From assembly GCA_035518815.1 (NCBI GenBank), contig DATIXG010000072.1, forward strand, positions 119,348-183,347: DNA of 64,000 nt, in the 5' to 3' direction. The translations under genes and the position numbers were made by a program. The notes beneath the pieces are model-generated. The model did not search any database and was not told where the DNA came from. It saw only the letters and a program-made list of their open reading frames with translations. Positions 1 to 64,000 of the stretch are shown piece by piece. Origin of the DNA: Gemmatimonadales bacterium. GTDB lineage: Bacteria > Gemmatimonadota > Gemmatimonadetes > Gemmatimonadales > GWC2-71-9. Positions within the stretch are counted from its first letter, which is position 1, and every line of letters begins with the position of its first letter.

Positions 1-2233
1 GGCCGTCGTCCCACGGCTCCACGAAGGTGAGAACCGGCGACCGGTCCTTGGGTGGCGTCTCCAGCAGGGTGAGGTCCCGCAGCCGGGCGAGCGACTGATG
101 CAGGGTCCGGGGAATGGGAGTCGCGGTGAGCGTGAGCACGTCCACCGCCAGCTTCAACGCCTTCAAGCGTTCCTTGTGCCGCACGCCGAAGCGATGCTCT
201 TCGTCGACGATCAAGAGGCCGAGATCCCGAAACCCCACGTCCCGCGACAGGAGGCGGTGCGTCCCGATGACGATGTCGACCTCGCCGTGCTTCAGCTGGC
301 CCAGGACGCGCCGTGTCTCCGCAGGGCCCCGGAAGCGCGACAGTACCTCGATGCGAATCGGATAGTCGGCCAGCCGCTCGCGAAACGTGCGCCCGTGCTG
401 CTCCGCGAGAATCGTCGTCGGCACAAGCACCGCGACCTGCTTGCCTGATTGCACGGCCTTGAACGCCGCCCGCACGGCCACCTCCGTCTTCCCGTAACCG
501 ACATCTCCCACGAGCAAGCGATCCATCGGCTGGGGGCGCTCCATGTCGCGCTTTACTTCGTCGGTGGCCTTGCGCTGATCGGGCGTGTCTTCGTACAGAA
601 AGGCCGACTCGAGGGCGCGCTGCCAGGGCGTGTCCGGGAGAAAGGCGAATCCGCCGGCGAGCTGGCGGCGCGCGTAGAGGTTCAGGAGCTCCGTGGCCAT
701 CTCACGGATCGCCGCCCGTGCTTTGTCTCGTTGGCGCTGCCACGTCGTCGCGCCCAGGCGGTGCAGGCGCGGAGGCGGCGCGTCGCCGTCCCCGGCGACC
801 CGGTAGGGCTCGAGCTGGTCGAGCCGGTAGAGTGGCACATTCAAGCGCGCGCCACCCTCGTATTCCACCACCGCGACTTCCAGCTCTCCCTCGCCAACGG
901 CGATCGTCTGCAAGCCGCGATAGATCCCGATCCCGTGCTCCAGGTGGACGACATAGTCGCCCGCGGTGAGCCGGCCAACCGCGGCCGTCGGTGCGGCCGT
1001 GCGATACCGCCGCGGCCGCCGCAACCGGCGCGCCCGGCGGAAGATCTCGTGATCCGTGAGCACCCGCACGGTCGGGAGCACGAAGCCTCCGTCCAGGGCT
1101 CCCACGGCCAGCCGTGCGCGATCGGGACCGAGCAGCTCTTCCAGCCGTTCGAGCTGGCCCTGGTTGTCGCACAGGATGACGCTGGGCGGGTCGGTCGCGA
1201 GCACTTGCTCGAGACGCCGGAGGTTGCGGTCGACCGTTTCCGGAGGCGTGATGGGAAACTGCATTTCGGCATCGGGCGCGTTGATCGAGAGCCGCGCGAA
1301 CCCTCCGAGACGTTGCCGCCATCCATCGGGGGGAAGCCACAGCGCCTCACGGGCCGGAGGGTCCTCGCCCAGACGGCGCGCCACCTCCAGATGGTGCGCG
1401 GCTTCGTCCCACGCCCGCGCCACTTCTCGATCGAGCGCACTCTCCTGTTCGAGCACCACGAGGCTGTCCGACGGCAGCAGGTCGAGGAGCGAGGCCCGGC
1501 CGCCGGGGCTTCGGTTGACCGCTCCGGCTTCTTCGGTCCGGACGGGGAGGATGGTCACCCGCGCGATCGCGTCCCCAGACCGCTGCGAATCGAGATCGAA
1601 CGCGCGAAGCGACACGATCTCGTCATTCCACCACTCGATGCGAGCGGGTGCGGCCATCCCGAACCCGTATACGTCGATGATGCCGCCGTGAACGCTGAAC
1701 TGTGCGACCTCGGTCACCGTCGGTACGCGCTCGTATCCCATCGCCACCAGCCGCGCCGCGACCCCGCTCAGCGCGGCGACGTCGGCGTTCTCTGCGCGTT
1801 TGGGCTCGACGACCAATCGCATGTGCTCGAGCGCGGCCGGCACTCCCGATCGCTCCGCACTCCCGCGCGCCGTGGTGACGAGGACCCGCACGGCACCCGA
1901 CAACAGCGCCGCCACGGTCTCCACGCGCTCACCGGCGATCTCAAGATGCGGCTCCTCGGCTCCCAGCCCCTCGCGTTGCGGATAGAGCGCGGCGATCCTG
2001 CCCACCAACGTCACAGCATCGGCGAGCCACCGCTCCGCATCGACCGGCGTGGGCGCCAGCACCACGAGTACGCGCTGCGGGAATCGTCGTGCGAGTGCGG
2101 CAACCAGTGCGGCAGGGCTCGAGCCGGGGAGACCGCCAACGGCGACCCGCCCGCCCGGCGGCGGCAAGTGCTCGGCCAATGCGCGCATGGCAGGCAGCTT
2201 GTCGAGACCGTCGAGCAGGAAATCGAATGCCAT
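1..2233 (-). CDS. mfd: Transcription-repair coupling factor Mfd, first ~744 codons (3' end lies beyond position 1)
   Basis: Absent from the ORF track because no stop lies in the window. My minus-strand translation from the ATG at 2233-2231 gives MAFDFLLDGLDKLPAMRALAEHLPPPGGRVAVGGLPGSS... Further 3' the minus strand encodes GDVGYGKTEVAVRA (Walker A, ~470-510) and LLIVDEEHRFG (DEEH box, ~190-222), the Mfd/RecG helicase core. ATGA overlap with the stop of the upstream gene. Confidence 0.85.
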   Translation of the reverse strand, partial: MAFDFLLDGLDKLPAMRALAEHLPPPGGRVAVGGLPGSSPAALVAALARRFPQRVLVVLAPTPVDAERWLADAVTLVGRIAALYPQREGLGAEEPHLEIAGERVETVAALLSGAVRVLVTTARGSAERSGVPAALEHMRLVVEPKRAENADVAALSGVAARLVAMGYERVPTVTEVAQFSVHGGIIDVYGFGMAAPARIEWWNDEIVSLRAFDLDSQRSGDAIARVTILPVRTEEAGAVNRSPGGRASLLDLLPSDSLVVLEQESALDREVARAWDEAAHHLEVARRLGEDPPAREALWLPPDGWRQRLGGFARLSINAPDAEMQFPITPPETVDRNLRRLEQVLATDPPSVILCDNQGQLERLEELLGPDRARLAVGALDGGFVLPTVRVLTDHEIFRRARRLRRPRRYRTAAPTAAVGRLTAGDYVVHLEHGIGIYRGLQTIAVGEGELEVAVVEYEGGARLNVPLYRLDQLEPYRVAGDGDAPPPRLHRLGATTWQRQRDKARAAIREMATELLNLYARRQLAGGFAFLPDTPWQRALESAFLYEDTPDQRKATDEVKRDMERPQPMDRLLVGDVGYGKTEVAVRAAFKAVQSGKQVAVLVPTTILAEQHGRTFRERLADYPIRIEVLSRFRGPAETRRVLGQLKHGEVDIVIGTHRLLSRDVGFRDLGLLIVDEEHRFGVRHKERLKALKLAVDVLTLTATPIPRTLHQSLARLRDLTLLETPPKDRSPVLTFVEPWDDG

Positions 2234-3906
2234 CAATCGGTCCGCGTAGCGATGCCGAGCTCAACGAGCGCCACGAGCAGGGCGAGCCCCAGGAACCACG
2301 CGCTCGCGTCGACCCGATGCGTGCCTGCGAATCGCGCGGCGGCGAAACGCGCCGGGGCGAGCGGCGGGGAGCCCAGCGCCCGCGTCACTGCCGCCGGCGT
2401 CGCACGGGTGAGGTCCGATTCGCGCGGGTCGGGACCGAAGACAGTGGCCCCGATCGTATCCGTCCCGCGCAGCCGGAACACCACCCCTGCACGCCCTTCC
2501 GCCGCGTCCGCCGGTGTCGTGCCCCGCGCCAGACGGTTCACCAGCGCGTCGACGAACGGGACGAATCCCGGCGTCGCAGGGAGAGCAGTCCAAGCCGTGT
2601 CGAGCCGGCTGCCGAGCAGCACCAACCCGTGGTCTCGCACAAGCCACGGCTCCCCGTTGACGCTCGCCATCACGTCCCCCACGGCTCCACCACCCAGCTG
2701 GTAGCGCCGCAGGACGAGGACGCCGCTCACTTGCTCGATCCGCGGAGCCACGATCGGTCCTGGAGTACCCGGCGCGCCGTACCGCCACTGCGCGCCCCGC
2801 GCGGCCAGCGACCGGTTCACCTCTCCCATCAGCGCCGGGTCAGCCGAAGGAGTAACGATGGCGCCGACGCGCCCCGGACCATCAATCACGACCTCGCTCC
2901 CGTCCGTTACGCGCCGCCCCTCGCGTAACACTGCCAGCGCCGCGGCGACGAACGGGCCCGCCGCGGGCGCCGCGCGGACGCCCGCTGGCGGGGCCACGAC
3001 CGAAACGAACACGCGGTGGTCATCCGCGCGGAGCTCGTCGGGGTCGAGCACGACGTCGCCCACCCACCATCCCGGCCCCAGCTGCGGCAACGGGAGCGAT
3101 ACGGCCGAGCCGGGAGCGGCGAGCGCCGGGCCGACAGTGCGGCCATGCAAGCGCACCGTCACCGCCGCCGGTGGAGCGCCGGAGGTTCCGACCACGGGCA
3201 CGGCGACCGCTCCGTCCGTCACCCGTAGCACACCCACGCCGCGGTTCAGGGGTGGCTCGACCGATGGCTCGAGGACCAGCACCCGCGCGCCGCCGGTCTC
3301 GGACACGCTCCCAGGGCCCAGGGCTGACGCCTGCAAGTCGCTCACTACTTCCACCTCTCGGGCGCGCAGCGGCTCGCTGTTCACGATCTCGAGGGCGCGA
3401 GCCGTCACGGCCACGAGATCCAGCCGCTGCGGCGACGCGGAAGCACTGTCCACGACCGCTGCAAGGCCGGGTGCGGTCCCGCCCCGGGCCATACCATCGG
3501 CGAGGATCAACCACAACCGATCCTCGGCACGGGCGGCAGCGAATGAGGCGCGAGCATCGAGCCGCAATCGGTCGAGGACGGGCTTGCCGTCAACCACAGC
3601 GCCCGACGAGAGAGAGTTGTCGAAGATCAATACCATCGCGGTCGGCTCGTGCACGCCGCCACCCGCCGCCGGGATCACCGGGGCGGCTGCGCCGAACACG
3701 ACCAGCGCGATGAGTGCGGTGCGTAACAGGAGCAGGAGCAAATGTCGGAGCCGCAACCGTCGAGCACTCTGGCGCTCTGCCTCAGAGAGGTATCGCAACG
3801 CGGGGAAGTCGGCCTCGGGAGGCGTTCGGCGCTCGAGCAGGTGCAGGAGTACCGGGATCGCCGCCACCGCGAGCCCGAGCAACAACCATGGGTGCAGGAA
3901 CGTCAC
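2233..3906 (-). CDS. Membrane protein with BatA-type N-terminal double-TM domain and a C-terminal TM anchor
   Basis: ORF 2233..3993. Start placed at GTG 3906 (VTFLHPWLLLGLAVAAIPVLLHLLERR...) because it makes a GTGA overlap with the DUF58 stop. The N-terminus matches the aerotolerance-regulator (BatA) N-terminal motif. C-terminal hydrophobic segment WFLGLALLVALVELGI. Confidence 0.75.
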   Translation of the reverse strand: MTFLHPWLLLGLAVAAIPVLLHLLERRTPPEADFPALRYLSEAERQSARRLRLRHLLLLLLRTALIALVVFGAAAPVIPAAGGGVHEPTAMVLIFDNSLSSGAVVDGKPVLDRLRLDARASFAAARAEDRLWLILADGMARGGTAPGLAAVVDSASASPQRLDLVAVTARALEIVNSEPLRAREVEVVSDLQASALGPGSVSETGGARVLVLEPSVEPPLNRGVGVLRVTDGAVAVPVVGTSGAPPAAVTVRLHGRTVGPALAAPGSAVSLPLPQLGPGWWVGDVVLDPDELRADDHRVFVSVVAPPAGVRAAPAAGPFVAAALAVLREGRRVTDGSEVVIDGPGRVGAIVTPSADPALMGEVNRSLAARGAQWRYGAPGTPGPIVAPRIEQVSGVLVLRRYQLGGGAVGDVMASVNGEPWLVRDHGLVLLGSRLDTAWTALPATPGFVPFVDALVNRLARGTTPADAAEGRAGVVFRLRGTDTIGATVFGPDPRESDLTRATPAAVTRALGSPPLAPARFAAARFAGTHRVDASAWFLGLALLVALVELGIATRTD

Positions 3907-4784
3907 GTGAGGAGGCGAAGCGCCGTGCCGAACGGGACGTCGGTTCGGATCGGGTGGTACGCGATGCCGTGACGGCGACAAGCGGTGCGCCAACCCACAA
4001 TCGCCTGCTCGACGGTGGCGGCATAGGCCCGGGCCAGCTCGCGTGGTCGGACAACCATGCTAGCGGCCGACTCCATATCTCGCAGCCTCACCTCAGGAGG
4101 ACCGGACAGCTCGAGCTCCCCGCGATCCATCACATGCAGGACGACGACCTGATGGCCCCTGTGCCGCAGGAACCGCATCGCCGTCAGCGCCAGCTCCCGA
4201 TCGAACAAGAGGTCGGAGAGCAGGACGACCAGGCCGCGACGCGCGAGCAGCGACACCACATGGCGCATCGCAGGGGCCGCCGCCGTGCCTCCTCCGTCCG
4301 GTGTGTCGAGCAAGCCTCGTACGACGCGACTCCACTGTCCGGCCTTGATACGGGCCGGAACCACCTGGCGCACCGCATCGTCGAAGGTCACGAGGCCCGT
4401 CGCATCGCGCTGGCGAAGCAGGATCAGCGCCAGGGCTGCGGCGAGACGGTCCGCGTAGGCGCGCTTCGTAAGGCGGTCGGGCGAGCCTCGCCACGCCATG
4501 GACCGGCTGGTGTCTACGAGGATGACAGCGCGAAGGTTGGTCTCTTCCTCGAACTGCTTCACGAACAGCCGGTCGGATCGGGCGAGGATTCTCCAGTCGA
4601 GGTAGCGGGGTTCGTCGCCCGGTTGGTATGCCCGATGTTCGGTGAATTCCACTGAGAATCCACGAAACGGCGATCGATGAATACCGGCCAGAAACCCCTC
4701 GACCACCCCCTGGGCCGTGATCTCGATCCCCCCAAGACGGGCGACTTCCGCAGGATCGAGCAGGTCCAGCCGCGTCGCTACCAT
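3903..4784 (-). CDS. DUF58 domain protein (family usually partnered with MoxR AAA+ ATPases)
   Basis: ORF 3903..4784, 293 aa. Contains HRSPFRGFSVEFTEHRAYQPGDEPRYLDWR and ILVDTSRSM, the characteristic DUF58 signature. Confidence 0.85.
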   Translation of the reverse strand: MVATRLDLLDPAEVARLGGIEITAQGVVEGFLAGIHRSPFRGFSVEFTEHRAYQPGDEPRYLDWRILARSDRLFVKQFEEETNLRAVILVDTSRSMAWRGSPDRLTKRAYADRLAAALALILLRQRDATGLVTFDDAVRQVVPARIKAGQWSRVVRGLLDTPDGGGTAAAPAMRHVVSLLARRGLVVLLSDLLFDRELALTAMRFLRHRGHQVVVLHVMDRGELELSGPPEVRLRDMESAASMVVRPRELARAYAATVEQAIVGWRTACRRHGIAYHPIRTDVPFGTALRLLT

Positions 4785-4957
4785 GATTGATGCCTGAACC
4801 TAATGGCCGGCCCATTGTCGCCGGTAGAGGACAACGACCGATGAGCAGCGGCAACCGTTACTTCTCTAATAGATTGTCGTCGTTGCGCTTGCGTCACAGG
4901 CGCAGTACCCCGTCGCGTGGCATGCGGCCTGCCCTTCCCAGCCATCGGGAGGATCCT

Positions 4958-6064
4958 ATGCTCACACACGCCGTGCTGCTCGCTCAGCTGCTCGCCGTCG
5001 GCGGTCCGCCAACCCTCGCGACCACGTCCTACCGGCCGAGGATCGAGGTTTGGACCAACCGCGGCGAAGATCCTTATTCGAGTGGCGAGGCGGTTCGCGT
5101 GAGCTTCAAGACCGAGCGTGACGCCTTCGTCACATTGCTCCGCGTCGATACCGACGGTCGAATCCATATTCTCTTCCCTCGCGAGCCGTGGGGCGACAAC
5201 TTCGCAAGCGGCGGGCGAGTGTACGAGGTCGAGGGCGTAGGACGGTCCAGCGCGTTCGGTATCGATGACTATCCCGGCGAAGGATACATCTTCGCCATTG
5301 CGTCCGCCGATCCGTTCACCTATGACGGCATCGCGAGCGCCCAGCACTGGGACTACCGGCTCATCGGCGACGACGGCCAGATCCGGGGCGATCCCTACGC
5401 CGCACTCACCGACCTGGCCTCTCGTATGCTCCCCGAGAACTACCCCGACTGGGACTACGACGTCGTTCCCTACTACGTGCAGCAGCATTACCAGTATCCG
5501 CGCTTTTTGTGCTACGATTGCCACTCGTACGTAAGCTACCCGCGCTGGAATCCATACGACTATTCCTGCGTGCGTTTTCGCATCGTAGTGTTCGACGATC
5601 CCTATTACTACCCCTACCGCTACTACGGCGGTAGGCGAGTCGCCTTCACTCGCCCCTACCGGCCCGAGCCCCGATTCATCTTCAAGGACCGTGGCGCCAA
5701 CGACGCATTCGTGACCCGGGTGCGCGAGCGGCCCGTCAACGACGACCGGCGCCGCGACGTGGGTGTGCGGGGACGCGACCTGGGTGGTCCAGGCTTCGTG
5801 CCAGCACCTCGCGAGTCTCGTCGTGCGGCGCCGCCGTCGCAACCGAGCCCCCCGGAGCGGCGTCCGGCACCGCCGCCGCGCCAGGAACGCCCCCAGCCTC
5901 CGGACCAGCCGTCTCAGCGAGAGCGGCCAGCGCACCCGGATCACCCGGCGCCTCGGACAGCACCCGCATCGCCGCGGCAAGCGCCCAAGGCGGAACCCCA
6001 GCATCAGGGCGGGCGCGAATCCGGCAATGGACAGGAGCCGGAGCTGCGACGTCGCAGGCCCTGA
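4958..6064 (+). CDS. Secreted DUF4384-like protein with Tyr/Pro/Cys-rich middle and Pro/Arg-rich tail
   Basis: ORF 4787..6064. Start moved to ATG 4958, which has GGGAGG about 6 nt upstream and gives the signal-like MLTHAVLLAQLLAVGG. RIEVWTNRGEDPYSSGEAVRVSFKTERDAFVTLLRVDTDGRIHILFP resembles DUF4384. Confidence 0.7.
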   Translation: MLTHAVLLAQLLAVGGPPTLATTSYRPRIEVWTNRGEDPYSSGEAVRVSFKTERDAFVTLLRVDTDGRIHILFPREPWGDNFASGGRVYEVEGVGRSSAFGIDDYPGEGYIFAIASADPFTYDGIASAQHWDYRLIGDDGQIRGDPYAALTDLASRMLPENYPDWDYDVVPYYVQQHYQYPRFLCYDCHSYVSYPRWNPYDYSCVRFRIVVFDDPYYYPYRYYGGRRVAFTRPYRPEPRFIFKDRGANDAFVTRVRERPVNDDRRRDVGVRGRDLGGPGFVPAPRESRRAAPPSQPSPPERRPAPPPRQERPQPPDQPSQRERPAHPDHPAPRTAPASPRQAPKAEPQHQGGRESGNGQEPELRRRRP

Positions 6065-6140
6065 TCGCAAGCATGTTTGGTACCGAGCAACGCGCCTTGC
6101 CGTGGTCCCGCCCGGCTTGGCGCGTTAGCTTTTTCGACCC

Positions 6141-7685
6141 ATGATGTTGCGACTCGCGGTGCTGCTGTGCCTCCCCTGCGTGCTCGGCGCGCAGGCGCCC
6201 GTGCCGCCCGCACGCGCCGCCGGTGCGATCACCCCGGAGGATGTTCGCCACCGCATCGAGGTGTTGGCCAACGATTCCATGCGGGGACGCGACACGCCCA
6301 GTCCGCAACTCGACCAAGTCGCGAGCTGGATCGCCGCAGAATTCCGTCGGTTCGGCCTACGGCCGGGTGGGACCGATGGGACGTTCTTGCAGCACTACGA
6401 CATCGTTCGCTCCGAGCTCGACACGGCTCAGACCGCTCTCACGGTGGCGCGCGGGGGAGGCCCGCCAGTCGTGCTCAAGGCCGGCAGCGAGATGGACGTG
6501 CTGCCGTTTGGCCCGCCGCCGCTGCGCGACGTCAGCGGCCCCGTGGTCTTGCTGACAGGGCGAGCGGATTCGACCCCCGATCCGCTGGCGGGGGCCGACC
6601 TTCGCGGGGCCTGGATCGCCGAGCTGGCCACCAGCAGCCCAACGGGAAATATCTCGGTCGACCTGAATGCCGCTCAAGCGGCACTGGGCGCCGGGGCCGT
6701 CGGGCTCCTCGTCATCTCCGACCGCTCCGACGACCAGTGGCGCGCTCGGATCAGCAGCCACCGGCCCTTTCTGAGTGTCGGGGACCCACCCGCTACGGCT
6801 CTGGAGCCCGCGTTGGTCGAGATCCGGGACGCGGCCGCGGTCCGGGCCCTGGGGTTGGACGTCGGGGCGTTACGCGCCGAACGGGATCCGCGCGCGCGGC
6901 GGCTTTCGGGAGTGACGCTCACCTTCCACGCGCAGCGGAGGGTCATCTCCACCGCGAGCGCTCCCAACGTCATCGGGATCCTGGACGGGAGCGATCCCAT
7001 TCTGAAGAACGAGTATGTGTTCTTCACTGCGCACATGGATCACATCGGGGTCGCGTCGCTGCGCAACCCGGCGTGCCGCGCGCGTGGCGCTGACTCGATT
7101 TGCAACGGCGCGGATGATGACGCGTCCGGCGACGCCGCGGTCATGACGATAGCGCAAGCCTGCTCGCGACTCGCGCCGCGGCCGCGGCGGTCCCTCGTTT
7201 TCATGACCGTGAGCGGTGAGGAAAAGGGCCTGTGGGGCAGTGAGTATTTCACCACGCACCCCGTCGTGCCGCTCTCGGCCGTGGTCGCGGACTTGAACAT
7301 CGACATGGTGGGCAGGAACTGGAGGGACACCATCGCGGTCATCGGCAAGGAGCAGTCGGATCTCGGGACGACGCTCGACCGCGTGGCACAAGCGCATCCG
7401 GAGCTGAACATGCGGCCCATCGGCGACATCTGGCCGATGGAGCATTTCTACAGCCGTTCGGATCATTTCAACTTCGCGCGCCGCGGGGTGCCGATCCTTT
7501 TCTTCTTCAATGGCACCCACCCCGACTACCACCAGGTCTCCGACGAGGTCGCGAAGATCGACGCTGAGAAGGAATCGCGGATTGCGCGGCTGATCTTCTA
7601 TCTCGGAATCGAGCTTGCCAACACCACCGCCAGGCCTCGCTGGGACCCCGACGCTTACAAGCGGGTGGTCGACGGCGCGAACTGA
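6141..7685 (+). CDS. M28 family aminopeptidase with PA domain, secreted
   Basis: 514 aa. Signal MMLRLAVLLCLPCVLGAQAP. Metal-ligand motifs TAHMDHIGV, NGADDDASG and SGEEKGLWGS typical of M28 peptidases. Confidence 0.85.
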   Translation: MMLRLAVLLCLPCVLGAQAPVPPARAAGAITPEDVRHRIEVLANDSMRGRDTPSPQLDQVASWIAAEFRRFGLRPGGTDGTFLQHYDIVRSELDTAQTALTVARGGGPPVVLKAGSEMDVLPFGPPPLRDVSGPVVLLTGRADSTPDPLAGADLRGAWIAELATSSPTGNISVDLNAAQAALGAGAVGLLVISDRSDDQWRARISSHRPFLSVGDPPATALEPALVEIRDAAAVRALGLDVGALRAERDPRARRLSGVTLTFHAQRRVISTASAPNVIGILDGSDPILKNEYVFFTAHMDHIGVASLRNPACRARGADSICNGADDDASGDAAVMTIAQACSRLAPRPRRSLVFMTVSGEEKGLWGSEYFTTHPVVPLSAVVADLNIDMVGRNWRDTIAVIGKEQSDLGTTLDRVAQAHPELNMRPIGDIWPMEHFYSRSDHFNFARRGVPILFFFNGTHPDYHQVSDEVAKIDAEKESRIARLIFYLGIELANTTARPRWDPDAYKRVVDGAN

Positions 7686-8737
7686 CGCAGCAATTCGGCG
7701 TTGTTCTTCGTGCGCCGCAGCTCCGTAACCAGAGCGGCCATGGCCTGCTCCGGCGGGACGTTGACGAGGGAGCGGCGTAGGGCTTGGCGCGCGGCCACCG
7801 TCGCCGGGTCCGCCAGGCCTTCTTCCCGCCGGGTGCCGCTCGCGGCGATATCGACGGCAGGGTAGATCCGGCGGTCGGCGAGCGCGCGCGCGAGGCGCAG
7901 CTCCGCGTTGCCGGTTCCTTTGAACTCCTCGAAGATGACGTCGTCCATGCGGCTCTCGGTCTCGACGAGGGCCGTCGCGATGACCGTGAGCGACCCGCCG
8001 TTGGGGACGGCGCGCGCGGCGCCGAACAGCGCCTTGGGTTTCGCGAGGGCGTTGGCGTCGAGTCCTCCCGTGAGGGTCCGCCGGCTGCTTTTCCCCGCCG
8101 TGTTGTGAGACCGCGCGAGGCGGGTGAGGGAGTCGAGCACGATGACGACGTCGCGCCCCAGCTCGACCTGGCGTCGCGCGTGGTCGAACACCATGTCCGC
8201 AACGGCCACGTGCCGCTCGTGCGACAGATCGAAGCTCGAAGCGATCACCGCACCGCGCCCCCAGTCGACCATCTCACTCACCTCTTCGGGTCGTTCGTCG
8301 ACGAGCAGCAGCAGGAGCTCCACGTCGGGGTAGCCGATCGCCACGGCCTCTGCGACCGCCTGCAGAATGATCGTCTTGCCCGCTTTGGGCGGGGACACGA
8401 TGAGGGCCCGCTGTCCAAACCCGAGCGGGCAGACGAGGTCGATCACGCGCTGAATGTCTGCGGACCGAGGGCTCGACGGATGAGCGGTCTCGAGCAGCAA
8501 GGGACGCGTGGGATGGACGGCACCCAGGTCCGCGAAGTTGGGCCGATCGGCGAGACCGACCGGCGGGGAGCCGTTGACGCTCACGACGCGCCCCGACTCC
8601 AGGGTCACGAGGTCCCCCCGGCGCAGTCCTGGCAGGCGGACGACGTGATCCCCCTGGGCAGGGAGGTAGCTGTTCGCAGCCGTGCGCACGGCGCCGCCCT
8701 TTGGCGTCGGGTCGAACCACCCGGTGATCGATGTCAT
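7655..8737 (-). CDS. rho: Transcription termination factor Rho (short N-terminus)
   Basis: ORF 7655..8800. Contains [15 protein letters not shown] (Walker A), [22 protein letters not shown] and [22 protein letters not shown]. Start placed at ATG 8737 (MTSITGWFD) because the TTG at 8800 would abut the lepA ATG. Confidence 0.85.
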
Positions 8738-8799
8738 GGAGGTGCCGACAAAGATACTCGTCACCCGCAAGGCCGCACCGCCTATATTGCCCCGCACCA

Positions 8800-10599
8800 A
8801 TGCGCCAAGCCTTCATCCGCAACTTCTGCATTGTCGCCCACATCGACCACGGGAAGTCCACGCTGGCCGACCGTTTGATCGAGCTCACCGGGACCCTCGA
8901 CAAGCGGTTAATGCGCGAGCAGGTGCTGGACACGATGGATCTCGAGCGTGAGCGCGGGATCACGATCAAGCTCAACGCCGTGCGGATGAGCTATCACGGA
9001 CGTGATGGCCAGCTGTACGAGCTGCACCTGATCGACACCCCGGGCCACGTCGACTTCACGTACGAAGTGTCGCGCTCCCTCGCGGCGTGCGAGGGCGCCA
9101 TTCTCGTCGTGGATGCGTCTCAAGGAGTGCAGGCGCAGACCATCTCGAACCTCTTCCTCGCCCTGGATGCCGGCCTCGAGATCATTCCGGTGCTGAACAA
9201 GATCGATCTCCCGGGCGCCGAGCCCGCCCGGCGGGCACAGGAGCTGCACGAACTGATCGGCGTGAAACCCGAAGACGTTCTGCTCATCTCGGCCAAGGAG
9301 GGCACGGGCGTCCCCGAAGTGCTCGAAGCGGTCGTGAGGCGGGTGCCGCCGCCGGCGGGAAAGGCGGATGCGCCGTTACGCGCCCTGATCTTCGACTCCT
9401 ACTACGACCGGTACCGCGGGGCGATTCCGAGCATCCGCGTAGTCGACGGGCGCCTCACGCCGGGAATGCGCATCGCGTTCGGGTCTCACAAGGACGACGT
9501 ATACGGGGTGGACGAGGTCGGCTACCTGCAGCTCGGCCACAAGCCCAGCGAGCAGCTCGAGGCCGGTGAGGTCGGGTATTTCGTGGCCAATGTTCGCGGC
9601 GTGCGCGACACGCGCCCTGGCGACACGGTGCTGGACGCCGACCATGCCGACATGCCGCTGCTCCCGGGCTACCGCGACATCAAATCCATGGTATTCGCCG
9701 GGCTCTATCCCACGGACGCGAACCAGTTCGAGGAGCTGCGGGACGCGCTCGAGAAGCTTCAGCTCAATGACGCCTCGCTGCACTACGAGCCCGAATCGTC
9801 GGTCGCGCTTGGCTTCGGTTTCCGCTCCGGCTTTCTCGGTCTTCTTCACATGGAGATCGTGCGCGAACGCCTCGAGCGCGAGTTCGACCTCGACCTCATC
9901 AGCACCGTCCCGAACGTCGAGTATCAGGTGCACAAGACCGACGGGACCGTGGAAGCGATCGAGAACCCGAGCCGCATGCCGCATGGCTCGGCGATCGACC
10001 GCATCGAGGAGCCGTTCGTGAAGGCGCGTATCCTCGCGCCGGCCGAATACATCGGGGCGATGATGAAGCTCGGCCAGGAACGACGCGGTGTGTACCAGGG
10101 TATGCATTACGTCTCAACGACGCGCGTCGAGTTCAGCTGGGAGTTCCCGCTCGCCGAGATCATCCTGGACTTCTACGACAAGCTGAAGACCATCAGCCGC
10201 GGGTACGCGTCGCTCGACTACGAGTTCCTCGAATACCGGACCTCGGACCTCGTGAAGCTGGACATGCTGCTCAACGGCGACGTGGTCGACGCGTTCAGCG
10301 TCATCATCCACCGGGACAAGGCCTTTGAGTGGGGCAAGAAGATCGCGGAGAAGCTGAAAGAGCTGATTCCGCGACAGCTGTTCGAGGTCGTGGTGCAAGC
10401 GGCGATCGGGACGAAGGTGATCGCACGGGAAACCATCCGGCCGCTGCGCAAGAACGTGACGGCCAAGTGCTACGGAGGCGACGTCACCCGCAAGCGGAAG
10501 CTGCTCGAGAAACAGAAAGAGGGAAAGAAGCGCATGAAGCAAGTGGGAGCCGTGGAGATTCCACAGGAAGCCTTCCTCGCGGTGCTACAAGTTGACTAG
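8800..10599 (+). CDS. lepA: Elongation factor 4 (LepA)
   Basis: ORF 8731..10599. Conserved start [26 protein letters not shown] at ATG 8800 gives 599 aa, the standard LepA length. C-terminal [22 protein letters not shown] motif present. Confidence 0.95.
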
Positions 10600-11476
10600 A
10601 CATCGCTCGCTCGGCGCGGCGCTCCTCGCCCTGGGCGCCGGGACCGCGTGCTGGAGCTACAACTACACGAGCCCGCTCGGGCCGCGCTATGCCTCGAGCG
10701 TCGCCCCCGCTCCCACCGCCGCCGCGCGCGGCGCTGACGAGGTGGTGCGCATCGTGACGTTCAACGTGCAGTACGCGCGCCAGGCCGACCGGGCCATCGC
10801 CCTGATCGAATCGACGCCGGAGCTGCGCGATGCGGACGTCATCACGCTGCAGGAAATGGACGCCGCAGCCACCCGTCACATCGCGGACGCCCTCCACATG
10901 GGGTACGTGTACTATCCGGCGAGCATCGCGCGGAAGACACGCCGGGACTTCGGCAACGCGATCCTCTCACGCTGGCCCATGATGGCGGACCGCAAGATCG
11001 TGTTGCCCCACCACGCCCGGTTGGAAGGCACGCAGCGGATCGCGACCGCGGCAACGATTGTGGTGAAGGGGCTCCCGCTCCGTGTCTACAGTGTCCACCT
11101 CGCGACCATGGTCGAGCTCGGTCCTGGTTCACGCCGGGAGCAGGTGCGCGCTGTCCTCGCCGACGCCGCCGAATACCCGCGCGTCGTGGTCAGCGGCGAC
11201 ATGAACAGCAGCTCGATCGGCGAGGAGTTCGAACAGGCCGGCTTCCACTGGGTCACAGCGCACAATCCGCACACGCACCACTTCTGGACGTTCGACCATG
11301 TGTTCCTCAAAGGCCTCGAGCCGTTCAGCGGCGGCGCCACTGGCGTCGTGCGCGACGCGCGCGGGGCCAGCGACCATCGCCCGGTCTGGGCGGTGGCCGT
11401 ACTGCCGCGAGCTGCCGTCCCCGAGCAGCTGGGCGGCCTTGCCGCACCCTCGCAGCAGCCTCACACCACGCAGTAG
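10592..11476 (+). CDS. Endonuclease/exonuclease/phosphatase (EEP) family protein, probably exported
   Basis: 294 aa. TTG start overlapping the lepA stop. Contains [16 protein letters not shown] and the terminal ASDHRPVWA motif of the EEP fold. Confidence 0.75.
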
Positions 11477-11562
11477 TCGCCACCGGACCCCGGCGGCGAA
11501 CGGCCAGGGGTGAGCGGATAGCTACCGACCGGGCGCTCGGGCCGTCAGATTGAACGCTCGCC

Positions 11563-12576
11563 ATGGCCGACGCCGCGCTCGTCATCCAGACCGCTTTCTT
11601 GGGCGACGTCGTCCTCACAACGCCGCTCCTCGCCGCCCTGTCGCAACGCTATTCCGCCGTCGATGTCGTGACGACTCCAGCGGCTCTCCCGCTGCTCGAA
11701 ACGCACCCGGCGGTGCGGCACGCGGTGGCCTACGACAAGCGCGGCCAAGATCGAGGCGTGGCCGGGCTCGTGCGCATCGCGCGCACACTTCGCGCGGCCC
11801 GCTACGACATTGCCTACCTTCCCCACCGGTCGCTTCGTACCGCATTGCTCGCCCGCCTGGCCGGCGTGCCGCAACGCGTCGGGTTCGCGGACGGCTGGCG
11901 CCTGCTCTACACCGAAACGCGGCAGCGACCGCGAGAGGCGCACGAGGTAGATCGGCTGCTCGCGCTCATCGGAGCCCCGTCGGGAGCATTCGCGCCGCGG
12001 CTCTATCCGACAGCCGAAGATCAGTGCATCGTGGACGAAATGCTGAGAGCCGGCGGGATCGGGACGGCTTGCGTGGCGCTCGCCCCGGGGTCGATTTGGG
12101 GGACCAAGCGCTGGCCGTATTTTGGAGAGCTCGCGACCGAGCTGGCCCAGCAGTCGGCGATCGCCGTGGTGGGCGGGCCCGACGACGCCGAGCTTGGAGA
12201 CGCAATCCACGACGCCGTCACCCGATCGGGCGGCCGGGCGGTCAACGCCTGTGGGAAGCTCACGGTGCGGCAGTCGGCGGCCCTGCTTGGGCGCGCGCGG
12301 CTGCTCGTGACGAACGATAGCGCCCCGCAGCACCTCGCCACCGCCGTGGGCACGCCCGTCGTGGCCCTGTTCGGGCCGACGGTGGTCGAGTTCGGGTTCG
12401 GCCCCATCCGGGCGGGCGACGTCGCACTCGGGGTCGCCGGGTTAGCGTGCCGCCCGTGCTCGGCGCACGGACCGCGCGTCTGCCCGCTGGGGCATCATCG
12501 CTGCATGAAGGACCTGAGCGTCGCCAGCGTCCTGCAAGCCGTCGAGGAGGTCGATGCGCTACGTCGTCGGGATTGA
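11563..12576 (+). CDS. Glycosyltransferase family 9 (LPS heptosyltransferase-like)
   Basis: 337 aa. Contains VIQTAFLGDVVLTTPLL, GSIWGTKRWP and LVTNDSAPQHLA, GT9 heptosyltransferase motifs. Confidence 0.8.
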   Translation: MADAALVIQTAFLGDVVLTTPLLAALSQRYSAVDVVTTPAALPLLETHPAVRHAVAYDKRGQDRGVAGLVRIARTLRAARYDIAYLPHRSLRTALLARLAGVPQRVGFADGWRLLYTETRQRPREAHEVDRLLALIGAPSGAFAPRLYPTAEDQCIVDEMLRAGGIGTACVALAPGSIWGTKRWPYFGELATELAQQSAIAVVGGPDDAELGDAIHDAVTRSGGRAVNACGKLTVRQSAALLGRARLLVTNDSAPQHLATAVGTPVVALFGPTVVEFGFGPIRAGDVALGVAGLACRPCSAHGPRVCPLGHHRCMKDLSVASVLQAVEEVDALRRRD

Positions 12577-13552
12577 TCTCGGAGGAACGAACATCGTCGT
12601 CGGCACCGTCGCCGAGGACGGTTCGGAGCTTGTAGGACTCGTGTCGGAGCCGACCATGCCCGAGCAGGGCTCCGACGCGGTCGTGACGCGCATCGTGAAG
12701 CTCGCGCGGGCATCGCTCAAGCAGGCCGGCAAGCGCGAGGTCGTGGGCGCCGGGATCGGGTCTCCCGGACCGCTCGACACCGAGCGGGGCCTCGTGCTGC
12801 TCACCCCGAACCTGGGCTGGACCAACTTTCCTTTGCGCGAGCGCGTGGCGACCGCGCTCGAACTTCCCGCAACGCTGGATAACGACGCGAACTGTGCCGT
12901 GTTCGGCGAATGGTGGCGCGGGGCAGCGCGGGGGGTGAGTCACGTCGTCGGACTGACGATCGGCACCGGAATCGGCGGCGGCATCGTGCTGAACGGCGAG
13001 ATCTACCACGGGGCATCGGACATCGCCGGGGAAATCGGCCACATGACGGTCGATCTCACCGGGCGCCGCTGCAAGTGCGGTAACTACGGCTGTCTGGAAG
13101 CGTACGCGTCGGGGCCGGCGATCGCGGCTCGCGCGGTCGAGGGCGTCGAGGCGGGCGCCGACACGACGCTCCCGGACTACGTGCGCGGCGACCTCACGAA
13201 GATCACGGCGCAGGTGGTGTACGAGGCCGCGCACGATGGCGACGCGTACGCGCGCGAGGTCGTCCACGACACGGCCAAGATGCTGGGCGCGGGGGTGGCG
13301 AACATCATCAACATCTTCAATCCCGAGGTCGTGGTGATCTGCGGCGGCGTGACGCTCGCGGGCGATCAGGTGTTCGTGCCGCTGCGCGCCGAGGTAAAGC
13401 GCCGGGCGTTCAAGCCGGCGGCCAATGCCTGCCGCATCGTCCCAGGCGAGCTGACGGGAACGGCTGGCGTATACGGCGCCGCGGCGGTGTTCATGCGTCG
13501 GACCTGGGGCGGAGCGGGCGGGGGCGGGGGCGGCGGAGGCAAGCGGGCATGA
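12554..13552 (+). CDS. ROK family sugar kinase (glucokinase-like) with poly-Gly tail
   Basis: 332 aa. Contains VGIDLGGTNIVVG and the ROK zinc motif GHMTVDLTGRRCKCGNYGCLEAY. C-terminus is GGAGGGGGGGGKRA. Confidence 0.85.
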   Translation: MRYVVGIDLGGTNIVVGTVAEDGSELVGLVSEPTMPEQGSDAVVTRIVKLARASLKQAGKREVVGAGIGSPGPLDTERGLVLLTPNLGWTNFPLRERVATALELPATLDNDANCAVFGEWWRGAARGVSHVVGLTIGTGIGGGIVLNGEIYHGASDIAGEIGHMTVDLTGRRCKCGNYGCLEAYASGPAIAARAVEGVEAGADTTLPDYVRGDLTKITAQVVYEAAHDGDAYAREVVHDTAKMLGAGVANIINIFNPEVVVICGGVTLAGDQVFVPLRAEVKRRAFKPAANACRIVPGELTGTAGVYGAAAVFMRRTWGGAGGGGGGGGKRA

Positions 13553-14463
13553 AGCGGCTCGGCGTGATCGGCTCGATGGTCTGGGACACAATCTACGATC
13601 GCGACCCCGCACAGCGTGCGGTCGAGGAGTGGGGGGGGATCTCCTACTCGCTCGCGGCCCTGGATGCGACGCTGAGCCCTGAGTGGCAGATCGTCCCCCT
13701 CGTAAAGGTTGGGCGCGATCTCGCGGCGCAAGCCGGACAATTCCTCGGCGGGCTGCAGCACGTGGCCCCCCGCGCGCGATTCGCGGAAGTTCCGGCGGCC
13801 AACAATCGCGTCACGCTCCGATATGCCGATGGCGAGCGCCGCTGCGAGCAGATGACCGGAGGTGTCCCCCCCTGGACCTGGCCCGAGCTCGGGCCGATGG
13901 TGCGCGACCTCGACGCGATCTACGTCAACTTCATCTCCGGATACGAGCTGGACCTCGAGACCGCTCGGTTCCTGCGCCAGGGTTTTGATCGGTTCCTGTA
14001 TGCGGACCTGCACAGCCTCTTTCTCGGAAAGGAGTCCGACGGCACGCGGGTGCCGCGGCCGCTGCCCGACCCGCCCGCATGGTTCGGGTGCTTCGACGTC
14101 GTCCAGCTCAACGAGGACGAGCTCGCGCAGCTGGGCCCGGACCCGCTCGTGGTCGCGGCGGCTGCGCTGGCGCAGGGCTGCCAGACCCTGATCGTGACGC
14201 TCGGCGCCAGAGGTGCCGCCTACTTCACCGGTCGCCCGGTCCGCACCGCCCGCGTTCCGGTAGAGGCAGCAGCGCCGGCCACGGGGGGAGATCCGACAGG
14301 GTGCGGGGACGTCTTCGGAGCGTCCGTAGTGGCGGCATTGATCTCGGGAGCCGGACTGGACGAGGCCCTGCGTCTCGGCACGCGGATGGGGGCGCGCAAC
14401 GTGACGTACCGCGGCGCCAGCGGGTTGCGCGACCACCTGCTCGGCCGTCTTACGACGGTATGA
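13549..14463 (+). CDS. PfkB family carbohydrate kinase
   Basis: 304 aa. ATGA overlap with the ROK gene. C-terminal GDPTGCGDVFGASVVAAL motif of ribokinase/PfkB-type kinases. Confidence 0.75.
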   Translation: MKRLGVIGSMVWDTIYDRDPAQRAVEEWGGISYSLAALDATLSPEWQIVPLVKVGRDLAAQAGQFLGGLQHVAPRARFAEVPAANNRVTLRYADGERRCEQMTGGVPPWTWPELGPMVRDLDAIYVNFISGYELDLETARFLRQGFDRFLYADLHSLFLGKESDGTRVPRPLPDPPAWFGCFDVVQLNEDELAQLGPDPLVVAAAALAQGCQTLIVTLGARGAAYFTGRPVRTARVPVEAAAPATGGDPTGCGDVFGASVVAALISGAGLDEALRLGTRMGARNVTYRGASGLRDHLLGRLTTV

Positions 14464-15371
14464 CGCGGCTGGTCGAGGTGCCGTCCCAGCTCGACGACCG
14501 CTCGTTCGAGACCTTCACCAGCTCGTTCGCCGCGGCCGCGCAGAACGGCGAGCGGCTGTTATTCGACGCGCACGCGGCGGAGTGGGCGTCGCCCTACGGC
14601 CTCGTGGGCCTCCTCGTGGCCGGGCAGGCCGCGCGCCAGCGGAGCGGCCGCAGCGAGCCCCCGCTCCTCACGGCGCCGACGCATGCCGAGGTGTCGAGCT
14701 ACTGGGCGCGGGCCGGTTTCTTCCGCGAGGCCGCTGATCTCTTCGAGATTCACGGCCGCGTGCCCAAAGCCAAGCCGGCGGAGGAGAGCGACGTCCTCCT
14801 CGCGGTGACGCCGGTCCGCGCGGCCGAGGACGTTCACGAAGTGGTGAGCCGGATCCAGCAACGCGCGTCCGCGATCCTCGCATCGGAGCTGCAGCTCGAC
14901 CCCAAGGCGACGATGGGGTTCGCTATGGCGCTTTCGGAAGCGTGTCAGAATATTGTAGAGCACGCCGGAGTCGGTGGCTGGGTTGCGGTGCAGAGCTACC
15001 ACTGGCGGCGCACGCTCGCGCGGCGAGTGGTCGTGATTGCGGTCGGGGACGCGGGGATCGGGTTCCGTCAATCGCTCGAAGCAACGCAGGCGCGCCGATT
15101 CGGCGAGCGATGGAGCGACGCGGCGGCCCTGGAAGCAGCGCTGATTCAGGGCGTCAGCCGGTTTCGCGACCCAGGGCGCGGCCAGGGGTTGGCCGGCATC
15201 CGGCGCTACCTGGCCCGGTGGGACGGGAAAATCGCGATCCGCAGCGGGACCGCCCGTATTGCGATTGTGCCGAGCTGGGACGACGACGTCCCCCTGCGCG
15301 AGGGGTTGCCCAATTTTCCGGGGGCGCAGGTGCTCATCATCATTCCGGAGCAGGGGTCCGCGAAGCGGTGA
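14460..15371 (+). CDS. GHKL (HATPase_c-like) ATP-binding protein with unknown N-terminal domain
   Basis: In-frame part of ORF 14079..15371. ATG 14460 overlaps the PfkB stop (ATGA). N-box-like LSEACQNIVEHAG, G1-like VGDAGIGF and G2-like GRGQGLAGIRR resemble RsbW/SpoIIAB-type Bergerat-fold kinases. Confidence 0.7.
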   Translation: MTRLVEVPSQLDDRSFETFTSSFAAAAQNGERLLFDAHAAEWASPYGLVGLLVAGQAARQRSGRSEPPLLTAPTHAEVSSYWARAGFFREAADLFEIHGRVPKAKPAEESDVLLAVTPVRAAEDVHEVVSRIQQRASAILASELQLDPKATMGFAMALSEACQNIVEHAGVGGWVAVQSYHWRRTLARRVVVIAVGDAGIGFRQSLEATQARRFGERWSDAAALEAALIQGVSRFRDPGRGQGLAGIRRYLARWDGKIAIRSGTARIAIVPSWDDDVPLREGLPNFPGAQVLIIIPEQGSAKR

Positions 15372-15808
15372 TCCACAATATCGATCTCCAGACGGTGATG
15401 CAGGAGTCGGCGTCGCCGGTGTACATGGACCTCGTCACGCGACCCACGGGTCGCGTGGTGCGGGAGCGGATCGAGCGCGCGTTCGACGCCACGGGCGGCC
15501 CGACCGTCGCGCGGATGGACTTCCGCGGCGTCGGGTGCATGGATTACTCGTGCGCCGACGAGATCGTGGCGCGCCTGCTGCGCGAGCGCCCTGCCGTACT
15601 GCTGCTCGTGGGACTCACCGACGGCCACCGGGAAGCGATCGAGCCGGTGTTGATCGGGCACAGGCTCGCCGTCCTGGTCGTCCAGGTCGACGGGACCCTC
15701 GACGGCCTGGGGACGCCGGAGGTCGCCGACGAGCTGCTCGAGCAGCTCGTGACGCGCGGCCTCGCCGATCGCCTCCCGGGAGGCATGGTCGCCCTCACCG
15801 CGCCGTGA
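15368..15808 (+). CDS. STAS-like DUF4325 domain protein
   Basis: In-frame part of ORF 14942..15808. GTG 15368 overlaps the upstream stop (GTGA). TRPTGRVVRERIERAFD...ARMDFRGVGCMDYSCADEIVARLL resembles the DUF4325 pattern. About 146 aa. Confidence 0.6.
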   Translation: MIHNIDLQTVMQESASPVYMDLVTRPTGRVVRERIERAFDATGGPTVARMDFRGVGCMDYSCADEIVARLLRERPAVLLLVGLTDGHREAIEPVLIGHRLAVLVVQVDGTLDGLGTPEVADELLEQLVTRGLADRLPGGMVALTAP

Positions 15809-15815
15809 GCCGGGC

Positions 15816-16970
15816 GTGAAGCGGCGGCCCCTCGGCCTCTCGACCCGCGCCATCCATGGCGAGCTCCGGACGCGCGCCGACTGGACGCCCGTCGCGACGC
15901 CGCTGAATCAGAGCAGCACATTCACGAATCCCGTGGGTTCGAGCGCCGAAGTCCTCTACACCCGCTACGGCAACAATCCCAACCAGCTCGCGATCGCGCA
16001 GCGGCTCGCCCTGCTCGAAGGCGCGGAAGCCGCCATCTTCGTGGCGAGCGGCATGGGGGCGATCGCCCTCGCCCATCTCGCCGTCCTGCGTCCCGGCGAC
16101 CATCTCGTCTCGAGCAAGCTGATCTACGGCGGGGTGCGCCGTCTGTTCACCGAGGAATTCGGTCGCCTTGGCATCGAAGTCAGCTTCGTGAACCCCCTCG
16201 AGTCCCGCGACTGGAAGCGCGCGATGCGCAAGACGACGCGGGCCGTGTTCGTGGAGACGCCGACCAATCCCCTGATCCGCGTGGTGGACCTGGAGCCGAT
16301 CGCCACCCTGTGCCAGACCGAGGGGTTGGCGCTCATCGTGGATTCGACGTTCGGGACACCGATCAACTTCCGGCCGCTCGAGCACGGCGCCGACGTGGTG
16401 GTGCACAGCGCCACCAAGTACCTGAACGGCCACACGGACGTGATCGCGGGCGCGGTCGCGGGCGCGGAGTCGGTGGTCGAGGAAGTGCGCCGCCTCATGC
16501 AGGTCTGGGGGCAGGCGCTCGACCCGATGGCCGCCTGGCTCATCGAGCGCGGCATGAAGACGCTGGCGGTCCGGGTGGAGCGGCAGAATGCCACGGGCGC
16601 GGCGGTCGCTGAGTGGTGCAGCAAGCAGCCGGCGTTCGCGGCCGTGCACTACCCTGGCCTGCCGTCGCACCCGGACCACGAGACGGCCAAGCGGCTGTTG
16701 AAGGGCTTTGGGGGTATGCTGGGCGTGGAGCTCAAGGACGCCGGCGCGGCCGAGCGATTTCTGCGGGCGCTCAGGCTGGCGATCCACGCACCCAGCCTGG
16801 GCGGTGTAGAAACGCTCGTGTCGGAGCCCCGGCTCACCTCCCACGCGGGGCTGACACCGGCGGAGCGGGCACAGGCTGGCATTCCGGACGGCTTCCTGAG
16901 ATTTTCCCTCGGACTGGAGGACGCCGACGACCTCATCGCCGACTTCGCCCAAGCCCTGGCGCAGCTGTAG
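15816..16970 (+). CDS. Cys/Met-metabolism PLP-dependent enzyme (cystathionine gamma-synthase/beta-lyase family)
   Basis: 384 aa. Contains YTRYGNNPN and SATKYLNGHTDVIAGAV (PLP lysine region). Confidence 0.85.
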   Translation: MKRRPLGLSTRAIHGELRTRADWTPVATPLNQSSTFTNPVGSSAEVLYTRYGNNPNQLAIAQRLALLEGAEAAIFVASGMGAIALAHLAVLRPGDHLVSSKLIYGGVRRLFTEEFGRLGIEVSFVNPLESRDWKRAMRKTTRAVFVETPTNPLIRVVDLEPIATLCQTEGLALIVDSTFGTPINFRPLEHGADVVVHSATKYLNGHTDVIAGAVAGAESVVEEVRRLMQVWGQALDPMAAWLIERGMKTLAVRVERQNATGAAVAEWCSKQPAFAAVHYPGLPSHPDHETAKRLLKGFGGMLGVELKDAGAAERFLRALRLAIHAPSLGGVETLVSEPRLTSHAGLTPAERAQAGIPDGFLRFSLGLEDADDLIADFAQALAQL

Positions 16971-17666
16971 GTGATCAAACTCACCAACGTCTTCAAGGCC
17001 TTCCCCAAGGGAGGCCTGGCCCTGAAGGACGTTTCCTTTCACATCGCCAAGGGCGAGTTTGCCTTCCTCACCGGCCACTCCGGCGCGGGCAAGTCCACGG
17101 TATTGCGCCTGGTCTACGCGGAGGAGCCCGTGACGAGCGGTGAAGTACGCGTCGCGGGGTTCAACGTCCAGCAGATCTCGCGACGGGACGTTCCGAAGCT
17201 GCGCCGCCGGCTGGGGATCGTGTTTCAGGACTTCCGCCTCCTCGAAGATCGCACCGCCGAGGAGAACGTTGCGTTCGCGCTCGAGGTGACCGGCGCCCGC
17301 CGCGCGACCATTCCGGCGCGCGTCACGCGTGTGCTCACCCAGGTCGGCCTTGCGGTAAAGGCGAAGGCCTATCCCCGGGAGCTGTCCGGGGGCGAGCAGC
17401 AGCGCGTCGCGATCGCGCGAGCGCTCGTGAACGAGCCGACGGTGCTGCTCGCCGACGAGCCCACCGGCAACCTCGATGAGCGCGCCACGCGCGGCGTGTT
17501 CCAGCTACTGCGCGACATCAACGCGAGCGGGACCGCCGTCGTGATGGCGACGCACGATCTGGACCTGGTGCGGCAGGCGCCGTATCGCGTGATCGAGCTA
17601 CAGGAAGGCGCGCTCGTGTACGACTCCGGCGTGGACGAGCCCCGCGACCAGGCGGCCACCACATGA
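16971..17666 (+). CDS. ftsE: Cell division ABC ATPase FtsE
   Basis: 231 aa. Contains GHSGAGKSTVLRL, LSGGEQQRVAIARAL and LLADEPTGNLD. Followed directly by ftsX. Confidence 0.9.
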   Translation: MIKLTNVFKAFPKGGLALKDVSFHIAKGEFAFLTGHSGAGKSTVLRLVYAEEPVTSGEVRVAGFNVQQISRRDVPKLRRRLGIVFQDFRLLEDRTAEENVAFALEVTGARRATIPARVTRVLTQVGLAVKAKAYPRELSGGEQQRVAIARALVNEPTVLLADEPTGNLDERATRGVFQLLRDINASGTAVVMATHDLDLVRQAPYRVIELQEGALVYDSGVDEPRDQAATT

Positions 17667-18520
17667 GCCTCGTGTTCCGGGAGGCCCTGCTGGCGTTCCG
17701 CCGAGCGCCGCTCCTGTCGGCGCTCTCGGTGACGACGATCGCGTTCTCCCTGTTCGTGGTCGGGCTGTTCGGGCTCGTGGCCGTGAACCTCGAGCAGGCG
17801 CTGCGGCAGGTGGCCGAGCGCGTCGAGATCGTCGCCTACCTGCTCCCGGGCACGCCGGTCGAGACGGTGACGATGGCCGTGAGCGACATCGCGACCTTCC
17901 CCGAAGTGCAATCGGCGACGTACGTAAGCGAGGACGAGGCGCTCACCCGGGCCCGCACGGAGCTCGTCGAGTTCCGGGACGTGCTGCGCGAGCTCGAGCG
18001 CAACCCCCTGCCGGCGTCGATCGAGCTGAAGCTCAAGCCCGGGTTCCGGGACGCGGAGCACGTGAACGACGTGGCGGAGCGGCTCAAGGGGTTCGGGTTC
18101 GTCGACGACGTGCGGTTCGGGCGCGATTGGGTGGAGAAGCTGGATCGCCTGCATCAGATCGCGGCCGCCGTTGGTCTCGTCGTCGGCGCGGCGTTCGCCG
18201 TTGTCGCGATCATCATCATCGGCACCACGATTCGCATGGCCGTGCTGCAGCGCAGCCGCGAGATCGCGATCATGCGCCTCGTGGGTGCGACCGACGGCTT
18301 CATTCGCAGCCCGTTCCTCGTGCAGGGCGCGATCAAGGGGATGCTGGGCGGGCTGGTCGCGATCGCCCTCTCCTACGCGGCGTACGCCCTGATCAACCGG
18401 TGGCTGATTCAGGCGTCGTTCTTCTCGCACCAGCAGGCGCTCGGGATCGTCGGCTTCGGAACGCTCATCGGACTCCTCGGCAGCGCGACGTCGGTCGGCC
18501 GGCACCTGCGCCGAGTGTGA
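17663..18520 (+). CDS. ftsX: Cell division permease-like protein FtsX
   Basis: 285 aa. ATGA overlap with ftsE. Four-TM FtsX topology with a periplasmic domain between TM1 and TM2. Contains REIAIMRLVGATDGFIR. Confidence 0.9.
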   Translation: MSLVFREALLAFRRAPLLSALSVTTIAFSLFVVGLFGLVAVNLEQALRQVAERVEIVAYLLPGTPVETVTMAVSDIATFPEVQSATYVSEDEALTRARTELVEFRDVLRELERNPLPASIELKLKPGFRDAEHVNDVAERLKGFGFVDDVRFGRDWVEKLDRLHQIAAAVGLVVGAAFAVVAIIIIGTTIRMAVLQRSREIAIMRLVGATDGFIRSPFLVQGAIKGMLGGLVAIALSYAAYALINRWLIQASFFSHQQALGIVGFGTLIGLLGSATSVGRHLRRV

Positions 18521-19746
18521 AGAGGGGACGGGGAACCGGGGACGGGGGACGGGTGCTGCTGCGCGCGGCAATCGTCGCGGCCCTCACCCTTCCCTCGTCC
18601 CTCGTCCCCCTTCTCGCCCAGCGCCCCCAACCCCTCGAGCAGCAGCTCCAGGACAACCAGCGTCGCCTCGAAGACATCCGGCGTACGCGCTCCGAAGTCG
18701 AGCGCGAGCTCGAGCAGCTGCGCACCCAGGCGCACTCGCTCGCCGACGAGCTGTCCAACATCGAGCGGCAGAAGGAGACGACCAACCGGATCGTCAATGA
18801 GCTGGACCGCCAGATCAATGGCCTCACGACGCAGATCGAGCACACCACCGTCGACCTGGTCCTCGCCGAGGATGCGCTCGCCGAGAAGCGCGCGGTGCTC
18901 GAACGACGGATCGTCGACATCTCGAAACGCGGCCCCCTGTTCTCCTACCAGGTCCTGCTCGCCGCCGAGAGCTTCGGCGACCTGTTGTCGCGCTACAAGT
19001 ACCTCTATCTCGTGAGCCGGCAGGACCGGCTCCTCGCCAACGACATGTTCAAGCTGCGCGACCGTATCGCCAGCGAGCGGCAAGGACTCGTCGCCGCCCG
19101 CGATCAGCTGGCGCACCGCAAATCGGAGCGCACGGAAGAGCTGCAGCGGTACGAGCGCCTCGAGCGGGAGCGCGAGGCGAGCCTGCGCGAGACCCGGCGG
19201 AGCTCGCGCGCCGCGGAGCTGCGCCTGTCGGAGCTCGAGCGGAATGAACACATGCTCAATGACCGTATCGCCGCCCTCGAGCGCGCACGGCGCGAGGCCG
19301 AAGCCCGCGGCGCCACCGCCGGCGCCGGGTCGATCACGCCGGCCGATCTCGGCCGGCTGGACTGGCCGCTCCAGGGCCGCATTGTCTATCAATTCGGCAC
19401 GGCCACGGGCCCCAACAATACGCGCATTCCGTGGCACGGCGTCGGCATCGCGGCGCCGGTCGGCACGCCCGTTCGGGCCGTCGAGAGCGGCGTCGTGAGC
19501 CTCGCGGGACCGCTCGGCACGTATCTGACGTCCGTGCTGATCGACCACGGCGGCGGCTACTATACGTTCTACGGCTATCTGGCGGACGCGGCCGTCGCCA
19601 AGGGAGACAGAGTGTCGAAGGGGCAGATGATCGGGCACGTGGGCGGCACGTCGAGCGACGAGGGACCGCACCTCCATTTCGAGATTCGCGGCCAGGGAGG
19701 CATTGCGCTCGATCCGATGAACTGGCTCGCTCCGCTGCGGCGATGA
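18517..19746 (+). CDS. M23 peptidase / EnvC-like murein hydrolase activator (coiled coil + LytM domain)
   Basis: In-frame part of ORF 18127..19746. Start is GTG 18517 (overlaps the ftsX stop) or GTG 18553 (VLLRAAIVAALTL signal). Long coiled coil, then GVGIAAPVGTPVRAVESGVV and GPHLHFEIR. Confidence 0.8.
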   Translation: MKRGRGTGDGGRVLLRAAIVAALTLPSSLVPLLAQRPQPLEQQLQDNQRRLEDIRRTRSEVERELEQLRTQAHSLADELSNIERQKETTNRIVNELDRQINGLTTQIEHTTVDLVLAEDALAEKRAVLERRIVDISKRGPLFSYQVLLAAESFGDLLSRYKYLYLVSRQDRLLANDMFKLRDRIASERQGLVAARDQLAHRKSERTEELQRYERLEREREASLRETRRSSRAAELRLSELERNEHMLNDRIAALERARREAEARGATAGAGSITPADLGRLDWPLQGRIVYQFGTATGPNNTRIPWHGVGIAAPVGTPVRAVESGVVSLAGPLGTYLTSVLIDHGGGYYTFYGYLADAAVAKGDRVSKGQMIGHVGGTSSDEGPHLHFEIRGQGGIALDPMNWLAPLRR

Positions 19747-20609
19747 AACGCGCGCGACTCTGTTTCGCCGCGCTGCTCGTTGCCGGGTGCGCGGGCCGTG
19801 GCGACACCGTCGAGGTGTCGGGCACGGTCGAGATCAGGGACATCCAACTCGCTCCCCTCACCTGGGGCCGGCTGGAGCGGCTCCTCAAGGACGAGGGCGA
19901 TAGCGTCCACGCGGGCGACACGGTGGCCATTCTGACGCAACCCGGCCTCAATGCCGTCATCGGGCAGCGCCAGGCGCAGGCGCGGGCCGCGACTCTCCGT
20001 GTGGCGGAGGTCACGGCCGCCCAGGCCGACAGCGAGCGCGCGGCGAACGACCTGGCGCGCGGCGAGCGGCTGCTCAAACAGAACATCGTCTCTCCGCAGC
20101 AGTACGATGGGCTGCGGACGGCGGCGGCCGCCGCGGCCGCCCGTCTTGCCGCCGTGCGCGCGGCGCCGAGCGATGCCGCAGCGGCGCGTGAAGCGGTCGA
20201 CGCAGCGTCCTCCGCCAGGGACGAGCTAACGCTGGTCGCGCCCGCGGACGGCCTGGTGCTCGTACGCTACGCCGATCAGGGCGAGGTGCTCGCCAGCGGC
20301 TCGCCAGTGGTCTCCATCGGTCTCGTGCGTCAGCCTTGGGTCCGCGCCTACGTGGGCGAACGCGACATCGGACGCGTGAAGGTCGGCCAGCCCGCCAACC
20401 TGCGCGTGGACGCGTACCCGGGGCAGTCGTTTCCCGGCCACATCACCGAGATCGCGTCGCGGGCTGAGTTTACCCCTCGCGTGGCGCTCACCGAGCGAGA
20501 GCGGGCGGACCTCGTGTTCGGCATCAAGATCGAGCCGAACGACGGCGATGGGGGCGGCCGGCTCAAGGCCGGGATGCCGGTTACCATCGAGCTCCGCCTC
20601 ATGCCGTGA
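19743..20609 (+). CDS. HlyD-family membrane fusion lipoprotein
   Basis: In-frame part of ORF 19431..20609. ATG 19743 (ATGA overlap) gives MKRARLCFAALLVAGCAG with a lipobox. Contains FTPRVALTERERADLVFGIKI, typical of the YhiI/HlyD type. Confidence 0.8.
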   Translation: MKRARLCFAALLVAGCAGRGDTVEVSGTVEIRDIQLAPLTWGRLERLLKDEGDSVHAGDTVAILTQPGLNAVIGQRQAQARAATLRVAEVTAAQADSERAANDLARGERLLKQNIVSPQQYDGLRTAAAAAAARLAAVRAAPSDAAAAREAVDAASSARDELTLVAPADGLVLVRYADQGEVLASGSPVVSIGLVRQPWVRAYVGERDIGRVKVGQPANLRVDAYPGQSFPGHITEIASRAEFTPRVALTERERADLVFGIKIEPNDGDGGGRLKAGMPVTIELRLMP

Positions 20610-21340
20610 CGTCCATCGCGATCGAGACCCGCGAGCTGACCCGCCGGTTTGGCCAGCTCACCGCGGTCCAAGATCTCACCCTCCGCATCGACCGCGGCGA
20701 AGTCTTCGGCCTGCTCGGCCCCAACGGCTCGGGAAAGACCACAACCATTCGGATGTTGTGCGGCCTGCTCGAGCCCTCGAGCGGGCAAGCCATGGTTGCG
20801 GGAATCGACGTCGCCGTGGCGCCCGAGCAGGTGAAGCAGAACATCGGCTACATGTCACAACGATTCGGACTGTACGAGGACCTCACCGTCACCGAGAACC
20901 TCGACTTCTACGCCGGCGTGTACGGACTGCGCGGGCCAGCCCGGACCGCGCGCCTCGCCGCCGTGATCGACTTCGTCGGACTCGGGGGGCGCCTTCAGCA
21001 GCTCGTGAGCGAGTTGTCGGGCGGCTGGAAGCAGCGACTCGCGCTCGCCTGCGCGCTGCTCCACGAGCCGCCCGTCCTGTTTCTCGACGAACCGACGGCC
21101 GGTGTGGACCCCGCCGCCCGCCGCACCTTCTGGAGCGCCATCTACACACTGGCCAAGCAGGGCACCACCGTGCTCGTCACCACGCACTACATGGACGAAG
21201 CAGAGCGGTGCGCGCGGCTGGCGATGATGAGCGGTGGTCGCCTCATCGCGACCGGCACGCCGGCTGAAGTGGCGGCGCAAGTGGGCGGCAAGACGCTCGA
21301 GGACGCGTTCATCATCTTGCAGGAGCGCGACGAGCGATGA
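20606..21340 (+). CDS. ABC transporter ATP-binding protein (ABC-2 type exporter)
   Basis: 244 aa. Contains GPNGSGKTTT, LSGGWKQRLALACAL and LFLDEPTAGVD. Confidence 0.9.
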   Translation: MTSIAIETRELTRRFGQLTAVQDLTLRIDRGEVFGLLGPNGSGKTTTIRMLCGLLEPSSGQAMVAGIDVAVAPEQVKQNIGYMSQRFGLYEDLTVTENLDFYAGVYGLRGPARTARLAAVIDFVGLGGRLQQLVSELSGGWKQRLALACALLHEPPVLFLDEPTAGVDPAARRTFWSAIYTLAKQGTTVLVTTHYMDEAERCARLAMMSGGRLIATGTPAEVAAQVGGKTLEDAFIILQERDER

Positions 21341-22449
21341 TGTCCCGCTTCTGGCCGATCTTCCACAAGGAGTTCATCCAGATGCGCCGCGATCGCCTGA
21401 CACTGGCGATCATGACCGTGCTCCCCGTGGCGCAGCTGCTTCTCTTTGGATACGCCATTCAGACCGACGTTCGCCATCTTCCCACGGTCGTGCTGGACGA
21501 GTCGCGCACACCCGCCTCCCGCGATCTGATCGCCGGATTCGAGAACACCGGCAGCTTCCGGATCGTGGCGCACGTGAACGCGCGGCCGGAGCTCGATCGC
21601 GCCATCGATCGGGGCGACGCACAGGCGGGCATCCTCGTGCCGTACGACTACCCCCGCCGGCTGGCCCGGCGGGAGACCGCGACGGTGCAGGTCATCGTGG
21701 ACGCGGCCGACCCGCTTTCGTCGCAATCCGCGATTGCCGCGGCGGCGGGCGTGGCGCAGGCGCGGAACCTCGAGCTCTTGAGCGCCGCGGCCCGCCGCAC
21801 GAATCTGCCCATCGATGCGCGCGTGCGCCCGCGCTACAACCCCGGCCTGCGGAGTCCCAATTACATCGTGCCCGGCCTGGTGGGCGTGATCCTCACGCTC
21901 ACGATGGTGCTCGTCACGGCGATGGCACTCGTGCGCGAGCGGGAGCGCGGGACGCTGGAGCAGCTGATCGTGACACCGGTCACTCGAACGGAGTTGATGC
22001 TCGGCAAGATCGCCCCGTACGTGGGCGTGGGATTGTTCCAGATGACGGTCGTCCTGGTGATCGGCCGCTACGTGTTCGACGTGCCCCTCACTGGCAACGT
22101 CCTGCTGCTCTACGCCATCGCGCTGCTGTTCGTCGTCGCGAGTCTCGCGTTCGGGCTCGTCATCTCGACGCTCGTGCGCACGCAGCAGCAGGCCATGCAG
22201 CTGGCGTTCTTCTTCGTGTTGCCGAACATCCTGCTCTCGGGCTTCATGTTCCCCCGCCAGGCCATGCCCGCGTTCTTCCAGTGGGTGGGCCTGCTCCTTC
22301 CCCTCACCTATTTCCTCAAGGTGCTGCGGGGGATCCTGCTCAAGGGGGTGGGACTCGACGCGTTGTGGCGGGAAGTGGCGACGCTGGCCGCGTTCGGCGG
22401 GCTGCTGATCGCGGTCGCCGTGCGGCGGTTCCGCAAGACGCTGGACTAG
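21337..22449 (+). CDS. ABC-2 type transporter permease
   Basis: 370 aa. N-terminal IFHKEFIQMRRDRLTL, a large periplasmic loop and a C-terminal six-TM block. Confidence 0.85.
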   Translation: MMSRFWPIFHKEFIQMRRDRLTLAIMTVLPVAQLLLFGYAIQTDVRHLPTVVLDESRTPASRDLIAGFENTGSFRIVAHVNARPELDRAIDRGDAQAGILVPYDYPRRLARRETATVQVIVDAADPLSSQSAIAAAAGVAQARNLELLSAAARRTNLPIDARVRPRYNPGLRSPNYIVPGLVGVILTLTMVLVTAMALVRERERGTLEQLIVTPVTRTELMLGKIAPYVGVGLFQMTVVLVIGRYVFDVPLTGNVLLLYAIALLFVVASLAFGLVISTLVRTQQQAMQLAFFFVLPNILLSGFMFPRQAMPAFFQWVGLLLPLTYFLKVLRGILLKGVGLDALWREVATLAAFGGLLIAVAVRRFRKTLD

Positions 22450-23885
22450 CTGCCCGGCGCGGTGCCGATGCGATCAGGCTCCTGGCCCTTGGCGCGGGCG
22501 AGGGCCGCCTCAGCGAGCGCGAAGAGATCCTCCGGACGCAGCACGTCGCTGTTGGGGAACGCGGCCAATCCCGCCGCGAGCGCGGGGACCCGCCCGGCCC
22601 CCAGGTCGGGGAAGGAATGCCGCTCGATCAACTGGCGCAGGCGCAGGACGAAGCGCTTGGCGCCGTTCACATCGGTCTCGGGAAGGATGAGCGCGAACTC
22701 GTCTCCGCCGTAGCGCGCCACGAAGTCCGGACCGCGGATTTCGCGCTGCAGGACCGATCCCATCTCCTCGAGCAAACGGTCTCCGACCGCCTGCCCCTGT
22801 TTCTCATTGACCTCCCGCAGCTGCTCGATATCCAACAGCACGAGGGAGAATCGCAGGGCGTAGCGGCGTGCCCGCTCGAACTCATCCCGGAGCCGGCGGT
22901 CGAGGGCGTCGAGGCTCGCGCAACCGGTCAGGGCATCGGTCACGCCCGCGCTGATCTGGCGCCGGTAGATGGCAGCCCGGCGTTCCTCGTTTTCGAGCAC
23001 GCGCGCGGCGGCCTGGGCGATCGTGTTGGCGAACGCCACGTCCTGCGTTCGCAGCTCGGGATCCCCCTGCACGGTGCGAAGGAGGAACACCCCCGCCGCC
23101 CGGCCCTGCACGAAGACGGGCAGCGCCACCGCCGACTGAACGTTGACGTCGATCCGCTGCTGCACCCAGCGCCGCCGGATCGTCTCGAACAGGGGATGCT
23201 CTCGCACGTCGCGGATAATGACCGGTTGCTCGGTGCGGATCGCTTCCTGGATCTCCGGATAGCGGCTGAGATCGACGCGCAGATCGCGGATCGCGGGGTT
23301 CTCGTACACCGCGACGACGCGGCCCTTGTCCTCGCCGGGAGTGGTGAGCACGAACGAGCAATGCGTGAGGCCGAACGCCTGGCCAACACGCCGGACGAGG
23401 GTTTGCAGGATCTCCTCGGCGCGGAGCGCAGCCGACACTTCCTGGAAGATGTCGAACAGCAGGTCGCGCCCCCGGAGAGCGTCGCGGGCATCCTTGAGGT
23501 CGGAGCGGATTCGGAGCTGCGCCTCGATGCGCGCCCGGAGCTCGCCGAAATGGATCGGGCTGGCCACGGCGTCCTGGGCGCCCGCCCGGAGGGCCTCCGT
23601 CGTCGCCTCCGCGCCGCCGTCGCTGCAGATCGCGAACACGGGCGCTCCCCCATGCGCGGGCGCGGCGCACAGCTCGCGCACGGCATCGGCCAGGGCGGAG
23701 CTCCGCGTGGCGGCGGTGAAGAGGACGAGATCGGGAGTGGGCTGATCGGAGCGTGGTGCGGGCGCCCCCGGGAGTGGGGCTTCGGTCACCTGAAACCCAG
23801 CGCGCGTCAGGAAGCGCTCCAGCCCTTCGGGGCGGGCCGCGGAGTCACCGGTCAAGAGAAGGCGGATGGGCTGCGGCTCCGACAC
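22446..23885 (-). CDS. Pseudo-receiver / GAF / GGDEF diguanylate cyclase
   Basis: 479 aa. CheY-like N-terminus lacking the acceptor Asp. Central GAF-like region. C-terminal DALTGCASL...RYGGDEFAL with RGPD (RxxD) five residues upstream. Confidence 0.85.
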   Translation of the reverse strand: MSEPQPIRLLLTGDSAARPEGLERFLTRAGFQVTEAPLPGAPAPRSDQPTPDLVLFTAATRSSALADAVRELCAAPAHGGAPVFAICSDGGAEATTEALRAGAQDAVASPIHFGELRARIEAQLRIRSDLKDARDALRGRDLLFDIFQEVSAALRAEEILQTLVRRVGQAFGLTHCSFVLTTPGEDKGRVVAVYENPAIRDLRVDLSRYPEIQEAIRTEQPVIIRDVREHPLFETIRRRWVQQRIDVNVQSAVALPVFVQGRAAGVFLLRTVQGDPELRTQDVAFANTIAQAAARVLENEERRAAIYRRQISAGVTDALTGCASLDALDRRLRDEFERARRYALRFSLVLLDIEQLREVNEKQGQAVGDRLLEEMGSVLQREIRGPDFVARYGGDEFALILPETDVNGAKRFVLRLRQLIERHSFPDLGAGRVPALAAGLAAFPNSDVLRPEDLFALAEAALARAKGQEPDRIGTAPGS

Positions 23886-23909
23886 CGGTCTTTGGTCCGA
23901 GCGTAGGGG

Positions 23910-24629
23910 GTGTCAAGCTATAGTTCACCTGATGCCACGGCAAGCACGGAGCGCCACCCGGTGAGCGTGCCGGCGCCCGAAACCCGGGTCGAACGGCGTC
24001 GCATGGTCGCGTCGCAGCTCGCGCGCCGCGGGATTCACGACCGGCGTGTCCTCGCCGCCATGGGATGGGTGCCGCGCGAGTGGTTCCTGCCGCCGCCGGT
24101 CGCCCACGAGGCCTACGACGATGCGCCGCTGCCGATCGGCAGCGGGCAAACCATCTCCCAGCCGTGCGTCGTTGCCGTGATGACGACGGCCATCGCGCCC
24201 CGTCGACGGGATCGCGTCCTCGAGATCGGCACCGGGTCGGGATACCAGACCGCGATTCTCGCGCACCTCGCCGGGCGCGTGTTCACGATCGAGCGGCTCC
24301 CTGACCTGCTCGTCGAAGCGGAAGAGCGGTTGCGCCGCCTTCATATCACGAACGTCGAGACGCGTCTCGGCGACGGCGCGGGTGGCTGGCCGGAGGCGGC
24401 GCCGTTTCAAGGAATCATCGTGACGGCGGCGGCTCCCCGCGTCCCGGCGCCGCTGCTCGAGCAGCTGGCGGTCGGCGGGCGGCTCGCGATTCCGGTCGGC
24501 GACCGCTCGTCGCAGGAGCTGTTGATCTACGAGCGCGCGCGGGGCGGGATCGAAGAACGGAGCGCGGGTGAAGTCCGTTTCGTGCCGCTGATCTCCCAGC
24601 TCGCATTCGCCGAGGAGGAGCGGGTGTGA
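23910..24629 (+). CDS. pcm: Protein-L-isoaspartate O-methyltransferase
   Basis: 239 aa. Contains GQTISQPCVVAVM and VLEIGTGSGYQTAILA. Exact start uncertain. Confidence 0.85.
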   Translation: MSSYSSPDATASTERHPVSVPAPETRVERRRMVASQLARRGIHDRRVLAAMGWVPREWFLPPPVAHEAYDDAPLPIGSGQTISQPCVVAVMTTAIAPRRRDRVLEIGTGSGYQTAILAHLAGRVFTIERLPDLLVEAEERLRRLHITNVETRLGDGAGGWPEAAPFQGIIVTAAAPRVPAPLLEQLAVGGRLAIPVGDRSSQELLIYERARGGIEERSAGEVRFVPLISQLAFAEEERV

Positions 24630-25516
24630 AACGCCGCGCCGGTGATCTGCTCGGCGCCCACGTCTCGACGCAGGGTGGCGTGGCGGAGGCCCCGGCGCGC
24701 GGTGCGGCGATCGGCGCGACCGCCATCCAGGTCTTCACCAAGACCCCGAACCAGTGGCGCGAACCCGTGCTCACGAGTGCGCACGTGGCCGCGTTCCGCC
24801 AGGCGCTCGCCGCGAGCGGGGTGCGCGCCGTCGTGGCCCACGACAGCTACCTCATCAACCTCGCGTCTCCCGACGACGCGCTGCGCGCACGCAGCGCCCT
24901 CTGCTTCAGGGGAGAGCTGACCCGGTGCCGCGCGCTCGGCATCCCCTGGGTCGTCTCACACCCCGGGAATTACATCGATGACCGCGCGGCCGGGCTCGAG
25001 CGAAACGCCCGTGAGTACGCGGCGTGCCTCGCCGCGGTGCCGGGCGACGTGGGGGTGCTCATCGAGGGCACGGCGGGAGCGGGGACCGCGCTCGGCGCGT
25101 CGTTCGAGGAACTGGCGGCGCTGCGCGACGCGCTGCCCGCGGAGGCCCGGGCGCGGGTGGCGTTCTGCCTCGACACGGCGCACGTGCACGCCGCGGGGTA
25201 TGACGTGGCCGGCGACATCGGTGGGGTATGGGAGCAATTCGACCGTACCATCGGGCTCCCCCTGCTTAACTGCTTGCATCTCAACGACTCCAAGGCGGCG
25301 ATGGGCTCGCACCTCGATCGGCACGAGTGGATCGGCGAGGGACGCATTGGACCAGTCGCCTTCCGCTATATTATGCGCGACCAACGCTTCGCATCCGTGA
25401 TCAAGATTATCGAGACCCCCAAGGCAGACGACCCCTTGTACCACGATCGGCGCATGTTGCGGCGGCTGCGCGCCTACGGACGGGCCCGCACTCTCTCCCG
25501 GTCGAATCGGGCTTGA
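24626..25516 (+). CDS. nfo: Endonuclease IV (deoxyribonuclease IV)
   Basis: 296 aa. GTGA overlap with pcm. Contains LGAHVSTQGG, VVAHDSYLINLASP, CLDTAHVHAAGYD and LHLNDSK. Confidence 0.85.
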   Translation: MKRRAGDLLGAHVSTQGGVAEAPARGAAIGATAIQVFTKTPNQWREPVLTSAHVAAFRQALAASGVRAVVAHDSYLINLASPDDALRARSALCFRGELTRCRALGIPWVVSHPGNYIDDRAAGLERNAREYAACLAAVPGDVGVLIEGTAGAGTALGASFEELAALRDALPAEARARVAFCLDTAHVHAAGYDVAGDIGGVWEQFDRTIGLPLLNCLHLNDSKAAMGSHLDRHEWIGEGRIGPVAFRYIMRDQRFASVIKIIETPKADDPLYHDRRMLRRLRAYGRARTLSRSNRA

Positions 25517-25863
25517 CCAGCCCCGGCACACGGTCGGGAGGGTTCCGAGCGCCGGTCGCCGCCCTGCTGTTCGTGCTCCAGGCCGTCGGGGGTGGGGCGG
25601 TCGCGTTGGCGCACGCCAGCGAGCCGCAGACGACCCCGGTGAGCGTGGAGACGCACCACGACGCCTCCTGCGTCGTGATCCACGACCCGATCCGCTGCGC
25701 TCTCTGCTGGTACGCCGGATCGGTGCTCACCGCGCCGGCGGCACCGGCGGGGCCGTGCGCGGCGACGGTACAGCAGCGCGTCGGCCTCCCTGCGGTCGTC
25801 GTCATCGGCAGGCCTACCTTCCACGAGGCGCTGCCCAGGGCTCCTCCCTTCACGCTCTCCTAG
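25513..25863 (+). CDS. Small exported Cys/His-motif protein (paralog of 55481..55825)
   Basis: In-frame part of ORF 25327..25863. The TTG at 25513 overlaps the nfo stop (TTGA) and gives a signal-like RSGGFRAPVAALLFVLQAVGGGAVALAHA. Motif ETHHDASCVVIHDPIRCALCWY and C-terminal PRAPPFTLS are shared with the second copy. Confidence 0.55.
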   Translation: MTSPGTRSGGFRAPVAALLFVLQAVGGGAVALAHASEPQTTPVSVETHHDASCVVIHDPIRCALCWYAGSVLTAPAAPAGPCAATVQQRVGLPAVVVIGRPTFHEALPRAPPFTLS

Positions 25864-25929
25864 CGCATCGAACACGCCCGGCGTCACGGCGGGCGTTCAA
25901 ATCGTTCATCGGTACCAAGGAGAGCTCGC

Positions 25930-27195
25930 ATGGCTCACTTGCAACGTGTCGCCGCGTTTGCGGCGGCGGCGCTGCTCACGGCCGGCGGTGCGGCGGCGCA
26001 ACAACCGACGCAGCGCCAGGTGGATTCACTCGCAGCAGAGGTGCGAGCGCTCGAAGCGCGGCTCGACAGCCTGCGCGCAGTGGTAGGGACGGCCGCGACC
26101 CCGGCCGGGGCTCCCTCGCCCGTTACGCCGGCAGCGGATACGGGGCTCGCGGCGCTCCGGGCAGCTGCCGTGGCTGCGGCCGGCGCGGACACCACGACCC
26201 CCGCCGCCGACACGAGTGCGACGACGCGATTCTCGGGGCATGAGCGCAGCCAGTCCCAGCTCAATCCCGAGATCGGCGCGACCGGCGACGTCCGGGCGTA
26301 CGCGCAGTCGCCCGGCCAGGGAAACAACTTCGACCCGCGGGAATTCGAGATCGGGTTCCAGTCGGCCCTCGATCCGTATTCGCACACCAAGATTTTCGTG
26401 AGCCTGGAAAACGATCACGTGGAGGTCGAGGAAGGCTATGCCTACTGGATCGGTCTTCCAGGACACCTGCGGTTCGACATCGGGGCCTTTCGCCAGCAGT
26501 TTGGCGAGCTGAACCGCTGGCATCTGCACGCCCTTCCCGAAACGGAGTACCCGCTCGCCCTCCGCGCCTACTTCGGCGACGACGGCCTGTCCGGTACGGG
26601 GATCTCGCTGTACCGCGCGTTCGGTGGCCTGGGGACCCACGAGCTGACCGGACAGGTCACGCTCAGCCGCAGCGACGACCTCCTGTTCGCGGGCGGCACC
26701 CGGCCCAGCTATCTGCTGCATCTCCTCAATTTTTGGCAGCTCTCACCGGCGACCTACATGCAGGTCGGCCTGAGCGGGCTGTACGGCACCAACCCCGATT
26801 CGAGCCTGAAGACCGGTGTGGCAGGCCTCGAGTTCCGGCTGACCTGGCGGCCGCCGGAGCAGACCCTGTATCGCGATTGGACGTTGCGCGGCGAGCTGCT
26901 GGCGCTGCGGAAGGACTATGGCGGCGCCGCCAACACGCGATGGGGAGGCTATCTCAGCACGACGTACAAGCTGGACCAGCGGTGGATCGTCGGCGCGCGC
27001 TGGGACTACGTCGAAGCCCCCGCGAGCGGCCTCGTGACGCAACAGCTCGTGCCGTCCCTCACAATGTGGCAGAGCGAATGGGTGTTCCTCCGCGCGCAGT
27101 ATACGTGGAGCAAGCCCGAGAGCCTCGACGCCACGAGCCAACTGGCAGTCCAGATCGTATGGGCCATCGGCCCCCACAAACACGAGACCTACTGA
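25930..27195 (+). CDS. Outer-membrane porin-like beta-barrel with N-terminal coiled coil
   Basis: 421 aa. AAGGAG RBS. Signal ...LLTAGGAAAQQ. Heptad-like QVDSLAAEVRALEARLDSLRA, then alternating-hydrophobic strands through to the C-terminus. Confidence 0.6.
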   Translation: MAHLQRVAAFAAAALLTAGGAAAQQPTQRQVDSLAAEVRALEARLDSLRAVVGTAATPAGAPSPVTPAADTGLAALRAAAVAAAGADTTTPAADTSATTRFSGHERSQSQLNPEIGATGDVRAYAQSPGQGNNFDPREFEIGFQSALDPYSHTKIFVSLENDHVEVEEGYAYWIGLPGHLRFDIGAFRQQFGELNRWHLHALPETEYPLALRAYFGDDGLSGTGISLYRAFGGLGTHELTGQVTLSRSDDLLFAGGTRPSYLLHLLNFWQLSPATYMQVGLSGLYGTNPDSSLKTGVAGLEFRLTWRPPEQTLYRDWTLRGELLALRKDYGGAANTRWGGYLSTTYKLDQRWIVGARWDYVEAPASGLVTQQLVPSLTMWQSEWVFLRAQYTWSKPESLDATSQLAVQIVWAIGPHKHETY

Positions 27196-27196
27196 C

Positions 27197-28243
27197 ATGT
27201 CGCCCTACATTCGACTGCTCTTGTCGCTCCACGTACCGGGCGCGCACCTGACGGCCGATCCCGTAAAGGTCGTCACTTCGCTCACCACGTACGCCGCAAT
27301 CGCCCGAGAGATCGTCGGGGATCGCGGCGAAGTGAGCGCGATCGCCTCTCCGTACGAGAATCCCCACTACGTGCAGCCCAAACCCAGCTTCGCACCGCTG
27401 CTCGCGGGAGCCGACCTCTTCGTCACAACCGGACTCGACCTCGAGCTCTGGGTCCCCGCTCTCCTGGACAAGGCGAGCAACCCCAAGATCACCGAGGGCG
27501 GTGTCGGCTACGTGGCGGCCAGCGCCGGAGTCCCGCTGCTCGACGTCCCCACGAGCTATTCCCGCACGCAGGGCGACATTCACGTGTTCGGCAACCCGCA
27601 CATCTGGACGGCGCCGCTCAACGCCATAATCATCGCGCGGAACATCCTGACGGGCTTGAAGCGCGTGGACCCGGCCAACGCGGAGTATTTCGCGGGCCGG
27701 GAGCAGGTGTTCGAGGATCGCGTGTACCGCGCCTTGTACGGCGACGAGCTGGTGAAGCTGCTCGGCGGCGCGACACTCGCCACCCTCGATCGCCAGGGCA
27801 AGCTTTTCGAATTCCTGAGCGGCCATCAGTACGGCGGAGCGCCGCTCACGGCGCGGCTGGGGGGATGGCTGAAGCAGGGCCTGCCGTTCCGCGGCAAGCC
27901 CGTTGTATGCTATCACAAGGAGTGGGACTACTTCTCCCGCGAGTTCGACGTGCCGTGCGTGGACTACATCGAGCCCAAGCCCGGCATTCCCCCCACGCCA
28001 AGCCATGTGCGCGAGGTGATCGACGAGATCAAAGAGCAGCGGATCGCAGTCCTTCTGTCGACCAGCTACTACGACCGCGAGCAGGTGCGCGAGGTCGCGG
28101 CGCGCACCGGAGCCACCGCCGTCATCGTGGCGGGGAACGCTGGGGGCGAGCCTGGCACGGAATCGTACGTAGGTCTGGTCAGCCTCTGGGTGGGGGCGCT
28201 GGCGCGCGGGTTCGCCGCGACGCCGCCCAGCCCTCAGCCGTAA
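27197..28243 (+). CDS. Metal ABC transporter substrate-binding protein (ZnuA/TroA family)
   Basis: 348 aa. Contains VVTSLTTYAAIAREIVG, NPHYVQPKPS, GNPHIWTAP and YHKEWDYF, the pattern of cluster A-I metal-binding proteins. Confidence 0.8.
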   Translation: MSPYIRLLLSLHVPGAHLTADPVKVVTSLTTYAAIAREIVGDRGEVSAIASPYENPHYVQPKPSFAPLLAGADLFVTTGLDLELWVPALLDKASNPKITEGGVGYVAASAGVPLLDVPTSYSRTQGDIHVFGNPHIWTAPLNAIIIARNILTGLKRVDPANAEYFAGREQVFEDRVYRALYGDELVKLLGGATLATLDRQGKLFEFLSGHQYGGAPLTARLGGWLKQGLPFRGKPVVCYHKEWDYFSREFDVPCVDYIEPKPGIPPTPSHVREVIDEIKEQRIAVLLSTSYYDREQVREVAARTGATAVIVAGNAGGEPGTESYVGLVSLWVGALARGFAATPPSPQP

Positions 28244-28258
28244 CGCGCGGGCCAACCG

Positions 28259-29086
28259 GTGCTCGCGTTCATGGCGGCGCCCTTCGTGGCGTGCATGATT
28301 CTCGTCGCGATCCATTCGTACCTCGGACTGCACATTATCGCCCGGGGGGTCATCTTCGTGGACCTGTCCCTCGCCCAGATGGCGGCGCTGGGTGGCGTCG
28401 TCGCGCTCTTGTACGGCGCCGCTCCCGACTCGCGCGAAGCGTTCATCTTCTCGCTGGCGTTCACGTGCCTGGGCGCGGCGGTGTTCGCCCTGACCCGGAC
28501 GCGGACCAAGAGCCGCGTGCCGCATGAGGCCATCATCGGAATTGTGTTTGTGACGGCGTCCGCGGCGGCGATTCTCGTGGCCGACCGGGCGCCGCGCGGG
28601 GCCGAGGCGATCCACGATGTGCTCGAGGGGGCTATCATCTGGATCACGTGGCCCACTATCGTCACGAAGGGGATCGCCTATAGCTCCCTCGGGCTGTTGC
28701 ACTTTCTGCTGCGACGCAGGTTTCTGCGGATCTCGTTCGACCCTGAAGGGGCCGAGCGCGACGGCTGGCGCATCCGGTGGTGGGACTTCCTGTTCTACGT
28801 CTCCTTCGGCCTCGCGGTGACGCTGTCCGTTCCCGTAGCCGGCGTCTTGCTTGTCTTCACCATGTTGGTCGTGCCAGCGGTGATCGCGTTCCTGTTCTCG
28901 AGCGACATTCGGTCGATGGTCATCATTTCGTGGGGCGTGGGCATGGTCGCGTCGCTGCTCGGCCTCTGGCTGTCCTATGCCGGCAACTTCCCCACCGGGC
29001 CGCTCATCGTCTGCATGTATGCGCTGCTCCTTCTGCTCGCGGGCGCCCTGCGGTGGCTCGGCGTGGCGGGAGAACGGGCGACGTGA
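28259..29086 (+). CDS. Metal ABC transporter permease (ZnuB/TroCD family)
   Basis: 275 aa. Polytopic membrane protein directly after the binding protein. ABC-3 type profile. Confidence 0.8.
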   Translation: MLAFMAAPFVACMILVAIHSYLGLHIIARGVIFVDLSLAQMAALGGVVALLYGAAPDSREAFIFSLAFTCLGAAVFALTRTRTKSRVPHEAIIGIVFVTASAAAILVADRAPRGAEAIHDVLEGAIIWITWPTIVTKGIAYSSLGLLHFLLRRRFLRISFDPEGAERDGWRIRWWDFLFYVSFGLAVTLSVPVAGVLLVFTMLVVPAVIAFLFSSDIRSMVIISWGVGMVASLLGLWLSYAGNFPTGPLIVCMYALLLLLAGALRWLGVAGERAT

Positions 29087-29724
29087 CGGGCGGGCATGCG
29101 ATCGGCCGGTCAGGTGGGCGGCTCGTCGCCATGCTCCTCACAGCCGCCCCGGCTCACCGTCTGACTGCCCAGATCTCCTGGCACGTCGCCGCCGGCGCCC
29201 GCTACACGACACCCCTCGTGCACGATTCCATCGTCAGTCCGTTCGACGTCAAGCTCGCGCTCGCGCCTGAGCTGGCCCTCACCGTCGGCGCGCAACCCGG
29301 ACACGGATGGGCGCCCCAGGTCCTGCTGGACGCGTCCACCAGCAACCTCGTGCGGCACGACCCTGACGGTACAACTATCACGCTCGAGCGCGTGAGCACC
29401 GTGTCGTTCGCGGTCGGCGTGAGCCACACCCTCCCCGGGGGCCTGCGTGGCAGCGTCGCCGTTGGCGGCCTCAAGTACCTCCCCAGCGAAGAGAGCGGCA
29501 TCTTCCGGCAAGGCAGCGGCGCCATCTCGCCCCTCGGCGCTCTGAGCGTCGCATACGGACTGCCGCTCGGCGAGCCCGGACGACCTCGGCGGTGGTGGCT
29601 GGAAGTGCGCTATGACATCCACGCGTTCACCACGCCCGCGCTGGACGATGAGGGCTTCACGTCCTCGCAGACCGTGCACCGCGTGGCGCTCGCGCTTGGC
29701 CGCGAGTTCGGACACACGCCGTGA
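29083..29724 (+). CDS. Hypothetical protein, possible small outer-membrane beta-barrel
   Basis: In-frame part of ORF 28777..29724. Start is GTG 29083 (GTGA overlap) or ATG 29131. Repeated amphipathic strands (VSFAVGVSHTL, GSVAVGGLKYL, RWWLEVRYDIHAF). Confidence 0.45.
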   Translation: MTGGHAIGRSGGRLVAMLLTAAPAHRLTAQISWHVAAGARYTTPLVHDSIVSPFDVKLALAPELALTVGAQPGHGWAPQVLLDASTSNLVRHDPDGTTITLERVSTVSFAVGVSHTLPGGLRGSVAVGGLKYLPSEESGIFRQGSGAISPLGALSVAYGLPLGEPGRPRRWWLEVRYDIHAFTTPALDDEGFTSSQTVHRVALALGREFGHTP

Positions 29725-30404
29725 CCCCCCTGGCCCGTGCGGCGCATCTGCTCCCGTTTCTCGCGCTCGTGGCCGCGTGCGAGCCGACGGTGCCGGAGCG
29801 CGACTGCAGCACCTGCGTGTACGATTTCGCCGATACGGTCCCCCCGGCGAACGCACTCGTGTTCCACTGGCCCGCCTCTCGCGAGCCGGTGCGCTTCTAC
29901 GGCGATCCGCGCGGGGCCATGCCTACCCTGGTCACCCTGGGGGTCACCGCCTGGGAAGGGCAGTTTCTCTACGGTGAATTTCGGGGCACGATCACGGTCG
30001 ATTCGAGCCAGGCGGACGTGATCATGTCCTGGGCGGGAGGTGTGCCGCCCGACGTCCCTCCCGACCCCGGACCGCCGGTGGACGCGTGCTTCGGTCTCAC
30101 GACGAACCCCGCAGGCGTCTTTGTCGACTCCTCGGCCTCGGACGTCCTCGTCGACACCTCGGTGAAGGTCCTGCACATCACGCTCGGCGCCAGAGGGAGC
30201 TTCCCCGCCGCCGTGGTCGCTGCGTGTCTGCGGCGGGTCGCCATTCACGAGCTCGGGCACGCCCTGGGACTGCTGAAACACAGCGCGTCGTCATTCGACA
30301 TCATGAACGCGACGCCCACGGTCACAGCGCCCAGCACCATCGACCGGAATACGGTGGAAGTGTTGTACCACACGCCGGCGACGCTCGTCCCGCCGCCGCG
30401 CTAG
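29721..30404 (+). CDS. Matrixin-like zinc metalloprotease lipoprotein
   Basis: 227 aa. GTGA overlap. Lipobox FLALVAAC. Zincin motif AIHELGHALGLLKH (HExxHxxGxxH). Confidence 0.7.
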   Translation: MTPLARAAHLLPFLALVAACEPTVPERDCSTCVYDFADTVPPANALVFHWPASREPVRFYGDPRGAMPTLVTLGVTAWEGQFLYGEFRGTITVDSSQADVIMSWAGGVPPDVPPDPGPPVDACFGLTTNPAGVFVDSSASDVLVDTSVKVLHITLGARGSFPAAVVAACLRRVAIHELGHALGLLKHSASSFDIMNATPTVTAPSTIDRNTVEVLYHTPATLVPPPR

Positions 30405-30417
30405 GCACCTCCCCTGC

Positions 30418-30446
30418 TTGACACCGGCAGGTCCGGCCCCTAGCCT
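30418..30446 (+). promoter_or_regulatory. Candidate sigma-70-type promoter for maeB, implying a leaderless or near-leaderless mRNA
   Basis: TTGACA (30418-30423), a 17-nt spacer, TAGCCT (30441-30446), then 7 nt to the ATG at 30454. No Shine-Dalgarno sequence in between. Confidence 0.4.
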
Positions 30447-30453
30447 CGCCTCA

Positions 30454-32739
30454 ATGGCGATCCGTCGCGAAGAAGCCCTCGAGTACCACGCGAAGGGTCG
30501 CCCGGGCAAGATCCAGGTCTCCCCCACCAAGCCCTTCAAGAACCAGCACGACCTCTCGCTCGCCTACACCCCGGGCGTCGCGGAGCCGTGCCGCGAAATC
30601 GCGGAGCGCCCCGACGACGTGTACGCCTACACGGCGCGAGGGAACCTCGTCGCCGTCGTCACGAACGGGACGGCGGTCCTGGGCCTCGGTGATATCGGGC
30701 CGCGCGCGGCGAAGCCGGTCATGGAGGGCAAAGCGCTGTTGTTCAAGGCGTTCGCCGATCTGGACGTGTTCGACCTCGAGGTCGGGTCAAAGAATCCCGA
30801 CGACCTGATCCACTTCTGCCGGCTGCTCGAGCCGACCGTGGGTGGCATCAACCTCGAGGACATCCGATCGCCGGACTGCTTCTACGTGGAGGAGCAGCTC
30901 CGGGCCACGCTCTCCATTCCCGTGTTTCACGACGACCAGCATGGCACCGCGATCATTTCGGGCGCGGCCCTCCTCAACGCGCTCGAGATCGTGGGCAAGA
31001 CGATCGGCTCGGTGCGCGTCGTGTTCGCGGGGGCGGGCGCCGCCGCGCAGGCCACCGCGTTGCACTACGAGCGCCTCGGCGTCGAGCACGAGCGCATCGT
31101 GATGTGCGATCAACACGGCGTGCTCCACGCCGGTCGGACCGACCTCGACCCCTACAAGAAACGGTTCGTGAGCGGCACCAAGGCGCGGACCCTGGGCGAG
31201 GCCCTCGTCGGCGCGGACGTCTTCGTCGGGCTGTCCACCGGCGGCATCGTCACCGGCGAGATGCTCGCGGGGATGGCGCCGCGACCGGTCGTGTTCGCTC
31301 TCGCCAACCCGACGCCAGAAATCATGCCCGACGAGGCACGGCGGGCGCGCCCCGATGCCGTCGTCGCCACCGGTCGCTCCGATTTCGCGAACCAGGTGAA
31401 CAACGTGCTCGGCTTTCCGTTCATCTTCCGCGGCGCGCTCGACGTGCGGGCGAGGGCGATCAACGAGCAGATGGAGCTTGCGGCCACGCGCGCCCTCGCT
31501 GCGCTCGCCAAACAGGAGGTGCCCGACTCCGTGACCCGGGCGTACGGCCTCGAGCAGCTGCACTTCGGGCCCGACTACCTGATTCCCAAGCCGTTCGACC
31601 CACGCGTGCTCCTGTGGGTGGCGCCCGCCGTCGCGTGGGCCGCCGTGGCGTCGGGCGTCGCCGGGCGCACGATCGATGAAGAAGAGTACCGCGCCGAGCT
31701 CGAGGCCAGGCTGGGCCGCGCGCGGGAGGTGATGCGCGGGCTCTCGGCACGGGCGCAACGGGCCCCACAGCGGATTGTCTTTCCGGAAGGAACCGAGCCG
31801 CGCATCGTTCGCGCGGCCCGCGCGCTCACCGACGAGGGAACGGCCATCCCGATCCTCCTCGGCGACGCCGGCCGGGTCCGCGAGCAGGCCCACGCGGTGG
31901 GCGTGACCCTGGACGGCATCGAGCTGATTGACCCGCGGACCGCGCCCGACCGGGAGGCGCTCGCCCGCGAGCTGTGGGAGCGCCGTCGCCGCAAGGGCAT
32001 CACTCTCCGCGAGGCGCGGGCCCGCGCCGAGGATCCCATGCACTACGCGCTGCTCACCCTCGGCGCAGGTCGGGCGGATGCCGTCGTCGCCGGGGAGGAC
32101 ACCTACTATCCCGACGCGATCCGTCCGGCGCTCGAGATCATCGGGGCGGAGCCGGGGCGCCGCCACGTCAGCGGGATTTACATGCTGGTGTTCCCCCAGC
32201 ACACCCTGTTCTGCGCCGACTGCACGGTGAACATCGATCCGACGGCCGAGACGCTTGCGGAAATCGCGTCCGCCACCGCGCAGTTCGTACGACGACTCGG
32301 GATCGAGCCTCGCGTGGCGATGCTGTCGTTTTCCAATTTCGGATCGGTCCGACACCCGGCCGTGGAGAAGGTGCGGCAGGCGGTGGCGCTCCTGCACGAG
32401 CAGGAACCCGGACTCGAGGTCGACGGCGAAATGCAGGCCGACACCGCAGTGGTGGAACGCCTGCTGACGCAGACGTACCCCTTCGCCCGCCTCAAGGCTC
32501 CGGCCAACGTCCTGATCTTCCCGAACCTCGACGCCGCGAACATCTCCTACAAACTGCTCGACCGGCTCGGCGGCGCGCAGGCGATCGGCCCGATTCTGGT
32601 AGGGATGGCGAAACCGGTCCATATCCTGCAGCGTGGCGCGGAGGTGAGCGACATCGTCAACATGGCCGTCATCGCCGCCGTCGACGCCCAGGAGCACCGC
32701 CGCGGCACCCCGTCCCCGCCCGCCGGCTCCCCCCCGTGA
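30454..32739 (+). CDS. maeB: NADP-dependent malic enzyme (malic enzyme + phosphotransacetylase-like domain)
   Basis: ORF 30418..32739. [37 protein letters not shown] at ATG 30454 gives 761 aa. C-terminal PTA-like domain present. Confidence 0.9.
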
Positions 32740-33986
32740 GCCGGTTCGAGGTCGTCCGCGATCCGCTGTGGAACAATATTCGGCTCGATCCCGAAGCGCT
32801 CGCCGTCGTCGACACACCGCCGGTGCAGCGCCTGCGCTACGTGCGACAGCTGGGTCACGCGTTCCTCGTATATCCCGGCGCGACCCACACGCGGTTCGAG
32901 CACGCGTTGGGCGCATACCACCTGGCCCGGCGCGCTCTCGCCCAGCTGGAGGAAACGGCGCGCGGCCCGCTGCTCGATCCCGCGGCGCGCCTGCGGCTCA
33001 AGCTCGCGGCGCTGCTGCACGACATCGGCCACTACCCGTTCTCGCACGCTCTCGAGGAAGCGGGGATGCCGCATCACGAGGCGCTCGCGGCGCGCCAGCT
33101 CGGCGCGGGCGAGCTGGCGCGGTGTCTCGAGCAACTCGGCGTGGCGCCGACGGACCTGCTGCCGCTGATTCAGGGCACAAGCGACAGCCCGTTGGCCGGG
33201 CTCATCTCGGGGTCGGTGGACGTGGACAAGCTCGACTATCTCTCGCGGGACGCGTGGATGTGCGGGGTGCCGTATGGCGTGATCGACGTGGATCGCCTCC
33301 TGACCTCGCTCTGTGTGGCCGAGGCGTCGACCGGCCCGGTGCTCGCGCTGCACGAGAAAGGCCTCACGGCGCTCGAGTCGCTGTTGTTCGCGAAATACCA
33401 GATGTATCGGAACGTGTATTGGCACCACGCGGTCCGGAGCGCGACGGTGATGTTCAACCGGCTCGTGCGGGTGGCGCTGGCCGCGGGGAGGCTGCGCCTC
33501 GACGACGTCGCGCACGCAACAGACGACGGGTTCATCCAAGAGCTGCAGCGTGATGACCCGACCGGGCTTGCGCGGGCGCTGCGAGAGCGGCGTCTGGCCA
33601 AGCGGGCGCTCGACCTCCCGGCGACCGAGCTCCCCGCCGACCCGCCAGCCTGGGTGGCGGACGATCCCGAGCTCCGCGGCCGGGTCGAGGACACGCTCGC
33701 GCGGGACGCGGGCCTCGCGCCCGGTGAGTTGTTCCTCGACTTCCCCGCCAAGGACGCGCTCTTCACCCTCGACGTCCCCGTGGTCAAGCGCGACGGGTCG
33801 GTGCTGCGGCTGGCCGGCGCGGGCGCCGGGGCCTACCTGGGCCTCGCCCGCGTCGCCGGGGAGCTGTATCGCACGGCGCGCCGGCTGCGTGTGTTCGTGC
33901 TGCGGCCGGCGCGCGTGGATACCAAGGTGATCGTGGATCTCGTCCTGACGCCCCGCGACCAGGTCGCGGCTCACGTCGCTCCGTAA
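32736..33986 (+). CDS. HD-domain phosphohydrolase, SAMHD1-like (COG1078-type)
   Basis: In-frame part of ORF 31974..33986. GTG 32736 (GTGA overlap with maeB). Contains THTRFEHALGAYHLA, LLHDIGHYPFSHALE and DVDKLDYLSRD. Confidence 0.8.
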   Translation: MSRFEVVRDPLWNNIRLDPEALAVVDTPPVQRLRYVRQLGHAFLVYPGATHTRFEHALGAYHLARRALAQLEETARGPLLDPAARLRLKLAALLHDIGHYPFSHALEEAGMPHHEALAARQLGAGELARCLEQLGVAPTDLLPLIQGTSDSPLAGLISGSVDVDKLDYLSRDAWMCGVPYGVIDVDRLLTSLCVAEASTGPVLALHEKGLTALESLLFAKYQMYRNVYWHHAVRSATVMFNRLVRVALAAGRLRLDDVAHATDDGFIQELQRDDPTGLARALRERRLAKRALDLPATELPADPPAWVADDPELRGRVEDTLARDAGLAPGELFLDFPAKDALFTLDVPVVKRDGSVLRLAGAGAGAYLGLARVAGELYRTARRLRVFVLRPARVDTKVIVDLVLTPRDQVAAHVAP

Positions 33987-33994
33987 GCGCAGGC

Positions 33995-34771
33995 TCAGCT
34001 CTTGGGCCGGGGCACCAGCGTGTCGTCGGCGCTGGGAGCGTCGACCGTGTCCACCCGCACCACGATGGCCGTGATGTTGTCCAGACCGCCGGAGCGGTTT
34101 GCCGCCGCGACGAGCTCAACCACTTGTTCTTCAGGCGCCCGCCCGCTCGCGAGCACACCGGCAAGCTCGGCATCCTCGAGCATTCCCGTGAGTCCGTCCG
34201 ACGCCAGCAGAAAGAGGTCATTCGGCTTCACGGAGCCGGCGTACAAATCGGGCGCCACGTCGTTGTTCGCCCCCACACAGCGTGTGATGACGTTGCTGTA
34301 GGGGTGCGTGCGCGCCTGCTCGGGCGTCAGGTAGCCCGCGTCCACCTGCTCCTGCACGTACGAGTGGTCCTTCGTGATCTGCACCAAGTTGCCGTCGCGA
34401 AGCAGGTACGCGCGGCTGTCCCCGACCTGCCCGATGAGGAATCGCGCGCCGTGCAGCACCAATGCCGTCACAGTGGTGCCCATACCGCGCTTGTCCACTT
34501 CGGTCAGCGTGCGCTGGAAGATCGCGCCGTTGGCGGCGCGAATCGCCCCGCGCATCCGCTCCGCGATCTGCTCGTCGGCGAGGCCGTTCAACGACCCCAG
34601 GTCGCGCGCGACGTTGCTGACCGCCATCTCGCTCGCCACCTCGCCGGCGGCATGGCCTCCCATCCCGTCGGCGACGATGAAGATCCCCCGCTCCGGCGCA
34701 ACGGCATAGTTGTCCTCGTTGCCCGAGCGAACGGTGCCGACATCGGTTCGACCTGCCGCGGTGAGGTGCAC
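33995..34771 (-). CDS. PP2C-family Ser/Thr protein phosphatase
   Basis: ORF 33995..34858. Start moved to GTG 34771, downstream of the FHA gene stop. Contains GRTDVGTVRSGNEDNY, FIVADGMGGHAAGEVAS and LASDGLT. Confidence 0.85.
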   Translation of the reverse strand: MHLTAAGRTDVGTVRSGNEDNYAVAPERGIFIVADGMGGHAAGEVASEMAVSNVARDLGSLNGLADEQIAERMRGAIRAANGAIFQRTLTEVDKRGMGTTVTALVLHGARFLIGQVGDSRAYLLRDGNLVQITKDHSYVQEQVDAGYLTPEQARTHPYSNVITRCVGANNDVAPDLYAGSVKPNDLFLLASDGLTGMLEDAELAGVLASGRAPEEQVVELVAAANRSGGLDNITAIVVRVDTVDAPSADDTLVPRPKS

Positions 34772-34782
34772 TCGCGCTAGCG

Positions 34783-36165
34783 TTAGGCGAGGAGCCAGTA
34801 TGTGAGCGCCACCACCCCGGTCGCGCCGGCCAGCAGCACGACCACACTCGCGCCGCACCCCTTCCCCTTCTTCTCGGGAGGTGGAGCGGGTCCGCGTTTG
34901 GGGGCGGCCGTCGCCTTCGGCGCTCGGGAGGGCGGCGCCGGCTTGGGCGCTGGGCGGGCGGCGACAGGGGGTACCGGTGGACGAGGGGAGGGAGCAGCAG
35001 GGGAAGCGGGAGCAGGAGCGGGTGCGGGGGCGGGGGGAGCAGCCTTGGAAGCGTCATCGGCCGGGGCGCGCACCACGACGGTGCCTCCTCCCCTCTCCAC
35101 TCCCAGCGCATCGTCCGCGGGCTGGAACGTGAGCACCACGTCCCCGAACCGGAGGGTCGCCCCAGGCCCCACCGGCGCCTCTCCCTTCACACGCTCGTCA
35201 TCCACGAAACTCCCGTTCGTCGAATCCAGGTCGACCACCACCCACACGCCCTCGCGCCGTTGCAGCTTGGCGTGCGCCGTGGAGACGGAGCCGTCAGGAA
35301 GTACCACGTCGTTGTAGTCGGCGCGCCCGACGTTGGCCACAGGCGTCTTGATCTGGAATCGCTGGCCCTTGAGTGGCCCAGCCTTGCCCAGGAGCGTCGC
35401 CAGGGCGCCCGGCTGGGGTGGGCGCGGCGCGGACGGGGCCGGCGGGGCGGCGGGGGCGGGGGGGGGCGCAACAGCCGCTGGTGTCTGATCGGCGTAGAAG
35501 CGAAAGTTCTCTTCCCCGATCCGCACGATGTCCGCCCGGGCCAGTCTCCGCTGTCCCTGCACCCGCTCCTCGTTGACCCATGTCCCGTTTGTGCTGGCGT
35601 CGACCAACACGTAGCCCTGCGGCGTCGCCGTGATCTCGGCGTGCCGACGCGAGACGTCCTTCCCCCCCACGACCACGTCGCATCCGGCCTCTCGACCGAA
35701 TACCAGTGACTTGCCCGCGACGACGTACTCGCGCCCATCGGTGAGACTCACGACGCGACCGCCCGTACTCGCGCTGGGAGCGCCGCTACGTGCCCCGCCT
35801 CCCGCCACCGCAGGCCGCGGTGGCGCCCCCCCGGCTGCCGCAGGCACTCCGACCGCCTGCATGAACTGCGTGCTGCCGGTGCGGCGCTCGTCGACGAAGG
35901 TCAGCTCCCGACCGCCCAGCTCGATCTTGTCACCGTGCAGCATCGGCGTCGGCTCGGCGCCCAGGCGCACACCGTTGATCATCACGTCGGCGGCGGGCGT
36001 CGCCTTGCGGATCACCACCTGCCCATCGGCCTGACCCTGGATCAGGGCGTGGCGCGGGAGCATGCCCTCGCCCGTGATGACGATCGTGGACGCCGGGTCG
36101 CTGCCCAGGACCAGCTCGCCGACAGGGATGGGGACCCGCTTGTCACCGAATTCGAGAAGCGCCAT
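34783..36165 (-). CDS. Triple-FHA-domain protein with Pro/Ala-rich linker and C-terminal TM anchor
   Basis: ORF 34783..36228. Start at ATG 36165 (MALLEFGDKRV). Three FHA-like units: ..LPRHALI..VMINGVRL, ..GREAGCDVVV..VSRRHAEI..STNGTWVN, ..VGRADYNDVVL..VSTAHAKL..STNGSFVD. C-terminal CGASVVVLLAGATGVVALTYWLLA. Confidence 0.85.
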   Translation of the reverse strand: MALLEFGDKRVPIPVGELVLGSDPASTIVITGEGMLPRHALIQGQADGQVVIRKATPAADVMINGVRLGAEPTPMLHGDKIELGGRELTFVDERRTGSTQFMQAVGVPAAAGGAPPRPAVAGGGARSGAPSASTGGRVVSLTDGREYVVAGKSLVFGREAGCDVVVGGKDVSRRHAEITATPQGYVLVDASTNGTWVNEERVQGQRRLARADIVRIGEENFRFYADQTPAAVAPPPAPAAPPAPSAPRPPQPGALATLLGKAGPLKGQRFQIKTPVANVGRADYNDVVLPDGSVSTAHAKLQRREGVWVVVDLDSTNGSFVDDERVKGEAPVGPGATLRFGDVVLTFQPADDALGVERGGGTVVVRAPADDASKAAPPAPAPAPAPASPAAPSPRPPVPPVAARPAPKPAPPSRAPKATAAPKRGPAPPPEKKGKGCGASVVVLLAGATGVVALTYWLLA

Positions 36166-36249
36166 CGCAAGAAACCTGAGAAGGGTGAGGCGAGACCCGA
36201 AGTTACGGCCGGGGCCGTAACCGCGCAAGGAAACACGGTTTACGCACGA

Positions 36250-37329
36250 TCACCCCGTCGGCTCCAGCGCTCCCTCGTCGCCGCGATCGACGGGACCTCG
36301 GCGGAGCCAGTACCAGAACAGGAACGAACCCACGATCACCGTCGCGTAGCTGTTGATGAAACGCCAGATGAGGGCGTACGATGGGAGCTGCGACGGACTG
36401 ACGTAGATCTTCATGACGGTCGCCGAAATGATCTCGGCGAGCCCCGCGGACCCCGGCGTGGGCGCGAAATACAGCAGGAAGGTGATGAACGTCTGCAGCA
36501 GCAGGATGTCCACGAAGTTCGCCGGAATGCCGAGCGCGCGGAGCGCGACGTACCCGGCCAACAGCTTGTTGGCGTGGGATGGAGCGGAGAGCAGAATCGC
36601 CCAGAACAGGGCCAGCCACCCGCTGGGATTGCCGAACGCCACCATGCACTCATGGGCGCGGTCGATGCCTTGACGCAGCTTCTCGATGCGCGCCGCTATG
36701 CCCTTGCTGCGCCGTTCCAACCGCCCAGCGAGCCAGTGGACGCCGTCGCGCAACCAGGCCGGAAACACCATCGCGACGAGCATGAGCACGCCCAGGATGC
36801 CGAAGATCGTGAGACTGGTGCGAAACAGATCGTAGTAGTTGATCCCGAGGACGATGTTGTGCTGCGCTAGGGACCGGCCCCCGCCCATGTAGATCGCCAA
36901 CGGGCCGGCGATCGCGAAGAACGCCACGGTCGCGACGAAGGTCATGAAGGTGGACGTCATGGCCTCGGGCAGTCGCACCCCCGCGCGCGTCATCGCCCAC
37001 ATCATCGTCGGACCGGCGCCCGTCTGAAACGGCGTGAGGTACGCCGCCCAGGCGCTCATCCCGCCCGCGAATACCATGTCCCGGAACCGCACACCGGGAT
37101 GCACGTGCCGTGCGACGACCCACAAGCGCGCGCCTCCCCCGAACCAATCCATGGACGCGAGCCCAAGCCCGGCCAACATCCAGCCCCAGTGCAGGTGCAA
37201 CAGCGGGGCGACGACCGCTTCGAGGTTGTCGCCGTAGACGACGAGCACGACGGCGACGCCAACCAGGGAGATGACTGCGAAGAGCTCGAGACCGCGACGA
37301 AGCAGGCGTGGGGTCAGGGCGATCGGCAT
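36250..37329 (-). CDS. Flippase-like / UPF0104 (lysylphosphatidylglycerol-synthase TM region-like) membrane protein
   Basis: 359 aa, polytopic. Contains the GGMSAWAAYLTPFQTGAGP and FAPTPGSAGLAEI motifs seen in the UPF0104 family. Confidence 0.65.
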   Translation of the reverse strand: MPIALTPRLLRRGLELFAVISLVGVAVVLVVYGDNLEAVVAPLLHLHWGWMLAGLGLASMDWFGGGARLWVVARHVHPGVRFRDMVFAGGMSAWAAYLTPFQTGAGPTMMWAMTRAGVRLPEAMTSTFMTFVATVAFFAIAGPLAIYMGGGRSLAQHNIVLGINYYDLFRTSLTIFGILGVLMLVAMVFPAWLRDGVHWLAGRLERRSKGIAARIEKLRQGIDRAHECMVAFGNPSGWLALFWAILLSAPSHANKLLAGYVALRALGIPANFVDILLLQTFITFLLYFAPTPGSAGLAEIISATVMKIYVSPSQLPSYALIWRFINSYATVIVGSFLFWYWLRRGPVDRGDEGALEPTG

Positions 37330-37344
37330 GGAAGGCGAAAGTAC

Positions 37345-37388
37345 AGGTGTCAGGTGTCAGGGGCTAGGTGTCAGGTTCGCCCGACACC
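37345..37388. repeat. Three direct copies of AGGTGTC plus one inverted copy (GACACC) in the divergent UPF0104/uvrA intergenic region
   Basis: AGGTGTC at 37345-37351, 37352-37358 and 37366-37372. GACACC at 37383-37388, followed by the palindrome CCCGGCGCCGGG. Confidence 0.6.
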
Positions 37389-37420
37389 CGGCGCCGGGCA
37401 CCGCTTATCTTTCTGAGTTT

Positions 37421-40231
37421 ATGCCATCGTCTCCCGACTTCGTCGTCATTCGCAATGCGCGCCAGCACAATCTGCGCGGGGTGACCGTCCAGCTCCCACG
37501 GCGGGCCCTGACGGTCATCACCGGGCCGTCGGGCGCCGGGAAGAGCTCGCTCGCGTTCGACACGCTCTACGCCGAGGGCCAGCGGCGCTACATCGAGTCA
37601 CTGTCCACCTACGCGAAACAGTTCCTCGAGCGCATGCCCAAGCCGCTGGTGGACGGGATCGACGGGATCTCCCCAGCCGTGGCGATCGAGCAGAAAAATC
37701 CCACGACGACCAGCCGATCCACGGTGGGCACCGCCACCGAGGTCTACGACTTTTTGCGTCTCTTGTGGGCCCGCGTCGGGACCCCGTACTGCGTCAACTG
37801 CGGGAACGTGGTGAAGACCGATACGGTCCAAGAGGTGGTCGACGAGCTGGTGGGACCGGAGACGGGAGATGCGGCGCGGGGCGAGCCGGTGATCATCGCC
37901 TTCCCGCTGCCCCCCGCAGCGCACCGCCCGGACGTCGAAGTCGCTGCCCAGCTCCGGGCGGCGGGATTCGTGCGGGCCCAGCTTGACGGCGCCACCGTCC
38001 GGCTCGAAGAGCCCGACGCGGAGCGGCTGGTGCGCGACGCGAAAGAGGTCCTCGTGCTGGTGGATCGCCTGCCCGCGGACGCGCAGAGCCGGGGCCGCCT
38101 CGCCGATGCGGTCGCCACCGCCTTCAACGAGGGCGACGGCGTCGCGATCGCCCTGAAGAATGGGACGCGACGCCGCTTCTCCGAGCATCCTACGTGCTCG
38201 CACTGCGGGACGCCCGGTCCGGTCCTCGTGCCGACCCTGTTCTCGTTCAACAACCCCCGGGGCGCCTGCCCCGTCTGCAATGGCTTTGGCGCCGTCCTCG
38301 AATACGACGAATCGCTCATCATCCCCGACCCGGGCCGGTCCCTCGCCGACGGCGCGCTCGATCCGTGGACCAAGCCCCGCTACGAAGGACGACGCCGGAT
38401 CCTGCGTGAAACCGCGCGCACGCGGCGCATCGGCCTCGATCGGCCGTGGGCCGACCTCTCAGCCGGCGACCGGCAATTCCTCCTTCACGGCGCCGCTGGT
38501 CGGTACCTCGGCGTGTTCCCGTTCTTGAAGCGCCTCGAAGCAAAGCGGTACAAGCAGTACATCCGCGTGTTCCTGCGACAGTACCAGCTGGCCAAGACCT
38601 GTCCCACCTGCCGCGGCATGCGGCTCAAGCCGGAAGCCCTGGCTGTGCGAGTGGGGGACCTTTCCATCGCGGATGCCTCGCGCCTCACCGCCGCGGCCCT
38701 CTCGGCCTGGATCGCCGATCTCCACCTGTCCCCCTTCGGGCAAGCGGTCGCCGTGCATATCCTCGCCGAACTACGCGCGCGCTTGTCGTTCATCAACGAC
38801 GTGGGACTGGGGTACCTGACGCTCGACCGCCAGGCGCGTACCCTGTCGGGCGGCGAGGCGCAACGCATCGGGCTCGCGAACGCCCTCGGCTCGCACCTCG
38901 TGGACACGATCTATGTGCTCGACGAGCCATCCATCGGGCTTCACTCGGCGGACATCGAGCGGCTCATCGGGCTGTTGCGCCGCCTCGCAAACCAGGGAAA
39001 CACCGTCGTCGTGGTCGAGCACGATCCTGCAGCGATTCGAGCCGCCGACCACATGGTCGAACTCGGCCCCGGCAGCGGCGAGGCCGGAGGCCAGGTCGTC
39101 TTTCAGGGTCCGGTGGCGAGGATACGCGAAGCGGGAACGCTCACCGCGCAGTACCTGAGCGGCGAGAAGCGCATCGGCGTGCCCTCCGCCCGCCGGCCCA
39201 CGGGACCGGCATGGCTCCGGGTCCGCGGCGCCCGGCTCCACAACCTCAAGGGCGTCGATGTCCGCATCCCGCTCGCCACCCTGACCGTCGTCACCGGCGT
39301 GTCAGGGTCGGGCAAGTCCACCCTGGTCCACGATGTCCTGTACCGCCAGCTCGAGGCACGTCTCCACGGCGGCCACAGCGCCAAACAGCATCTCGGCGAG
39401 GAAGTCGGGGACGTAGCGGGCCTCGAGGGGTGGGAAGCGCTGGCGGACGTCGCGCTCATCGACCAGCAGCCGATTGGCCGAACGCCGCGCTCGAATCCCG
39501 TGACCTATGTGAAAGCGTTCGACGAGATTCGCGCGCTGTTCGCCGCGGAGCCACTCGCGCGCGCGCGCCGGTATACGGCCAGCACGTTCTCCTTCAACAT
39601 GGCCGGCGGCCGTTGCGAGACCTGTGAGGGCGCGGGCCACGTCCTCATCGACATGGTGTTCCTCGCGAACGTCTTCGTGCCCTGCGAGACGTGTGGTGGC
39701 ACGCGATTCAAGCGCGAGGTGCTGGACGTCAAGCTGCGCGGCCAATCGATCCACGATGTCCTCAACTGGACGGTGGATCACGCGCTCGAGCGTCTGCACC
39801 GCCAGGCGCGCCTCGCGCGCAGCCTGTGGCACCTGCAGCAGGTGGGGCTCGGGTACCTGCGCCTCGGTCAGCCCGCCACGACCTTGTCGGGAGGCGAGGC
39901 GCAGCGCCTGAAGATTGCCCGCGAGCTCGCGCTCGCGAGCGGCGGCAGAAAGCGCGGCCGCAAGCTGTACATCCTCGACGAGCCGACCACGGGCCTCCAC
40001 CTGGACGACGTCCGCACGTTGTGCCGCGTTCTCGACCGCCTGGCCGATGCGGGTCACACGGTGCTGGTGATCGAGCATCACCTGGACGTCATCAAGCGCG
40101 CCGACTGGGTCATCGACCTCGGACCGGGCGCGGGGGAGGCGGGCGGGCGCGTGGTTGCCCAGGGCGCTCCGGAGGCCATCGCACGCGCGCCGGACTCGAT
40201 TACCGGGCGCTATTTGCAGGATTTGACGTGA
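37421..40231 (+). CDS. uvrA: Excinuclease ABC subunit A
   Basis: ORF 37271..40231. MPSSPDFVVIRNARQHNLRGVTV..TGPSGAGKSSLAFDTLYAEGQRRYIESLS at ATG 37421 gives 936 aa. Zinc modules CVNCG, CSHCG..CPVCNGFG and CETCEGAG..CETCGG. Two ABC signatures. Confidence 0.9.
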   Translation: MPSSPDFVVIRNARQHNLRGVTVQLPRRALTVITGPSGAGKSSLAFDTLYAEGQRRYIESLSTYAKQFLERMPKPLVDGIDGISPAVAIEQKNPTTTSRSTVGTATEVYDFLRLLWARVGTPYCVNCGNVVKTDTVQEVVDELVGPETGDAARGEPVIIAFPLPPAAHRPDVEVAAQLRAAGFVRAQLDGATVRLEEPDAERLVRDAKEVLVLVDRLPADAQSRGRLADAVATAFNEGDGVAIALKNGTRRRFSEHPTCSHCGTPGPVLVPTLFSFNNPRGACPVCNGFGAVLEYDESLIIPDPGRSLADGALDPWTKPRYEGRRRILRETARTRRIGLDRPWADLSAGDRQFLLHGAAGRYLGVFPFLKRLEAKRYKQYIRVFLRQYQLAKTCPTCRGMRLKPEALAVRVGDLSIADASRLTAAALSAWIADLHLSPFGQAVAVHILAELRARLSFINDVGLGYLTLDRQARTLSGGEAQRIGLANALGSHLVDTIYVLDEPSIGLHSADIERLIGLLRRLANQGNTVVVVEHDPAAIRAADHMVELGPGSGEAGGQVVFQGPVARIREAGTLTAQYLSGEKRIGVPSARRPTGPAWLRVRGARLHNLKGVDVRIPLATLTVVTGVSGSGKSTLVHDVLYRQLEARLHGGHSAKQHLGEEVGDVAGLEGWEALADVALIDQQPIGRTPRSNPVTYVKAFDEIRALFAAEPLARARRYTASTFSFNMAGGRCETCEGAGHVLIDMVFLANVFVPCETCGGTRFKREVLDVKLRGQSIHDVLNWTVDHALERLHRQARLARSLWHLQQVGLGYLRLGQPATTLSGGEAQRLKIARELALASGGRKRGRKLYILDEPTTGLHLDDVRTLCRVLDRLADAGHTVLVIEHHLDVIKRADWVIDLGPGAGEAGGRVVAQGAPEAIARAPDSITGRYLQDLT

Positions 40232-41103
40232 CCAGCCGCCGGGCCGATCTCGTCCTCGTCCTCGCCAACCTCGTGTGGGGAGTGAGTTTCGTCGTTGTAA
40301 AGGAAGCGTTGGCGGCGAGCACGCCGCTGGCGTTCACCGCGCTCCGGTTCGCCATCGCCGCCCTCGTGCTCATGCCCTTCACCACCTTCCGAGCGCCCTG
40401 GTCGCGGTCCGAGCTGGTCGCCGGGGCCCTGCTGGGCAGCCTGCTCGCGATCGGGTTCGCCATGCAGGCCGTCGGACTCGTGTCCACGACCCCGTCGCGC
40501 TCCGCCTTCATCGTCGCGACGTCGGCCGTGCTCGCCGCCGCGCTCGCGTTCGTGGTGGTCCGCGAGCGCCCACGCCTCGCGGTCTTTGTGGCGCTCGGGC
40601 TCGCAGCGCTCGGGATGTACTTGCTGACCGCCCCCGGGCCGGGGGGCGTGAACCGCGGCGACCTGCTCACGGGAATCACCGCGGTGTGCTTTGGCGGCCA
40701 GATCGTCGCCGTGACGCATGCGTCCCGTCGCTACAACCCGTTGCGTCTCGTGTGGATGCAAACTGTCGTCACATCCGTGGGCGCGGCGCTCGCCGCGCGG
40801 ATATGGGAGGACAGCGCCATTCACTGGAACGTGTCGTTCGCGGCGGCGCTCGCCTATGCCGCGGTGTTCGCGACAGCGCTCGCGCTCCTGTGGCAGATGC
40901 GCGCGCAGCAGTTCATGACGTCGTCGCGCGCCGCGCTGATCTTTTGCCTCGAGCCGGTCTTCGCTGCCTTCACGTCGTGGCTGTGGCTGGGCGAGCGGCT
41001 GTCGCTCGGGCAGTGGGCCGGCGGCTTCCTGATCCTCGGCGGGATGATTCTCGCCGAGTTGCCGTTTGACACGTCCGTCCCAGTCCGTGATACTGGAGCG
41101 TGA
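40228..41103 (+). CDS. EamA/DMT family transporter
   Basis: In-frame part of ORF 39691..41103. GTG 40228 (GTGA overlap with uvrA). Ten predicted TM helices. Starts LANLVWGVSFVVVKEAL. Confidence 0.8.
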   Translation: MTSRRADLVLVLANLVWGVSFVVVKEALAASTPLAFTALRFAIAALVLMPFTTFRAPWSRSELVAGALLGSLLAIGFAMQAVGLVSTTPSRSAFIVATSAVLAAALAFVVVRERPRLAVFVALGLAALGMYLLTAPGPGGVNRGDLLTGITAVCFGGQIVAVTHASRRYNPLRLVWMQTVVTSVGAALAARIWEDSAIHWNVSFAAALAYAAVFATALALLWQMRAQQFMTSSRAALIFCLEPVFAAFTSWLWLGERLSLGQWAGGFLILGGMILAELPFDTSVPVRDTGA

Positions 41104-41654
41104 ACGTCCTCTTGGTCGAAGACGAGGGTGCGACCCGCTTGATGCTGGGTGGTGTGCTCAGGGCCCAGGGCCATCACGTGTTGGACGCGGAGGACGGAAG
41201 CCAGGCCTGGGACATCTGGCAGCTGTCGGCGCCCCGCGTGGTCGTCGCGGACTGGTTGATGCCAGAACTCGACGGCCTCGAGCTGTGCCGCCGGATCCGC
41301 CGCACCCACGGCCGGCCGTATACGTACTTCATCTTGCTGACCTCGCGCAGCGGTTTGGAATCCTTCCTCGAAGCGATGCAAGCGGGCGTCGACGATTTCA
41401 TCACCAAGCCCCCGCGCCCCGACGAGCTCGCGGCGCGCCTGGGCGTCGCCGAGCGGATCCTCGGCCTCCGCGCCGAGCTGCTCGCCCTCGAAGGCCTGCT
41501 CGCGGTCTGCAGCTATTGCAAGCGGATTCGCGACGGCGACCGTGGGTGGAGCCCGCTCGAGCGCTACGTCGAGGCGCATTCCAAGGCCGAGTTCACCCAC
41601 GGCGTGTGCCCGGATTGCTACGAGAAATTCTTGAAGCCCCAGATCGACGGCTGA
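41100..41654 (+). CDS. Response regulator receiver with C-terminal four-Cys tail
   Basis: 184 aa. VLLVEDEG, VVVADWLMPELDG and ITKP form an intact receiver. The tail is CSYCKRIRDGDRGWSPLERYVEAHSKAEFTHGVCPDCYEKF. Confidence 0.85.
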   Translation: MNVLLVEDEGATRLMLGGVLRAQGHHVLDAEDGSQAWDIWQLSAPRVVVADWLMPELDGLELCRRIRRTHGRPYTYFILLTSRSGLESFLEAMQAGVDDFITKPPRPDELAARLGVAERILGLRAELLALEGLLAVCSYCKRIRDGDRGWSPLERYVEAHSKAEFTHGVCPDCYEKFLKPQIDG

Positions 41655-41709
41655 CCCCCAAACCCGGGTTGATCCAGGGTTGGGTGGCCGCGATATTTGA
41701 GCGCCGTAT

Positions 41710-41782
41710 TCCCGAGTAGCTCAGTTGGTAGAGCAGCCGGCTGTTAACCGGCGGGTCGCAGGTTCGAGTCCTGCCTCGGGAG
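41710..41782 (+). tRNA. tRNA-Asn (anticodon GTT)
   Basis: Hand-folded cloverleaf: acceptor TCCCGAG/CTCGGGA, D arm GCTC-AGTTGGTA-GAGC, anticodon arm GCCGG-CTGTTAA-CCGGC, T arm GCAGG-TTCGAGT-CCTGC, discriminator G. No encoded CCA. Confidence 0.9.
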
Positions 41783-41789
41783 TTTCCCT

Positions 41790-41828
41790 CCGCAAATGCC
41801 GCAAATGCGCCCTGCGGTGCCGCAAAAA
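41790..41828. repeat. Tandem 9-mer CCGCAAATG x2 plus a third degenerate copy CCGCAAAAA just 3' of tRNA-Asn
   Basis: CCGCAAATG at 41790-41798 and 41799-41807. CCGCAAAAA at 41820-41828. Confidence 0.5.
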
Positions 41829-41954
41829 CACCCTACGACCGGACCCTGTGACCGCGTATCAGTAGAGCGCGACCGTTCCGCCATGGAACCGGGTCGGCCA
41901 CGCGACCCTGCACGCACCCGATTCCGGAGCGCTCCTCGGCATGCTACTGGTGGA

Positions 41955-43898
41955 ATGACCTCTCCTCACACCGCGCCCGTCCCACCTGTCGTGCGCATCG
42001 TGTTCGTCGAGGAGAGTCCCACCGACGCGGACCTCGTGCTGCGGCACCTCGAGCGGGCGGGTATGGGCGGCGAGCTGCGCCGGGTCGACACCGAGACTGC
42101 CCTCGTCCACGCCATCCGGGATTTTGTCCCGGACGTGATCCTCACGGATCATGCGCTGCCCGAGTTCAGTGCGGACGATGCGCTGCGCATCACGCAGCGC
42201 GACGCGCCGCAGACGCCCGTGATCGTCGTGACCGGCAGTCTCGATGATGAGACCGCGGCGGGCTACATCAAAGCGGGCGCCGCGGACTACGTGCTGCGAA
42301 CGAACCTCAGCCGGCTGCCGAGCGCTATCTCGCGCGCGCTCGATCTGCGGCGGGCGCGCGAGCAGGAGGTCCGCTCGCAGGAGCTCCTGCGCCAGAGCGA
42401 GGAGCGCTATCGCACCCTGCTCGAGGGTGTGCACGACGTCGTCTTCGCGCTCGCGCCTGACGGCGTGATCACCGCCCTCTCCCCCGCCTTCGAGACGATG
42501 ACGGGCTGGGTGCCGCAGCGGTGGTTGGGGAGGCCGCTCGAGCAGCTCGTGCACCCGGATGACGTCCCGCTCGTGTTCGAGCTGATCGGACGCGTGATCC
42601 GCGGGGAGTCGCGCCCCACCAACCGGTTCCGGATCCGCACGAGCAACGGCGGCTACTGCGTGGGCGAAGTCGCGGCGACCCCCGAGCTTCGGGAGGGGCG
42701 CACCGTCGGCATCCTGGGCATCGCGCGTGACGTGACCGAGCGGCTCAACCTCGAGCAGCAGCTTCGTCAGGCGCAAAAGATGGAGGCCGTCGGCCGGCTC
42801 GCCGGCGGCGTGGCGCACGACTTCAACAACATCCTCACCGCCATCACCGGGTACGCGGACCTGCTGCTCGAGGACCTCGCGGCGAGCGACCCGCGGCGGC
42901 AGGACGTGGACGAGATTCGCAAGGCGTCGGCCCGCGCCGCGGGCCTCACCCGCCAGCTCCTGGCCTTCAGTCGCCAGCAGGTGATGCAGGTGCAGGCGCT
43001 CGACCTCAACACCCTCGTGCTCGAGACCGTGCAGATGCTGGGCAGGCTGCTCGGGGAAGACGTCCAAGTCGCGACCAGCCTGTCACCGGATCTCGGCGCG
43101 GTGAAGGCCGATCCCGGCCAGCTCGAGCAGGTGATCATGAACCTCGCCGTGAACGCCCGGGACGCCATGCCGCAGGGCGGCAAGCTGACATTCGAAACCG
43201 TGAACGTCGAGCTGGATGAGCTGTACAGCCGCGAGCACTTCCCGGCGGGCCCGGGATCGTACGTCATGCTGGCGGTGAGCGACACCGGCGTCGGCATGAG
43301 TGAGGACACCCAGGCGCACCTGTTCGAGCCGTTCTTCACGACCAAAGAGAAGGGCAAGGGGACGGGGCTCGGACTCGCGACCGTGTACGGCATCGTGAAA
43401 CAGACCGGCGGGTTCATCTGGGTCTATACGGAGCTCGGGCACGGATCCACATTCAAGATCTACCTCCCACGGGCCGCGGAGTCGCCGCAACCCCGCTGGC
43501 ACGCGACCCCCGCCGGCCCGGCGGACGGCTCCGAAACCGTGCTCGTCGCCGAAGACGAGGCCGCCGTCCGCGGGGTGGCGCGCCAGGCGCTCAGGCGCCA
43601 TGGGTACACGGTGCTCGAAGCCCCGAGCGCGGAGGCGGCACTGGACGTCGCCTCGCGTCACTCCGGCACCATCCATCTGCTGCTCACCGATGTCGTGATG
43701 CCGGGCATGAGCGGCCGCGACCTTGCGCGGCGGCTCGCGGACCAGCGGCCCGATCTGCGCGTCATTTACATGTCGGGATACACCGAGGACGCGATCACAC
43801 GCCACGGCGTGCTCGAGCCGGGTCTCGTATACGTGCAAAAACCGTTCAGCCCCGAGGCGCTGGCGCGCCGGGTGCGTGAGGTGTTGGACGCGAAGTAG
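41955..43898 (+). CDS. Hybrid sensor histidine kinase (REC-PAS-HisKA-HATPase-REC)
   Basis: ORF 41796..43898. Start probably ATG 41955. N-terminal receiver (VILTDHALPEFSA), PAS, H-box GGVAHDFNNILTAI, N/G boxes (NLAVNARDAM, DTGVGM, GKGTGLGLATVYG) and a C-terminal receiver (LLLTDVVMPGMSG). Confidence 0.85.
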   Translation: MTSPHTAPVPPVVRIVFVEESPTDADLVLRHLERAGMGGELRRVDTETALVHAIRDFVPDVILTDHALPEFSADDALRITQRDAPQTPVIVVTGSLDDETAAGYIKAGAADYVLRTNLSRLPSAISRALDLRRAREQEVRSQELLRQSEERYRTLLEGVHDVVFALAPDGVITALSPAFETMTGWVPQRWLGRPLEQLVHPDDVPLVFELIGRVIRGESRPTNRFRIRTSNGGYCVGEVAATPELREGRTVGILGIARDVTERLNLEQQLRQAQKMEAVGRLAGGVAHDFNNILTAITGYADLLLEDLAASDPRRQDVDEIRKASARAAGLTRQLLAFSRQQVMQVQALDLNTLVLETVQMLGRLLGEDVQVATSLSPDLGAVKADPGQLEQVIMNLAVNARDAMPQGGKLTFETVNVELDELYSREHFPAGPGSYVMLAVSDTGVGMSEDTQAHLFEPFFTTKEKGKGTGLGLATVYGIVKQTGGFIWVYTELGHGSTFKIYLPRAAESPQPRWHATPAGPADGSETVLVAEDEAAVRGVARQALRRHGYTVLEAPSAEAALDVASRHSGTIHLLLTDVVMPGMSGRDLARRLADQRPDLRVIYMSGYTEDAITRHGVLEPGLVYVQKPFSPEALARRVREVLDAK

Positions 43899-43907
43899 GG
43901 ACCGCGC

Positions 43908-46769
43908 CTACGGCTGGTCGAGCATCTCCCTCACGCGGGCGAGCAGATCCGCCGGCGTCCACGGTTTGTCGAGCACCGGCACGCCCAGCTCGGGCGGAAG
44001 GTTGCCGCGGTCGTCGCCGGGTGAATACCCGCTCACGAACAGGAACGGCGTGTCTCTGCGGTCGCGGCGCACGGCGTCATAGAGCCCGCGGCCGCCGAGT
44101 CGCGGCATCACGAGATCCGAGAGCACGAGATGAATCGGGCTCGATTGACCACGGATCGCCTCGAGTGCCTCCAGTCCGTCTGCCGCGGTGAGCACCTGAT
44201 AGCCCGCCTGCTCCAGGACCCGCTTTGCGGCGCGGCGCAGGTCGCCTTCGTCCTCCACGACCAGGATGGTCTCCTGCCCCCCCGGCACCGCGGCGTCGCG
44301 CCCCACGCGCGGCGCCTTCGCGGTGGCCTTGGTCGCGCTCGCCGGGAAGTACAGTGCGATCCGTGTCCCTTCGCCCGGACGCGAGTCGACGTCGATCGCC
44401 CCGCCCTGCTGCTTGACCAGCCCGTACACCGTTGCCATGCCGAGCCCCGTGCCTTTCCCGCTCGGTTTTGTCGTGAAGAATGGCTCGAACACCCGGCGCC
44501 GCGTGGCCTCGTCCATGCCTACCCCGGTGTCCTCCACCACGAGGGACGTCCAGGCGGGGGCGGTGGACACCCCGGAGGCGACCCGTCGCTCCTCGGACAG
44601 CGTCGCCGCGGCCGCCGTGATCCGGAGCGTGCCCCCTTGTGCCATCGCGTCGCGCGCGTTCGTGACCAGGTTGAACACGATCTGCTCCACGGCGTGGACG
44701 TCGGCCCGGACCTCGGGCACCCCTTCCCCTGCGCTCACCACGAGCTCGATGTCGGCCGGGAGGATGCGGCGCAGCATGCCCGACATGCCGCCGACCACTC
44801 GGCCGATGTCAACCGGCTGGAGGTCGAGCGTCGAGCGGCGGGCAAAGTCCAACAACTCTCTAACCATCACGCGGCCGCGCAGCGCCGCCGAGATCAAGTC
44901 GCCCAGATCGGATTGCTCCACCATGCGCTCGGGTCCGAGCGCCTTCCGGATCAGCTCCGCGTTGGCAAGGATGATCGTGAGCAGGTTGTTGAAATCGTGA
45001 GCGATCCCCCCCGTCAGCTGCCCGAGGGCCTCGATTTTCTGCGACTGCCGGACCTGCTCCTCCAGCGCCCGACGCTCCGTCACATCCTCCACGACCGTCT
45101 CGAAGGTCTCGATGGTGCCGTCCGCCATCCGCACCGCGCGCCCGCTCAACCGGACGATGATGCGACTGCGGTCCCGGCGCTTCCAGGTGACTTCAAGGCC
45201 GCGGATGCTGTCGGCCGCGTCGAACTGCGCGAGCACGTGCGGGCGCTCAGCGGGGTCGGCGTAGATGTCGCTTTCGAGATCCAGCGCCAGCAGCTGCGCC
45301 TCCGAGTCGTAGCCGAGCATCGCCACGAGCGCCGGGTTGGCCGACAGGATCCGGCCGGCGAGAGTCGACCGGTAGATGCCGTAGGTCGTGTACTGCAGGA
45401 CCACGCGGTTGTTCTCTTCCGAACGGCGGAGCGCCTCCTCGGCGCGCCGGCTATCGGTCACATCGTTCGCGACGCCGAATACCCCCGCGAGGGCGCCGTC
45501 CGCGTCGCGTAGCGGCGCGTAGGACACCTCGAAGGTGAAGCCGAAGACGTCGACCGTGGACGTGAACGACTCGCCGGCGAGCGCGCGGCGAACCTCGGCG
45601 AGGGTTTGCGGGGAGTCGGCGTACACCTGGAACACCGACTGGCCCAGCAGCTGCGCGGGGCGCAGGCCCAACGCGTCGAGCCCCTTCCCCTCGGCGAGCG
45701 TAAACACCCCTTGCCGATCCAGCGTGAACAGCACGAGCGGAACGCTCGCGACCAACGTGCGGAGCCGTTCCTTGCTCTGGCGCAGCGCCCGCTCCTGCGC
45801 GCGTCGTTCGGTCACGTCGCGCGAATTCACGACGAAGCTCATCGCGCCGCCGGTGCCCCGGCGCGCCTGCCCGACCGACTCAAGCACGCACCAACGCCCA
45901 TCGTTCAGCCGGAAGCGAAACTCGGCCATGTGCGGAGTTCCCGGCTCCGCGAGCGCTCGCCCGAGCGAGTCGGTCACCGCCGAGAGGTCGTCCGGGTGAA
46001 TGAGCTCGAACACGTTCCGCCCGATCAACTCGCTCGGCGCATATCCCAGGAGCCGCTGCACCGACGGGCTCGCAAAGCGGAAGATGCCGTCGTCGCCGAG
46101 GATGGTGATGATGTCGGAGGAGTTGTCGATCAGCGAACGGAAGTGCTCTTCGCTCTGCCGCAGCGCATCCTCCGTCCGCGCTCGATCGATCGCCGTCGCC
46201 AGAATGTGGGCGACGCCCTGCAGGACCTGGACTTCGTGGATCGAGAATGCGCGCCGCTCCGCCGTGTGGGCGCCGAGGAGGCCGAACGGACGGTCCTTCC
46301 CTTGAACGCTGACGGTCAGTCCGCTCACGACGCCGTGGTCCCTCAACAAGGGCGCCTGGCCGAACCGCACGTCCGTCGCCAGATCCTCGACCACGAGCGG
46401 AGTCGGCGAGCGGAGCGCGTACCCGGCGTGGGTGTCGGTATCAGCGGGAATGACGGTCCGACCCACACAGCCGTCCTGCCACCCGACTCCCGCCCGCAAG
46501 AGCAGCGTCCGGCTTTCCGGGCGGAATTCGAGGAGGCTCGCGTAGTCGACGTCGAGCACGCGCGCGACCAGGGCGACCGCGTCCTCCATCAAAGCGGAGA
46601 CGGAAGCACCGGCAAGCGCGCGCTGGCCGAGGTGCGCCACGGCCTCTTGCTGCCAGCCTGGGGCGCGCGTCTGCCCGTCACGTTCCTCATCCGGCCTGGT
46701 CCAACTACGGACCAGCCGCAAGCGTCCGACGCCCAACGGCTTCCCCCGTTCTCCGAAGTCACAGAACAT
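43908..46769 (-). CDS. Hybrid sensor histidine kinase (GAF, multiple PAS, HisKA-HATPase-REC)
   Basis: ORF 43908..46931. I prefer ATG 46769 as the start because 46770-46931 has lower GC and atypical composition. H-box GGIAHDFNNLLTII, then DTGVGMD, GKGTGLGMATVYG and receiver LVLSDLVMPRLGG. Confidence 0.8.
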   Translation of the reverse strand: MFCDFGERGKPLGVGRLRLVRSWTRPDEERDGQTRAPGWQQEAVAHLGQRALAGASVSALMEDAVALVARVLDVDYASLLEFRPESRTLLLRAGVGWQDGCVGRTVIPADTDTHAGYALRSPTPLVVEDLATDVRFGQAPLLRDHGVVSGLTVSVQGKDRPFGLLGAHTAERRAFSIHEVQVLQGVAHILATAIDRARTEDALRQSEEHFRSLIDNSSDIITILGDDGIFRFASPSVQRLLGYAPSELIGRNVFELIHPDDLSAVTDSLGRALAEPGTPHMAEFRFRLNDGRWCVLESVGQARRGTGGAMSFVVNSRDVTERRAQERALRQSKERLRTLVASVPLVLFTLDRQGVFTLAEGKGLDALGLRPAQLLGQSVFQVYADSPQTLAEVRRALAGESFTSTVDVFGFTFEVSYAPLRDADGALAGVFGVANDVTDSRRAEEALRRSEENNRVVLQYTTYGIYRSTLAGRILSANPALVAMLGYDSEAQLLALDLESDIYADPAERPHVLAQFDAADSIRGLEVTWKRRDRSRIIVRLSGRAVRMADGTIETFETVVEDVTERRALEEQVRQSQKIEALGQLTGGIAHDFNNLLTIILANAELIRKALGPERMVEQSDLGDLISAALRGRVMVRELLDFARRSTLDLQPVDIGRVVGGMSGMLRRILPADIELVVSAGEGVPEVRADVHAVEQIVFNLVTNARDAMAQGGTLRITAAAATLSEERRVASGVSTAPAWTSLVVEDTGVGMDEATRRRVFEPFFTTKPSGKGTGLGMATVYGLVKQQGGAIDVDSRPGEGTRIALYFPASATKATAKAPRVGRDAAVPGGQETILVVEDEGDLRRAAKRVLEQAGYQVLTAADGLEALEAIRGQSSPIHLVLSDLVMPRLGGRGLYDAVRRDRRDTPFLFVSGYSPGDDRGNLPPELGVPVLDKPWTPADLLARVREMLDQP

Positions 46770-46814
46770 CGCAAGTGACGATATTTCAGGCCGTTGCAAG
46801 AGACACCGTGGTGA

Positions 46815-46830
46815 TGTGATCCACATCACA
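46815..46830. promoter_or_regulatory. Perfect CRP/FNR-type palindrome TGTGA-N6-TCACA
   Basis: TGTGATCCACATCACA at 46815-46830, embedded in the 8-3-8 inverted repeat GTGATGTG-ATC-CACATCAC (46811-46829). About 50 bp upstream of the proposed kinase start at 46769. Confidence 0.5.
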
Positions 46831-47065
46831 CAGCGATGCAAGGACGTGGTCACCCTCGATACCCCCAGGATACCGAATATCTGCCGAAAGAGGGTGACCC
46901 AGGAGACGCTCTTGTGTGAGTGTGTGCTCACTTATTTGACTAACACGTTGCTGGTAAAGGCAATAGCATGGCGCAAGCCCCTGCGCCACAGGGCAATGGC
47001 GTTGCGGCGCAAGGCCTTACAAATGGGTTTGGCTAGGCTTCACTCCCCCCCTGCTACATTCCCGC

Positions 47066-48115
47066 ATGCCCTTGCGCCCGCTTTATGGGCACCTCGCGCT
47101 GCGTGAGCGCCTAGGCGCCTCGATTCTAGCTGGCCGTCTGCCGCAGGCTATCCTCCTCGACGGTCCTCATGCCGTCGGGAAGCAGCGGCTGGCCCTTTGG
47201 ATCGCGCAAGCTCTGTTGTGCGAGGGCCGAGCGGACACCGGGGGGCAACCCTGCGGATCATGCCAGCCCTGCCGGCTGGTGCTCAGCCTGTCCCATCCCG
47301 ACGTCCATTGGTTCGTGCCGTTGGAGCCACCAAAGAAGACGGGGGACGCGGACCGGCAGGTTGAGATCGTGGAGGAGGCCCTGGGCGAGGAGGTCGCTGC
47401 CCGTCGCGAGCAGCCTTTGTATGGTCCGGTGCCCGGTCAGGCCAGCCATGGGATCGCCGCCATTCGGCTGCTGGGCCGCCGGCTGCGGCTGACCCCTGCC
47501 ATGGGCCGGTGGAAGGTATTCATTATTGGAGGAGCTGAGCGCCTCGCAGCTCAGGCAGCGAATCCTGAGGCGGCGAACGCCTTGCTCAAGGCCCTCGAGG
47601 AACCCCCGGCCGACGCCGTGGTAATCCTCGCAGCGGCCGAGCCAAGGACGCTGCCAGCGACGATCCTGTCTCGCGTAGTGCGTGTGCGCGTGGCACGCGT
47701 TCAAGACAGTGTCGTGACAGAATTCGCACAGCGCGAGCTGGGCCTGACATCGCAAAGTGAGGTGAATCAACGTGTTCGCCTCGCGGATGGGTGCATTGGC
47801 AGGCTCCTTGCTCTTGGGGGGCAGCGGGCCGACGGAACAGGCAAGTTGGCAGAAGCGTTTTTGGGCGCAGTGCGGCAAGGGCCAGCCGCCCGATTTGCCC
47901 TGGCCTTGGCGCAGCAGCCGTTTCAGGCCCGCGGGGGATTCACCGCGTTGCTGGACGACTTGCTAGAGCAGTTGCGCCACGAGGCCCGTGCCGGCGGTGA
48001 CAGTGGAAGAGTGGTAGCGGCAATGGCCCAGGTACTCGGCGCCCGCGAGCAAGCACAGGGGAACGTGAATCCCCAGCTCCTGACCGCCGTGATGGCGGAC
48101 GACCTGGGCGCTTGA
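47066..48115 (+). CDS. holB: DNA polymerase III delta-prime subunit
   Basis: 349 aa. Contains LLDGPHAVGKQRLALWIAQALLC, the zinc module CGSCQPCRLV, SHPDVHWF and FIIGGAERL. Confidence 0.8.
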   Translation: MPLRPLYGHLALRERLGASILAGRLPQAILLDGPHAVGKQRLALWIAQALLCEGRADTGGQPCGSCQPCRLVLSLSHPDVHWFVPLEPPKKTGDADRQVEIVEEALGEEVAARREQPLYGPVPGQASHGIAAIRLLGRRLRLTPAMGRWKVFIIGGAERLAAQAANPEAANALLKALEEPPADAVVILAAAEPRTLPATILSRVVRVRVARVQDSVVTEFAQRELGLTSQSEVNQRVRLADGCIGRLLALGGQRADGTGKLAEAFLGAVRQGPAARFALALAQQPFQARGGFTALLDDLLEQLRHEARAGGDSGRVVAAMAQVLGAREQAQGNVNPQLLTAVMADDLGA

Positions 48116-48187
48116 CCAGAAGTTGATGCGCGCGTCGTAGCATCCGCTGTGGATCCTGCGACGCACTCTATCACGAGGAGTATGACT

Positions 48188-48832
48188 ATGCGTACCAAGA
48201 CCCGGGGACTGGTGTTGCAGGGAGGGCTCGTCCTTCTCGGCGCCCTGGTCGTGAGCAGCGTCGGGGGGTGGGCGCGTCGAGCAACTGCCGACGATCAGCC
48301 GACCCCGGTGACGGCGCCCGTTCTGCTCAGCGAGTTGCGGACGCTGTCGCAGTCGCTCGAAGCCACCCGCGGCGAGTTGGCCGTGGCCCGGCTGCAGCTC
48401 GAGCGCGCAAACGCCATCATCGATTATTCGACGCACTACAACATCGCAGCAGATCTGGCGGCGGCGATCTACGACGTCGCGCTGTCGGAGGGGGTCGACC
48501 CCGGCCTGGCGTTCCGTCTGGTGAAGACGGAGTCGGGCTTCAATGTGAACGCAAAGAGTAAGGTCGGCGCCCTGGGCTTCACCCAGGTGTTGCCGAGCAC
48601 GGCGCGCCTGTACGAGCCGGGATTGACGAACAAGCAGCTGTTCGAGCGCGGCACCAACCTGCGCCTCGGGTTCCGTTACCTGCGGGACCTGCTCGAGCGC
48701 TACAACGGTAACCTGCGCCTCGCTCTCCTCGCGTACAACCGCGGGCCGGGCAAGGTCCAAGAGCTGCTCGATGCCGGGCGTGACCCGCAGAACGGGTACT
48801 CGACGGCGGTTCTGCGGGGTTACAAGCGGTAA
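48188..48832 (+). CDS. Lytic transglycosylase (SLT domain) protein
   Basis: ORF 48149..48832. ATG 48188 has GAGGAG about 7 nt upstream (ATG 48182 is also possible). Contains LVKTESGFNVNAKSKVGALGFTQVLPSTA and LLAYNRGPG. Confidence 0.8.
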   Translation: MRTKTRGLVLQGGLVLLGALVVSSVGGWARRATADDQPTPVTAPVLLSELRTLSQSLEATRGELAVARLQLERANAIIDYSTHYNIAADLAAAIYDVALSEGVDPGLAFRLVKTESGFNVNAKSKVGALGFTQVLPSTARLYEPGLTNKQLFERGTNLRLGFRYLRDLLERYNGNLRLALLAYNRGPGKVQELLDAGRDPQNGYSTAVLRGYKR

Positions 48833-48836
48833 GCGA

Positions 48837-50405
48837 CTACCTCGGCGGGATCTTGATGATCTGACCAGCGTGGATGACTGATCGCGTCGTCAGGTCGTTG
48901 TAGTCGAGCAGGGCTCCGAGGGACACCCCATAGCGGCGGGCGATTTCGCTCAAGGTCTCGCCGCTCTCCACCCGGTGATCTCCACCATCCACTGCGCTCC
49001 GCCCGGTCGTCGTCGGGCGGGCGCTGCGGGTGGTGTAGCGCGTCCGTGACTCGGGGGGCACGGACCACGCCCCGCCGGGCACCACCCGGCCGCTCATCGG
49101 GATGATGATCCGCTCTCCCACCTTCAACGCGTGCGGCTTCAGGCTCGGATTCGCGGTCTGTATCATCGGGACGGTCACGTGATAGCGACGCGCGATGTCC
49201 GACAGCGTCTGCCCGCGCGTCACGTAGTGATCGATGAACGTGATACGGGCGGTCGGCGGCAGCGTGTCGTACCGCGCGGCGACCTGCGTGCCGCGCCCCC
49301 GCGGCACGCGCACGGTGATGGCCCGGCCAGGGGGCGTGATGCCCCGGACGAATTGCGGATTCAGCTCCAGTAGGGCGTCCACGGTCGTGTCGGCAAGGCG
49401 GGCGAGCACGTCCAGCCCGGTGGCATCCTGTACGGAGATCTCATCGAACACGAGTGGTGCGAGCGGGCGAATGTCGTCGAACCCGTACCGCCCCGGCTGC
49501 TTGGCGATGAGGGATGCGGCAATCAATTTCGGCACGTAGTCCCGCGTCTCCCGTCGCAAGTAGCGCCGGTCAGCCAGCTGGAAGAAGGTGTGGTCGGTAA
49601 CGGAGTCCGACTCGCCAGGGAGGCGGTTCAGCCCCCGCTCCACGCGCCCAACTCCGGCATTGTACGCCGCGGCGGCGAGGTACACGCTGCCGCCCAGACG
49701 CTCCCGCAAGTCCGCCAGATAGGTGACGGCGGCCTGCGTGGCCTTGTAGGGATCACGCCGCTCGTCCACCCAGGGATCAACGGTCAGCCCGTAGAGCCGC
49801 CCGGTGGCCGCCATGAACTGCCACATGCCGACCGCTCGCGCCCGGCTGACTGCGGTGTTGGAGAGGCCGCTCTCGATGAGCGCCAGGTACACCAGGTCTT
49901 CCGGGAGCCGCTTCGCGCGCAGCTGCTCCCGGATCATGCCCTCGTAGCGGCCAAGCCGGGAAAGCCAGATCGCGAACCGATCCTGGGCGTCCACCTGGAA
50001 GAACTCGAGATACTCCAGTACGCGCCGGTTGGCAGCGAAGGTGGTGACGTCGATATCGAAGGTTGGCTCCCCTGACGGGGCAGCGCCGACAACTGCCCGT
50101 CCCTCGTTCGCCCCGAATAGCCGCACCGCCTCTCGTTCGACTTCCTCGCCCCGCACCGCGGGGGGAGGGGCCGACGTGTCACTCCGGAGCACGGAGGTCC
50201 CGGGCTGGTGCAGACTGTCCAGGATGGCTTCGTCGGCAGCCGAGTCGGACCGATCCCGCACGGCGGTCACCGGTTCCGCGGGTGAGGGGCTCTGCCCCAG
50301 CGGGCCTCCCTCGTGGCGCGAACCGCCGCACCCAGCGAGGCCGAGAACGACCACCAAGACCCCGGCGGCCCTCACCGGACTGAAAACCATGCCCCTCCTG
50401 CTCAT
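48837..50405 (-). CDS. MltD-like membrane-bound lytic murein transglycosylase lipoprotein with LysM repeats
   Basis: 522 aa. Lipobox VLGLAGCGG. Contains LIESGLSNTAVSRARAVGMWQFM and AAAAYNAG. C-terminal LysM units (YVTRGQTLSDIARRY.., HRVESGETLSEIARRYGV..). Confidence 0.85.
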   Translation of the reverse strand: MSRRGMVFSPVRAAGVLVVVLGLAGCGGSRHEGGPLGQSPSPAEPVTAVRDRSDSAADEAILDSLHQPGTSVLRSDTSAPPPAVRGEEVEREAVRLFGANEGRAVVGAAPSGEPTFDIDVTTFAANRRVLEYLEFFQVDAQDRFAIWLSRLGRYEGMIREQLRAKRLPEDLVYLALIESGLSNTAVSRARAVGMWQFMAATGRLYGLTVDPWVDERRDPYKATQAAVTYLADLRERLGGSVYLAAAAYNAGVGRVERGLNRLPGESDSVTDHTFFQLADRRYLRRETRDYVPKLIAASLIAKQPGRYGFDDIRPLAPLVFDEISVQDATGLDVLARLADTTVDALLELNPQFVRGITPPGRAITVRVPRGRGTQVAARYDTLPPTARITFIDHYVTRGQTLSDIARRYHVTVPMIQTANPSLKPHALKVGERIIIPMSGRVVPGGAWSVPPESRTRYTTRSARPTTTGRSAVDGGDHRVESGETLSEIARRYGVSLGALLDYNDLTTRSVIHAGQIIKIPPR

Positions 50406-50836
50406 CTCGAGTAGTAGTTCCCCAGGATTCGGTTAGTGGCGTTCAGGACAGCAAGCGCCGCGCCACGCGTCGCATCCCCTTCCGTGAGATAAGACCCCAC
50501 GAGACGGGACTGCGACCCGTCTGCGCGCGCGGAAAGCGACACGATGATGACGTTGGCATCGAACGCACGAACCGCCTTCACTCCAAGGATTTCGAACGCG
50601 AGCTTGGGCTTGACTGCTTTCTCGAGAGCCTGGACGGTCGCGGCAGCCGAGCAGCGAAGCTCCCCCGCCTGCGAGATCACGCCTTCGGCCTCCCCGACAA
50701 ACTCCCGGCCATCCGACCAGGACAGCACAACCCGGGACCGGCAGCGCCCGTTCGGGAGCCGCTCGAACCGGAAGTCATGAAACCGGAGACGCTCGGCCTG
50801 GCGGGGGCCTTCCGGGGGAGGAGCTGTCGCGGGCAC
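50402..50836 (-). CDS. Hypothetical protein (144 aa) with apparent internal duplication
   Basis: GTG start shares one nt with the upstream stop (TAGTG). Its stop overlaps the mltD-like ATG (ATGA). Two similar halves: ..RVVLSWSDGREFVGEAEG..CSAAATVQAL and ..IIVSLSARADGSQSRLVGSYLTEGD..GAALAVLNAT. Confidence 0.55.
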   Translation of the reverse strand: MPATAPPPEGPRQAERLRFHDFRFERLPNGRCRSRVVLSWSDGREFVGEAEGVISQAGELRCSAAATVQALEKAVKPKLAFEILGVKAVRAFDANVIIVSLSARADGSQSRLVGSYLTEGDATRGAALAVLNATNRILGNYYSR

Positions 50837-51084
50837 TAGTCGAACCGCACTTCGATCTGCTGCCGCGATGACGCATCTTGAGGCGCCTCAACGACATCCA
50901 CCTCGAGCCGCGGCCGGCCCTGGTCGTCCTGATCCGCGGAAACGACGAGGATGACGCCGCTGTCGAGCTCGACCTTCAGATGCCGCATGTCCGACCGCAC
51001 CGTGACCTCCCGTACGCCTTCCCCGCGCAACCGCGCGACCGCCGCAACGATGCGGCGCAGGTCGTGCAACCCCACGGGGCTCAT
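50836..51084 (-). CDS. Hypothetical protein (82 aa)
   Basis: ATGA overlap with the upstream ORF. GC3-rich codon usage like its neighbours. No recognisable motif. Confidence 0.5.
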   Translation of the reverse strand: MSPVGLHDLRRIVAAVARLRGEGVREVTVRSDMRHLKVELDSGVILVVSADQDDQGRPRLEVDVVEAPQDASSRQQIEVRFD

Positions 51085-51338
51085 GCCAGGCGGTTGGCGA
51101 GAAGCTGCGACAGGGCGGTGTCGGGAATCCGCTCAGCCTGGATGAACAGGGACGACTTGGACGTAGCCTCCAGCGGGTAAGGGGTCCATACCGCCTGCCC
51201 CCGCGGTTGCTGCGACGCCATGCGAAATGCCAGCACCAGCTGCCAGGATGCGGTGGTCGCCGTGCGCTCCGCGACGGCATCCACGTGCCACACCTGGTCG
51301 CCGTGGGCGATGACCCTCCAAGGCACGTCCCACCTCAC
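51081..51338 (-). CDS. Hypothetical protein (85 aa)
   Basis: First gene of a four-gene overlapping series. GTG start with no clear RBS. No recognisable motif. Confidence 0.45.
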   Translation of the reverse strand: MRWDVPWRVIAHGDQVWHVDAVAERTATTASWQLVLAFRMASQQPRGQAVWTPYPLEATSKSSLFIQAERIPDTALSQLLANRLA

Positions 51339-51456
51339 TGGGGTGTTGGCGCCCGAATATGTGTTCTAACCTAAAGTCCGGTCAATAGTTGGATGGACAG
51401 ACCCCGCCTAAACCGACCATTCTGCGGGGTGGGCGGAAGCACCCAAGTTGCGGAGT

Positions 51457-51483
51457 GGGGCGACTTAAGGGGTCAGTCGCCCC
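51457..51483 (-). terminator. Hairpin spanning the ilvE stop codon
   Basis: GGGGCGACT-(9 nt)-AGTCGCCCC, a perfect 9-bp stem. No strong U tract follows on the minus strand. Confidence 0.35.
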
Positions 51484-52336
51484 GGGTGGCGAGGGCCTTG
51501 AAGCGCCGGGCCAACTCCCGGGTCACCGGGCCAGGCACCCCCGCCCCGATGGTCCGAGCGTCTACTTTGGTGACCCCGATGACCTCGGCGGCCGTGCCCG
51601 TGAGGAAGACCTCATCCGCGGTGTAGAGATCATACCGGTTCAGCGGCACTTCCTCTGTGACGTAGGTTGCCTCCCGTGCCAGCTCGAGCACGGCGTCGCG
51701 GGTCACGCCGCGCAGGATTCCCGCGTAGACGGGCGGCGTCTTGATCGTTCCGTTCGTCACGACGAAGATGTTCTCACCACTCGCCTCCGCCACGAACCCG
51801 GCGGGGTCGAGCATGATGATGTCGTCGACGCCCGCAGCGATGCCTTCCACCTTGGCGAGGATGTGAGCCAAGTAGTTGAGGGACTTCACACGCGGTGATA
51901 CGCTCTCCCGATGATGAATCGGGGTCGCGGACGAGATGACGACCAGTCCCTTGTCGTAGCGGTCGGCTGGCCACAGCGCGATGTCGTCCACGATACAGAT
52001 GATCGATGGCTTGGGGCACTTGCGGGGATCGAGCCCAAGGTCGCCGACACCGCGGGTAACGATCAACCGGATGTAGCAGTCCTGGAGCCCGCTCTTCGCG
52101 ACCGCCTCCTCCATGAGGCGGCCCATCTCCTTGCGGGCCAGTGGGATCTCGAGCCACACCGCCTTTGCGGAGGCATAGAGGCGGTCGAGGTGTTTCTCGA
52201 CGCGAAAGATGCGCCGGTTGTACACCCGAATCCCTTCGAACACGCCGTCGCCGTACAGCAAACCGTGATCGAACACCGAGACCTTGGCGTTCGCCTTGTC
52301 GTAGTACTGCCCGTCAATCCAGATCGTCGCTGACAT
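51473..52336 (-). CDS. ilvE: Branched-chain amino acid aminotransferase (class IV)
   Basis: ORF 51473..52363. MSATIWIDGQYYDKANAKVSVFDHGLLYGDGVFEGIRVY at ATG 52336 gives 287 aa. GTG 52363 is an alternative start. Confidence 0.85.
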   Translation of the reverse strand: MSATIWIDGQYYDKANAKVSVFDHGLLYGDGVFEGIRVYNRRIFRVEKHLDRLYASAKAVWLEIPLARKEMGRLMEEAVAKSGLQDCYIRLIVTRGVGDLGLDPRKCPKPSIICIVDDIALWPADRYDKGLVVISSATPIHHRESVSPRVKSLNYLAHILAKVEGIAAGVDDIIMLDPAGFVAEASGENIFVVTNGTIKTPPVYAGILRGVTRDAVLELAREATYVTEEVPLNRYDLYTADEVFLTGTAAEVIGVTKVDARTIGAGVPGPVTRELARRFKALATRGD

Positions 52337-52368
52337 AGTTTGGGAAAGATGGTGCCGCGACACGGTCT

Positions 52369-52401
52369 AAAAAAGGGGGACGGGGACGTGGGAACCCGTC
52401 C
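52369..52401 (-). terminator. Terminator-like hairpin plus T6 tract in the ilvE 5' leader (candidate attenuator)
   Basis: The minus strand reads GGACGGG-ttcccacgtc-CCCGTCC-CCC-TTTTTT. It ends 32 nt upstream of ATG 52336. No minus-strand gene lies upstream for it to terminate. Confidence 0.4.
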
Positions 52402-52445
52402 GCTTCGGGGTTGCTTGGGGAAATAGGGCCAACCAGGAGCCAAGA

Positions 52446-52820
52446 GTGTGGACCAAGAGGCGATTCGATGCCATTCTGCGGCAGCGCTGCCCTGTGTGCC
52501 TCGAAGGCCCGATGTTTTCGGGGCCGTTCAGGATGGCCGTTCGGTGCCCCAGGTGCGGTCATCAGTTCGAGCGGGAGACGGGGTTCTTCCAGGGCGCCAT
52601 GTACGTCTCCTGGGCGCTCGGCGTGGGCACGTTCGCCGCGCTGGCGCTCGCGTCGAGTTGGCTTCTGGCCCCGCTGATCAGCCTGCCGCTGGCCTTGGCC
52701 GTCGCGCTCGGGGCCTATCTGCCCATCGTCCCGGTGATCTTTCGCTATTCGCGTGTGATCTGGGCCCACGTCAACATCGGGACGCGCGACACATCAGATG
52801 AACGGCCTGGCGAAGGGTAG
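52446..52820 (+). CDS. DUF983 domain membrane protein (zinc-ribbon + 2 TM)
   Basis: 124 aa. RCPVCLEGPMFSG....RCPRCGHQFERETGFFQGAMYVSW is the DUF983 pattern. Confidence 0.75.
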   Translation: MWTKRRFDAILRQRCPVCLEGPMFSGPFRMAVRCPRCGHQFERETGFFQGAMYVSWALGVGTFAALALASSWLLAPLISLPLALAVALGAYLPIVPVIFRYSRVIWAHVNIGTRDTSDERPGEG

Positions 52821-52886
52821 GGCTCATTCGCGGGAGTCCGGGTTACGAAGGGGAGTGGGTTCGTTCGGGACGTTCGAGGAGGGACC

Positions 52887-53072
52887 ATGACGTTTGAGCG
52901 TGCGTTCGCGTTGATCGGTGCAGCGGGAGTTTCCTTCTGTCTCAGCGCAAGTTTCCTTCCGGCGGCGAAAGCGTTCGTGCGGTGGCAGCTCGACAGGCAG
53001 GAGCGCAAGCGTGCGCTCGCGGGGATCTTGCGGGACAGCATGCAGGTCGTGGACGGACGAGCGGAGCGGTGA
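52887..53072 (+). CDS. Small hypothetical membrane protein (61 aa)
   Basis: GGAGGG 5 nt upstream of ATG 52887. One hydrophobic helix (FALIGAAGVSFCLSASFL), then a basic tail. Confidence 0.4.
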   Translation: MTFERAFALIGAAGVSFCLSASFLPAAKAFVRWQLDRQERKRALAGILRDSMQVVDGRAER

Positions 53073-53077
53073 GGGAC

Positions 53078-53150
53078 GTGACCCGGGCGGGGATCGAACC
53101 CGCGGCCTGCGGATTAAAAGTCCGCTGCTCTACCAACTGAGCTACCGGGT
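53078..53150 (-). tRNA. tRNA-Lys (anticodon TTT)
   Basis: Hand-folded from the reverse complement: acceptor GACCCGG/CCGGGTC, D arm GCTC-AGTTGGTA-GAGC, anticodon arm GCGGA-CTTTTAA-TCCGC, T arm GCGGG-TTCGATC-CCCGC, discriminator A. Confidence 0.9.
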
Positions 53151-53220
53151 CGCAACCAGACCAAACTAGTTGCCCTGCCCGGCTTTGTGCTACGGCATCG
53201 ACTGCGAACGAGATTGAGGT

Positions 53221-53261
53221 GAGCGGAGCGTGGCGCCCAGACGGCCGCCACGCTCTCGCTC
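53221..53261 (-). terminator. Long GC hairpin between the propeller gene and tRNA-Lys
   Basis: GAGCGGAGCGTGGCG-(10 nt)-CGCCACGCTCtCGCTC, 15 bp with one bulge. The downstream U tract is weak. Confidence 0.4.
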
Positions 53262-53292
53262 AGGTGGGCTGCCCTCTACGTCTCCGGACGGA

Positions 53293-55311
53293 TCAGAGTC
53301 GGTACCCGACGATGGTCGTCGGAGCGGTCCGCAGAAACAGCATCCCGGCGACATCATCCACGGCGTAGACCGGCTCGCGCTCCTTGCCCAGCAACACCCG
53401 CGAGCGCGCCTGCGCGTTGTCCTTGTCGATCTGGAGCAGGATGTTGCCGTTGCCATCGGGCGCCCGCGTCAGCATGAAGACCGATCCGGGCACCGTGAGC
53501 GAGGCCTTGAAGCGCTTCGTCGCGAGCGCCGCCGACTGGTGCGAGTACCCCGCGAGCTGGGCCCCGCCGGTGGTGTAGGCCGACGCGACCTGCCCGTAGA
53601 TACGGCGCGCGGTCGTGTCGGTCGCCGTGCGCGACGCCTGGGCGAACGCGTCCCCGTACGACGACGCCGCGGCGCCGTACAGACCGGCGCGCACCGCGTC
53701 CAGACGGTGCAGCGCCCGTAACAGGCCGGGCAGCTGCGGCGCCGGATTGTACACCTGCTGCTTGACCTGTCCGTCGCGCCCGACCAACACGAGGTTCTGC
53801 GGCGAGATGAGGACGATCCCCGCGCTCCGCATCTCCATGTCCGTGGGGTCCTCGTCGCCCTGTAGCCTGATCTCAGCACTCAACGCCCGGAAGGTTCCGG
53901 CGTCGCGATCCACAGCGTAGAGGCGGTGGTCGCGGTTCGCGAACACGTACATCGTCCGCCCCTCGGCGGCATGGTGCAGGTAGTAGCGCTCGGCGTCGTA
54001 GCCCGATGCGCTCATCGGCTTGCCGCTCTCGATCGCATCCTTGAACTTGAGCTCACCCTTCGCGAGGTCGACGAAATTGACCTCGGCGTTCGTGACTGAG
54101 TCGGGGTGCGTCACATAGAGCAGGCCCGCCGGCGTCAACTCCGCATAGCTCAGCTGCCCCTTGATCTTCACGTCCTTCTTCAACCGCAGTGTCGCGGTCG
54201 CAACGTCCAACACGTTGACGAACGTCTTCGACTCGGCGTCCACCTCCAGAACAGCGGCGTCGCCCGTGATGATCGCGTCCGTCACGTTACCGCGCATGTG
54301 CACCGGCTTGGGCGCGATGGTCGTGCCGTCGGCGTAGCGGGCGACGTTGAGCCCCGTCTGCACGACGCCGTTCACCACCTTGCGGCTACCTGATAGCTCG
54401 CCCTCGGGCGCTCCCTCGGGGAGCATGATGATCCCTGCCGGGTGCTGCACGATGTCGCTGATCCACCCGTCGACCTTCGCGGGCTGCGCCCAGAGCGCCT
54501 GACCGTCAGTCAGGCGGTACGCCATGAGGCGGTCGTCGAAACTCACGTATATGCGGTCAGCCTGAGCAACCGACGGGTACAGCCGCACGTGCCGGGCGAT
54601 GTTGCCCGTTTTCCCGGTCGCGAGCGTTGCCGACCAGCGGATGGCGCCGTTCCGGGCGTCAATCGCCCGGAGGCCGGTGAGGGTGTGGACGACGATCATG
54701 TCGGGGCCGGCCTGCAGGACTTCGAGCGCGGTGCCTTCGGATGCGGCGCGGACCAACCCCTGCATGAGGCCGCCCAAGCCCTTCTTCTTCGGCTCGGTTT
54801 GTTCGAACAGCGTCTCGTTCGTCCACCGCTGCTGGCCCGTGGCGAGATCGTACAGCGCCACCACCGGCGGACCGTTGGCGCGGCGGCCGTGGACGAGCAG
54901 TGTGCCGGTTTGCGGCAAGACGCGGCGCGTCACGACCTGCACGAGCGCCAGGCGCCGCGAGTCGAATACGGTCGAGCCCGTCACGGGGTCGAAGATCTCG
55001 AGCAGACCCGGTCGCGCCGCTTCCATCAGGAGCGACCCCTCGACGATGCGGACGCTGTCGGGTGGCAAGCCGCCGAGCTCCGTTTTGGTCCACGCGACCT
55101 GGCCGCGGTCCATGTCGACGCCGGCGAGAGCGGCGTCGGTCGAGACGAGCAGCCCACCCGCCGGCGTGACCTGCTGCCAGCGGATATCCCCGCGCATCTG
55201 GAGCGTCCACGCGGGAGTCGCACCGGGCGCCTGCGAATGGGCGGCTGCGGTCGAAATGAGAGCGACGAGCAGGCACAGCAGGAACGAACGACGGCCGAAG
55301 ACGGCAATCAT
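53293..55311 (-). CDS. Exported PQQ-like (BamB-type) beta-propeller repeat protein
   Basis: ORF 53293..55362. Start at ATG 55311 (MIAVFGRRSFLLCLLVALISTAAAHS). Recurrent propeller-blade motifs: LAGVDMDRGQVAWT, ALYDLATGQQRWT, LRAIDARNGAIRWS, LMAYRLTDGQALWA, LYAVDRDAGTF. Confidence 0.75.
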   Translation of the reverse strand: MIAVFGRRSFLLCLLVALISTAAAHSQAPGATPAWTLQMRGDIRWQQVTPAGGLLVSTDAALAGVDMDRGQVAWTKTELGGLPPDSVRIVEGSLLMEAARPGLLEIFDPVTGSTVFDSRRLALVQVVTRRVLPQTGTLLVHGRRANGPPVVALYDLATGQQRWTNETLFEQTEPKKKGLGGLMQGLVRAASEGTALEVLQAGPDMIVVHTLTGLRAIDARNGAIRWSATLATGKTGNIARHVRLYPSVAQADRIYVSFDDRLMAYRLTDGQALWAQPAKVDGWISDIVQHPAGIIMLPEGAPEGELSGSRKVVNGVVQTGLNVARYADGTTIAPKPVHMRGNVTDAIITGDAAVLEVDAESKTFVNVLDVATATLRLKKDVKIKGQLSYAELTPAGLLYVTHPDSVTNAEVNFVDLAKGELKFKDAIESGKPMSASGYDAERYYLHHAAEGRTMYVFANRDHRLYAVDRDAGTFRALSAEIRLQGDEDPTDMEMRSAGIVLISPQNLVLVGRDGQVKQQVYNPAPQLPGLLRALHRLDAVRAGLYGAAASSYGDAFAQASRTATDTTARRIYGQVASAYTTGGAQLAGYSHQSAALATKRFKASLTVPGSVFMLTRAPDGNGNILLQIDKDNAQARSRVLLGKEREPVYAVDDVAGMLFLRTAPTTIVGYRL

Positions 55312-55480
55312 GACTTCCCCCTGAGTCAGTGGGCCCAGGGCGCGGGGCATATATCCCCCCACGAGGACGCGGAGCGCAAGAGCAACCCGTCAGGCGTGAG
55401 CTACGACACACTTGCCGGACCATACTCTGCATCTCGAAACATTTGTTGCAGTTCCGAGCCTCCCCTCTTATCCTGTGTCC

Positions 55481-55825
55481 ATGGTGTCACGGTCGCGGCG
55501 CGCCCGCTTGCTTCTCGCCGGTCTCCTGGCCCTGCAGGTCGGGATGCCGGGCGCCGTCGCGTGGGCGGATGCGCGGCTCGACGCGACCAGCGCCTTGGCC
55601 GTCGCGCACTTCGAATCGCACACGACCGCATCGTGTGTGCACATCCATCCGGCGGACTGCGCCTTTCACCGCTTTCTGTCCGCTCCCCTCGCGCCAGGCA
55701 GGCCCCTCGCGGTCAGCCTTCGCGTAGGTGCACCTCGCGCCGTTTGGTATGTCTCCCGTGATGTCGGCTTCACCGCTCCGCAGGAACGCCTCCCCGACTC
55801 TCGCGCTCCACCGCAGCTCTCGTAA
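55481..55825 (+). CDS. Small exported Cys/His-motif protein (paralog of 25513..25863)
   Basis: In-frame part of ORF 55412..55825. ATG 55481 gives MVSRSRRARLLLAGLLALQVGMPGAVAWA. Motif ESHTTASCVHIHPADCAFHRF and C-terminal DSRAPPQLS align with the first copy. Confidence 0.6.
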   Translation: MVSRSRRARLLLAGLLALQVGMPGAVAWADARLDATSALAVAHFESHTTASCVHIHPADCAFHRFLSAPLAPGRPLAVSLRVGAPRAVWYVSRDVGFTAPQERLPDSRAPPQLS

Positions 55826-55925
55826 CCCGGTCTGACCCGCGCCACGGCGCGGCCCTTGGCACGGAACGAACCCCGGGACCCCGGGGCGCGCCGTGCAATG
55901 ACCGCTTGTACGGGAGGCTAGTTCC

Positions 55926-58316
55926 ATGCGCAGCATTCCATTTCCATACCTGGCGCGAGCCCTGGTATTTCTCGCGCTCGTTGCCGCACCTCGCACCGCT
56001 CACTCGACCCCCGCGCCCAAGGTGTCAGGCCGCGTCGCGGCCGTCGGCGGAGCACCCGCCGCCATCCCGGCCACCGGCGTCGGGGACATCAGCGGTGCCG
56101 TGACCGACAGCGTCACCGGGAAGCCGTTGCCGGGCGGCGAGGTGCGAATCGTCCAACGTGGGAACGTGGTCGCGACGACGACCACCGACGCGTTCGGCGA
56201 GTTCATCGTACACAACCTCGCGGCGGGCTCCTACACCGTCGAAGTCCGCTACCTGGGCTATCGCGTTGCGTCGCGCGAGGTCAACCTGACCGGAGCAGCC
56301 GCGCAACAAGCGCTCGCCTTCCAAATGGCGCCCATCCCCGTCAACCTCGAGGCGGTGCAGGTCCGGGCGGAGGTGCCGCTCGCCGTGGACACAAGGACCG
56401 GAAATCAGGTGTTCAAGCAGAACGACTACCACGGCGCACCCAGCAGCACCGCGTCGCAGATCCTGCAGCAGTCCATCGCGGGGGCGGCGCGGGCGCCGAC
56501 GGGCGAGGTCCACATTCGGGGCCAGCACGCCGAGTACACCTACTACGTCGACGGCATCCCGGTCCAATCGGGAATCTCGGGCAGCCTGAACGAGTTGTTC
56601 GACCCCGAGGTCGTGAATCAGATCGTCTTTCAGACGGGCGGGTGGGACCCTGAGTTCGGGAACAAAAACGCGGCGATCGTCAACGTCACCACGCGCATCC
56701 CCGCCGGCGGATTCCATGCCGACCTCGGGGCGTATGGCGGGTCATTCACCACGAACGGCCAGTCGCTCAACCTGAGTACCAACGCCGGTAAGTGGGGGTT
56801 CTTCGCGTCGGGCACCCGGAAAGTCACGGATATGCGTCAGGAGCCCGTCGCCTTCGACACCGTCACCAATGAGCCCTTCAACTACCACAACGACGGTGAG
56901 GACCTGTTCGGGTTCGGCAAGATCGAGTATGTCCCGTCCGCACACGACGTCGTGAACCTCGACGTGAACTGGTCGCGTACGCATTTCGCCGTGCCCTTCG
57001 ACTCGTCGCAGGGGATCACCGACGCTCATCAACAGGATGTAAACGGTTTCGTCAATCTCGGGTGGCGGCACCGCTTCGCCGTCGAGCAGGGAGAGGGAGG
57101 GCGCGCGTCGGAGCTGTTTGCCGGCGGCTTCTATCGGAACGGCAGCTTGACCTACACACCCGGCGTCGCGGACGAGCCGTCATTCGTCTTCTATCCCGAC
57201 ACGACGACAGCTTACAACCTCAGCGAGGACAGGAATTTCAACTCGGTGGGCGCAAAGCTTGATTACCTGTTCCGCCCGCACCACGGTCTCGAGTTCAAGC
57301 TCGGCGCTCAGGGGTCAATCACGCGTGGGCACGAGGATTTCGAGACGGTCGATTCGGCTGGCAACCCGGGCCCCGCCTCCAACTCGGACCTGAATGGCAG
57401 CGACGTCGGCGCCTACGCGCAGGTAGCCATCTCCCCCTCGGACCGGTGGGAGCTCCGGACCGGGCTCCGCTTCGACAATCACAACGCGCCGTTCGCGGGC
57501 AACCAGAACCAGCTGAGCCCGCGAGTGAAGCTCAGTTTCCTGGCGGATCCGGCCAACACGTTCTGGGTATACTACGGGCGCCTCTTTATTCCGACGAATG
57601 TGGAGGACTTACGAGCGATCACGAGCGTCGCCCAGGGCGACACCGTGGCCGAGCCGACGCTGCCCGAGCGGGATGACTTTTTCGAAGTAGGCTACGTCCA
57701 CCGCTTCTCGTTCGGCGTCGTGACGAAGCTCTCCGGCTACTACAAGGTCAGCAAGCCAGGGATTGACGACAACACGGTTCCTGGGTCGTCGATCGTGACC
57801 TCGGTGAACATCGAGGAGGTTCACACCACGGGGATCGAGGCGGTTGTGGAGGTGCGGACGCGAGGCCCCTTCTCGGGCTACCTGAACTTCGCGTTGAACC
57901 ACGCCTACGGCTCCGGGGCGATCACAGGGGGATTCTTCCCAACGGCGCCGCCGGCCGGCGATTTCGACCTCGATCACGACCAGCGGATCTCGGTGGCGGG
58001 GAATGCGATCTACGCACACCACGGCTGGTATCTGTCGGCGACCGGGATCTATGGGACGGGCCTCACGAACGGCAACGAAGACGCCACCTTCGGCACCCGC
58101 CTGCTGGACTTCAATGCGGATGGGCACGTGGCCCCGAACTTCATTCTCAACGCCAGCGTGGGCTACACGTGGGTGGTCGGGAGCACCGCCATTCGGCCGC
58201 AGCTCTACGTGGACAACCTGCTCGACAACCACTACTTGCTAAAAGGGGCCTTCTTCAGTGGAGCGTCGGTTGGCCGGCCGCGTTCGGTCCAATTTCGCGT
58301 GAGCATGGGGGTCTAG
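55926..58316 (+). CDS. TonB-dependent receptor with N-terminal carboxypeptidase-regulatory-like domain
   Basis: 796 aa. GGGAGG RBS. Signal ..LVAAPRTAHS. ISGAVTDSVTGKPLPGGEVRIV...GSYTVEVRYLGY (CarboxypepD_reg-like), then plug and a 22-strand-type barrel. Confidence 0.85.
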   Translation: MRSIPFPYLARALVFLALVAAPRTAHSTPAPKVSGRVAAVGGAPAAIPATGVGDISGAVTDSVTGKPLPGGEVRIVQRGNVVATTTTDAFGEFIVHNLAAGSYTVEVRYLGYRVASREVNLTGAAAQQALAFQMAPIPVNLEAVQVRAEVPLAVDTRTGNQVFKQNDYHGAPSSTASQILQQSIAGAARAPTGEVHIRGQHAEYTYYVDGIPVQSGISGSLNELFDPEVVNQIVFQTGGWDPEFGNKNAAIVNVTTRIPAGGFHADLGAYGGSFTTNGQSLNLSTNAGKWGFFASGTRKVTDMRQEPVAFDTVTNEPFNYHNDGEDLFGFGKIEYVPSAHDVVNLDVNWSRTHFAVPFDSSQGITDAHQQDVNGFVNLGWRHRFAVEQGEGGRASELFAGGFYRNGSLTYTPGVADEPSFVFYPDTTTAYNLSEDRNFNSVGAKLDYLFRPHHGLEFKLGAQGSITRGHEDFETVDSAGNPGPASNSDLNGSDVGAYAQVAISPSDRWELRTGLRFDNHNAPFAGNQNQLSPRVKLSFLADPANTFWVYYGRLFIPTNVEDLRAITSVAQGDTVAEPTLPERDDFFEVGYVHRFSFGVVTKLSGYYKVSKPGIDDNTVPGSSIVTSVNIEEVHTTGIEAVVEVRTRGPFSGYLNFALNHAYGSGAITGGFFPTAPPAGDFDLDHDQRISVAGNAIYAHHGWYLSATGIYGTGLTNGNEDATFGTRLLDFNADGHVAPNFILNASVGYTWVVGSTAIRPQLYVDNLLDNHYLLKGAFFSGASVGRPRSVQFRVSMGV

Positions 58317-58358
58317 AGATGCTTCTCGACCTGTCGCGGCGTTCATCGCCCGCGTAAC

Positions 58359-60284
58359 GTGGGCGTACTGAGCGCCGCGGTACGGCTTGCGGCAGGCCTC
58401 GGCGTGGTCGCCGGAGTCGGCGCGGCGCAGAGCACGGGTGACAGCGCCGAGGCCCCGCCTGCCAGTCTCATCGAGCTACTCGAGGAGACGCCCGGCATTC
58501 GTGTGGAGACCACATCCCCGGGGCTCGGCTCGGTGGGGATTCGCATTCAAGGTCTCCCGGGCGAATACACCGAGGTACTCGTCGACGGACTCCCGCTGCT
58601 CGGCGTCCAATCCGGAGGGTTGGGGTTCGCGCAGGTGTCGGCGCTCGACATCGAGCGCGTGGAGGTGGTCAAGGGTCCGGCGACGGCCTTGTACGGACCG
58701 TCCTCGTTGGGCGGGATCGTGAATCTCATTTCCCGTCCGCCCGGCGGTGCACCGGAGGTCGTGCTCAATCAGACCTCCCAGGACGGCACCGATCTCATGG
58801 CCTGGTTGTCTCAGGGTCTCGGAGACCGCTGGGGTCTCACGGTCCTCGGCGGCGCGCACCGGCAGGGCGCGCAGGATGTCAACAACGACGCCTGGGCCGA
58901 CGTGCCGGGCTTCCAGCGCATCGAGCTACGACCTCGGCTCTTCTGGAAGACTCCGCGCGGCGCCTCGCTCGTCGCGACCCTGGGCGGGATGTCCGAAGAG
59001 CGCGCGGGTGGGACCCTGCCGGGAATGATCCTGGCCGACGGACAGTCCTTCGCCACGTCCGCGAACACCAACCGTGCGGATGTGGGACTGGTCGGCGTGT
59101 TTCCGGTAGCCGGTGCCGACACATTCACCGTGCGGGGATCGGCGGCCGGCGCGTGGGAGCGGGAAACATTCGGACCGACCACCCAGCGCTACGTGCAGCA
59201 CGGGGAGTACCACACGGCCTTCACTCAGGCCACGCTGACTGTCCCCGGCTCCAAAGTCACATGGGTCGTCGGGGCGGCGTACGAGCAGAATGCGTTTCAT
59301 TCCCCCGACCTGGCGGGGTTCGAATACACGTACAACACACCGTCCCTGCTGGCGCAGGCGACCGTGGCCCTCGGCTCGAGGTTCAGTGTGATGGCGAACG
59401 GCCGCTGTGACTGGCAGAGCGAATACGGCACCACGTGCAGCCCGCGCGGGACTGCGTTGTTCCGCGGGCCGGGACGGTGGGAGGTCTGGCTATCTGGCGC
59501 GACCGGATTCTTCGCACCGACCCCGTTTCTCGACGAGACCGAGGGGATCCCCCTCGCTCGACTCGTTCCGTTCACGACGCGGGTCATCACGATTTGCAGC
59601 GCCGGCCTCTGCTCGAGCGACTCGGGGGGCGTGCGCACCACGGCGCCCTTCTCGATTGCGGCACAACGGGCCCGCTACGGCTCGCTCGATTTCGCGCGAC
59701 GCGTGAAAGGGCTCGAGCTTGGGGCAACGTTCTTCACGGCCAGTGTCGACCACCCCCTCATCCTCTCGGAGCTGAACCCGTTCGACGAGCGCCCACAACT
59801 GGTCAACGCCTCCGGCCCGCTTCGCACCGCAGGCGCGGAGCTCGCCGTAGTCTATGCTCCGCGGACCATACGGATTGCGGCAGACTACACCTACCTCCAC
59901 TCGACGCTGATTTCCGCAGCGACGGCCAGCCGCGTTGAGGCACCACTCACCCCCCGGCACAGCGGGGCGCTCGATGTCGGGTGGAGGGAAGCCTCCCGCA
60001 GGACACGCCTGGGGCTTCACATCGCCTATACTGGTCGGCAAGCCGTCTTCGACGACCCCTACCGCACCGCGACCCCGTCTTACGCGACCGTCGCGTTCCG
60101 CGCCTCGCGCCGCATCGGCGTCATCGACTTGTACCTGAACGGCGAGAACCTCGGCAACGTGCGACAGACGCAGTACGACCCCCTGCTCATGCATGCGCCG
60201 AGCGCGGAGCTGCAGTGGACCACTGAGGTGTGGGCTCCGCTGGAGGGGCGCGTGCTCAACGCCGGCGTGCGGGTCGCGTTCTAA
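58359..60284 (+). CDS. TonB-dependent receptor (plug + barrel)
   Basis: 641 aa. GTG start. Plug motifs IRIQGLPGEYTEVLVDGLPL, VEVVKGPATALYGPSSLGGIVNLISR. C-terminal ...NAGVRVAF ends in an aromatic residue. Confidence 0.85.
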   Translation: MGVLSAAVRLAAGLGVVAGVGAAQSTGDSAEAPPASLIELLEETPGIRVETTSPGLGSVGIRIQGLPGEYTEVLVDGLPLLGVQSGGLGFAQVSALDIERVEVVKGPATALYGPSSLGGIVNLISRPPGGAPEVVLNQTSQDGTDLMAWLSQGLGDRWGLTVLGGAHRQGAQDVNNDAWADVPGFQRIELRPRLFWKTPRGASLVATLGGMSEERAGGTLPGMILADGQSFATSANTNRADVGLVGVFPVAGADTFTVRGSAAGAWERETFGPTTQRYVQHGEYHTAFTQATLTVPGSKVTWVVGAAYEQNAFHSPDLAGFEYTYNTPSLLAQATVALGSRFSVMANGRCDWQSEYGTTCSPRGTALFRGPGRWEVWLSGATGFFAPTPFLDETEGIPLARLVPFTTRVITICSAGLCSSDSGGVRTTAPFSIAAQRARYGSLDFARRVKGLELGATFFTASVDHPLILSELNPFDERPQLVNASGPLRTAGAELAVVYAPRTIRIAADYTYLHSTLISAATASRVEAPLTPRHSGALDVGWREASRRTRLGLHIAYTGRQAVFDDPYRTATPSYATVAFRASRRIGVIDLYLNGENLGNVRQTQYDPLLMHAPSAELQWTTEVWAPLEGRVLNAGVRVAF

Positions 60285-60312
60285 GCTCCGAGGGCCACTC
60301 CTGAAATGAAAC

Positions 60313-60333
60313 GAGGCGGCACAAGGCCGCCTC
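60313..60333. terminator. Perfect hairpin between the converging receptor and membrane-protein genes
   Basis: GAGGCGGC-acaag-GCCGCCTC, 29 nt after the receptor stop. The minus-strand side is followed by GTTTCATTTC. Confidence 0.45.
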
Positions 60334-60372
60334 GCTCCTCTCAGGCAATTCTCCTGCAACTTCCACCGGGGA

Positions 60373-60468
60373 TTACGACCGGCATCCGACAATGGTCGCC
60401 GGAGCGGTCTGCAGGGGCACTATCCCTGCAACATCTTCTACCGCGCAGTCCGGCTCACGTTCCCCCCG
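60373..60468 (-). pseudogene. Remnant homologous to the last ~31 codons of the beta-propeller gene at 53293..55311
   Basis: My minus-strand translation gives ..GEREPDCAVEDVAGIVPLQTAPATIVGCRS-stop. The propeller C-terminus is ..GKEREPVYAVDDVAGMLFLRTAPTTIVGYRL-stop. About 20/31 residues identical with stops aligned. An in-frame TAG lies upstream and there is no credible start. Confidence 0.65.
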
Positions 60469-60516
60469 GCCGCGCAACGGCTCGACTCGCGTCCCTGGTC
60501 CTGCCAAGGTGCAGCT

Positions 60517-61038
60517 CTATGAGCACTTAGGCGAGGGAAACACCGCCATTTTCACGATGCCCACCAGCTGCACGCCCACAAGCAGCACCAAGAGGAACCA
60601 CGTGAGCCGTCGCGAACGGGCCCGCGAATCCAGCGAACGGCGGTAGACGCTCCAGCCGACAAAGACGACCAGCGTCTCCACTAGCAGGTCCAGGGCCGGA
60701 TAGTCGTACAGCGACAGGCCGATCATCGGGCCCCCGGGCCATGTGGGCTTGTAGCCGGTGAGATAGTCGGCGAGGGCGTGCGAGACGACGGTGGCCGCAA
60801 TGACAGCCGTAGCCCCGCGACTGCGGGTCCACCCGAACGCTGCCAGCCCGAACAGAGTGGCGAGCACCAGAACGGCGGGGATGGAGTGCGACACCATCGC
60901 GGACGCGTCGGGGGCGGTTACGCACCCGACGACCTGCACCCAATCGCACGCCTGCGTCGCGACGACCAGGAGCCAGAGCGGTGCGTCGCGCCGCAGACCG
61001 CGGGCGCCGAGGGCGATCCCCAGATGACCGGCGTACAC
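60517..61038 (-). CDS. Hypothetical polytopic membrane protein
   Basis: 173 aa. GTG start. Five or so hydrophobic helices. Loosely resembles membrane-bound metal-dependent hydrolase (YdjM-like) proteins, but I cannot confirm this. Confidence 0.55.
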   Translation of the reverse strand: MYAGHLGIALGARGLRRDAPLWLLVVATQACDWVQVVGCVTAPDASAMVSHSIPAVLVLATLFGLAAFGWTRSRGATAVIAATVVSHALADYLTGYKPTWPGGPMIGLSLYDYPALDLLVETLVVFVGWSVYRRSLDSRARSRRLTWFLLVLLVGVQLVGIVKMAVFPSPKCS

Positions 61039-61174
61039 CTATGGGCTGGGCGGACCGCGCCGGAGCCGGCGATCGATCACGACCGTCAGCACGGCGGGCA
61101 CGAGGAGCGCGACGACGAGGAGGTACGGGTACATTGCGAGCGCTGCATTATACCCAGTTGCGCCGAGGTCGCTC

Positions 61175-62893
61175 ATGCAAAACCCCGACATCGCCCGTGC
61201 CTTCGACGAGGTCGCCGACCTCCTCGAGATCAAGGACGAGAACCCGTTTCGTATCCGCGCCTACCGTAATGCGGCGCGCGCCATCCGCGACTTCCCCGAC
61301 CCCGCGGCGGATTGGGTGCGCGCCGGGCGTGACCTGACCGAGATCCCGGGAATCGGCGAGGACCTGGCCGAGAAGATCGCGGCCCTCGTGCGGACCGGCG
61401 AGCTGCCGCTGCGCAAACAACTCCTGGCCAAGCTGCCCGCCGGCCTCCTCGATCTGCTGCGCATCCCGGGACTCGGCCCCAAGCGGGTCAAGCTGCTCTA
61501 CTCGAAACTCAAGATCAAAACGGCCGCCGATCTCGAGAAAGCGCTCGACGCCGGGAAGGTGACGAAGCTCAAGGGGTTCGGCCCCAAGATGGAGGAGAAG
61601 CTGCGCGCGGGACTCGGCCTAGCGCAGGTCACCGAGCGCCGGTTGCTCCTCAACGAGGCGGAGATTCAGGCGGACGCCGTGGTCAACTATCTCAAGGCAG
61701 GCGGTGGTATCCGCGAGATCGCGGTCGCCGGCAGCTACCGGCGCCGCCGGGAAACGATCGGCGATCTCGACATCCTCGCCACGGCGACGAGCAGCGCGAA
61801 GGTGATGCAACGCTTCACCGCGTATCCCGATGTCGCCGAGATCGTCTCCAAGGGCGAGACACGCTCGACGGTGAAGCTCGCGGGCGGGTTGCAGGTGGAC
61901 CTGCGAGCGGTCGAGCCCGCCTCGTACGGCGCCGCCCTCCAGTACTTCACCGGCTCCAAGGCCCACAACGTCGAGCTGCGCAAGATCGCGCAGGACCAGG
62001 GCTACAAGCTGAATGAGTACGGTCTCTTCAAGGGCGCGCGCCGCGTGGCGGGCAAGACCGAGGAGGAGATCTACGCCAAGCTCGGGCTGGACTGGATTCC
62101 GCCGGAGCTGAGGGAAGAGCGCGGCGAAATCGCCCTCGCGCGCGAGCATCGGTTGCCGAAGCTCGTAGCCGTGGACGACATGCGCGGCGACCTGCAGATG
62201 CACACGAACACGACCGACGGCAAGGGCACGATCGACGAGATGGCGCAGGCGGCGCAGGCCCGCGGGTACGAGTACATCGCGATCACGGATCACTCGAAGC
62301 GCGTCATGATGGCCCATGGGCTCGACGCCGCCGGCCTGCGCGCGCAGTGGAAGGTGATCGACGCGTGGAACGCCGCCGCGCGCGGCTTCACGATCCTGAA
62401 GAGCGTGGAGATGGATATCCTCGAGTCGGGCGAGCTCGACCTGCCCGACGACGTGCTCGCCGAGGCCGACTACGTGGTGGCCACGATTCACTACGGCATC
62501 GCGCAACCGGAGAAAGAGATCACGCGCCGGATGCTGGGCGCGGTGCGGCACCGCTGGGTGGACGCGATCGGGCATCCGACGGGCCGGATTCTCGGCAAGC
62601 GCGAGCCCTATCCCCTCGACTTCGACGCGGTGGCCCGCGCGGCCGCGGCGGAGGGGTGCTTGCTCGAGCTGAACGGCCACCCGGACCGCATGGACCTGCC
62701 CGACACGCTGGCCGCGGCCGCGAAACAGCTCGGCGCGCGGTTCGTGCTGTCCACCGACAGCCATCAGCCAGGCAATCTCGCGTTCATGAAGTACGCCGTG
62801 GATCTGGCGCGAAGAGCCGGACTCGAGGCGGGGGACATCCTCAACACCAGGCCGCTGGCGGATTTTCGAAAGGGCCTGAAGCGGGCCCGCTAG
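61175..62893 (+). CDS. polX: DNA polymerase X family protein with C-terminal PHP domain
   Basis: 572 aa. Starts IARAFDEVADLLEIKDENPFRIRAYRNAARAI. Helix-hairpin-helix units (IPGIGEDLAEKI, IPGLGPKRVKLL), GSYRRRRETIGDLDIL, and PHP motifs LQMHTNTTDG and ITDHS. Confidence 0.9.
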   Translation: MQNPDIARAFDEVADLLEIKDENPFRIRAYRNAARAIRDFPDPAADWVRAGRDLTEIPGIGEDLAEKIAALVRTGELPLRKQLLAKLPAGLLDLLRIPGLGPKRVKLLYSKLKIKTAADLEKALDAGKVTKLKGFGPKMEEKLRAGLGLAQVTERRLLLNEAEIQADAVVNYLKAGGGIREIAVAGSYRRRRETIGDLDILATATSSAKVMQRFTAYPDVAEIVSKGETRSTVKLAGGLQVDLRAVEPASYGAALQYFTGSKAHNVELRKIAQDQGYKLNEYGLFKGARRVAGKTEEEIYAKLGLDWIPPELREERGEIALAREHRLPKLVAVDDMRGDLQMHTNTTDGKGTIDEMAQAAQARGYEYIAITDHSKRVMMAHGLDAAGLRAQWKVIDAWNAAARGFTILKSVEMDILESGELDLPDDVLAEADYVVATIHYGIAQPEKEITRRMLGAVRHRWVDAIGHPTGRILGKREPYPLDFDAVARAAAAEGCLLELNGHPDRMDLPDTLAAAAKQLGARFVLSTDSHQPGNLAFMKYAVDLARRAGLEAGDILNTRPLADFRKGLKRAR

Positions 62894-63690
62894 GCGCTCC
62901 CCGTCTTTCGCTCGCGCTTCGCCGCCGCTCCCTGCCGGGGGGCCGGCTTCAAGCGCTGAAATCGGTAGCCGGCGCTGCGGACGGTCTCGATGCAGAGCCC
63001 TGCGTCGCCGAGCTTGTGGCGCAGCCGCTGGAGATGCATGTCCACCGTCCGCGTCGTCACATCTGATGGCGCCCCCCACACCGTTTCGAGCAGCTCCGCG
63101 CGGCTCTGCACGCGTCCTTCGCGCTGCATGAGCGTCCGGAGCAGCTTGAACTCGGTGGCCGTGAGCTTCACATCGTTGCCATGCACCAGCACCCGATGGG
63201 CGGTGCGATCGAGCACAATCGGTCCGACCGACAGCCGGCCCCCCGAGGAGACGCTGTGGGATACGAGCCGGCGGGTGATCGCGCGCACGCGGAGGACCAG
63301 CTCTTCGGCCGAGCAGGGCTTGGAGAGACAGTCATCCGCCCCGAGCGAAAGGCCTTTGATGCGGTCGGGCTCCCGGTCGCGCTCGACCAGAAACAGCACA
63401 CCGACCTCTCTCGTCTCTTCGCGCACTCGCAGCTGGGCAAGCACTTCGAAGCCGGAGAGTCCGACGAGGGCCGCGTCGAGCACGATGAGCGTGGGCCGCT
63501 CCTCGCGCGCGGTCTCGATCGCGTCGAGTCCATTGACGACAGTGCTGACCCGATAGCCGGCGCGCGCGAGATGATACGCGACCGCCGCGTTCAGATCCGC
63601 CTCACTCCCGGCGACGAGGACGCGGTGTGTACTTCCGCCGTTCCCGTGGGCGGCGGATTCACTCGTCTCGCGCATGGACCCGATTCCCAT
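62890..63690 (-). CDS. OmpR/PhoB-type response regulator with N- and C-terminal extensions
   Basis: 266 aa. Receiver LIVLDAALVGLSG. Winged helix LTATEFKLLRTLMQREGRVQSRAELL..VDMHLQRLRHKL..VRSAGYRF. An alternative start at 63675 is possible. Confidence 0.85.
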   Translation of the reverse strand: MGIGSMRETSESAAHGNGGSTHRVLVAGSEADLNAAVAYHLARAGYRVSTVVNGLDAIETAREERPTLIVLDAALVGLSGFEVLAQLRVREETREVGVLFLVERDREPDRIKGLSLGADDCLSKPCSAEELVLRVRAITRRLVSHSVSSGGRLSVGPIVLDRTAHRVLVHGNDVKLTATEFKLLRTLMQREGRVQSRAELLETVWGAPSDVTTRTVDMHLQRLRHKLGDAGLCIETVRSAGYRFQRLKPAPRQGAAAKRERKTGSA

Positions 63691-63719
63691 TGACGTGTCG
63701 CTGAATGTGACGTTCCCCC

Positions 63720-63746
63720 GTCACCGTTCGGTCACGCGTTCGTCAC
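63720..63746. promoter_or_regulatory. Three direct GTCAC repeats with exact 11-bp phasing upstream of the OmpR-type regulator gene
   Basis: GTCAC at 63720, 63731 and 63742 (GTCACCGTTCG GTCACGCGTTC GTCACGG). An inverted GTGAC lies at 63707-63711. Confidence 0.5.
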
Positions 63747-63848
63747 GGACTCTACAGCCCTTCTTGTGCGGTTCTTGCTGGGGTCGCGGTTACACGATTG
63801 TTGACCGCTACGGGCTGGGCCGTGACATGTGAGGTCTAGCGTCTCCCG

Positions 63849-64000
63849 GTGCCTCGGGGATGGGCAGGCTCTAAGGGGTGCGGCGCGGGTGTCGCCGCTG
63901 TGGCCGCGCTGGCGGCGCTGGGTGCCGCCTGCGACGCCGTGCTCCCCGCACCAATCGCGAACGGGGACATCCCCCTGCCCGGGCAGGCCTCGCTGCACTA
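63849..64000 (+). CDS. Partial CDS, signal-peptide/lipoprotein-like N-terminus (continues beyond the window)
   Basis: My translation from GTG 63849 gives VPRGWAGSKGCGAGVAAVAALAALGAACDAVLPAPIANGDIPLPGQASLH. An in-frame stop lies just upstream at 63837. The track's antisense ORF 63732..63998 looks like a shadow. Confidence 0.35.
   Translation, partial: MPRGWAGSKGCGAGVAAVAALAALGAACDAVLPAPIANGDIPLPGQASLH

Follow-up and report, generated by a model that had tools for sequence, protein, structure and literature searches.

The question raised by this locus is what two small open reading frames are for, each standing directly upstream of outer-membrane channel genes in a Gemmatimonadales genome (the whole 64,000-nucleotide stretch analyzed is called the window here). 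With a probability that we put at roughly 60%, both encode leader peptides that act in cis and sense metal, as a divergent form of the CruR/CutF (DUF2946-like) kind, and this reading is drawn from the homology, architecture, fixed spacing, synteny, and conserved RNA pairing observed or computed here. The two frames, termed uA and uB, are as follows.

25513..25863, + strand: uA, a 116-aa leader ORF with a TTG start, in which RAPP is followed by four more codons.
55481..55825, + strand: uB, a 114-aa leader ORF with the N-terminus ..LPGAVAWA/DARLD (slash at the cleavage-like site), in which RAPP is followed by three more codons.

A preliminary description of this DNA had placed both frames correctly, had quoted their cores and tails as exact matches to the sequence, and had taken the products for paralogues. 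The pairwise alignment agrees, with 42% identity over 95 aa (BLASTP, E=2e-8) and a Smith-Waterman score of 110, compared with 30.5 +/- 5.5 for 2000 shuffles, none of which reached 110 (z=14.4). The same description had named shadow reading frames as a way in which it could be wrong; the many homologues and the pattern of codon-position entropy (0.77/0.56/1.10 bits in the Cys/His core) identify both frames as coding. There are at least 140 close homologues of uB and at least 23 of uA, 795 cluster representatives of the family at E<=1e-3, and among the genome loci sampled the family is confined to Gemmatimonadales. The TTG start of uA at 25513 overlaps the stop of the upstream nfo (TTGA), and at the nfo junction of uA relatives an ATG occupies the same position.

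The position upstream of outer-membrane channel genes was likewise confirmed for both leaders, which precede the following genes.

25930..27195, + strand: porin-like outer-membrane beta-barrel gene (421 aa; signal peptide, coiled coil, and ~16 strands), the first gene after uA.
27197..28243, + strand: ZnuA-family substrate-binding protein (Pfam, 1.4e-42), same unit as the porin-like gene.
28259..29086, + strand: ABC-3 permease (Pfam, 1.6e-36), same unit as the porin-like gene.
55926..58316 and 58359..60284, + strand: two TonB-dependent receptor genes (Pfam, NCBIfam), downstream of uB.

The AF2 model of the porin-like protein has 16 strands, and its best PDB fold matches are Omp32, OmpT, and OprO at TM 0.4-0.55 (Foldseek); Pfam and PDB sequence searches returned no match to it, and its more than 2700 homologues are all labeled 'hypothetical'. 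The substrate-binding protein has YfeA, PsaA, and ZnuA as PDB relatives; by sequence, the nearest to it are Mn/Fe/Zn proteins, YfeA and PsaA among them, and the synteny of the ZnuA and ABC-3 genes is conserved in relatives. The first receptor found no match in the PDB sequence search; homologues of the two receptors follow uB-type ORFs in most loci. Across the wider family, the downstream gene is a receptor or porin-like gene in essentially all 42 genome loci and in 60 of the 71 evaluable metagenome loci, the downstream genes of the remaining 11 being grouped as 'other'. A reading of the leaders as RiPP or methanobactin-type precursors was dropped, as the conserved island is without maturation genes.

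Upstream of uB, a candidate promoter can be read from the sequence.

55446..55483, + strand: possible promoter, TTGCAG-N17-TATCCT-N6-ATG, for a leaderless uB mRNA.

In uB relatives, TGTCAAG-N17-TAATAT-N7-ATG is conserved, and it is possible that the window's own element gives a leaderless transcript; a consensus promoter scan did not call it. No Zur or Fur operator was recognized by eye upstream of uA or uB.

Both N-termini are of the export type, in line with the preliminary description, each with an Arg-rich n-region, a hydrophobic core, and an AxA site (AWA/DA in uB and ALA/HA in uA). Residues 3-37 of uB form a confident helix in the AlphaFold (AF2) model, and the N-terminal region of the uB-type alignment is unusually conserved. 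It could be speculated from this conservation that the leaders sense Sec/SRP capacity like SecM, ApdA, and ApdP, or only couple translation, and thereby tune outer-membrane protein synthesis without metal. RAPP arrest peptides with signal sequences are indeed best known as localization monitors (PMC7897499, PMC10987492), and SecM, ApdA, and ApdP have the N-terminal export signal of the window family and the features predicted for it of a RAPP/RAGP arrest at the peptidyl-transferase center and a stall that exposes a downstream ribosome-binding site (PMC10951233, PMC7897499). Plain coupling would also suit uA, which is physically coupled to nfo. Given this overlap of start and stop, the RNA helix described below could be opened by a ribosome that terminates or is coupled there, with arrest playing no part, and this counts against the main reading. 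However, such monitors follow Sec/YidC activity and regulate the localization machinery, and they have neither a metal-ligand cluster nor a fixed motif-to-RAPP spacing (PMC10951233, PMC7897499). The secA, secDF, or yidC genes that lie immediately downstream of SecM, ApdA, ApdP, MifM, and VemP were not found in that position at either leader, where porin-like, ZnuA/ABC-3, and TonB-dependent receptor genes stand instead. The invariant C-x3-H-x3-C-x2-C/H keeps a constant distance from RAPP and, together with the ZnuA-type importer of the island, points to metal, and the signal peptide of CruR is dispensable (PMC9426467). We regard an export monitor or plain coupling leader as very improbable here.

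The spaced Cys and His residues noticed earlier are present in both proteins, and each protein also ends in a tail containing RAPP.

25648..25707, + strand: putative metal-ligand segment of uA, with E46, H48/H49, C53, H57, C62, and C65 (CALC) in conserved alignment columns.
25837..25848, + strand: RAPP codons of uA (AGG GCT CCT CCC), a predicted arrest site, invariant in the alignment.
55607..55669, + strand: putative metal-ligand segment of uB, with H43, E45, H47, C52, H56, C60, and H63 in invariant or nearly invariant columns.
55802..55813, + strand: RAPP codons of uB (CGC GCT CCA CCG), a predicted arrest site, three codons before the stop as in CruR (PMC9426467).

The motif reads E-x-HH-x3-C-x3-H-x4-CALC in uA and H-x-E-x-H-x4-C-x3-H-x3-CAFH in uB, so that uB has CxxH where uA has CxxC; the former is fixed in 114 of 114 members of the uB clade and the latter in 26 of 26 members of the uA type. 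The tails (..PRAPPFTLS in uA and ..SRAPPQLS in uB) had been quoted in the preliminary description without recognition of RAPP, which both share, as a ribosome-arrest motif. RAPP lies four residues from the end in uA and three in uB, three being the mode family-wide; among close family members it occurs in 142 of 145, with exactly three residues after it in 127. The distance to it is just as constant, at 44 residues from CxxH in 114 of 114 sequences and 43-44 from CxxC (44 for uB and 43 for uA in the window). The 146 best-scoring representatives examined include 116 with RAPP and 13 with RGPP, at spacings of 42-45 (mode 44). RAPP or RGPP turns up 41 times when this GC-rich 64-kb window is translated in all six frames, so the motif alone means little. 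Relatives encode it with five Arg, four Ala, and four Pro codons, and this variety, together with a codon-position entropy of 0.11/0.06/1.62 bits, argues for selection on RAPP at the level of the peptide. The spacer between the Cys/His segment and RAPP is unconstrained in sequence (1.39/1.40/1.57 bits) yet fixed in length, and it is predicted to be disordered in the AF2 model.

A different kind of constraint is found in the last codons of the leaders, typically CUC-UCC-UGA/UAG, which pair with the ribosome-binding site of the next gene in several sequence versions among relatives. Minimum free energy (MFE) folds predict such a masking helix at both loci of the window.

25854..25861, + strand: 5' strand of the predicted uA helix, GCUCUCCU, comprising the last uA codons and the first base of the stop (MFE fold, z=-2.65).
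25918..25925, + strand: 3' strand of the predicted uA helix, AGGAGAGC, in the Shine-Dalgarno region ahead of the porin-like start codon (ATG at 25930).
55813..55824, + strand: 5' strand of the predicted uB helix, GCAGCUCUCGUA, comprising the last uB codons and the stop (MFE fold).
55909..55919, + strand: 3' strand of the predicted uB helix, UACGGGAGGCU, which includes GGGAGG, the Shine-Dalgarno sequence ahead of the first receptor start codon (ATG at 55926).

The window's own uB helix is weaker than that of relatives, with three Shine-Dalgarno-region nucleotides paired in a longer-context fold and a duplex z of -0.68. The helix is nonetheless predicted in 59 of 68 related junctions by unconstrained MFE folds, and in the CxxH clade by RNAalifold, where 15-16 of 16 sequences pair with little covariation; RNAalifold gave no structure on a mixed-clade alignment, which is poorly aligned. 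Other clades and distant members use other sequence solutions (CUCCCGUUCC/GGAACGGGAG, GAUCGAGAGCUG/CAGCUCUCAAUC, and CCGGUGAUCUGAA/UUCAGAUCAUCGG), and some versions of the pairing are without a Shine-Dalgarno-like sequence. When the tail was compared with the whole intergenic region by best-duplex energy, control segments of this GC-rich RNA did equally well, and a test of contiguous runs was adopted in its place: the longest complementary run averages 7.9 nt, compared with 6.1 for control 18-mers of the same ORFs (p=3e-11). In the best-duplex comparison, the only enrichment was in position, as the duplex falls beside the start codon more often than in controls (59/102 versus 28-33/102). The terminal Leu codon is CTC in 53 of 56 cases, compared with 56% in ORF bodies, and the terminal Ser codon is TCC in 58 of 67, compared with 25%, a bias which indicates that the tail is selected at the RNA level. 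The helix hardly varies within the main clade (CUCUCC/GGAGAG), and covariation comes mostly from a few divergent clades; its conservation in the main clade could consequently reflect, in large part, the Shine-Dalgarno sequence and a conserved Leu-Ser rather than pairing. An Rfam search found no family in either leader region, and a tblastn search of plasmids with a DUF2946-positive member, intended to reach proteobacterial loci in which to look for the helix, found no match.

These constraints bear on the view, implied by the preliminary description, that the products are exported, processed, and stable periplasmic metal-binding mini-proteins, which as metallochaperones or accessory subunits would hand metal to the porin or receptors or gate them. 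The conserved export-type N-terminus with its AxA site, the conserved Cys/His cluster, and the strict adjacency to outer-membrane channel genes would all be in keeping with it. However, the model is of low confidence or disordered outside the N-terminal helix, and ~40% of the mature chain is without sequence constraint yet of fixed length, which would be odd for a folded binder. Nor would such a protein give a role to a RAPP that is invariant and keeps a constant distance from the stop or to RNA-constrained final codons, and both CruR and CutF act in cis and are undetectable or rapidly degraded (PMC9426467, PMC9973294). The variable spacer of fixed length, its predicted disorder, and the RNA-constrained tail thus fit a cis-acting nascent peptide and fit a periplasmic protein poorly, which makes the latter improbable.

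How a cis-acting leader would act on the downstream gene is a separate matter. The same sensor could have a Rho-dependent output, in which a ribosome stalled at RAPP shields a Rho-utilization site or the polymerase, metal-dependent release leads to Rho termination before the outer-membrane gene, and the helix at the ribosome-binding site is secondary or irrelevant. CruR, the closest characterized relative, with RAPP in the same position and a receptor downstream, has been shown to work in this way (PMC9426467). The intergenic regions are long (66 nt after uA and 100 nt after uB), with a conserved GC hairpin after the leader stop, and a consensus scan found no intrinsic terminator in them. Both ORF 3' ends are C-rich and G-poor, with a C/G ratio of ~2 that rises to 2.2 over 55751-55855 and 25798-25900, and on this basis a CruR-type mechanism would be just as possible. 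The C-richness is, however, largely due to Pro, Ala, Ser, and Leu codons, and a Rho output would leave unexplained why the last two codons are biased and why pairing with the ribosome-binding site recurs, including the versions without a Shine-Dalgarno-like sequence. We consider Rho as the output unlikely. The two outputs are compatible with each other.

For the metal-sensing leader peptide with an RNA switch at its end, the following course of events can be hypothesized. The leader would be translated ahead of the outer-membrane uptake gene, and the ribosome reaching RAPP would arrest with Pro-tRNA in both the P and A sites; if the toeprint of CruR (PMC12992588) is a guide, the P site of uA would hold the Pro codon at 25843-25845 and the A site that at 25846-25848. 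The spacer of 43-44 residues would then fill the exit tunnel, so that the Cys/His cluster would have just emerged, as C-x3-H-x3/4-C-x2-C in uA and C-x3-H-x3-C-x2-H in uB. The arrested ribosome would cover the three or four codons after RAPP, which form one strand of the helix, and would thereby melt it, so that during the stall the ribosome-binding site would be unmasked and the porin and ZnuAB genes or the receptor genes would be translatable. If the cognate metal is plentiful, its binding by the nascent cluster could release the stall; the ribosome would terminate and leave, the helix would re-form, and downstream expression would fall. The direction of this metal effect is inferred from CruR and from the role that the genes have in import, and sensing may occur in the cytoplasm or at the Sec channel. 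Zinc is our leading guess for the metal, as the importer is of the ZnuA type with His-His-His-Asp ligands.

A bolder version of this hypothesis, which we offer as a doubtful speculation, is that the pair represents the first zinc-responsive, or more generally non-copper, arrest-peptide switch. Here, a Cys3His/Cys2His2 'knuckle' (C-x3-H-x3/4-C-x2-C/H) would bind metal at the tunnel exit and release the RAPP stall, whose only job would be to park a ribosome on the anti-Shine-Dalgarno strand in the last three codons of the leader. The CxxC and CxxH paralogues could then set two metal thresholds or specificities, one for the porin and ABC importer and the other for the energy-costly receptors of the same island.

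When these results are placed into context, the kind of regulator is most likely one already known from CruR and CutF, and the window presents an unannotated Gemmatimonadales branch of it. Metal-sensing arrest peptides were described only in 2022-2023, as CruR and CutF, and only for copper in Proteobacteria; the locus would extend them to an unannotated family of hundreds of cluster representatives, mostly missed by Pfam, which in the window is tied to a ZnuA-type importer and not to copper genes. The natural CxxC/CxxH pair offers material for dissecting ligand specificity. As the codons after RAPP are the strand predicted to hide the ribosome-binding site and would lie inside the stalled ribosome, there may be a simple structural reason for the hitherto puzzling placement of RAPP three codons before the stop. 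According to the authors of the CruR study, neither zinc nor copper has a known riboswitch (PMC9426467), and if the metal sensed is zinc, the family would add post-transcriptional zinc control in bacteria.

The preliminary description had been reminded of DUF2946 and had cautioned against equating the motif with that family. The caution was justified, as neither uA nor uB matches any Pfam or NCBIfam model even at E<=10; the likeness itself stands at the superfamily level, through transitive profile links, and fails as a direct Pfam match. As the direct scans were empty, membership was assessed transitively. Among 102 distant members retrieved by the window-family profile, 66 match PF11162 at E<=1, and one member so reached, P0272, scores 25.4 bits, above the gathering score of 23.7 bits. 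In hhalign, P0272 aligns with the uB profile at a probability of 98.5% (E 2.6e-15) and with the uA profile at 95.9% (E 6e-9). The separation of the Cys motif from RAPP in DUF2946/CruR proteins, ~45 residues (+/- 1-2), is found in uA and uB, and so are the C-terminal RAPP and, as read from the sequence, the N-terminal export signal of these proteins (a signal peptide or an N-in/C-out helix). The CXXC hallmark is present in uA (CALC) and absent at the equivalent position of uB (CAFH); as it is the functional hallmark of CruR, its absence from uB counts against the main reading. In standing first in its operon, uB follows the DUF2946/CruR pattern, with its 100-nt spacer, receptor genes, and possible promoter of its own.

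CruR (Bp2923 of Bordetella pertussis, a DUF2946 protein) regulates the bfrG receptor operon from upstream in response to copper, and there mutation of RAPP abolishes expression and mutation of CXXC abolishes control by copper (Roy et al. 2022, PMC9426467); its arrest has been demonstrated in vitro, with the P and A sites each occupied by a Pro codon (PMC12992588). The window family, linked to it by transitive homology, resembles CruR in being a small, predicted poorly structured protein with an export signal, a Cys metal motif ~45 residues before an invariant RAPP, and RAPP three residues before the stop, with a long and structured intergenic region between the ORF and a TonB-dependent receptor gene. 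It differs in that neither window protein reaches the Pfam model, CxxH replaces CXXC in uB, and both carry additional conserved His, Cys, and Glu residues upstream (C-x3-H-x3-C). In addition, uA does not stand first in its unit, given the nfo stop overlap, and its 66-nt spacer leads to a porin-like barrel and a ZnuA-type importer, whereas CruR proteins keep company with copper genes (PepSY, PCuAC, YcnI). The codons after RAPP are predicted here to form a helix with the ribosome-binding site, whereas for CruR an action through Rho is reported. Gemmatimonadota is absent from the phyla named in the available part of the CruR study (PMC9426467).

Small secreted ORFs with RAPP or RGPP upstream of TonB-dependent receptor genes are widespread in Gram-negative bacteria, according to a recent survey (EMBO J 2025, PMC12992588). 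The window family is exactly like this class in its C-terminal RAPP/RGPP, signal peptide, and downstream receptor; RNA structure, Shine-Dalgarno masking, Gemmatimonadota, and ZnuA contexts go unmentioned in the portion of the survey that was searched.

The second relative is CutF of the Rhodobacter capsulatus cutFOG operon, in which the stall melts a stem-loop that hides a ribosome-binding site, and for which 'CutF-like' proteins have been defined by rules (Ozturk et al. 2023, PMC9973294; bioRxiv 10.1101/2025.02.05.636593). CutF-like clusters carry Cys, His, or mixed motifs in contexts that are not copper specific, according to the same authors. [quoted passage not shown] The melting of such a stem by the stalled ribosome, as predicted for the window family, is a feature shared with CutF itself. 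However, CutF has CxxxC and an EF-P-dependent stall of the PPP type, whereas the window family has RAPP. In CutF, metal makes the stall last longer and thereby induces a detoxifying oxidase; as the targets in the window are uptake genes, a metal effect of the opposite sign would be expected. A further difference is that the masking strand in the window family is formed by the last codons of the leader itself.

Two small open reading frames in the window, uA and uB, are candidate leader peptides ahead of outer-membrane genes:

25513..25863, + strand: uA, 116-aa product, TTG start
55481..55825, + strand: uB, 114-aa product

The cores and tails quoted for them in the preliminary description are exact, and the relationship proposed there is borne out by pairwise alignment, in which 95 residues align with 42% identity (E=2e-8). 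As the Smith-Waterman score of 110 lies far above that of 2000 shuffles of uB (30.5 +/- 5.5; z=14.4; 0/2000 reach 110), the amino-acid composition of a GC-rich genome cannot account for the match. At least 140 homologues of uB (105-140 aa) and 23 of uA were found, most from Gemmatimonadales MAGs and all annotated "hypothetical" and without Pfam domains; HUL03018.1 (hypothetical protein, Gemmatimonadales bacterium) is a near-identical deposited copy of uA. A joint subfamily profile retrieved 795 cluster representatives at E<=1e-3. Three blocks are conserved in the alignments: an N-terminal block (uB ..LLQxxLPGAAAWADA..; uA ..LQALGGGAVALAHA..), a Cys/His core (uB HxESHxxxxCxxIHPADCAFHRF; uA EAHHxASCxVxHDAxRCALCxYAG) and, beyond a variable stretch, an invariant RAPP near the stop. 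In 106 distinct DNA copies, the three codon positions have entropies of 0.11/0.06/1.62 bits for RAPP, 0.77/0.56/1.10 bits for the core and 1.39/1.40/1.57 bits for the variable stretch; the codons used for RAPP comprise five for Arg and four each for Ala and Pro. Both frames are therefore under protein-level selection and are real coding frames, which disposes of the earlier reservation that they might be shadows.

The RAPP of ApdA/ApdP, a relative of the RAGP in SecM, is known to arrest ribosomes (PMC10951233, PMC7897499), a property that was overlooked when the tails were first quoted. The motif is present in 142/145 close members, with RGPP in one of the remaining three, and is followed by exactly three residues in 127 of this set. 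Where CxxH occurs among the close members, it precedes RAPP by 44 residues (114/114); CxxC precedes it by 43 or 44. In these terms uA reads CALC, 43 residues, RAPP and four residues, and uB reads CAFH, 44 residues, RAPP and three. A wider set (146 examined among the best-scoring representatives listed) contains RAPP in 116 and RGPP in 13, CxxC in 121 and CxxH in seven, with a spacing of 42-45 residues (mode 44). The spacer is thus free in sequence and fixed in length. This is exactly the leader architecture of CruR and CutF. CruR (Bordetella pertussis Bp2923) belongs to DUF2946 and is encoded at the head of a TonB-dependent receptor operon; mutating its RAPP abolishes downstream expression, mutating its CXXC abolishes copper control, and five additional spacer residues impair regulation (PMC9426467). 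Later in vitro work demonstrated that CruR arrests the ribosome, the two Pro codons occupying the P and A sites, and the survey in that study found small secreted RAPP/RGPP ORFs over-represented upstream of TonB-dependent receptor genes (PMC12992588). Rhodobacter CutF, assigned to DUF2946 by its authors, comprises a signal peptide, CxxxC, ~45 residues and a Pro-rich stall site (PMC9973294), and its stalling melts a stem-loop masking the cutO ribosome-binding site (PMC9973294; bioRxiv 2025.02.05.636593). AlphaFold models only the N-terminal helix (residues 3-37) of uB with confidence and the remaining chain at pLDDT 44-65, a likeness to CruR, which is also reported to be poorly structured.

Neither uA nor uB matched a Pfam or NCBIfam model at E<=10, so formally neither counts as a DUF2946 protein. 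The resemblance to DUF2946 noted in the preliminary description holds transitively: PF11162 is matched co-linearly, to profile position 117 of 117, by 66/102 more distant members retrieved with the window profile. One of these, P0272, exceeds the PF11162 gathering score (25.4 vs 23.7 bits) and matches the uB profile with 98.5% probability (E 2.6e-15) and the uA profile with 95.9% (E 6e-9). uA and uB are therefore best filed as divergent relatives at the DUF2946 fringe; both have every feature of the rule-based "CutF-like" definition.

When the leaders are placed into genomic context, the neighbours are as first described. Downstream of uA lie genes for a 421-aa protein, a ZnuA-family binding protein (1.4e-42) and an ABC-3 permease (1.6e-36), and uB precedes two TonB-dependent receptor genes. 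The 421-aa protein has no Pfam match; its AlphaFold model (pTM 0.54) has ~16 strands behind a signal peptide and coiled coil, with Omp32, OmpT and OprO as best fold matches (TM 0.4-0.55), and is thus predicted to be porin-like at fold level. Encoded at 25930..27195, it has >2700 homologues at E<=1e-5 (those listed 66-81% identical), a large, highly conserved family without Pfam model or name, with an N-terminal coiled coil, many invariant His, Glu, Asp and Trp, and the C-terminus ..GPHKHETY. Each of the 42 loci found among species-representative genomes belongs to a Gemmatimonadales or Gemmatimonadota MAG, and most contain the same island: nfo, uA, porin-like gene, ZnuA, ABC-3, uB, receptor, a 216-aa protein, an M10-like peptidase and malic enzyme, with uB directly behind the permease or divergent beside malic enzyme. 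The paralogue pair is thus conserved as part of a single metal-uptake island. The uB-receptor unit of the window (55481..60284) lies ~25 kb from the other island genes (24626..32739) and includes a second receptor gene (58359..60284); relative to most of the related loci, L001-L044, it has been moved away and has gained this receptor. A 211-216-aa protein without Pfam matches (29089..29724) and an M10-like zinc-peptidase homologue (29721..30404) follow the permease, and no ABC ATPase was identified among the conserved island genes despite the ZnuA-type binding protein and ABC-3 permease. In a metagenome sample picked by peptide pattern alone, the gene after the leader is receptor-like in 43 and porin-like in 17 of 71 evaluable loci. 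One distant DUF2946-positive member sits ahead of a CarboxypepD_reg-type outer-membrane protein, and another ahead of a 404-aa protein and ZnuA.

At 25513..25516 (TTGA), uA begins within the stop codon of nfo, the endonuclease IV gene, the two codons overlapping; relatives have ATG at or just past the nfo stop, often with AAGGAG upstream; uA is therefore probably co-transcribed with nfo, a zinc-dependent repair enzyme gene, and perhaps translationally coupled to it. Such a position is unusual for a leader of this kind, normally found at an operon head. Upstream of uB (55446..55483) we find TTGCAG-N17-TATCCT-N6-ATG, and CxxH-clade relatives (L001, L005-L039) carry a much better conserved TGTCAAG-N17-TAATAT-N7-ATG. 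With such promoter-like elements, transcription would be expected to begin at the start codon or close to it, and the uB mRNA may be leaderless.

The island contains no copper-specific genes. The nearest sequence relatives of its binding protein are YfeA, PsaA and MntC, ZnuA ranking lower, and the protein's putative ligands His (NPHY), His (GNPHIW) and Asp (YYD) align with YfeA ligand positions; we take His (CYHKEWDYF) to be the third putative ligand by motif comparison. This TroA/ZnuA-like set appears compatible with Zn or Mn, and the four-ligand C-x3-H-x3/4-C-x2-C/H of the leaders would suit both Zn and Cu(I).

The leader ends are also constrained as RNA. In minimum free energy folds of both window junctions, the final codons of the leader pair with the Shine-Dalgarno (SD) region of the gene behind it: GCUCUCCU of uA (25854-25861) pairs with AGGAGAGC (25918-25925; z=-2.65), and GCAGCUCUCGUA of uB (55813-55824) with UACGGGAGGCU (55909-55919; z=-1.9), the uB helix being among the weaker ones. 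Relatives overwhelmingly end in CTC-TCC-TGA or CTC-TCC-TAG; the terminal Leu is CTC in 53/56 (56% elsewhere in the same ORFs) and the terminal Ser TCC in 58/67 (25% elsewhere), which, unlike the freely varying RAPP codons, points to RNA-level constraint. Typical duplexes have 8-12 perfect pairs (e.g. GCUCUCCUGA/UCAGGAGAGC), and when the whole region, whose intergenic spacers span 50-117 nt, is folded without constraint, 59/68 junctions pair 5 or more nt of the -17..-4 region with the stretch between the P-site Pro codon and the stop. The longest contiguous complementarity between tail and start region is 7.9 nt, vs 6.1 for control 18-mers of the same ORFs (91 non-redundant junctions; Wilcoxon p=3e-11); best-duplex energies of the tail are no better than controls. 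RNAalifold of one clade independently recovers the closing helix (15-16 of 16 sequences pair) and a hairpin just past the stop. Covariation is scarce in the main clade because the helix hardly varies there. The helix is kept with other sequences in leaders ending TSRS (CUCCCGUUCC/GGAACGGGAG), in DUF2946-positive L045 (GAUCGAGAGCUG/CAGCUCUCAAUC, purine-strand polarity swapped, no SD) and in L048 (CCGGUGAUCUGAA/UUCAGAUCAUCGG, -26 kcal/mol). The GC-rich hairpin directly past the uB stop (55826..55925; columns 29-55 of alignment A8) is conserved in relatives, where compensatory change is seen at least once (GC to CG, columns 38/45); lacking a U-tract, it is not an intrinsic terminator, and could be a pause element or a mere scaffold for the closing helix.

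Going by established ribosome dimensions, the leading edge of the ribosome is taken to lie ~15 nt downstream of the first base of the P-site codon. If the P site holds the third codon of RAPP, after the CruR in vitro result (PMC12992588), a ribosome stalled on uB would cover 55808-55822, almost the whole 5' helix strand, and one on uA 25843-25857, half of it. The post-RAPP codons would then be the masking strand and lie inside the arrested ribosome, which could explain why RAPP stands three codons before the stop. At low metal, the stall would persist, exposing the ribosome-binding site for translation of the uptake genes; the nascent Cys/His cluster would leave the tunnel ~44 residues behind the peptidyl-transferase centre, and metal bound there would release the stall and let the helix re-form. 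This direction is taken by analogy from CruR and from the import function of the target genes. A CruR-type Rho mechanism is possible and compatible with masking of the ribosome-binding site: both 3' ends are C-rich and G-poor, and neither leader region contains an intrinsic terminator. No Rfam family was found in either.

A 64-aa ORF at 61039..61233 (- strand), with one hydrophobic helix and the end ..RRLRRGPPSP*, carries RGPP, the other strong arrest motif, and its stop codon is immediately followed by the start of a gene for a YdjM-like inner-membrane protein (60517..61038, - strand; PF04307, 1.7e-6). It could be a second, unrelated arrest-peptide candidate, or its RGPP could have arisen by chance: translating the GC-rich window in six frames yields 41 instances of R[AG]PP, and the exact ORF sequence is absent from the protein collection.

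In conclusion, the observation in the preliminary description stands; its interpretation is partly right, as to family resemblance and metal ligands, and probably wrong as to the periplasmic role. From their sequences, uA and uB are putative metal-sensing arrest-peptide leaders of the already known CruR/CutF type, and also appear to fit the known class of RAPP ORFs upstream of TonB-dependent receptor genes. As a variant, they lie below Pfam detection, are Gemmatimonadales-specific among the genome loci sampled, have CxxH in one paralogue, and share their island with genes for a ZnuA-type importer and a porin-like protein. Their last codons are the predicted strand masking the ribosome-binding site, which would join a CruR-like arrest motif to a CutF-like output.

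Follow-up and report, generated by a model that had tools for sequence, protein, structure and literature searches.

The enzyme to which the last gene of the present locus compares most closely in architecture is MltD of E. coli (family 1D), a lytic transglycosylase with a lipoprotein signal, an SLT domain carrying the ES, GxxQ and AYNAG motifs, and C-terminal LysM repeats; we know of no genes ahead of mltD in E. coli that resemble the three small genes described here, o85, o82 and o144. A second point of comparison is the regulatory domain of LeuA and CimA (PF08502; 1sr9, 3fig, 3hps and 3f6g), which consists of two beta-beta-beta-alpha units, dimerises, and has its binding site for the feedback amino acid at the interface of the dimer. 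A conceptual parallel to o144 is offered by stand-alone ACT or RAM domain proteins, in which a small oligomerising alpha/beta module that usually forms part of an enzyme or regulator is encoded by itself and presumed to be an amino-acid sensor, although their fold is ferredoxin-like (b-a-b-b-a-b) rather than a doubled bbb-a unit and there is no sequence relationship. The Gemmatimonadota are abundant in soil and, to our knowledge, almost nothing about the control of their cell wall has been tested.

The window, by which is meant the whole stretch of 64,000 nucleotides of Gemmatimonadales bacterium DNA that was analysed, contains such a transglycosylase gene at the end of a cassette of four genes (Table 1). 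Its 522-aa product combines the features of the MltD type, namely an SLT domain with the catalytic Glu-Ser (Pfam SLT, 1.5e-24, 86 bits), two copies of LysM (4.4e-26, 91 bits) and a lipoprotein signal with the lipobox LAGC, and the motifs LIESGL, GMWQF and AAYNAG are all present. It differs from the E. coli enzyme in having a long low-complexity N-terminal linker, and as its score against the NCBIfam MltD model NF008050 is 145.5 bits, below the equivalog cut-off of 508, "MltD-like" is the appropriate name.

Table 1. Positions in the window of the cassette genes, the promoter-like element and the flanking genes
Feature	Position	Strand	Basis or remarks
holB	47066..48115	plus	NCBIfam match; converges on cassette 3' end
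Small membrane-anchored SLT-domain protein	48149..48832	plus	NCBIfam match; converges on cassette 3' end
MltD-like lytic transglycosylase gene, last of unit	48837..50405	minus	522 aa, ATG start
o144	50402..50836	minus	144 aa, GTG start
o82	50836..51084	minus	82 aa, ATG start
o85	51081..51338 (open frame, 85 aa, GTG); probable 51081..51326 (81 aa)	minus	ORF list, homolog alignments
Sigma-70-type promoter-like element TTGACC-N18-CATATT, ilvE-o85 spacer	51356..51385	minus	Consensus scan
ilvE (branched-chain amino acid aminotransferase), upstream neighbour outside unit	51473..52363	minus	TIGR01122, 306 bits, cut-off 245

The original prediction described four minus-strand ORFs of 85, 82, 144 and 522 codons which overlap one another in series, by 4 nt at an ATGA between o85 and o82, by 1 nt at a TAGTG between o82 and o144, and by 4 nt at a second ATGA between o144 and the transglycosylase gene, and this layout was found exactly as described. 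Almost all homologs of o85 are 81 aa long with the N-terminus MPWRV, and a GAGGTG Shine-Dalgarno sequence lies ahead of the second GTG of the gene, so that 51326 is the likely start and not 51338. The transglycosylase gene likewise has an alternative ATG at 50390, immediately after AGGAGG, which leaves its overlap with o144 uncertain; no obvious Shine-Dalgarno sequence was found at the start of o82 or that of o144.

Long spurious ORFs are common in all frames of DNA with 68% GC, which could make the small ORFs chance open frames or a non-coding leader. The chance of this is negligible, however, as it is refuted by the number of homologs, which are of fixed length and amount to 511 for o85, 725 for o82 and 1911 for o144, and by median dN/dS values, calculated against 56-80 species, of 0.13, 0.17 and 0.16, respectively (0.20 for the transglycosylase). 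The third-position GC content of the named frames (GC3 = 0.75-0.84) shows the correct periodicity and the fold of o144 is predicted with confidence, both of which also argue against it. The three are thus real conserved genes, although every homolog is named "hypothetical" and all are confined to the Gemmatimonadota. Three outcomes had been named beforehand as counting against the prediction, namely a lack of homologs, a lack of selection and a clean match to a characterised family; homologs and selection were both found and no such match was obtained. As had also been proposed, the trio lacks a signal peptide; none of its members has a stretch hydrophobic enough for one or for a membrane helix (maximum 19-aa hydropathy 0.55-1.55, whereas the two transglycosylases reach 2.05), and all three are predicted to be cytoplasmic.

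A survey of about 80 species genomes showed that the co-orientation of the trio with the MltD-like gene and their tight packing are evolutionarily conserved. Among 80 species-level genomes, o144 was present in all, o85 in 77, o82 in 56 and mltD, adjacent to o144, in 78. The notion of a trio therefore held only in part: o85 and o144 are widely kept, but an obligatory set of three is contradicted by the 24 of 80 loci from which o82 is missing. The conserved core consists of o85, o144 and mltD, with o82 as a dispensable accessory member. The same four genes recur at approximately 50% identity in another lineage, there behind DUF2064/GT2 genes instead of ilvE. Downstream, the neighbourhood of holB and the small SLT gene is kept in 70-76 of the 80 loci and is also found in distant lineages, where it stands alongside moaC, an M23 peptidase gene and ftsEX.

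In the spacer between ilvE and o85, the promoter-like element precedes the start of o85 by approximately 30 nt, and an equivalent element, TTGAC-N18/19-(C)ATATT, precedes o85 in all 77 related loci (consensus of the region CAACTATTGACxGGACTTGGGGTTAGxCCCATATTG), which sets the cassette apart from ilvE. In distant lineages the -35 and -10 elements are kept whilst the spacer is not. The genes o85-(o82)-o144-mltD thus form a self-contained Gemmatimonadota operon with its own predicted promoter. The aminotransferase gene is found upstream of the cassette, at a variable distance, in 76 of the 80 loci (most Gemmatimonadales loci); it is replaced by other genes in L166, L168 and L169 and is also non-adjacent in L089 and L093. 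Its membership of the unit is ruled out by the conserved intervening promoter together with this loss of adjacency. A role for its product as a cell-wall D-amino-acid transaminase was likewise rejected, as it passes the equivalog cut-off for branched-chain aminotransferases and fails that for D-amino-acid transaminases. The promoter spacer was also considered as a regulon motif and discarded, since it occurs once in the window and is not conserved in distant lineages; a search of the ilvE-o85 spacer for an RNA element gave no Rfam match.

The original prediction further held that the overlaps imply co-translation and probably a complex, a conclusion which is overstated: 8 of the 18 co-directional gene pairs in the window can overlap in the NTGA style and the junctions are mostly variable in relatives. 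Overlaps of the NTGA type are frequent in prokaryotes generally and the junction type has been described (PMC6728339), and as overlapping stop and start codons are this common in the genome they do not demonstrate a complex. The cassette resembles translationally coupled pairs, in which termination is followed by reinitiation at ATGA or TGATG (PMC6728339), in that ATGA links o85 to o82 and o144 to mltD, and TAGTG links o82 to o144, but it differs from them in that only the first junction is conserved, and its coupling is putative. The 4-nt ATGA overlap of o85 with o82 is found in 54 of 55 related loci, whereas o82 and o144 are mostly separated by a gap of 9-10 nt in relatives and, on predicted starts, o144 overlaps mltD by 4 nt in 40 of 77; strict conservation is therefore limited to the o85-o82 junction. 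The four genes do share the properties of a coupled operon (same strand, overlaps or gaps below approximately 10 nt, conserved in relatives), and the overlapping or close stop and start codons may couple the synthesis of the proteins from a single mRNA and keep it roughly proportional, which would be normal operon economy in this genome and no sign of a complex with MltD. The serial overlaps that drew attention to the locus are thus ordinary operon packing for this genome, and membership of an operon is by itself weak evidence of a shared function.

Of the three small proteins it is o144 that can be placed structurally. It had been proposed to be an internal duplication, and this is upheld by an AlphaFold2 model (pLDDT 87.6) in which two beta-beta-beta-alpha units follow one another (strands 18-26, 31-39 and 45-53 with helix 56-75; strands 80-91, 94-105 and 108-118 with helix 122-143) and by the alignment of the two halves in register (hhalign E 5.7e-4). 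The best Foldseek matches of the model are 3hps, 3hpz, 3fig and 1sr9 from M. tuberculosis LeuA (E 3e-5 to 3e-4, probability 1.0, TMq 0.55-0.58), and 3f6g, the regulatory domain of citramalate synthase, is also found, so that LeuA and LiCMS structures occupy ranks 1-4 and 6 with TMq 0.48-0.58; the predicted model can be superposed on the solved LeuA/CimA regulatory domain over both beta-beta-beta-alpha units. At the sequence level, o144 scores 14.1 bits (E 0.045) against Pfam LeuA_dimer (PF08502), which is below the gathering threshold of 24.9 bits, yet this is the sole recurring Pfam family among 99 diverse members, 22 of which match it below threshold (best E 6.1e-5). Comparison with the C-terminus of E. 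coli LeuA as a single sequence gave the same register with a marginal E of 0.054. The near-invariant C-terminal motif of o144, AVLNATNRxLGN, falls in a helix whose pattern, A-x-x-A-x-L-N-x-x-N/x-R, is similar to SSAKAMVHVLNNI of E. coli LeuA; R61, F92-D93, G114 and N135-R136 are invariant in o144. A profile search of PDB sequences with o144 returned chance-level matches and did not recover LeuA, and LeuA genes sought in the sampled loci for a profile of the regulatory domain were not found there.

The original statement that no motif can be recognised in the trio accordingly holds for o85 and o82, which still match nothing, but not for o144, which matches the LeuA allosteric fold and, recurrently though below threshold, LeuA_dimer. 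On the predicted model, o144 looks like a stand-alone tandem domain which, in structure, comes closest to the allosteric dimerisation domain of LeuA and CimA. This link is drawn from one predicted model and from sub-threshold sequence matches. Unlike the domain in those enzymes, o144 is free-standing, with neither the catalytic TIM barrel nor the linker domain (fusion to an HMGL-like catalytic domain is absent from o144 and its relatives of 130-215 aa), and its context is a transglycosylase operon and not leucine biosynthesis. In the library of papers that was searched, none describes these proteins or any stand-alone LeuA_dimer protein.

The o144 family comprises 941 clusters at 50% identity, all without annotation. 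Among the roughly 170 loci sampled, o144 relatives of deeper lineages have an SLT+LysM gene next in order in L089/L093 and L169/L170, and those in L083 and L084 converge with an SLT gene near holB, an M23 peptidase gene and ftsEX; more remote relatives (L163, L167, L171 and L173) have no transglycosylase neighbour. Where o85 and o82 are absent, o144 carries an N-terminal extension, an extra domain of approximately 75 aa in L083, L084 and L169 and a shorter one in L093, which fits a need of o144 for a partner module. The possibility that this domain of the 210-aa relatives is a fused o82 or o85, in the manner of a Rosetta stone, was rejected as no similarity was found (hhalign E 0.27-0.74), and o85 and o82 were equally rejected as paralogs of an o144 half (E 0.08-0.54).

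We propose, with a little less than even confidence, that the operon carries a cytoplasmic ligand-sensing module, o144 with o85 and in some lineages o82, linked to peptidoglycan turnover. In such a system o144 would dimerise and bind a small cytoplasmic metabolite, candidates being an amino acid, a peptidoglycan precursor or a recycling product; o85, at times together with o82, may act as the partner or output of o144, and the module would tune or respond to peptidoglycan turnover beside the co-expressed exported transglycosylase. No recognisable DNA-binding or enzymatic output domain was found in the trio. A bolder version, in which o144 is the founder of a large family of free-standing LeuA-type modules, recruited in the Gemmatimonadota with the lineage-specific partners o85 and o82 as a cytoplasmic sensor of an amino-acid or peptidoglycan-derived metabolite that controls the expression or activity of the lytic transglycosylase, is speculative and on balance improbable.

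It may instead be that the trio has a cytoplasmic task with no bearing on the cell wall, such as a part in amino-acid metabolism or its regulation, and that mltD is co-transcribed with it through compact packing only. Overlapping junctions are usual here, at 8 of 18 co-directional pairs, and belong to a common type (PMC6728339); a true branched-chain aminotransferase gene lies upstream in 76 of the 80 loci, next to a protein with a LeuA-like domain, and the remote relatives of o144 have unrelated neighbours. However, the cassette is still attached to mltD where its upstream genes have been replaced, ilvE is non-adjacent in L166, L168, L169, L089 and L093, it has a dedicated predicted promoter between ilvE and itself, and relatives of o144 keep a transglycosylase neighbour in lineages whose holB is only 40-45% or so identical to that of the window. 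We regard this explanation as a serious one that is nevertheless unlikely.

Two further possibilities concern what the small proteins would do within the operon. Lower-ranked Foldseek matches of o144 include dsRBD proteins, RAD52, PURA and ribosomal S5, and the protein of the window is basic (pI 9.7), as might be expected of a nucleic-acid-binding protein built from dsRBD, S5 N-domain or RAD52-type units and acting post-transcriptionally, e.g. on the mRNA of the operon. Those matches are partial or have a TMq of approximately 0.2-0.4, whereas LeuA spans both repeats; moreover, the median pI of the family is 6.4 and LeuA_dimer is the only Pfam signal that recurs, which makes such a role quite improbable. 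Many secretion chaperones are small and acidic, as is o82, and this lead, together with the close linkage to mltD in a conserved order, would suit a trio of cytoplasmic proteins dedicated to the transglycosylase as chaperones, export escorts or inhibitors, and made beside their client by coupled translation. The signal peptide of the MltD-like protein is, however, of the ordinary lipoprotein kind, so that Sec/Lol should serve for its export, a fused relative of o144 occurs in L083 and L084 with no mltD downstream, and the trio has no similarity to known chaperone or inhibitor families, so that we hold this to be very unlikely indeed.

A stretch of "hypothetical proteins" becomes a defined unit with a candidate promoter, a conserved core and, in the confidently folded o144, a pointer to the sensing of small ligands. 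Should o144 prove to bind a metabolite, the allosteric fold of LeuA would be a portable sensor module and almost 1,000 clusters at 50% identity would gain a functional handle; if the sensor is also real, it would represent a new type of cell-wall feedback circuit, derived from a domain known only as a switch for the feedback inhibition of enzymes.

The remaining two members appear to be small cytoplasmic proteins which are specific to the Gemmatimonadota and resemble no known family. The product of o85 is small and soluble, with four conserved Trp residues; it matched no family in Pfam, NCBIfam, PHROGs, PADLOC or PDB sequences, and its AlphaFold2 model is unreliable (pLDDT 46). That of o82 is soluble, with a pI of 5.3, and had no family match in Pfam, NCBIfam, PHROGs or PADLOC and chance-level matches in a profile search of PDB sequences. 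Its assignment as a small heat-shock protein or alpha-crystallin was rejected because the match covers 22 residues only (E 0.13-0.3) and none of 17 members matches Pfam HSP20. Weak matches that recur among these 17 members, to ProQ_C in three and Robl_LC7 in two (E approximately 0.03), are noted as leads only.

The three small ORFs that precede the MltD-like gene, here named o85, o82 and o144 by codon count, behave as genes in every comparison made. Third-position GC in the cassette ORFs is 0.75-0.84, with a codon-position pattern like that of the flanking coding genes, and a large protein collection holds 1911 homologs of o144, 725 of o82 and 511 of o85. All of these are labelled "hypothetical protein" and every named one derives from Gemmatimonadales or Gemmatimonadota metagenome-assembled genomes, with o82 and o85 matching VLV16_07420 and VLV16_07425 of one such genome at 99-100%. 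Median dN/dS against 56-80 species-level genomes was 0.13 for o85, 0.17 for o82 and 0.16 for o144, and 0.20 for the transglycosylase. The reading as non-coding sequence, which the original prediction had tied to a lack of homologs or of purifying selection, is thus refuted. A hydropathy scan of the trio found no hydrophobic stretch fit for a signal peptide or membrane helix, in keeping with what had been noted by eye, and both neighbouring transglycosylases possess a stretch of that type.

Positions of the cassette genes and associated features (window coordinates unless a related locus is named)
Feature	Position	Strand	Remarks
o85	51081..51338	minus	85 aa, GTG start
o82	50836..51084	minus	82 aa, ATG start
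o144	50402..50836	minus	144 aa, GTG start
MltD-like	48837..50405	minus	522 aa, ATG start
Promoter-like TTGACC-N18-CATATT	51385..51356	minus	in 134-nt ilvE-o85 spacer
124-aa ORF diverging from ilvE	52446-52820	plus	two CxxC pairs, then two hydrophobic segments
tRNA gene	53079-53151	minus	Rfam RF00005, 77.9 bits; between 124-aa ORF region and 689-aa beta-propeller-like protein
~210-aa o144 subfamily (proteins P0428-P0510)	L083 3358-4005; L084 3337-4026; L169 5829-6464		

The junctions between the four genes are exactly as first described: in order ATGA, TAGTG and ATGA, giving overlaps of 4, 1 and 4 nt. The true start of o85 is probably at 51326, since its homologs are nearly all 81 aa with the N-terminus MPWRV and a GAGGTG Shine-Dalgarno sequence lies 5' of the second GTG. 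For the MltD-like gene there are two possible start codons within 50388-50405 (minus strand), an ATG at 50405 overlapping the o144 stop and another at 50390; as the latter sits 3 nt behind AGGAGG, the overlap with o144 is plausible but not certain. Translation from 50405 adds MSRRG and gives the signal peptide a more typical, positively charged n-region. The chaining is compatible with coupled translation, and no obvious Shine-Dalgarno sequence precedes o82 or o144. By itself it does not imply a complex, as about eight of the 18 co-directional neighbour gene pairs in the window, counted on a rough gene map, can likewise have NTGA overlaps. Overlapping stop and start codons are the default in this genome, ordinary operon packing, and ATGA/TGATG pairs are reported to make up high fractions across prokaryotes (PMC6728339).

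An element equivalent to the promoter-like sequence lies 5' of o85 in 77/77 loci, at a median of 30 nt from the -10 element to the start codon, with the consensus CAACTATTGACxGGACTTGGGGTTAGxCCCATATTG; within the window the motif occurs once. Beyond the -35 and -10 elements, an upstream CAACTA and the 14-nt spacer GGACTTGGGGTTAG are conserved in the Gemmatimonadales (L001-L080), and an operator may lie within so well conserved a spacer. The distant lineages L166, L168, L104 and L060 do not share its sequence.

The cassette was surveyed in 80 genomes, each standing for a different GTDB species, where o144 is present in 80/80 by construction, mltD in 78, o85 in 77, ilvE (encoding a true branched-chain aminotransferase by NCBIfam) in 76, the convergent small SLT gene in 76 and holB in 70. 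As o82 is found in only 56/80, with o85 abutting or overlapping o144 directly where it is missing, o82 is an accessory gene. The o85-o82 junction is a 4-nt overlap in 54/55 loci, o82 and o144 are as a rule separated by 9-10 nt, and o144 and mltD overlap by 4 nt in 40/77 loci by our own start calls. In L166 and L168 (GC 0.62; proteins 45-54% identical) the four genes lie behind DUF2064 and glycosyltransferase genes, not ilvE, and TTGAC...ATATT is again found upstream with a different spacer. The conserved promoter and this retention make the cassette a separate unit, in transcription as in evolution, with ilvE only a frequent neighbour. At ~5840-5900 of L168, the o82 homolog is frameshifted close to its 3' end by a direct duplication of 19 bp (CGCGCCCGAGAAGCGTTCA x2), and no gene is called there; this looks like a recent pseudogene, in line with o82 being dispensable.

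The AlphaFold2 model of o144 (pLDDT 87.6, pTM 0.81, from a 35-sequence alignment) shows a unit of three strands followed by one helix, present in two copies, and the two halves align in register by profile (E 5.7e-4), both of which support the internal duplication first suspected from the sequence. Foldseek against the PDB placed the M. tuberculosis LeuA regulatory domain first (3hps, 3hpz, 3fig, 1sr9; E 3e-5 to 3e-4, probability 1.0, TMq 0.55-0.58, 126-136 aligned columns), and the Leptospira citramalate synthase regulatory domain with bound isoleucine (3f6g) sixth. On this model o144 has the fold of the LeuA/CimA allosteric domain, an amino-acid-binding, dimerising domain. The corresponding Pfam family, LeuA_dimer, matches the window protein at E 0.045 and was the sole recurrent family in a one-by-one scan of 99 diverse relatives (22 matches, best E 6.1e-5), all under the gathering score; by the Pfam criterion membership of PF08502 is rejected. 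The o144 profile meets the E. coli LeuA C-terminal domain in the expected register at a marginal E of 0.054, and LeuA did not come up when PDB sequences were searched by profile. Remote homology to the LeuA/CimA domain is plausible, but o144 is free-standing, whereas every characterised member of that family is not. The initial impression that none of the trio bore a recognisable motif therefore holds for o85 and o82 but not for o144: the former two match no family in Pfam, NCBIfam, PHROGs or PADLOC and no PDB sequence. The o85 model is unreliable (pLDDT 46); for o82, a stretch of 22 residues that resembles small heat-shock proteins (E 0.13) and a few Roadblock/ProQ_C matches (E ~0.03) are leads only.

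Searching 1.84 billion representatives with an o144 profile gave 941 clusters at 50% identity with E <= 1e-3, and 472 with E <= 1e-10, with R16, R61, F92-D93, G114 and the helix A129-x-L131-x-A133-x-N135-R136 near-invariant. The ~210-aa subfamily bears an extra N-terminal domain of ~75 aa (LRxELEALPGVxRAxVD...) which itself matches no family, single members giving weak HMA or NapD matches, and no similarity between the N-terminal extension and o82 or o85 could be detected. These fused forms converge in L083/L084 with the small SLT gene, then moaC, holB, an M23 peptidase and ftsEX; in L169/L170 an SLT+LysM gene comes next, then the same block. In L089/L093, relatives at 50-53% identity (extended by ~50 residues in L093) have an MltD-like gene next, whereas four more remote relatives (L163, L167, L171, L173) have unrelated neighbours. 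By these contexts, o144 was linked to genes for lytic transglycosylases before o85 and o82 arose, but this linkage does not extend to all of the family. Since lineages without o85 and o82 tend to have an N-terminally extended o144, a partner module for o144 is suggested, not shown.

Taken together, the four genes form a conserved operon with its own promoter, encoding a cytoplasmic trio and, last, an exported MltD-like lipoprotein, and the linkage of o144 to genes for cell-wall cleavage and division is recurrent. We tentatively propose that o144 would be a dimeric sensor of a small ligand, with o85, sometimes plus o82, as its partner, and that the module may tie a cytoplasmic metabolite to peptidoglycan turnover; as a whole this falls a little short of an even chance, most of the doubt lying in the sensor, partner and coupling steps. 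It is possible, albeit rather unlikely, that the three small genes are hitch-hikers with an unrelated cytoplasmic role; the transglycosylase association does recur in lineages lacking o85 and o82.

Binding of nucleic acid by the bbb-a repeats of o144 is improbable: dsRBD proteins, RAD52, PURA and ribosomal S5 do appear among the lower-ranked Foldseek matches, with partial coverage or TMq ~0.2-0.4. Slightly more improbable still is a trio acting as chaperone or inhibitor for MltD. None of these findings is at odds with known biology, and small hypothetical genes commonly form a conserved block before a housekeeping enzyme. The novelty lies in a large family, so far unannotated, of LeuA-type allosteric modules that stand alone, and in its recurrent association with lytic transglycosylases within a single phylum.

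On the plus strand of the window (47066-48832), holB and a small SLT-domain protein gene form a conserved block converging on the cassette, which in deeper lineages (L083, L168, L169) comprises ftsE-ftsX, an M23 (EnvC/PcsB-like) peptidase, holB, moaC and SLT. The product of the 124-aa ORF has no NCBIfam match and has the look of a membrane protein with a zinc ribbon. In combining holB and a lytic transglycosylase with a fold-IV PLP enzyme, the neighbourhood resembles pabC-mltG-tmk-holB of E. coli.

Follow-up and report, generated by a model that had tools for sequence, protein, structure and literature searches.

A candidate CruR/CutF-type arrest peptide upstream of a TonB-dependent receptor in a Gemmatimonadales genome

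In silico analyses of 64,000 nucleotides from a Gemmatimonadales bacterium (here termed the window) point, with a probability of roughly 0.7, to a two-gene regulatory unit consisting of an exported, metal-binding, ribosome-arresting upstream open reading frame (uORF) of the CruR/CutF type and a TonB-dependent receptor (TBDR) under its control. What was shown in silico is the arrangement of motifs, the linkage of the genes, constraint at the nucleotide level and base pairing of the RNA. A 114-amino-acid Cys/His mini-protein, already described in a first-pass annotation of the locus, was found at the head of the unit, which has the following features:

55481-55825, + strand: uORF/leader peptide of 114 aa (the mini-protein), candidate arrest peptide resembling CruR/CutF
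55481-55573, + strand: predicted export signal with an RSRRAR n-region, a hydrophobic helix and likely AWA/DA cleavage (by eye and AlphaFold2 helix)
55607-55669, + strand: putative metal-binding motif H43-x-E-x-H47-x4-C52-x3-H56-x3-C60-x2-H63 (sequence comparison)
55802-55813, + strand: putative RAPP arrest motif R108-A-P-P111, 3 codons before the stop and 44 residues past the last metal ligand
55814-55825, + strand: uORF tail CAG CUC UCG UAA, the anti-Shine-Dalgarno strand, paired with 55908-55920 in the MFE fold
55826-55925, + strand: 100-nt spacer with two internal hairpins inside the tail:SD helix (folding)
55912-55917, + strand: receptor Shine-Dalgarno (SD) sequence GGGAGG, ahead of TBDR1
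55926-58316, + strand: TBDR1 (T1 type), CarboxypepD_reg N-domain and 22-strand-type barrel (Pfam), the candidate regulated gene
58359-60284, + strand: TBDR2, minimal plug and barrel (Pfam Plug 8.9e-19, barrel 8e-12)

The mini-protein gave no Pfam or NCBIfam match, and its family comprises 140 close matches and 591 clusters at 50% identity. Residues C52, H56, C60, R108 and P110 are invariant, while A109 and P111 are conserved in at least 90% of members. At position 63, 20 of 45 relatives have Cys, and the ligand set is either Cys3His or Cys2His2. AlphaFold2 was confident only for the N-terminal helix (residues 6 to 35), with the remainder at pLDDT<50, and the export-signal segment is kept in relatives as LQ..PGAxAWADA. 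About 40 residues between the Cys/His motif and RAPP are hypervariable, and the spacing from ligand to RAPP is 44 in 44/45 family members and 43-44 in 25 sequences of the paralogue mini2 (see below). Since the RAPP codons vary synonymously within the family, the motif is conserved at the peptide level; the C terminus reads RAPP-QLS-stop. Compared with the rule used to find CutF-like proteins (PMC9973294), the mini-protein has 114 aa (limit, <150), Pro-Pro within its last 15 residues, a same-strand neighbor at 100 nt (limit, <1 kb) and, by eye and from the AlphaFold2 model, a putative signal peptide with a basic n-region, a hydrophobic helix (residues 6-35) and an AWA/DA site.

The end of the uORF is also constrained at the nucleotide level. 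The last Leu and Ser codons of the family are CTC in 42/43 (98%) and TCC in 41/44 (93%) cases, compared with 49% and 25% elsewhere within the same uORFs. The SD of the following gene is paired with the uORF tail at 39/43 mini loci and 16/24 mini2 loci versus 5/57 control gene pairs, and the pairing was seen in the MFE fold for mini-TBDR1 and mini2-OMP of the window as well as for two distant family members. The helix begins one codon past the predicted A-site codon. Its median duplex energy across loci was -15.7 versus -9 kcal/mol for shuffles; the window's own duplex is of below-average strength (-12.8 kcal/mol, matched by 25/200 shuffles), and the fold z-scores of its two tail:SD structures are only about -2. 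The spacer between uORF and receptor (100 nt in the window, 96-118 nt in 42 loci) shows a slight C>G bias (0.37 versus 0.325) and is highly structured. RNAalifold returned no structure for the full spacer alignment. Compensatory covariation of the helix was modest (score 0.125 versus 0.107, reached by 12/500 shuffles), and generic complementarity of SD and anti-SD accounts for much of the pairing.

Pfam identified the carboxypeptidase-regulatory-like N-domain that had been assigned to one receptor (TBDR1, CarboxypepD_reg and barrel, 9.4e-18) and agreed with the minimal plug-and-barrel description of the other (TBDR2). In TBDR1, the Pfam Plug was not detected at E<=0.01; a plug-like stretch, IRG...YxVDGxP, is visible by eye only. 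No substrate clade was recognizable for TBDR1. In a survey of 42 Gemmatimonadales genomes, a CarboxypepD_reg TBDR was located directly behind the mini-protein in 36/36 cases, among them a distant stand-alone pair, so that the proposed unit of mini-protein and first receptor was borne out by co-occurrence. In 20 genomes the receptor behind the uORF is a T1-type orthologue (58-73% identity), and in 18 others a ZnuD/haem-receptor-like TBDR occupies this slot. The second receptor did not share this linkage: orthologues of TBDR2, whose PDB sequence matches cover the plug only, were found solely in the two closest relatives, L003 (66%) and L008 (69%). TBDR2 is thus a lineage-specific addition, and the claim that it belongs to a self-contained unit was not upheld.

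A paralogous mini-protein, previously noted to head a ZnuA/ZnuB-like cluster at 25.5 kb, was confirmed at the start of an OMP-ZnuA-ABC-3 array:

25513-25863, + strand: mini2, paralogous uORF with C-x3-H-x4-C-x2-C (36% identity, E=6e-6 to the mini-protein)
25837-25848, + strand: RAPP motif of mini2 (sequence)
25930-27195, + strand: OMP, 421 aa (Pfam/NCBIfam)
27197-28243, + strand: ZnuA-like SBP (PF01297, 1.4e-42)
28259-29086, + strand: ABC-3 permease (PF00950, 1.6e-36)
about 29083-29724, + strand: beta-rich protein, ~200 aa (Pfam/NCBIfam survey)
29721-30404, + strand: M10-like HExxH lipoprotein (Pfam/NCBIfam survey)

The tail of mini2, CUCUCCUAG, pairs with the SD of the OMP gene (25917-25924). 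In 30/42 genomes the mini-TBDR pair adjoins or shares an array with mini2-OMP-ZnuA-ZnuB, a cluster that the window keeps at 25.5-30.4 kb. This physical linkage strengthens the metal-related role that had been argued from the paralogue and contradicts the description of the receptor locus as self-contained. The genes at 25930-30404 are the inner part of the mini/TBDR system, split off by rearrangement, and because of this rearrangement the inner-membrane transporter noted earlier as missing lies 25 kb from the receptors. No ABC ATPase (ZnuC) gene was found in the cluster, either here or in the relatives.

Control of receptor and OMP appears to be translational, via the two uORFs. That arrest occurs, in which direction metal acts on it and which metal is sensed are inferred, as follows. 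Upon translation of the uORF, its N terminus would engage the export machinery, and the ribosome would stall on R108-A-P-P111 while its P and A sites are occupied by Pro110 and Pro111, respectively. It would then cover the final three codons plus the stop codon (CUCUCG UAA), which otherwise pair with the receptor SD 100 nt downstream, and the SD set free during arrest would allow translation of TBDR1, along with that of the probably cotranscribed TBDR2. The Cys/His motif, because it lies 44 residues before RAPP, would at this point be just outside the exit tunnel, where bound metal would relieve the arrest, let the helix form again and so turn the receptor off. Rho may also contribute, as it does in CruR. 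In the same manner, mini2 at 25.5 kb would control OMP-ZnuA-ZnuB, and both uORFs would constitute one metal-acquisition regulon, contiguous in most Gemmatimonadales and split by rearrangement here. The metal of this regulon is most likely, if unproven, zinc.

The same uORF mechanism might instead respond to copper or to manganese/iron, with the receptor importing that metal or a metallophore, which we consider possible but doubtful. Full-length, sub-threshold DUF2946 matches (11-18 bits) of 9/10 distant family members favor copper; genes for DUF2946/CutF-like proteins usually precede copper genes (PMC9426467, PMC9973294). The relatives' alternative TBDRs also match a copper-receptor model (69-85 bits), but score higher against the ZnuD model NF038289 (143-174 bits; cut-off, 950), which matched neither TBDR1 nor TBDR2, and the copper genes PCuAC, YcnI, CopC and PepSY are absent from the 49 related uORF-TBDR loci. 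Manganese or iron is suggested by the SBP, whose nearest solved relatives (YfeA, PsaA and MntC) bind Mn/Fe. Against all of these metals, the SBP matches the zinc protein AztC best in NCBIfam, a Cys3His/Cys2His2 ligand set is what zinc typically has, and the third ligand position of the SBP, as judged by eye, is a His (VVCYHKEWDYF), as in Zn-type ZnuA.

It is unlikely that the mini-protein acts as a stable metallochaperone, periplasmic or anchored in the membrane, or as an accessory subunit of the receptor, passing metal between TBDR/OMP and ZnuA. This was implicit in the first-pass annotation, and it would account for the conserved Cys/His ligands, the predicted export signal, the constant position of the gene beside an outer-membrane protein gene and an N-terminal helix conserved beyond what is usual for a mere signal peptide. 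It fits poorly with an invariant RAPP motif that always keeps 44 residues to the ligands and stands 3 codons ahead of the stop, with nucleotide-constrained last codons that pair with the next gene's SD, with the hypervariable stretch between motif and RAPP, with a model of the protein that shows no confident fold, and with the report that CutF is undetectable in vivo (PMC9973294). A regulatory role as a nascent peptide explains the mini-protein better than a structural partnership with the receptors does.

Upstream of the uORF lies the previously described exported, PQQ-like propeller gene of 672 aa, which was recovered as an ORF and modeled by AlphaFold2 as an exported tandem beta-propeller. 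Three features relate to it:

53293-55311, - strand: exported tandem beta-propeller, 672 aa from ATG, a neighbor by rearrangement
60312-60334, no strand: GC-rich hairpin separating TBDR2 from the propeller relic (from sequence)
60376-60465, - strand: relic of the propeller 3' end, GEREPDCAVEDVAGIVPLQTAPATIVGCRS-stop versus the propeller C terminus (tblastn, 68% over 28 aa)

Pfam PQQ_2 covers only residues 150-420 of the propeller (41 bits), and scores against the BamB and acido_non_PQQ models were 18-25 bits, with cut-offs of 285-650. Foldseek returned generic tandem WD40-like propellers (BamB, TM 0.40, one lobe), and neither profile models nor Foldseek gave an AztD-like or PQQ-enzyme match. 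The propeller occurs in 0/42 Gemmatimonadales loci with mini-protein and receptor, and a search of the 49 related uORF-TBDR loci gave no match even at E<=1. Its own homologues (>1,400 matches) are 75-87% identical, compared with 45-72% for the module, and stand in unrelated contexts. In the sister genome it flanks the module on the opposite side, following ydjM, in the order YdjM-propeller and convergent with TBDR2; its orientation and position differ between the two closest genomes. The relic marks its ancestral site downstream of ydjM, and the propeller is a highly conserved, unrelated protein brought here by local rearrangement, an accidental neighbor of mini-protein and receptor rather than the member of the unit it had been taken for. 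Given its absence from related loci, its higher conservation, its variable position with a relic left behind and its generic fold, it is highly improbable that propeller, mini-protein and both receptors form one outer-membrane machine, the headline of the first-pass annotation, even though the four genes are adjacent in the window, the propeller neighbors TBDR2 in the sister genome and its model is that of an exported protein. The hairpin at 60312-60334 is possibly a bidirectional terminator; it has no U tract and was missed by the scan.

The divergent region between propeller and uORF measured 169 nt with a GC content of 0.61 versus ~0.68 for the window, in agreement with the earlier description (~170 bp, low GC). 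The inverted repeat reported there, CTCGAAAC-N10-GTTCCGAG (55433-55458), exists, but at chance level: shuffles of the region contained 1.1 such repeats on average and at least one in 50% of cases, the whole window contains 3.5 per 169 nt, and the repeat is not conserved in L003 or L008. It overlaps the putative -35 element of the first of two further features:

55446-55474, + strand: promoter-like TTGCAG-17 nt-TATCCT, 5' of the uORF (by eye)
62890-63690, - strand: OmpR-type response regulator, in the unrelated conserved block RR-PolX-YdjM

The promoter-like element stayed under the threshold of a consensus scan, and its hexamers and spacing are identical in L003; a promoter here is a sequence-based suggestion. 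As the putative -10 element ends 6 nt before the uORF ATG, the mRNA may be leaderless. TonB/ExbBD, sigma/anti-sigma and Fur/Zur genes were found nowhere in the window, which extends the earlier observation for the surroundings of the locus, although the accompanying claim that no regulator is nearby had missed the OmpR-type protein. No Zur-like operator was found.

Among known systems, ZnuD/ZnuABC (Neisseria ZnuD; Caulobacter Zur regulon, PMC4176598) shares the combination of an outer-membrane TBDR with a cluster A-I SBP and an ABC-3 permease, the likeness to ZnuD residing in the relatives' alternative receptors; the Gemmatimonadales cluster differs in having no detected Zur box or gene and no ZnuC ATPase gene. 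Like ApdA, ApdP and SecM (RAPP/RGPP), the mini-protein carries its motif near the C terminus of a small exported protein 5' of the regulated gene (PMC7897499, PMC10951233, PMC12992588), and its arrest point is likewise predicted at Pro-Pro. Those peptides monitor Sec/YidC activity, whereas the mini-protein has a metal-ligand motif and belongs to a metal-uptake cluster.

CutF of Rhodobacter capsulatus senses metal as an exported nascent chain and likewise has a Pro-rich stalling motif at its C terminus; the ribosome stalled there opens a stem-loop that hides the SD of the following gene (PMC9973294). In our case the anti-SD strand is situated inside the coding end of the uORF. The gene under CutF control encodes a detoxifying multicopper oxidase, and stalling lasts longer when metal is present; here the target is an uptake receptor, and metal should therefore shorten the arrest. 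The survey of CutF-like proteins makes no mention of zinc or Znu contexts (PMC9973294).

CruR (Bp2923, Pfam DUF2946) of Bordetella pertussis is a copper-responsive uORF that heads the operon of the TonB-dependent transporter bfrG, with RAPP at -3 and a 45-residue spacing (PMC9426467); it arrests with a Pro codon in each of the P and A sites, and RAPP uORFs 5' of TonB receptors are widespread (PMC12992588). CruR and the mini-protein are each the product of the small leading gene in a TonB-dependent transporter operon, and both have RAPP 3 codons before the stop at nearly the same spacing (45 and 44). DUF2946 (PF11162; gathering score, 23.7 bits) matched neither the window protein nor 21 close relatives, even at E<=10; the full-length, sub-threshold matches of distant family members nevertheless speak for a CruR-type peptide. 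The mini-protein of the window lacks the CXXC of DUF2946 (it has C60-A-F-H63), which the paralogue (C-A-L-C), 20/45 mini relatives and 25/25 mini2 relatives have. CruR has CXXC alone, whereas the family motif here is C-x3-H-x3-C-x2-(C/H); CruR stands in a copper context in Bordetella, and the present unit is linked to a ZnuA/ABC-3 importer in Gemmatimonadota. Finally, CruR combines arrest that metal relieves with a 162-nt spacer and Rho-dependent termination ahead of the transporter gene, in contrast to the structured spacer of 96-118 nt found here, in which the SD is masked by the last codons of the uORF.

The window has a GC content of about 68%, and only metagenome-assembled genomes of Gemmatimonadales figure among its closest relatives. 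All four genes named in the first-pass annotation (propeller, Cys/His ORF and two TonB-dependent receptors, TBDR1 and TBDR2) are present, and the claimed paralogue of the Cys/His mini-protein (mini2) is real. The features considered are as follows.

25513-25863, plus strand: mini2, paralogous mini-protein, 36% identity to the mini-protein
53078-53151, minus strand: tRNA-Lys(UUU), between DUF983 and the propeller
53293-55311, minus strand: propeller, 672 aa, predicted exported; Pfam PQQ_2 limited to residues 150-420
55481-55825, plus strand: mini-protein, 114-aa Cys/His ORF; no match in Pfam or NCBIfam
55926-58316, plus strand: TBDR1, CarboxypepD_reg and barrel
58359-60284, plus strand: TBDR2, plug and barrel
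60376-60465, minus strand: propeller C-terminus relic of 30 codons, 68% identical over 28 aa, directly downstream of ydjM

As claimed earlier, TonB/ExbBD and sigma/anti-sigma genes are absent, and neither they nor Fur/Zur genes were found within the 64 kb. An Rfam search of 52.8-60.6 kb returned tRNA-Lys alone, and a consensus promoter/terminator scan gave no useful result.

To place these genes in context, all window proteins were mapped onto 42 species-representative genome loci with a relative of the mini-protein and onto seven metagenome loci. A CarboxypepD_reg TonB-dependent receptor gene directly follows the mini-protein gene in each of the 36 loci whose sequence continues for 1.5 kb or more downstream. 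This receptor is of two unrelated types, that of TBDR1 in 20 genomes and a ZnuD/haem-receptor-like type in 18. Receptor type differs between the window (55926-58316) and its sister genome (locus L003, 3745-5985), although their flanking genes are 66-93% identical. The receptor slot is a case of non-orthologous replacement under the same leader. TBDR2 orthologues are limited to L003 and L008, the two loci most closely related to the window. By sequence, the substrates of TBDR1 and TBDR2 could not be assigned, with plug-level or weak barrel matches only, and PDB sequence searches with TBDR1 and the mini-protein profile gave no match.

The paralogue mini2 heads a cluster encoding a 421-aa outer membrane protein (OMP), a ZnuA-like binding protein, an ABC-3 permease (ZnuB), a small beta-rich protein and an M10-like HExxH lipoprotein. 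In 30 of the 42 genomes the mini-TBDR pair adjoins this cluster, convergently in 16 and as one co-directional array in 14, with the order mini2-OMP-znuA-znuB-mini-TBDR-(HExxH protein)-(p29)-(M10-like)-malic enzyme; the other loci are mostly on truncated contigs. The window keeps the mini2-OMP-ZnuA-ZnuB cluster at 24-33 kb in the same synteny (PCMT-nfo-...-malic enzyme) but without the pair, which has relocated by 25 kb and now lies between tRNA-Lys and ydjM. The Znu cluster (25.5-30.4 kb) accounts for the inner-membrane transporter missing beside the receptors. The first-pass annotation is thus confirmed in part. Its hint of a metal-related role was right, as relatives link the pair to ZnuA/ABC-3; its self-contained propeller-receptor locus is unsupported: the pair joins the Znu cluster in 30 of 42 genomes and the propeller in none of the 49 loci.

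Several further properties of the Znu-type cluster were observed. An ABC ATPase gene never accompanies the ZnuA-like protein and ABC-3 permease (window 27197-29086; L001, L004, L006 and other relatives), and the window's ATPases are limited to an FtsE-like gene (16971-17666) and an ABC-2-type gene (20606-21340). The OMP-like protein behind mini2 (25930-27195) has a His-rich HKHETY tail, is 64-73% conserved across relatives and, by sequence, matched nothing in Pfam, NCBIfam or the PDB. In 22 of 42 genome loci, a protein of about 557 aa with a HEFQH (HExxH) motif is encoded 3' of the receptor (L006 12653-14326); it is absent from the window, has no Pfam/NCBIfam match and, lacking similarity, was rejected as a propeller analogue. 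This protein and the M10-like HExxH lipoprotein (window 29721-30404) suggest that secreted zinc-binding proteins belong to the cluster. The nfo-like AP endonuclease gene (24626-25516), of a family of Zn-dependent enzymes, overlaps at its end the putative TTG start codon of mini2 (25513); mini2 of relatives also begins within a few nucleotides of nfo, with its own AAGGAG. Since mini2 overlaps or closely follows nfo, the cluster may be co-transcribed with PCMT-nfo.

The propeller had no match in any of the 49 mini-TBDR loci, even at E<=1. Its family is unusually conserved (75-87% identity, >1,400 database matches, 672-696 aa) and sits in unrelated gene neighbourhoods; a role as core envelope protein of Gemmatimonadales is probable. 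AlphaFold2 (pLDDT 74) predicted a tandem beta-propeller that includes a helical insert of low confidence (about residues 529-593), and Foldseek returned generic matches only for this fold; an AztD-like zinc chaperone, a PQQ/XoxF-type dehydrogenase and a BamB orthologue all lacked family-level support. In the sister genome, two contigs from the same sample (L003 and L050, the latter ending in the TBDR2 C-terminus) join to give tRNA-Lys, mini, TBDR, TBDR2, then convergent propeller, ydjM, PolX and response regulator. Because the same tRNA-Lys (L003 3104-3177) lies 99 bp upstream of the mini-protein ORF there, the propeller gene has been inserted between tRNA-Lys and the promoter of this ORF in the window genome. 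The relic at 60376-60465 marks where the propeller originally lay and indicates a history of duplication and deletion. The propeller's place next to the module is therefore a by-product of local duplication and deletion, a case of adjacency in one genome that can mislead.

The inverted repeat of the divergent region (55433-55458), highlighted in the first-pass annotation, did not hold up either. It occurs once against a shuffle mean of 1.1 (window-wide, 3.5 per 169 nt), a chance level, and is not kept in the closest relatives; as an operator it was rejected. The upstream regions of mini and mini2 from about 70 loci, inspected by eye, revealed no conserved Zur/Fur-like palindrome, only promoter-like hexamers. 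A -10-like hexamer ends 6-7 nt 5' of the start codon of the mini-protein ORF (TATCCT, window 55469-55483; TAATAT in relatives), and no Shine-Dalgarno (SD) sequence precedes it (window; L001, L006 and others), so the leader may be translated from a leaderless mRNA.

The mini-protein is accounted for as an upstream ORF (uORF) of a regulatory class described only recently, in which it forms a new subfamily without annotation. Its family comprises 140 close matches and 591 clusters at 50% identity. Members share a conserved basic/hydrophobic N-terminal segment with predicted export, a block H-x-E-x-H-x4-C-x3-H-x3-C-x2-(C/H), a hypervariable stretch and an invariant C-terminus, (S/P)RAPP-x-L-S-stop. 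The last ligand lies 44 residues from the RAPP arginine in 44 of 45 distinct sequences, and 43-44 residues in the mini2 family. AlphaFold2 was confident for the N-terminal helix only. RAPP has been characterised as a motif for ribosome arrest (PMC10951233); copper-responsive CruR arrests while its pair of Pro codons occupies the P and A sites, and a wide distribution is reported for RAPP uORFs ahead of TonB receptors (PMC12992588).

A minimum free energy (MFE) fold of 55796-55945 paired the last uORF codons and stop (GCAGCUCUCGUAA) with the TBDR1 SD region (UACGGGAGGCUAG) in a helix enclosing two hairpins. The same architecture was found at the mini2-OMP gene and in two distant family members. 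In MFE folds of the single sequences, SD core and uORF tail were paired in 39/43 loci of mini and 16/24 of mini2, compared to 5/57 controls (co-directional gene pairs from the same loci). The median duplex energy was -15.7 kcal/mol versus about -9 for shuffled tails, and the mini-receptor spacer is kept within 96-118 nt. The terminal Leu codon is CUC in 42/43 and the Ser codon UCC in 41/44, against 49% and 25% elsewhere in the same ORFs, whereas the RAPP codons vary synonymously, indicating that the tail is constrained as RNA and RAPP as peptide. Covariation was modest, with 72% pairing versus 38-54% in slid registers (score 0.125 versus 0.107; reached by 12 of 500 shuffles). RNAalifold, run on full spacers aligned with MAFFT, returned an empty structure since the SD side had slipped register; anchored constructs took its place, along with the controlled MFE tests on single sequences. 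The family offers an unusually clear in silico read-out, in that its last codons encode the anti-SD.

In the proposed mechanism, the ribosome would arrest with Pro110 in the P site and Pro111 in the A site. Since it would then cover the next 12 nt, exactly the anti-SD strand, arrest would expose the receptor SD (ON), and release would allow the helix to re-form (OFF). Once the Cys/His motif has emerged, its binding of metal should relieve the arrest, a polarity based on the CruR analogy and the uptake function.

Zinc as the metal is an even call. It is favored by the physical link of the pair to ZnuA/ABC-3, by AztC as best NCBIfam match of the binding protein, by ZnuD-like receptors in relatives and by the Cys3His/Cys2His2 ligand set. 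Against it stand the closest solved binding proteins, which are Mn/Fe types, the copper link of DUF2946 relatives, and the failure to find a Zur operator upstream of the uORFs. We give a probability of roughly one in three to a natural zinc-responsive arrest peptide, in which a Zn-folded Cys3His/Cys2His2 knuckle generates the releasing force and two paralogous sensors coordinate translation of the receptor and of the porin-like OMP/ZnuAB importer with no Zur-type repressor. The knuckle would then sit at a distance of exactly 44 residues from RAPP, immediately beyond the exit tunnel or translocon. If true, nascent-chain metal sensing would extend from copper to zinc and to Gemmatimonadota; if confirmed, metal uptake in this phylum would be governed largely at the translation level, and paired uORFs would represent a compact, portable metal-responsive switch.

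The window mini-protein differs from CruR (Bp2923, DUF2946) in that it escapes the DUF2946 model, which gave no match with it; among 10 distant family members, the model gave full-length, sub-threshold matches to nine. The subfamily probably has a new metal specificity, in a dual-uORF layout. CruR carries CXXC and, at a spacing of 45±2, a RAPP motif 3 residues from its end; its gene opens a TonB-dependent transporter operon (PMC9426467). Of these defining features the mini-protein shares RAPP near its end, a fixed motif spacing and a TonB-receptor gene next to it, and its family also matches the CutF-like class (PMC9973294). The CruR/CutF class of nascent-chain metal sensors thereby gains a large family of 591 clusters with no Pfam annotation.
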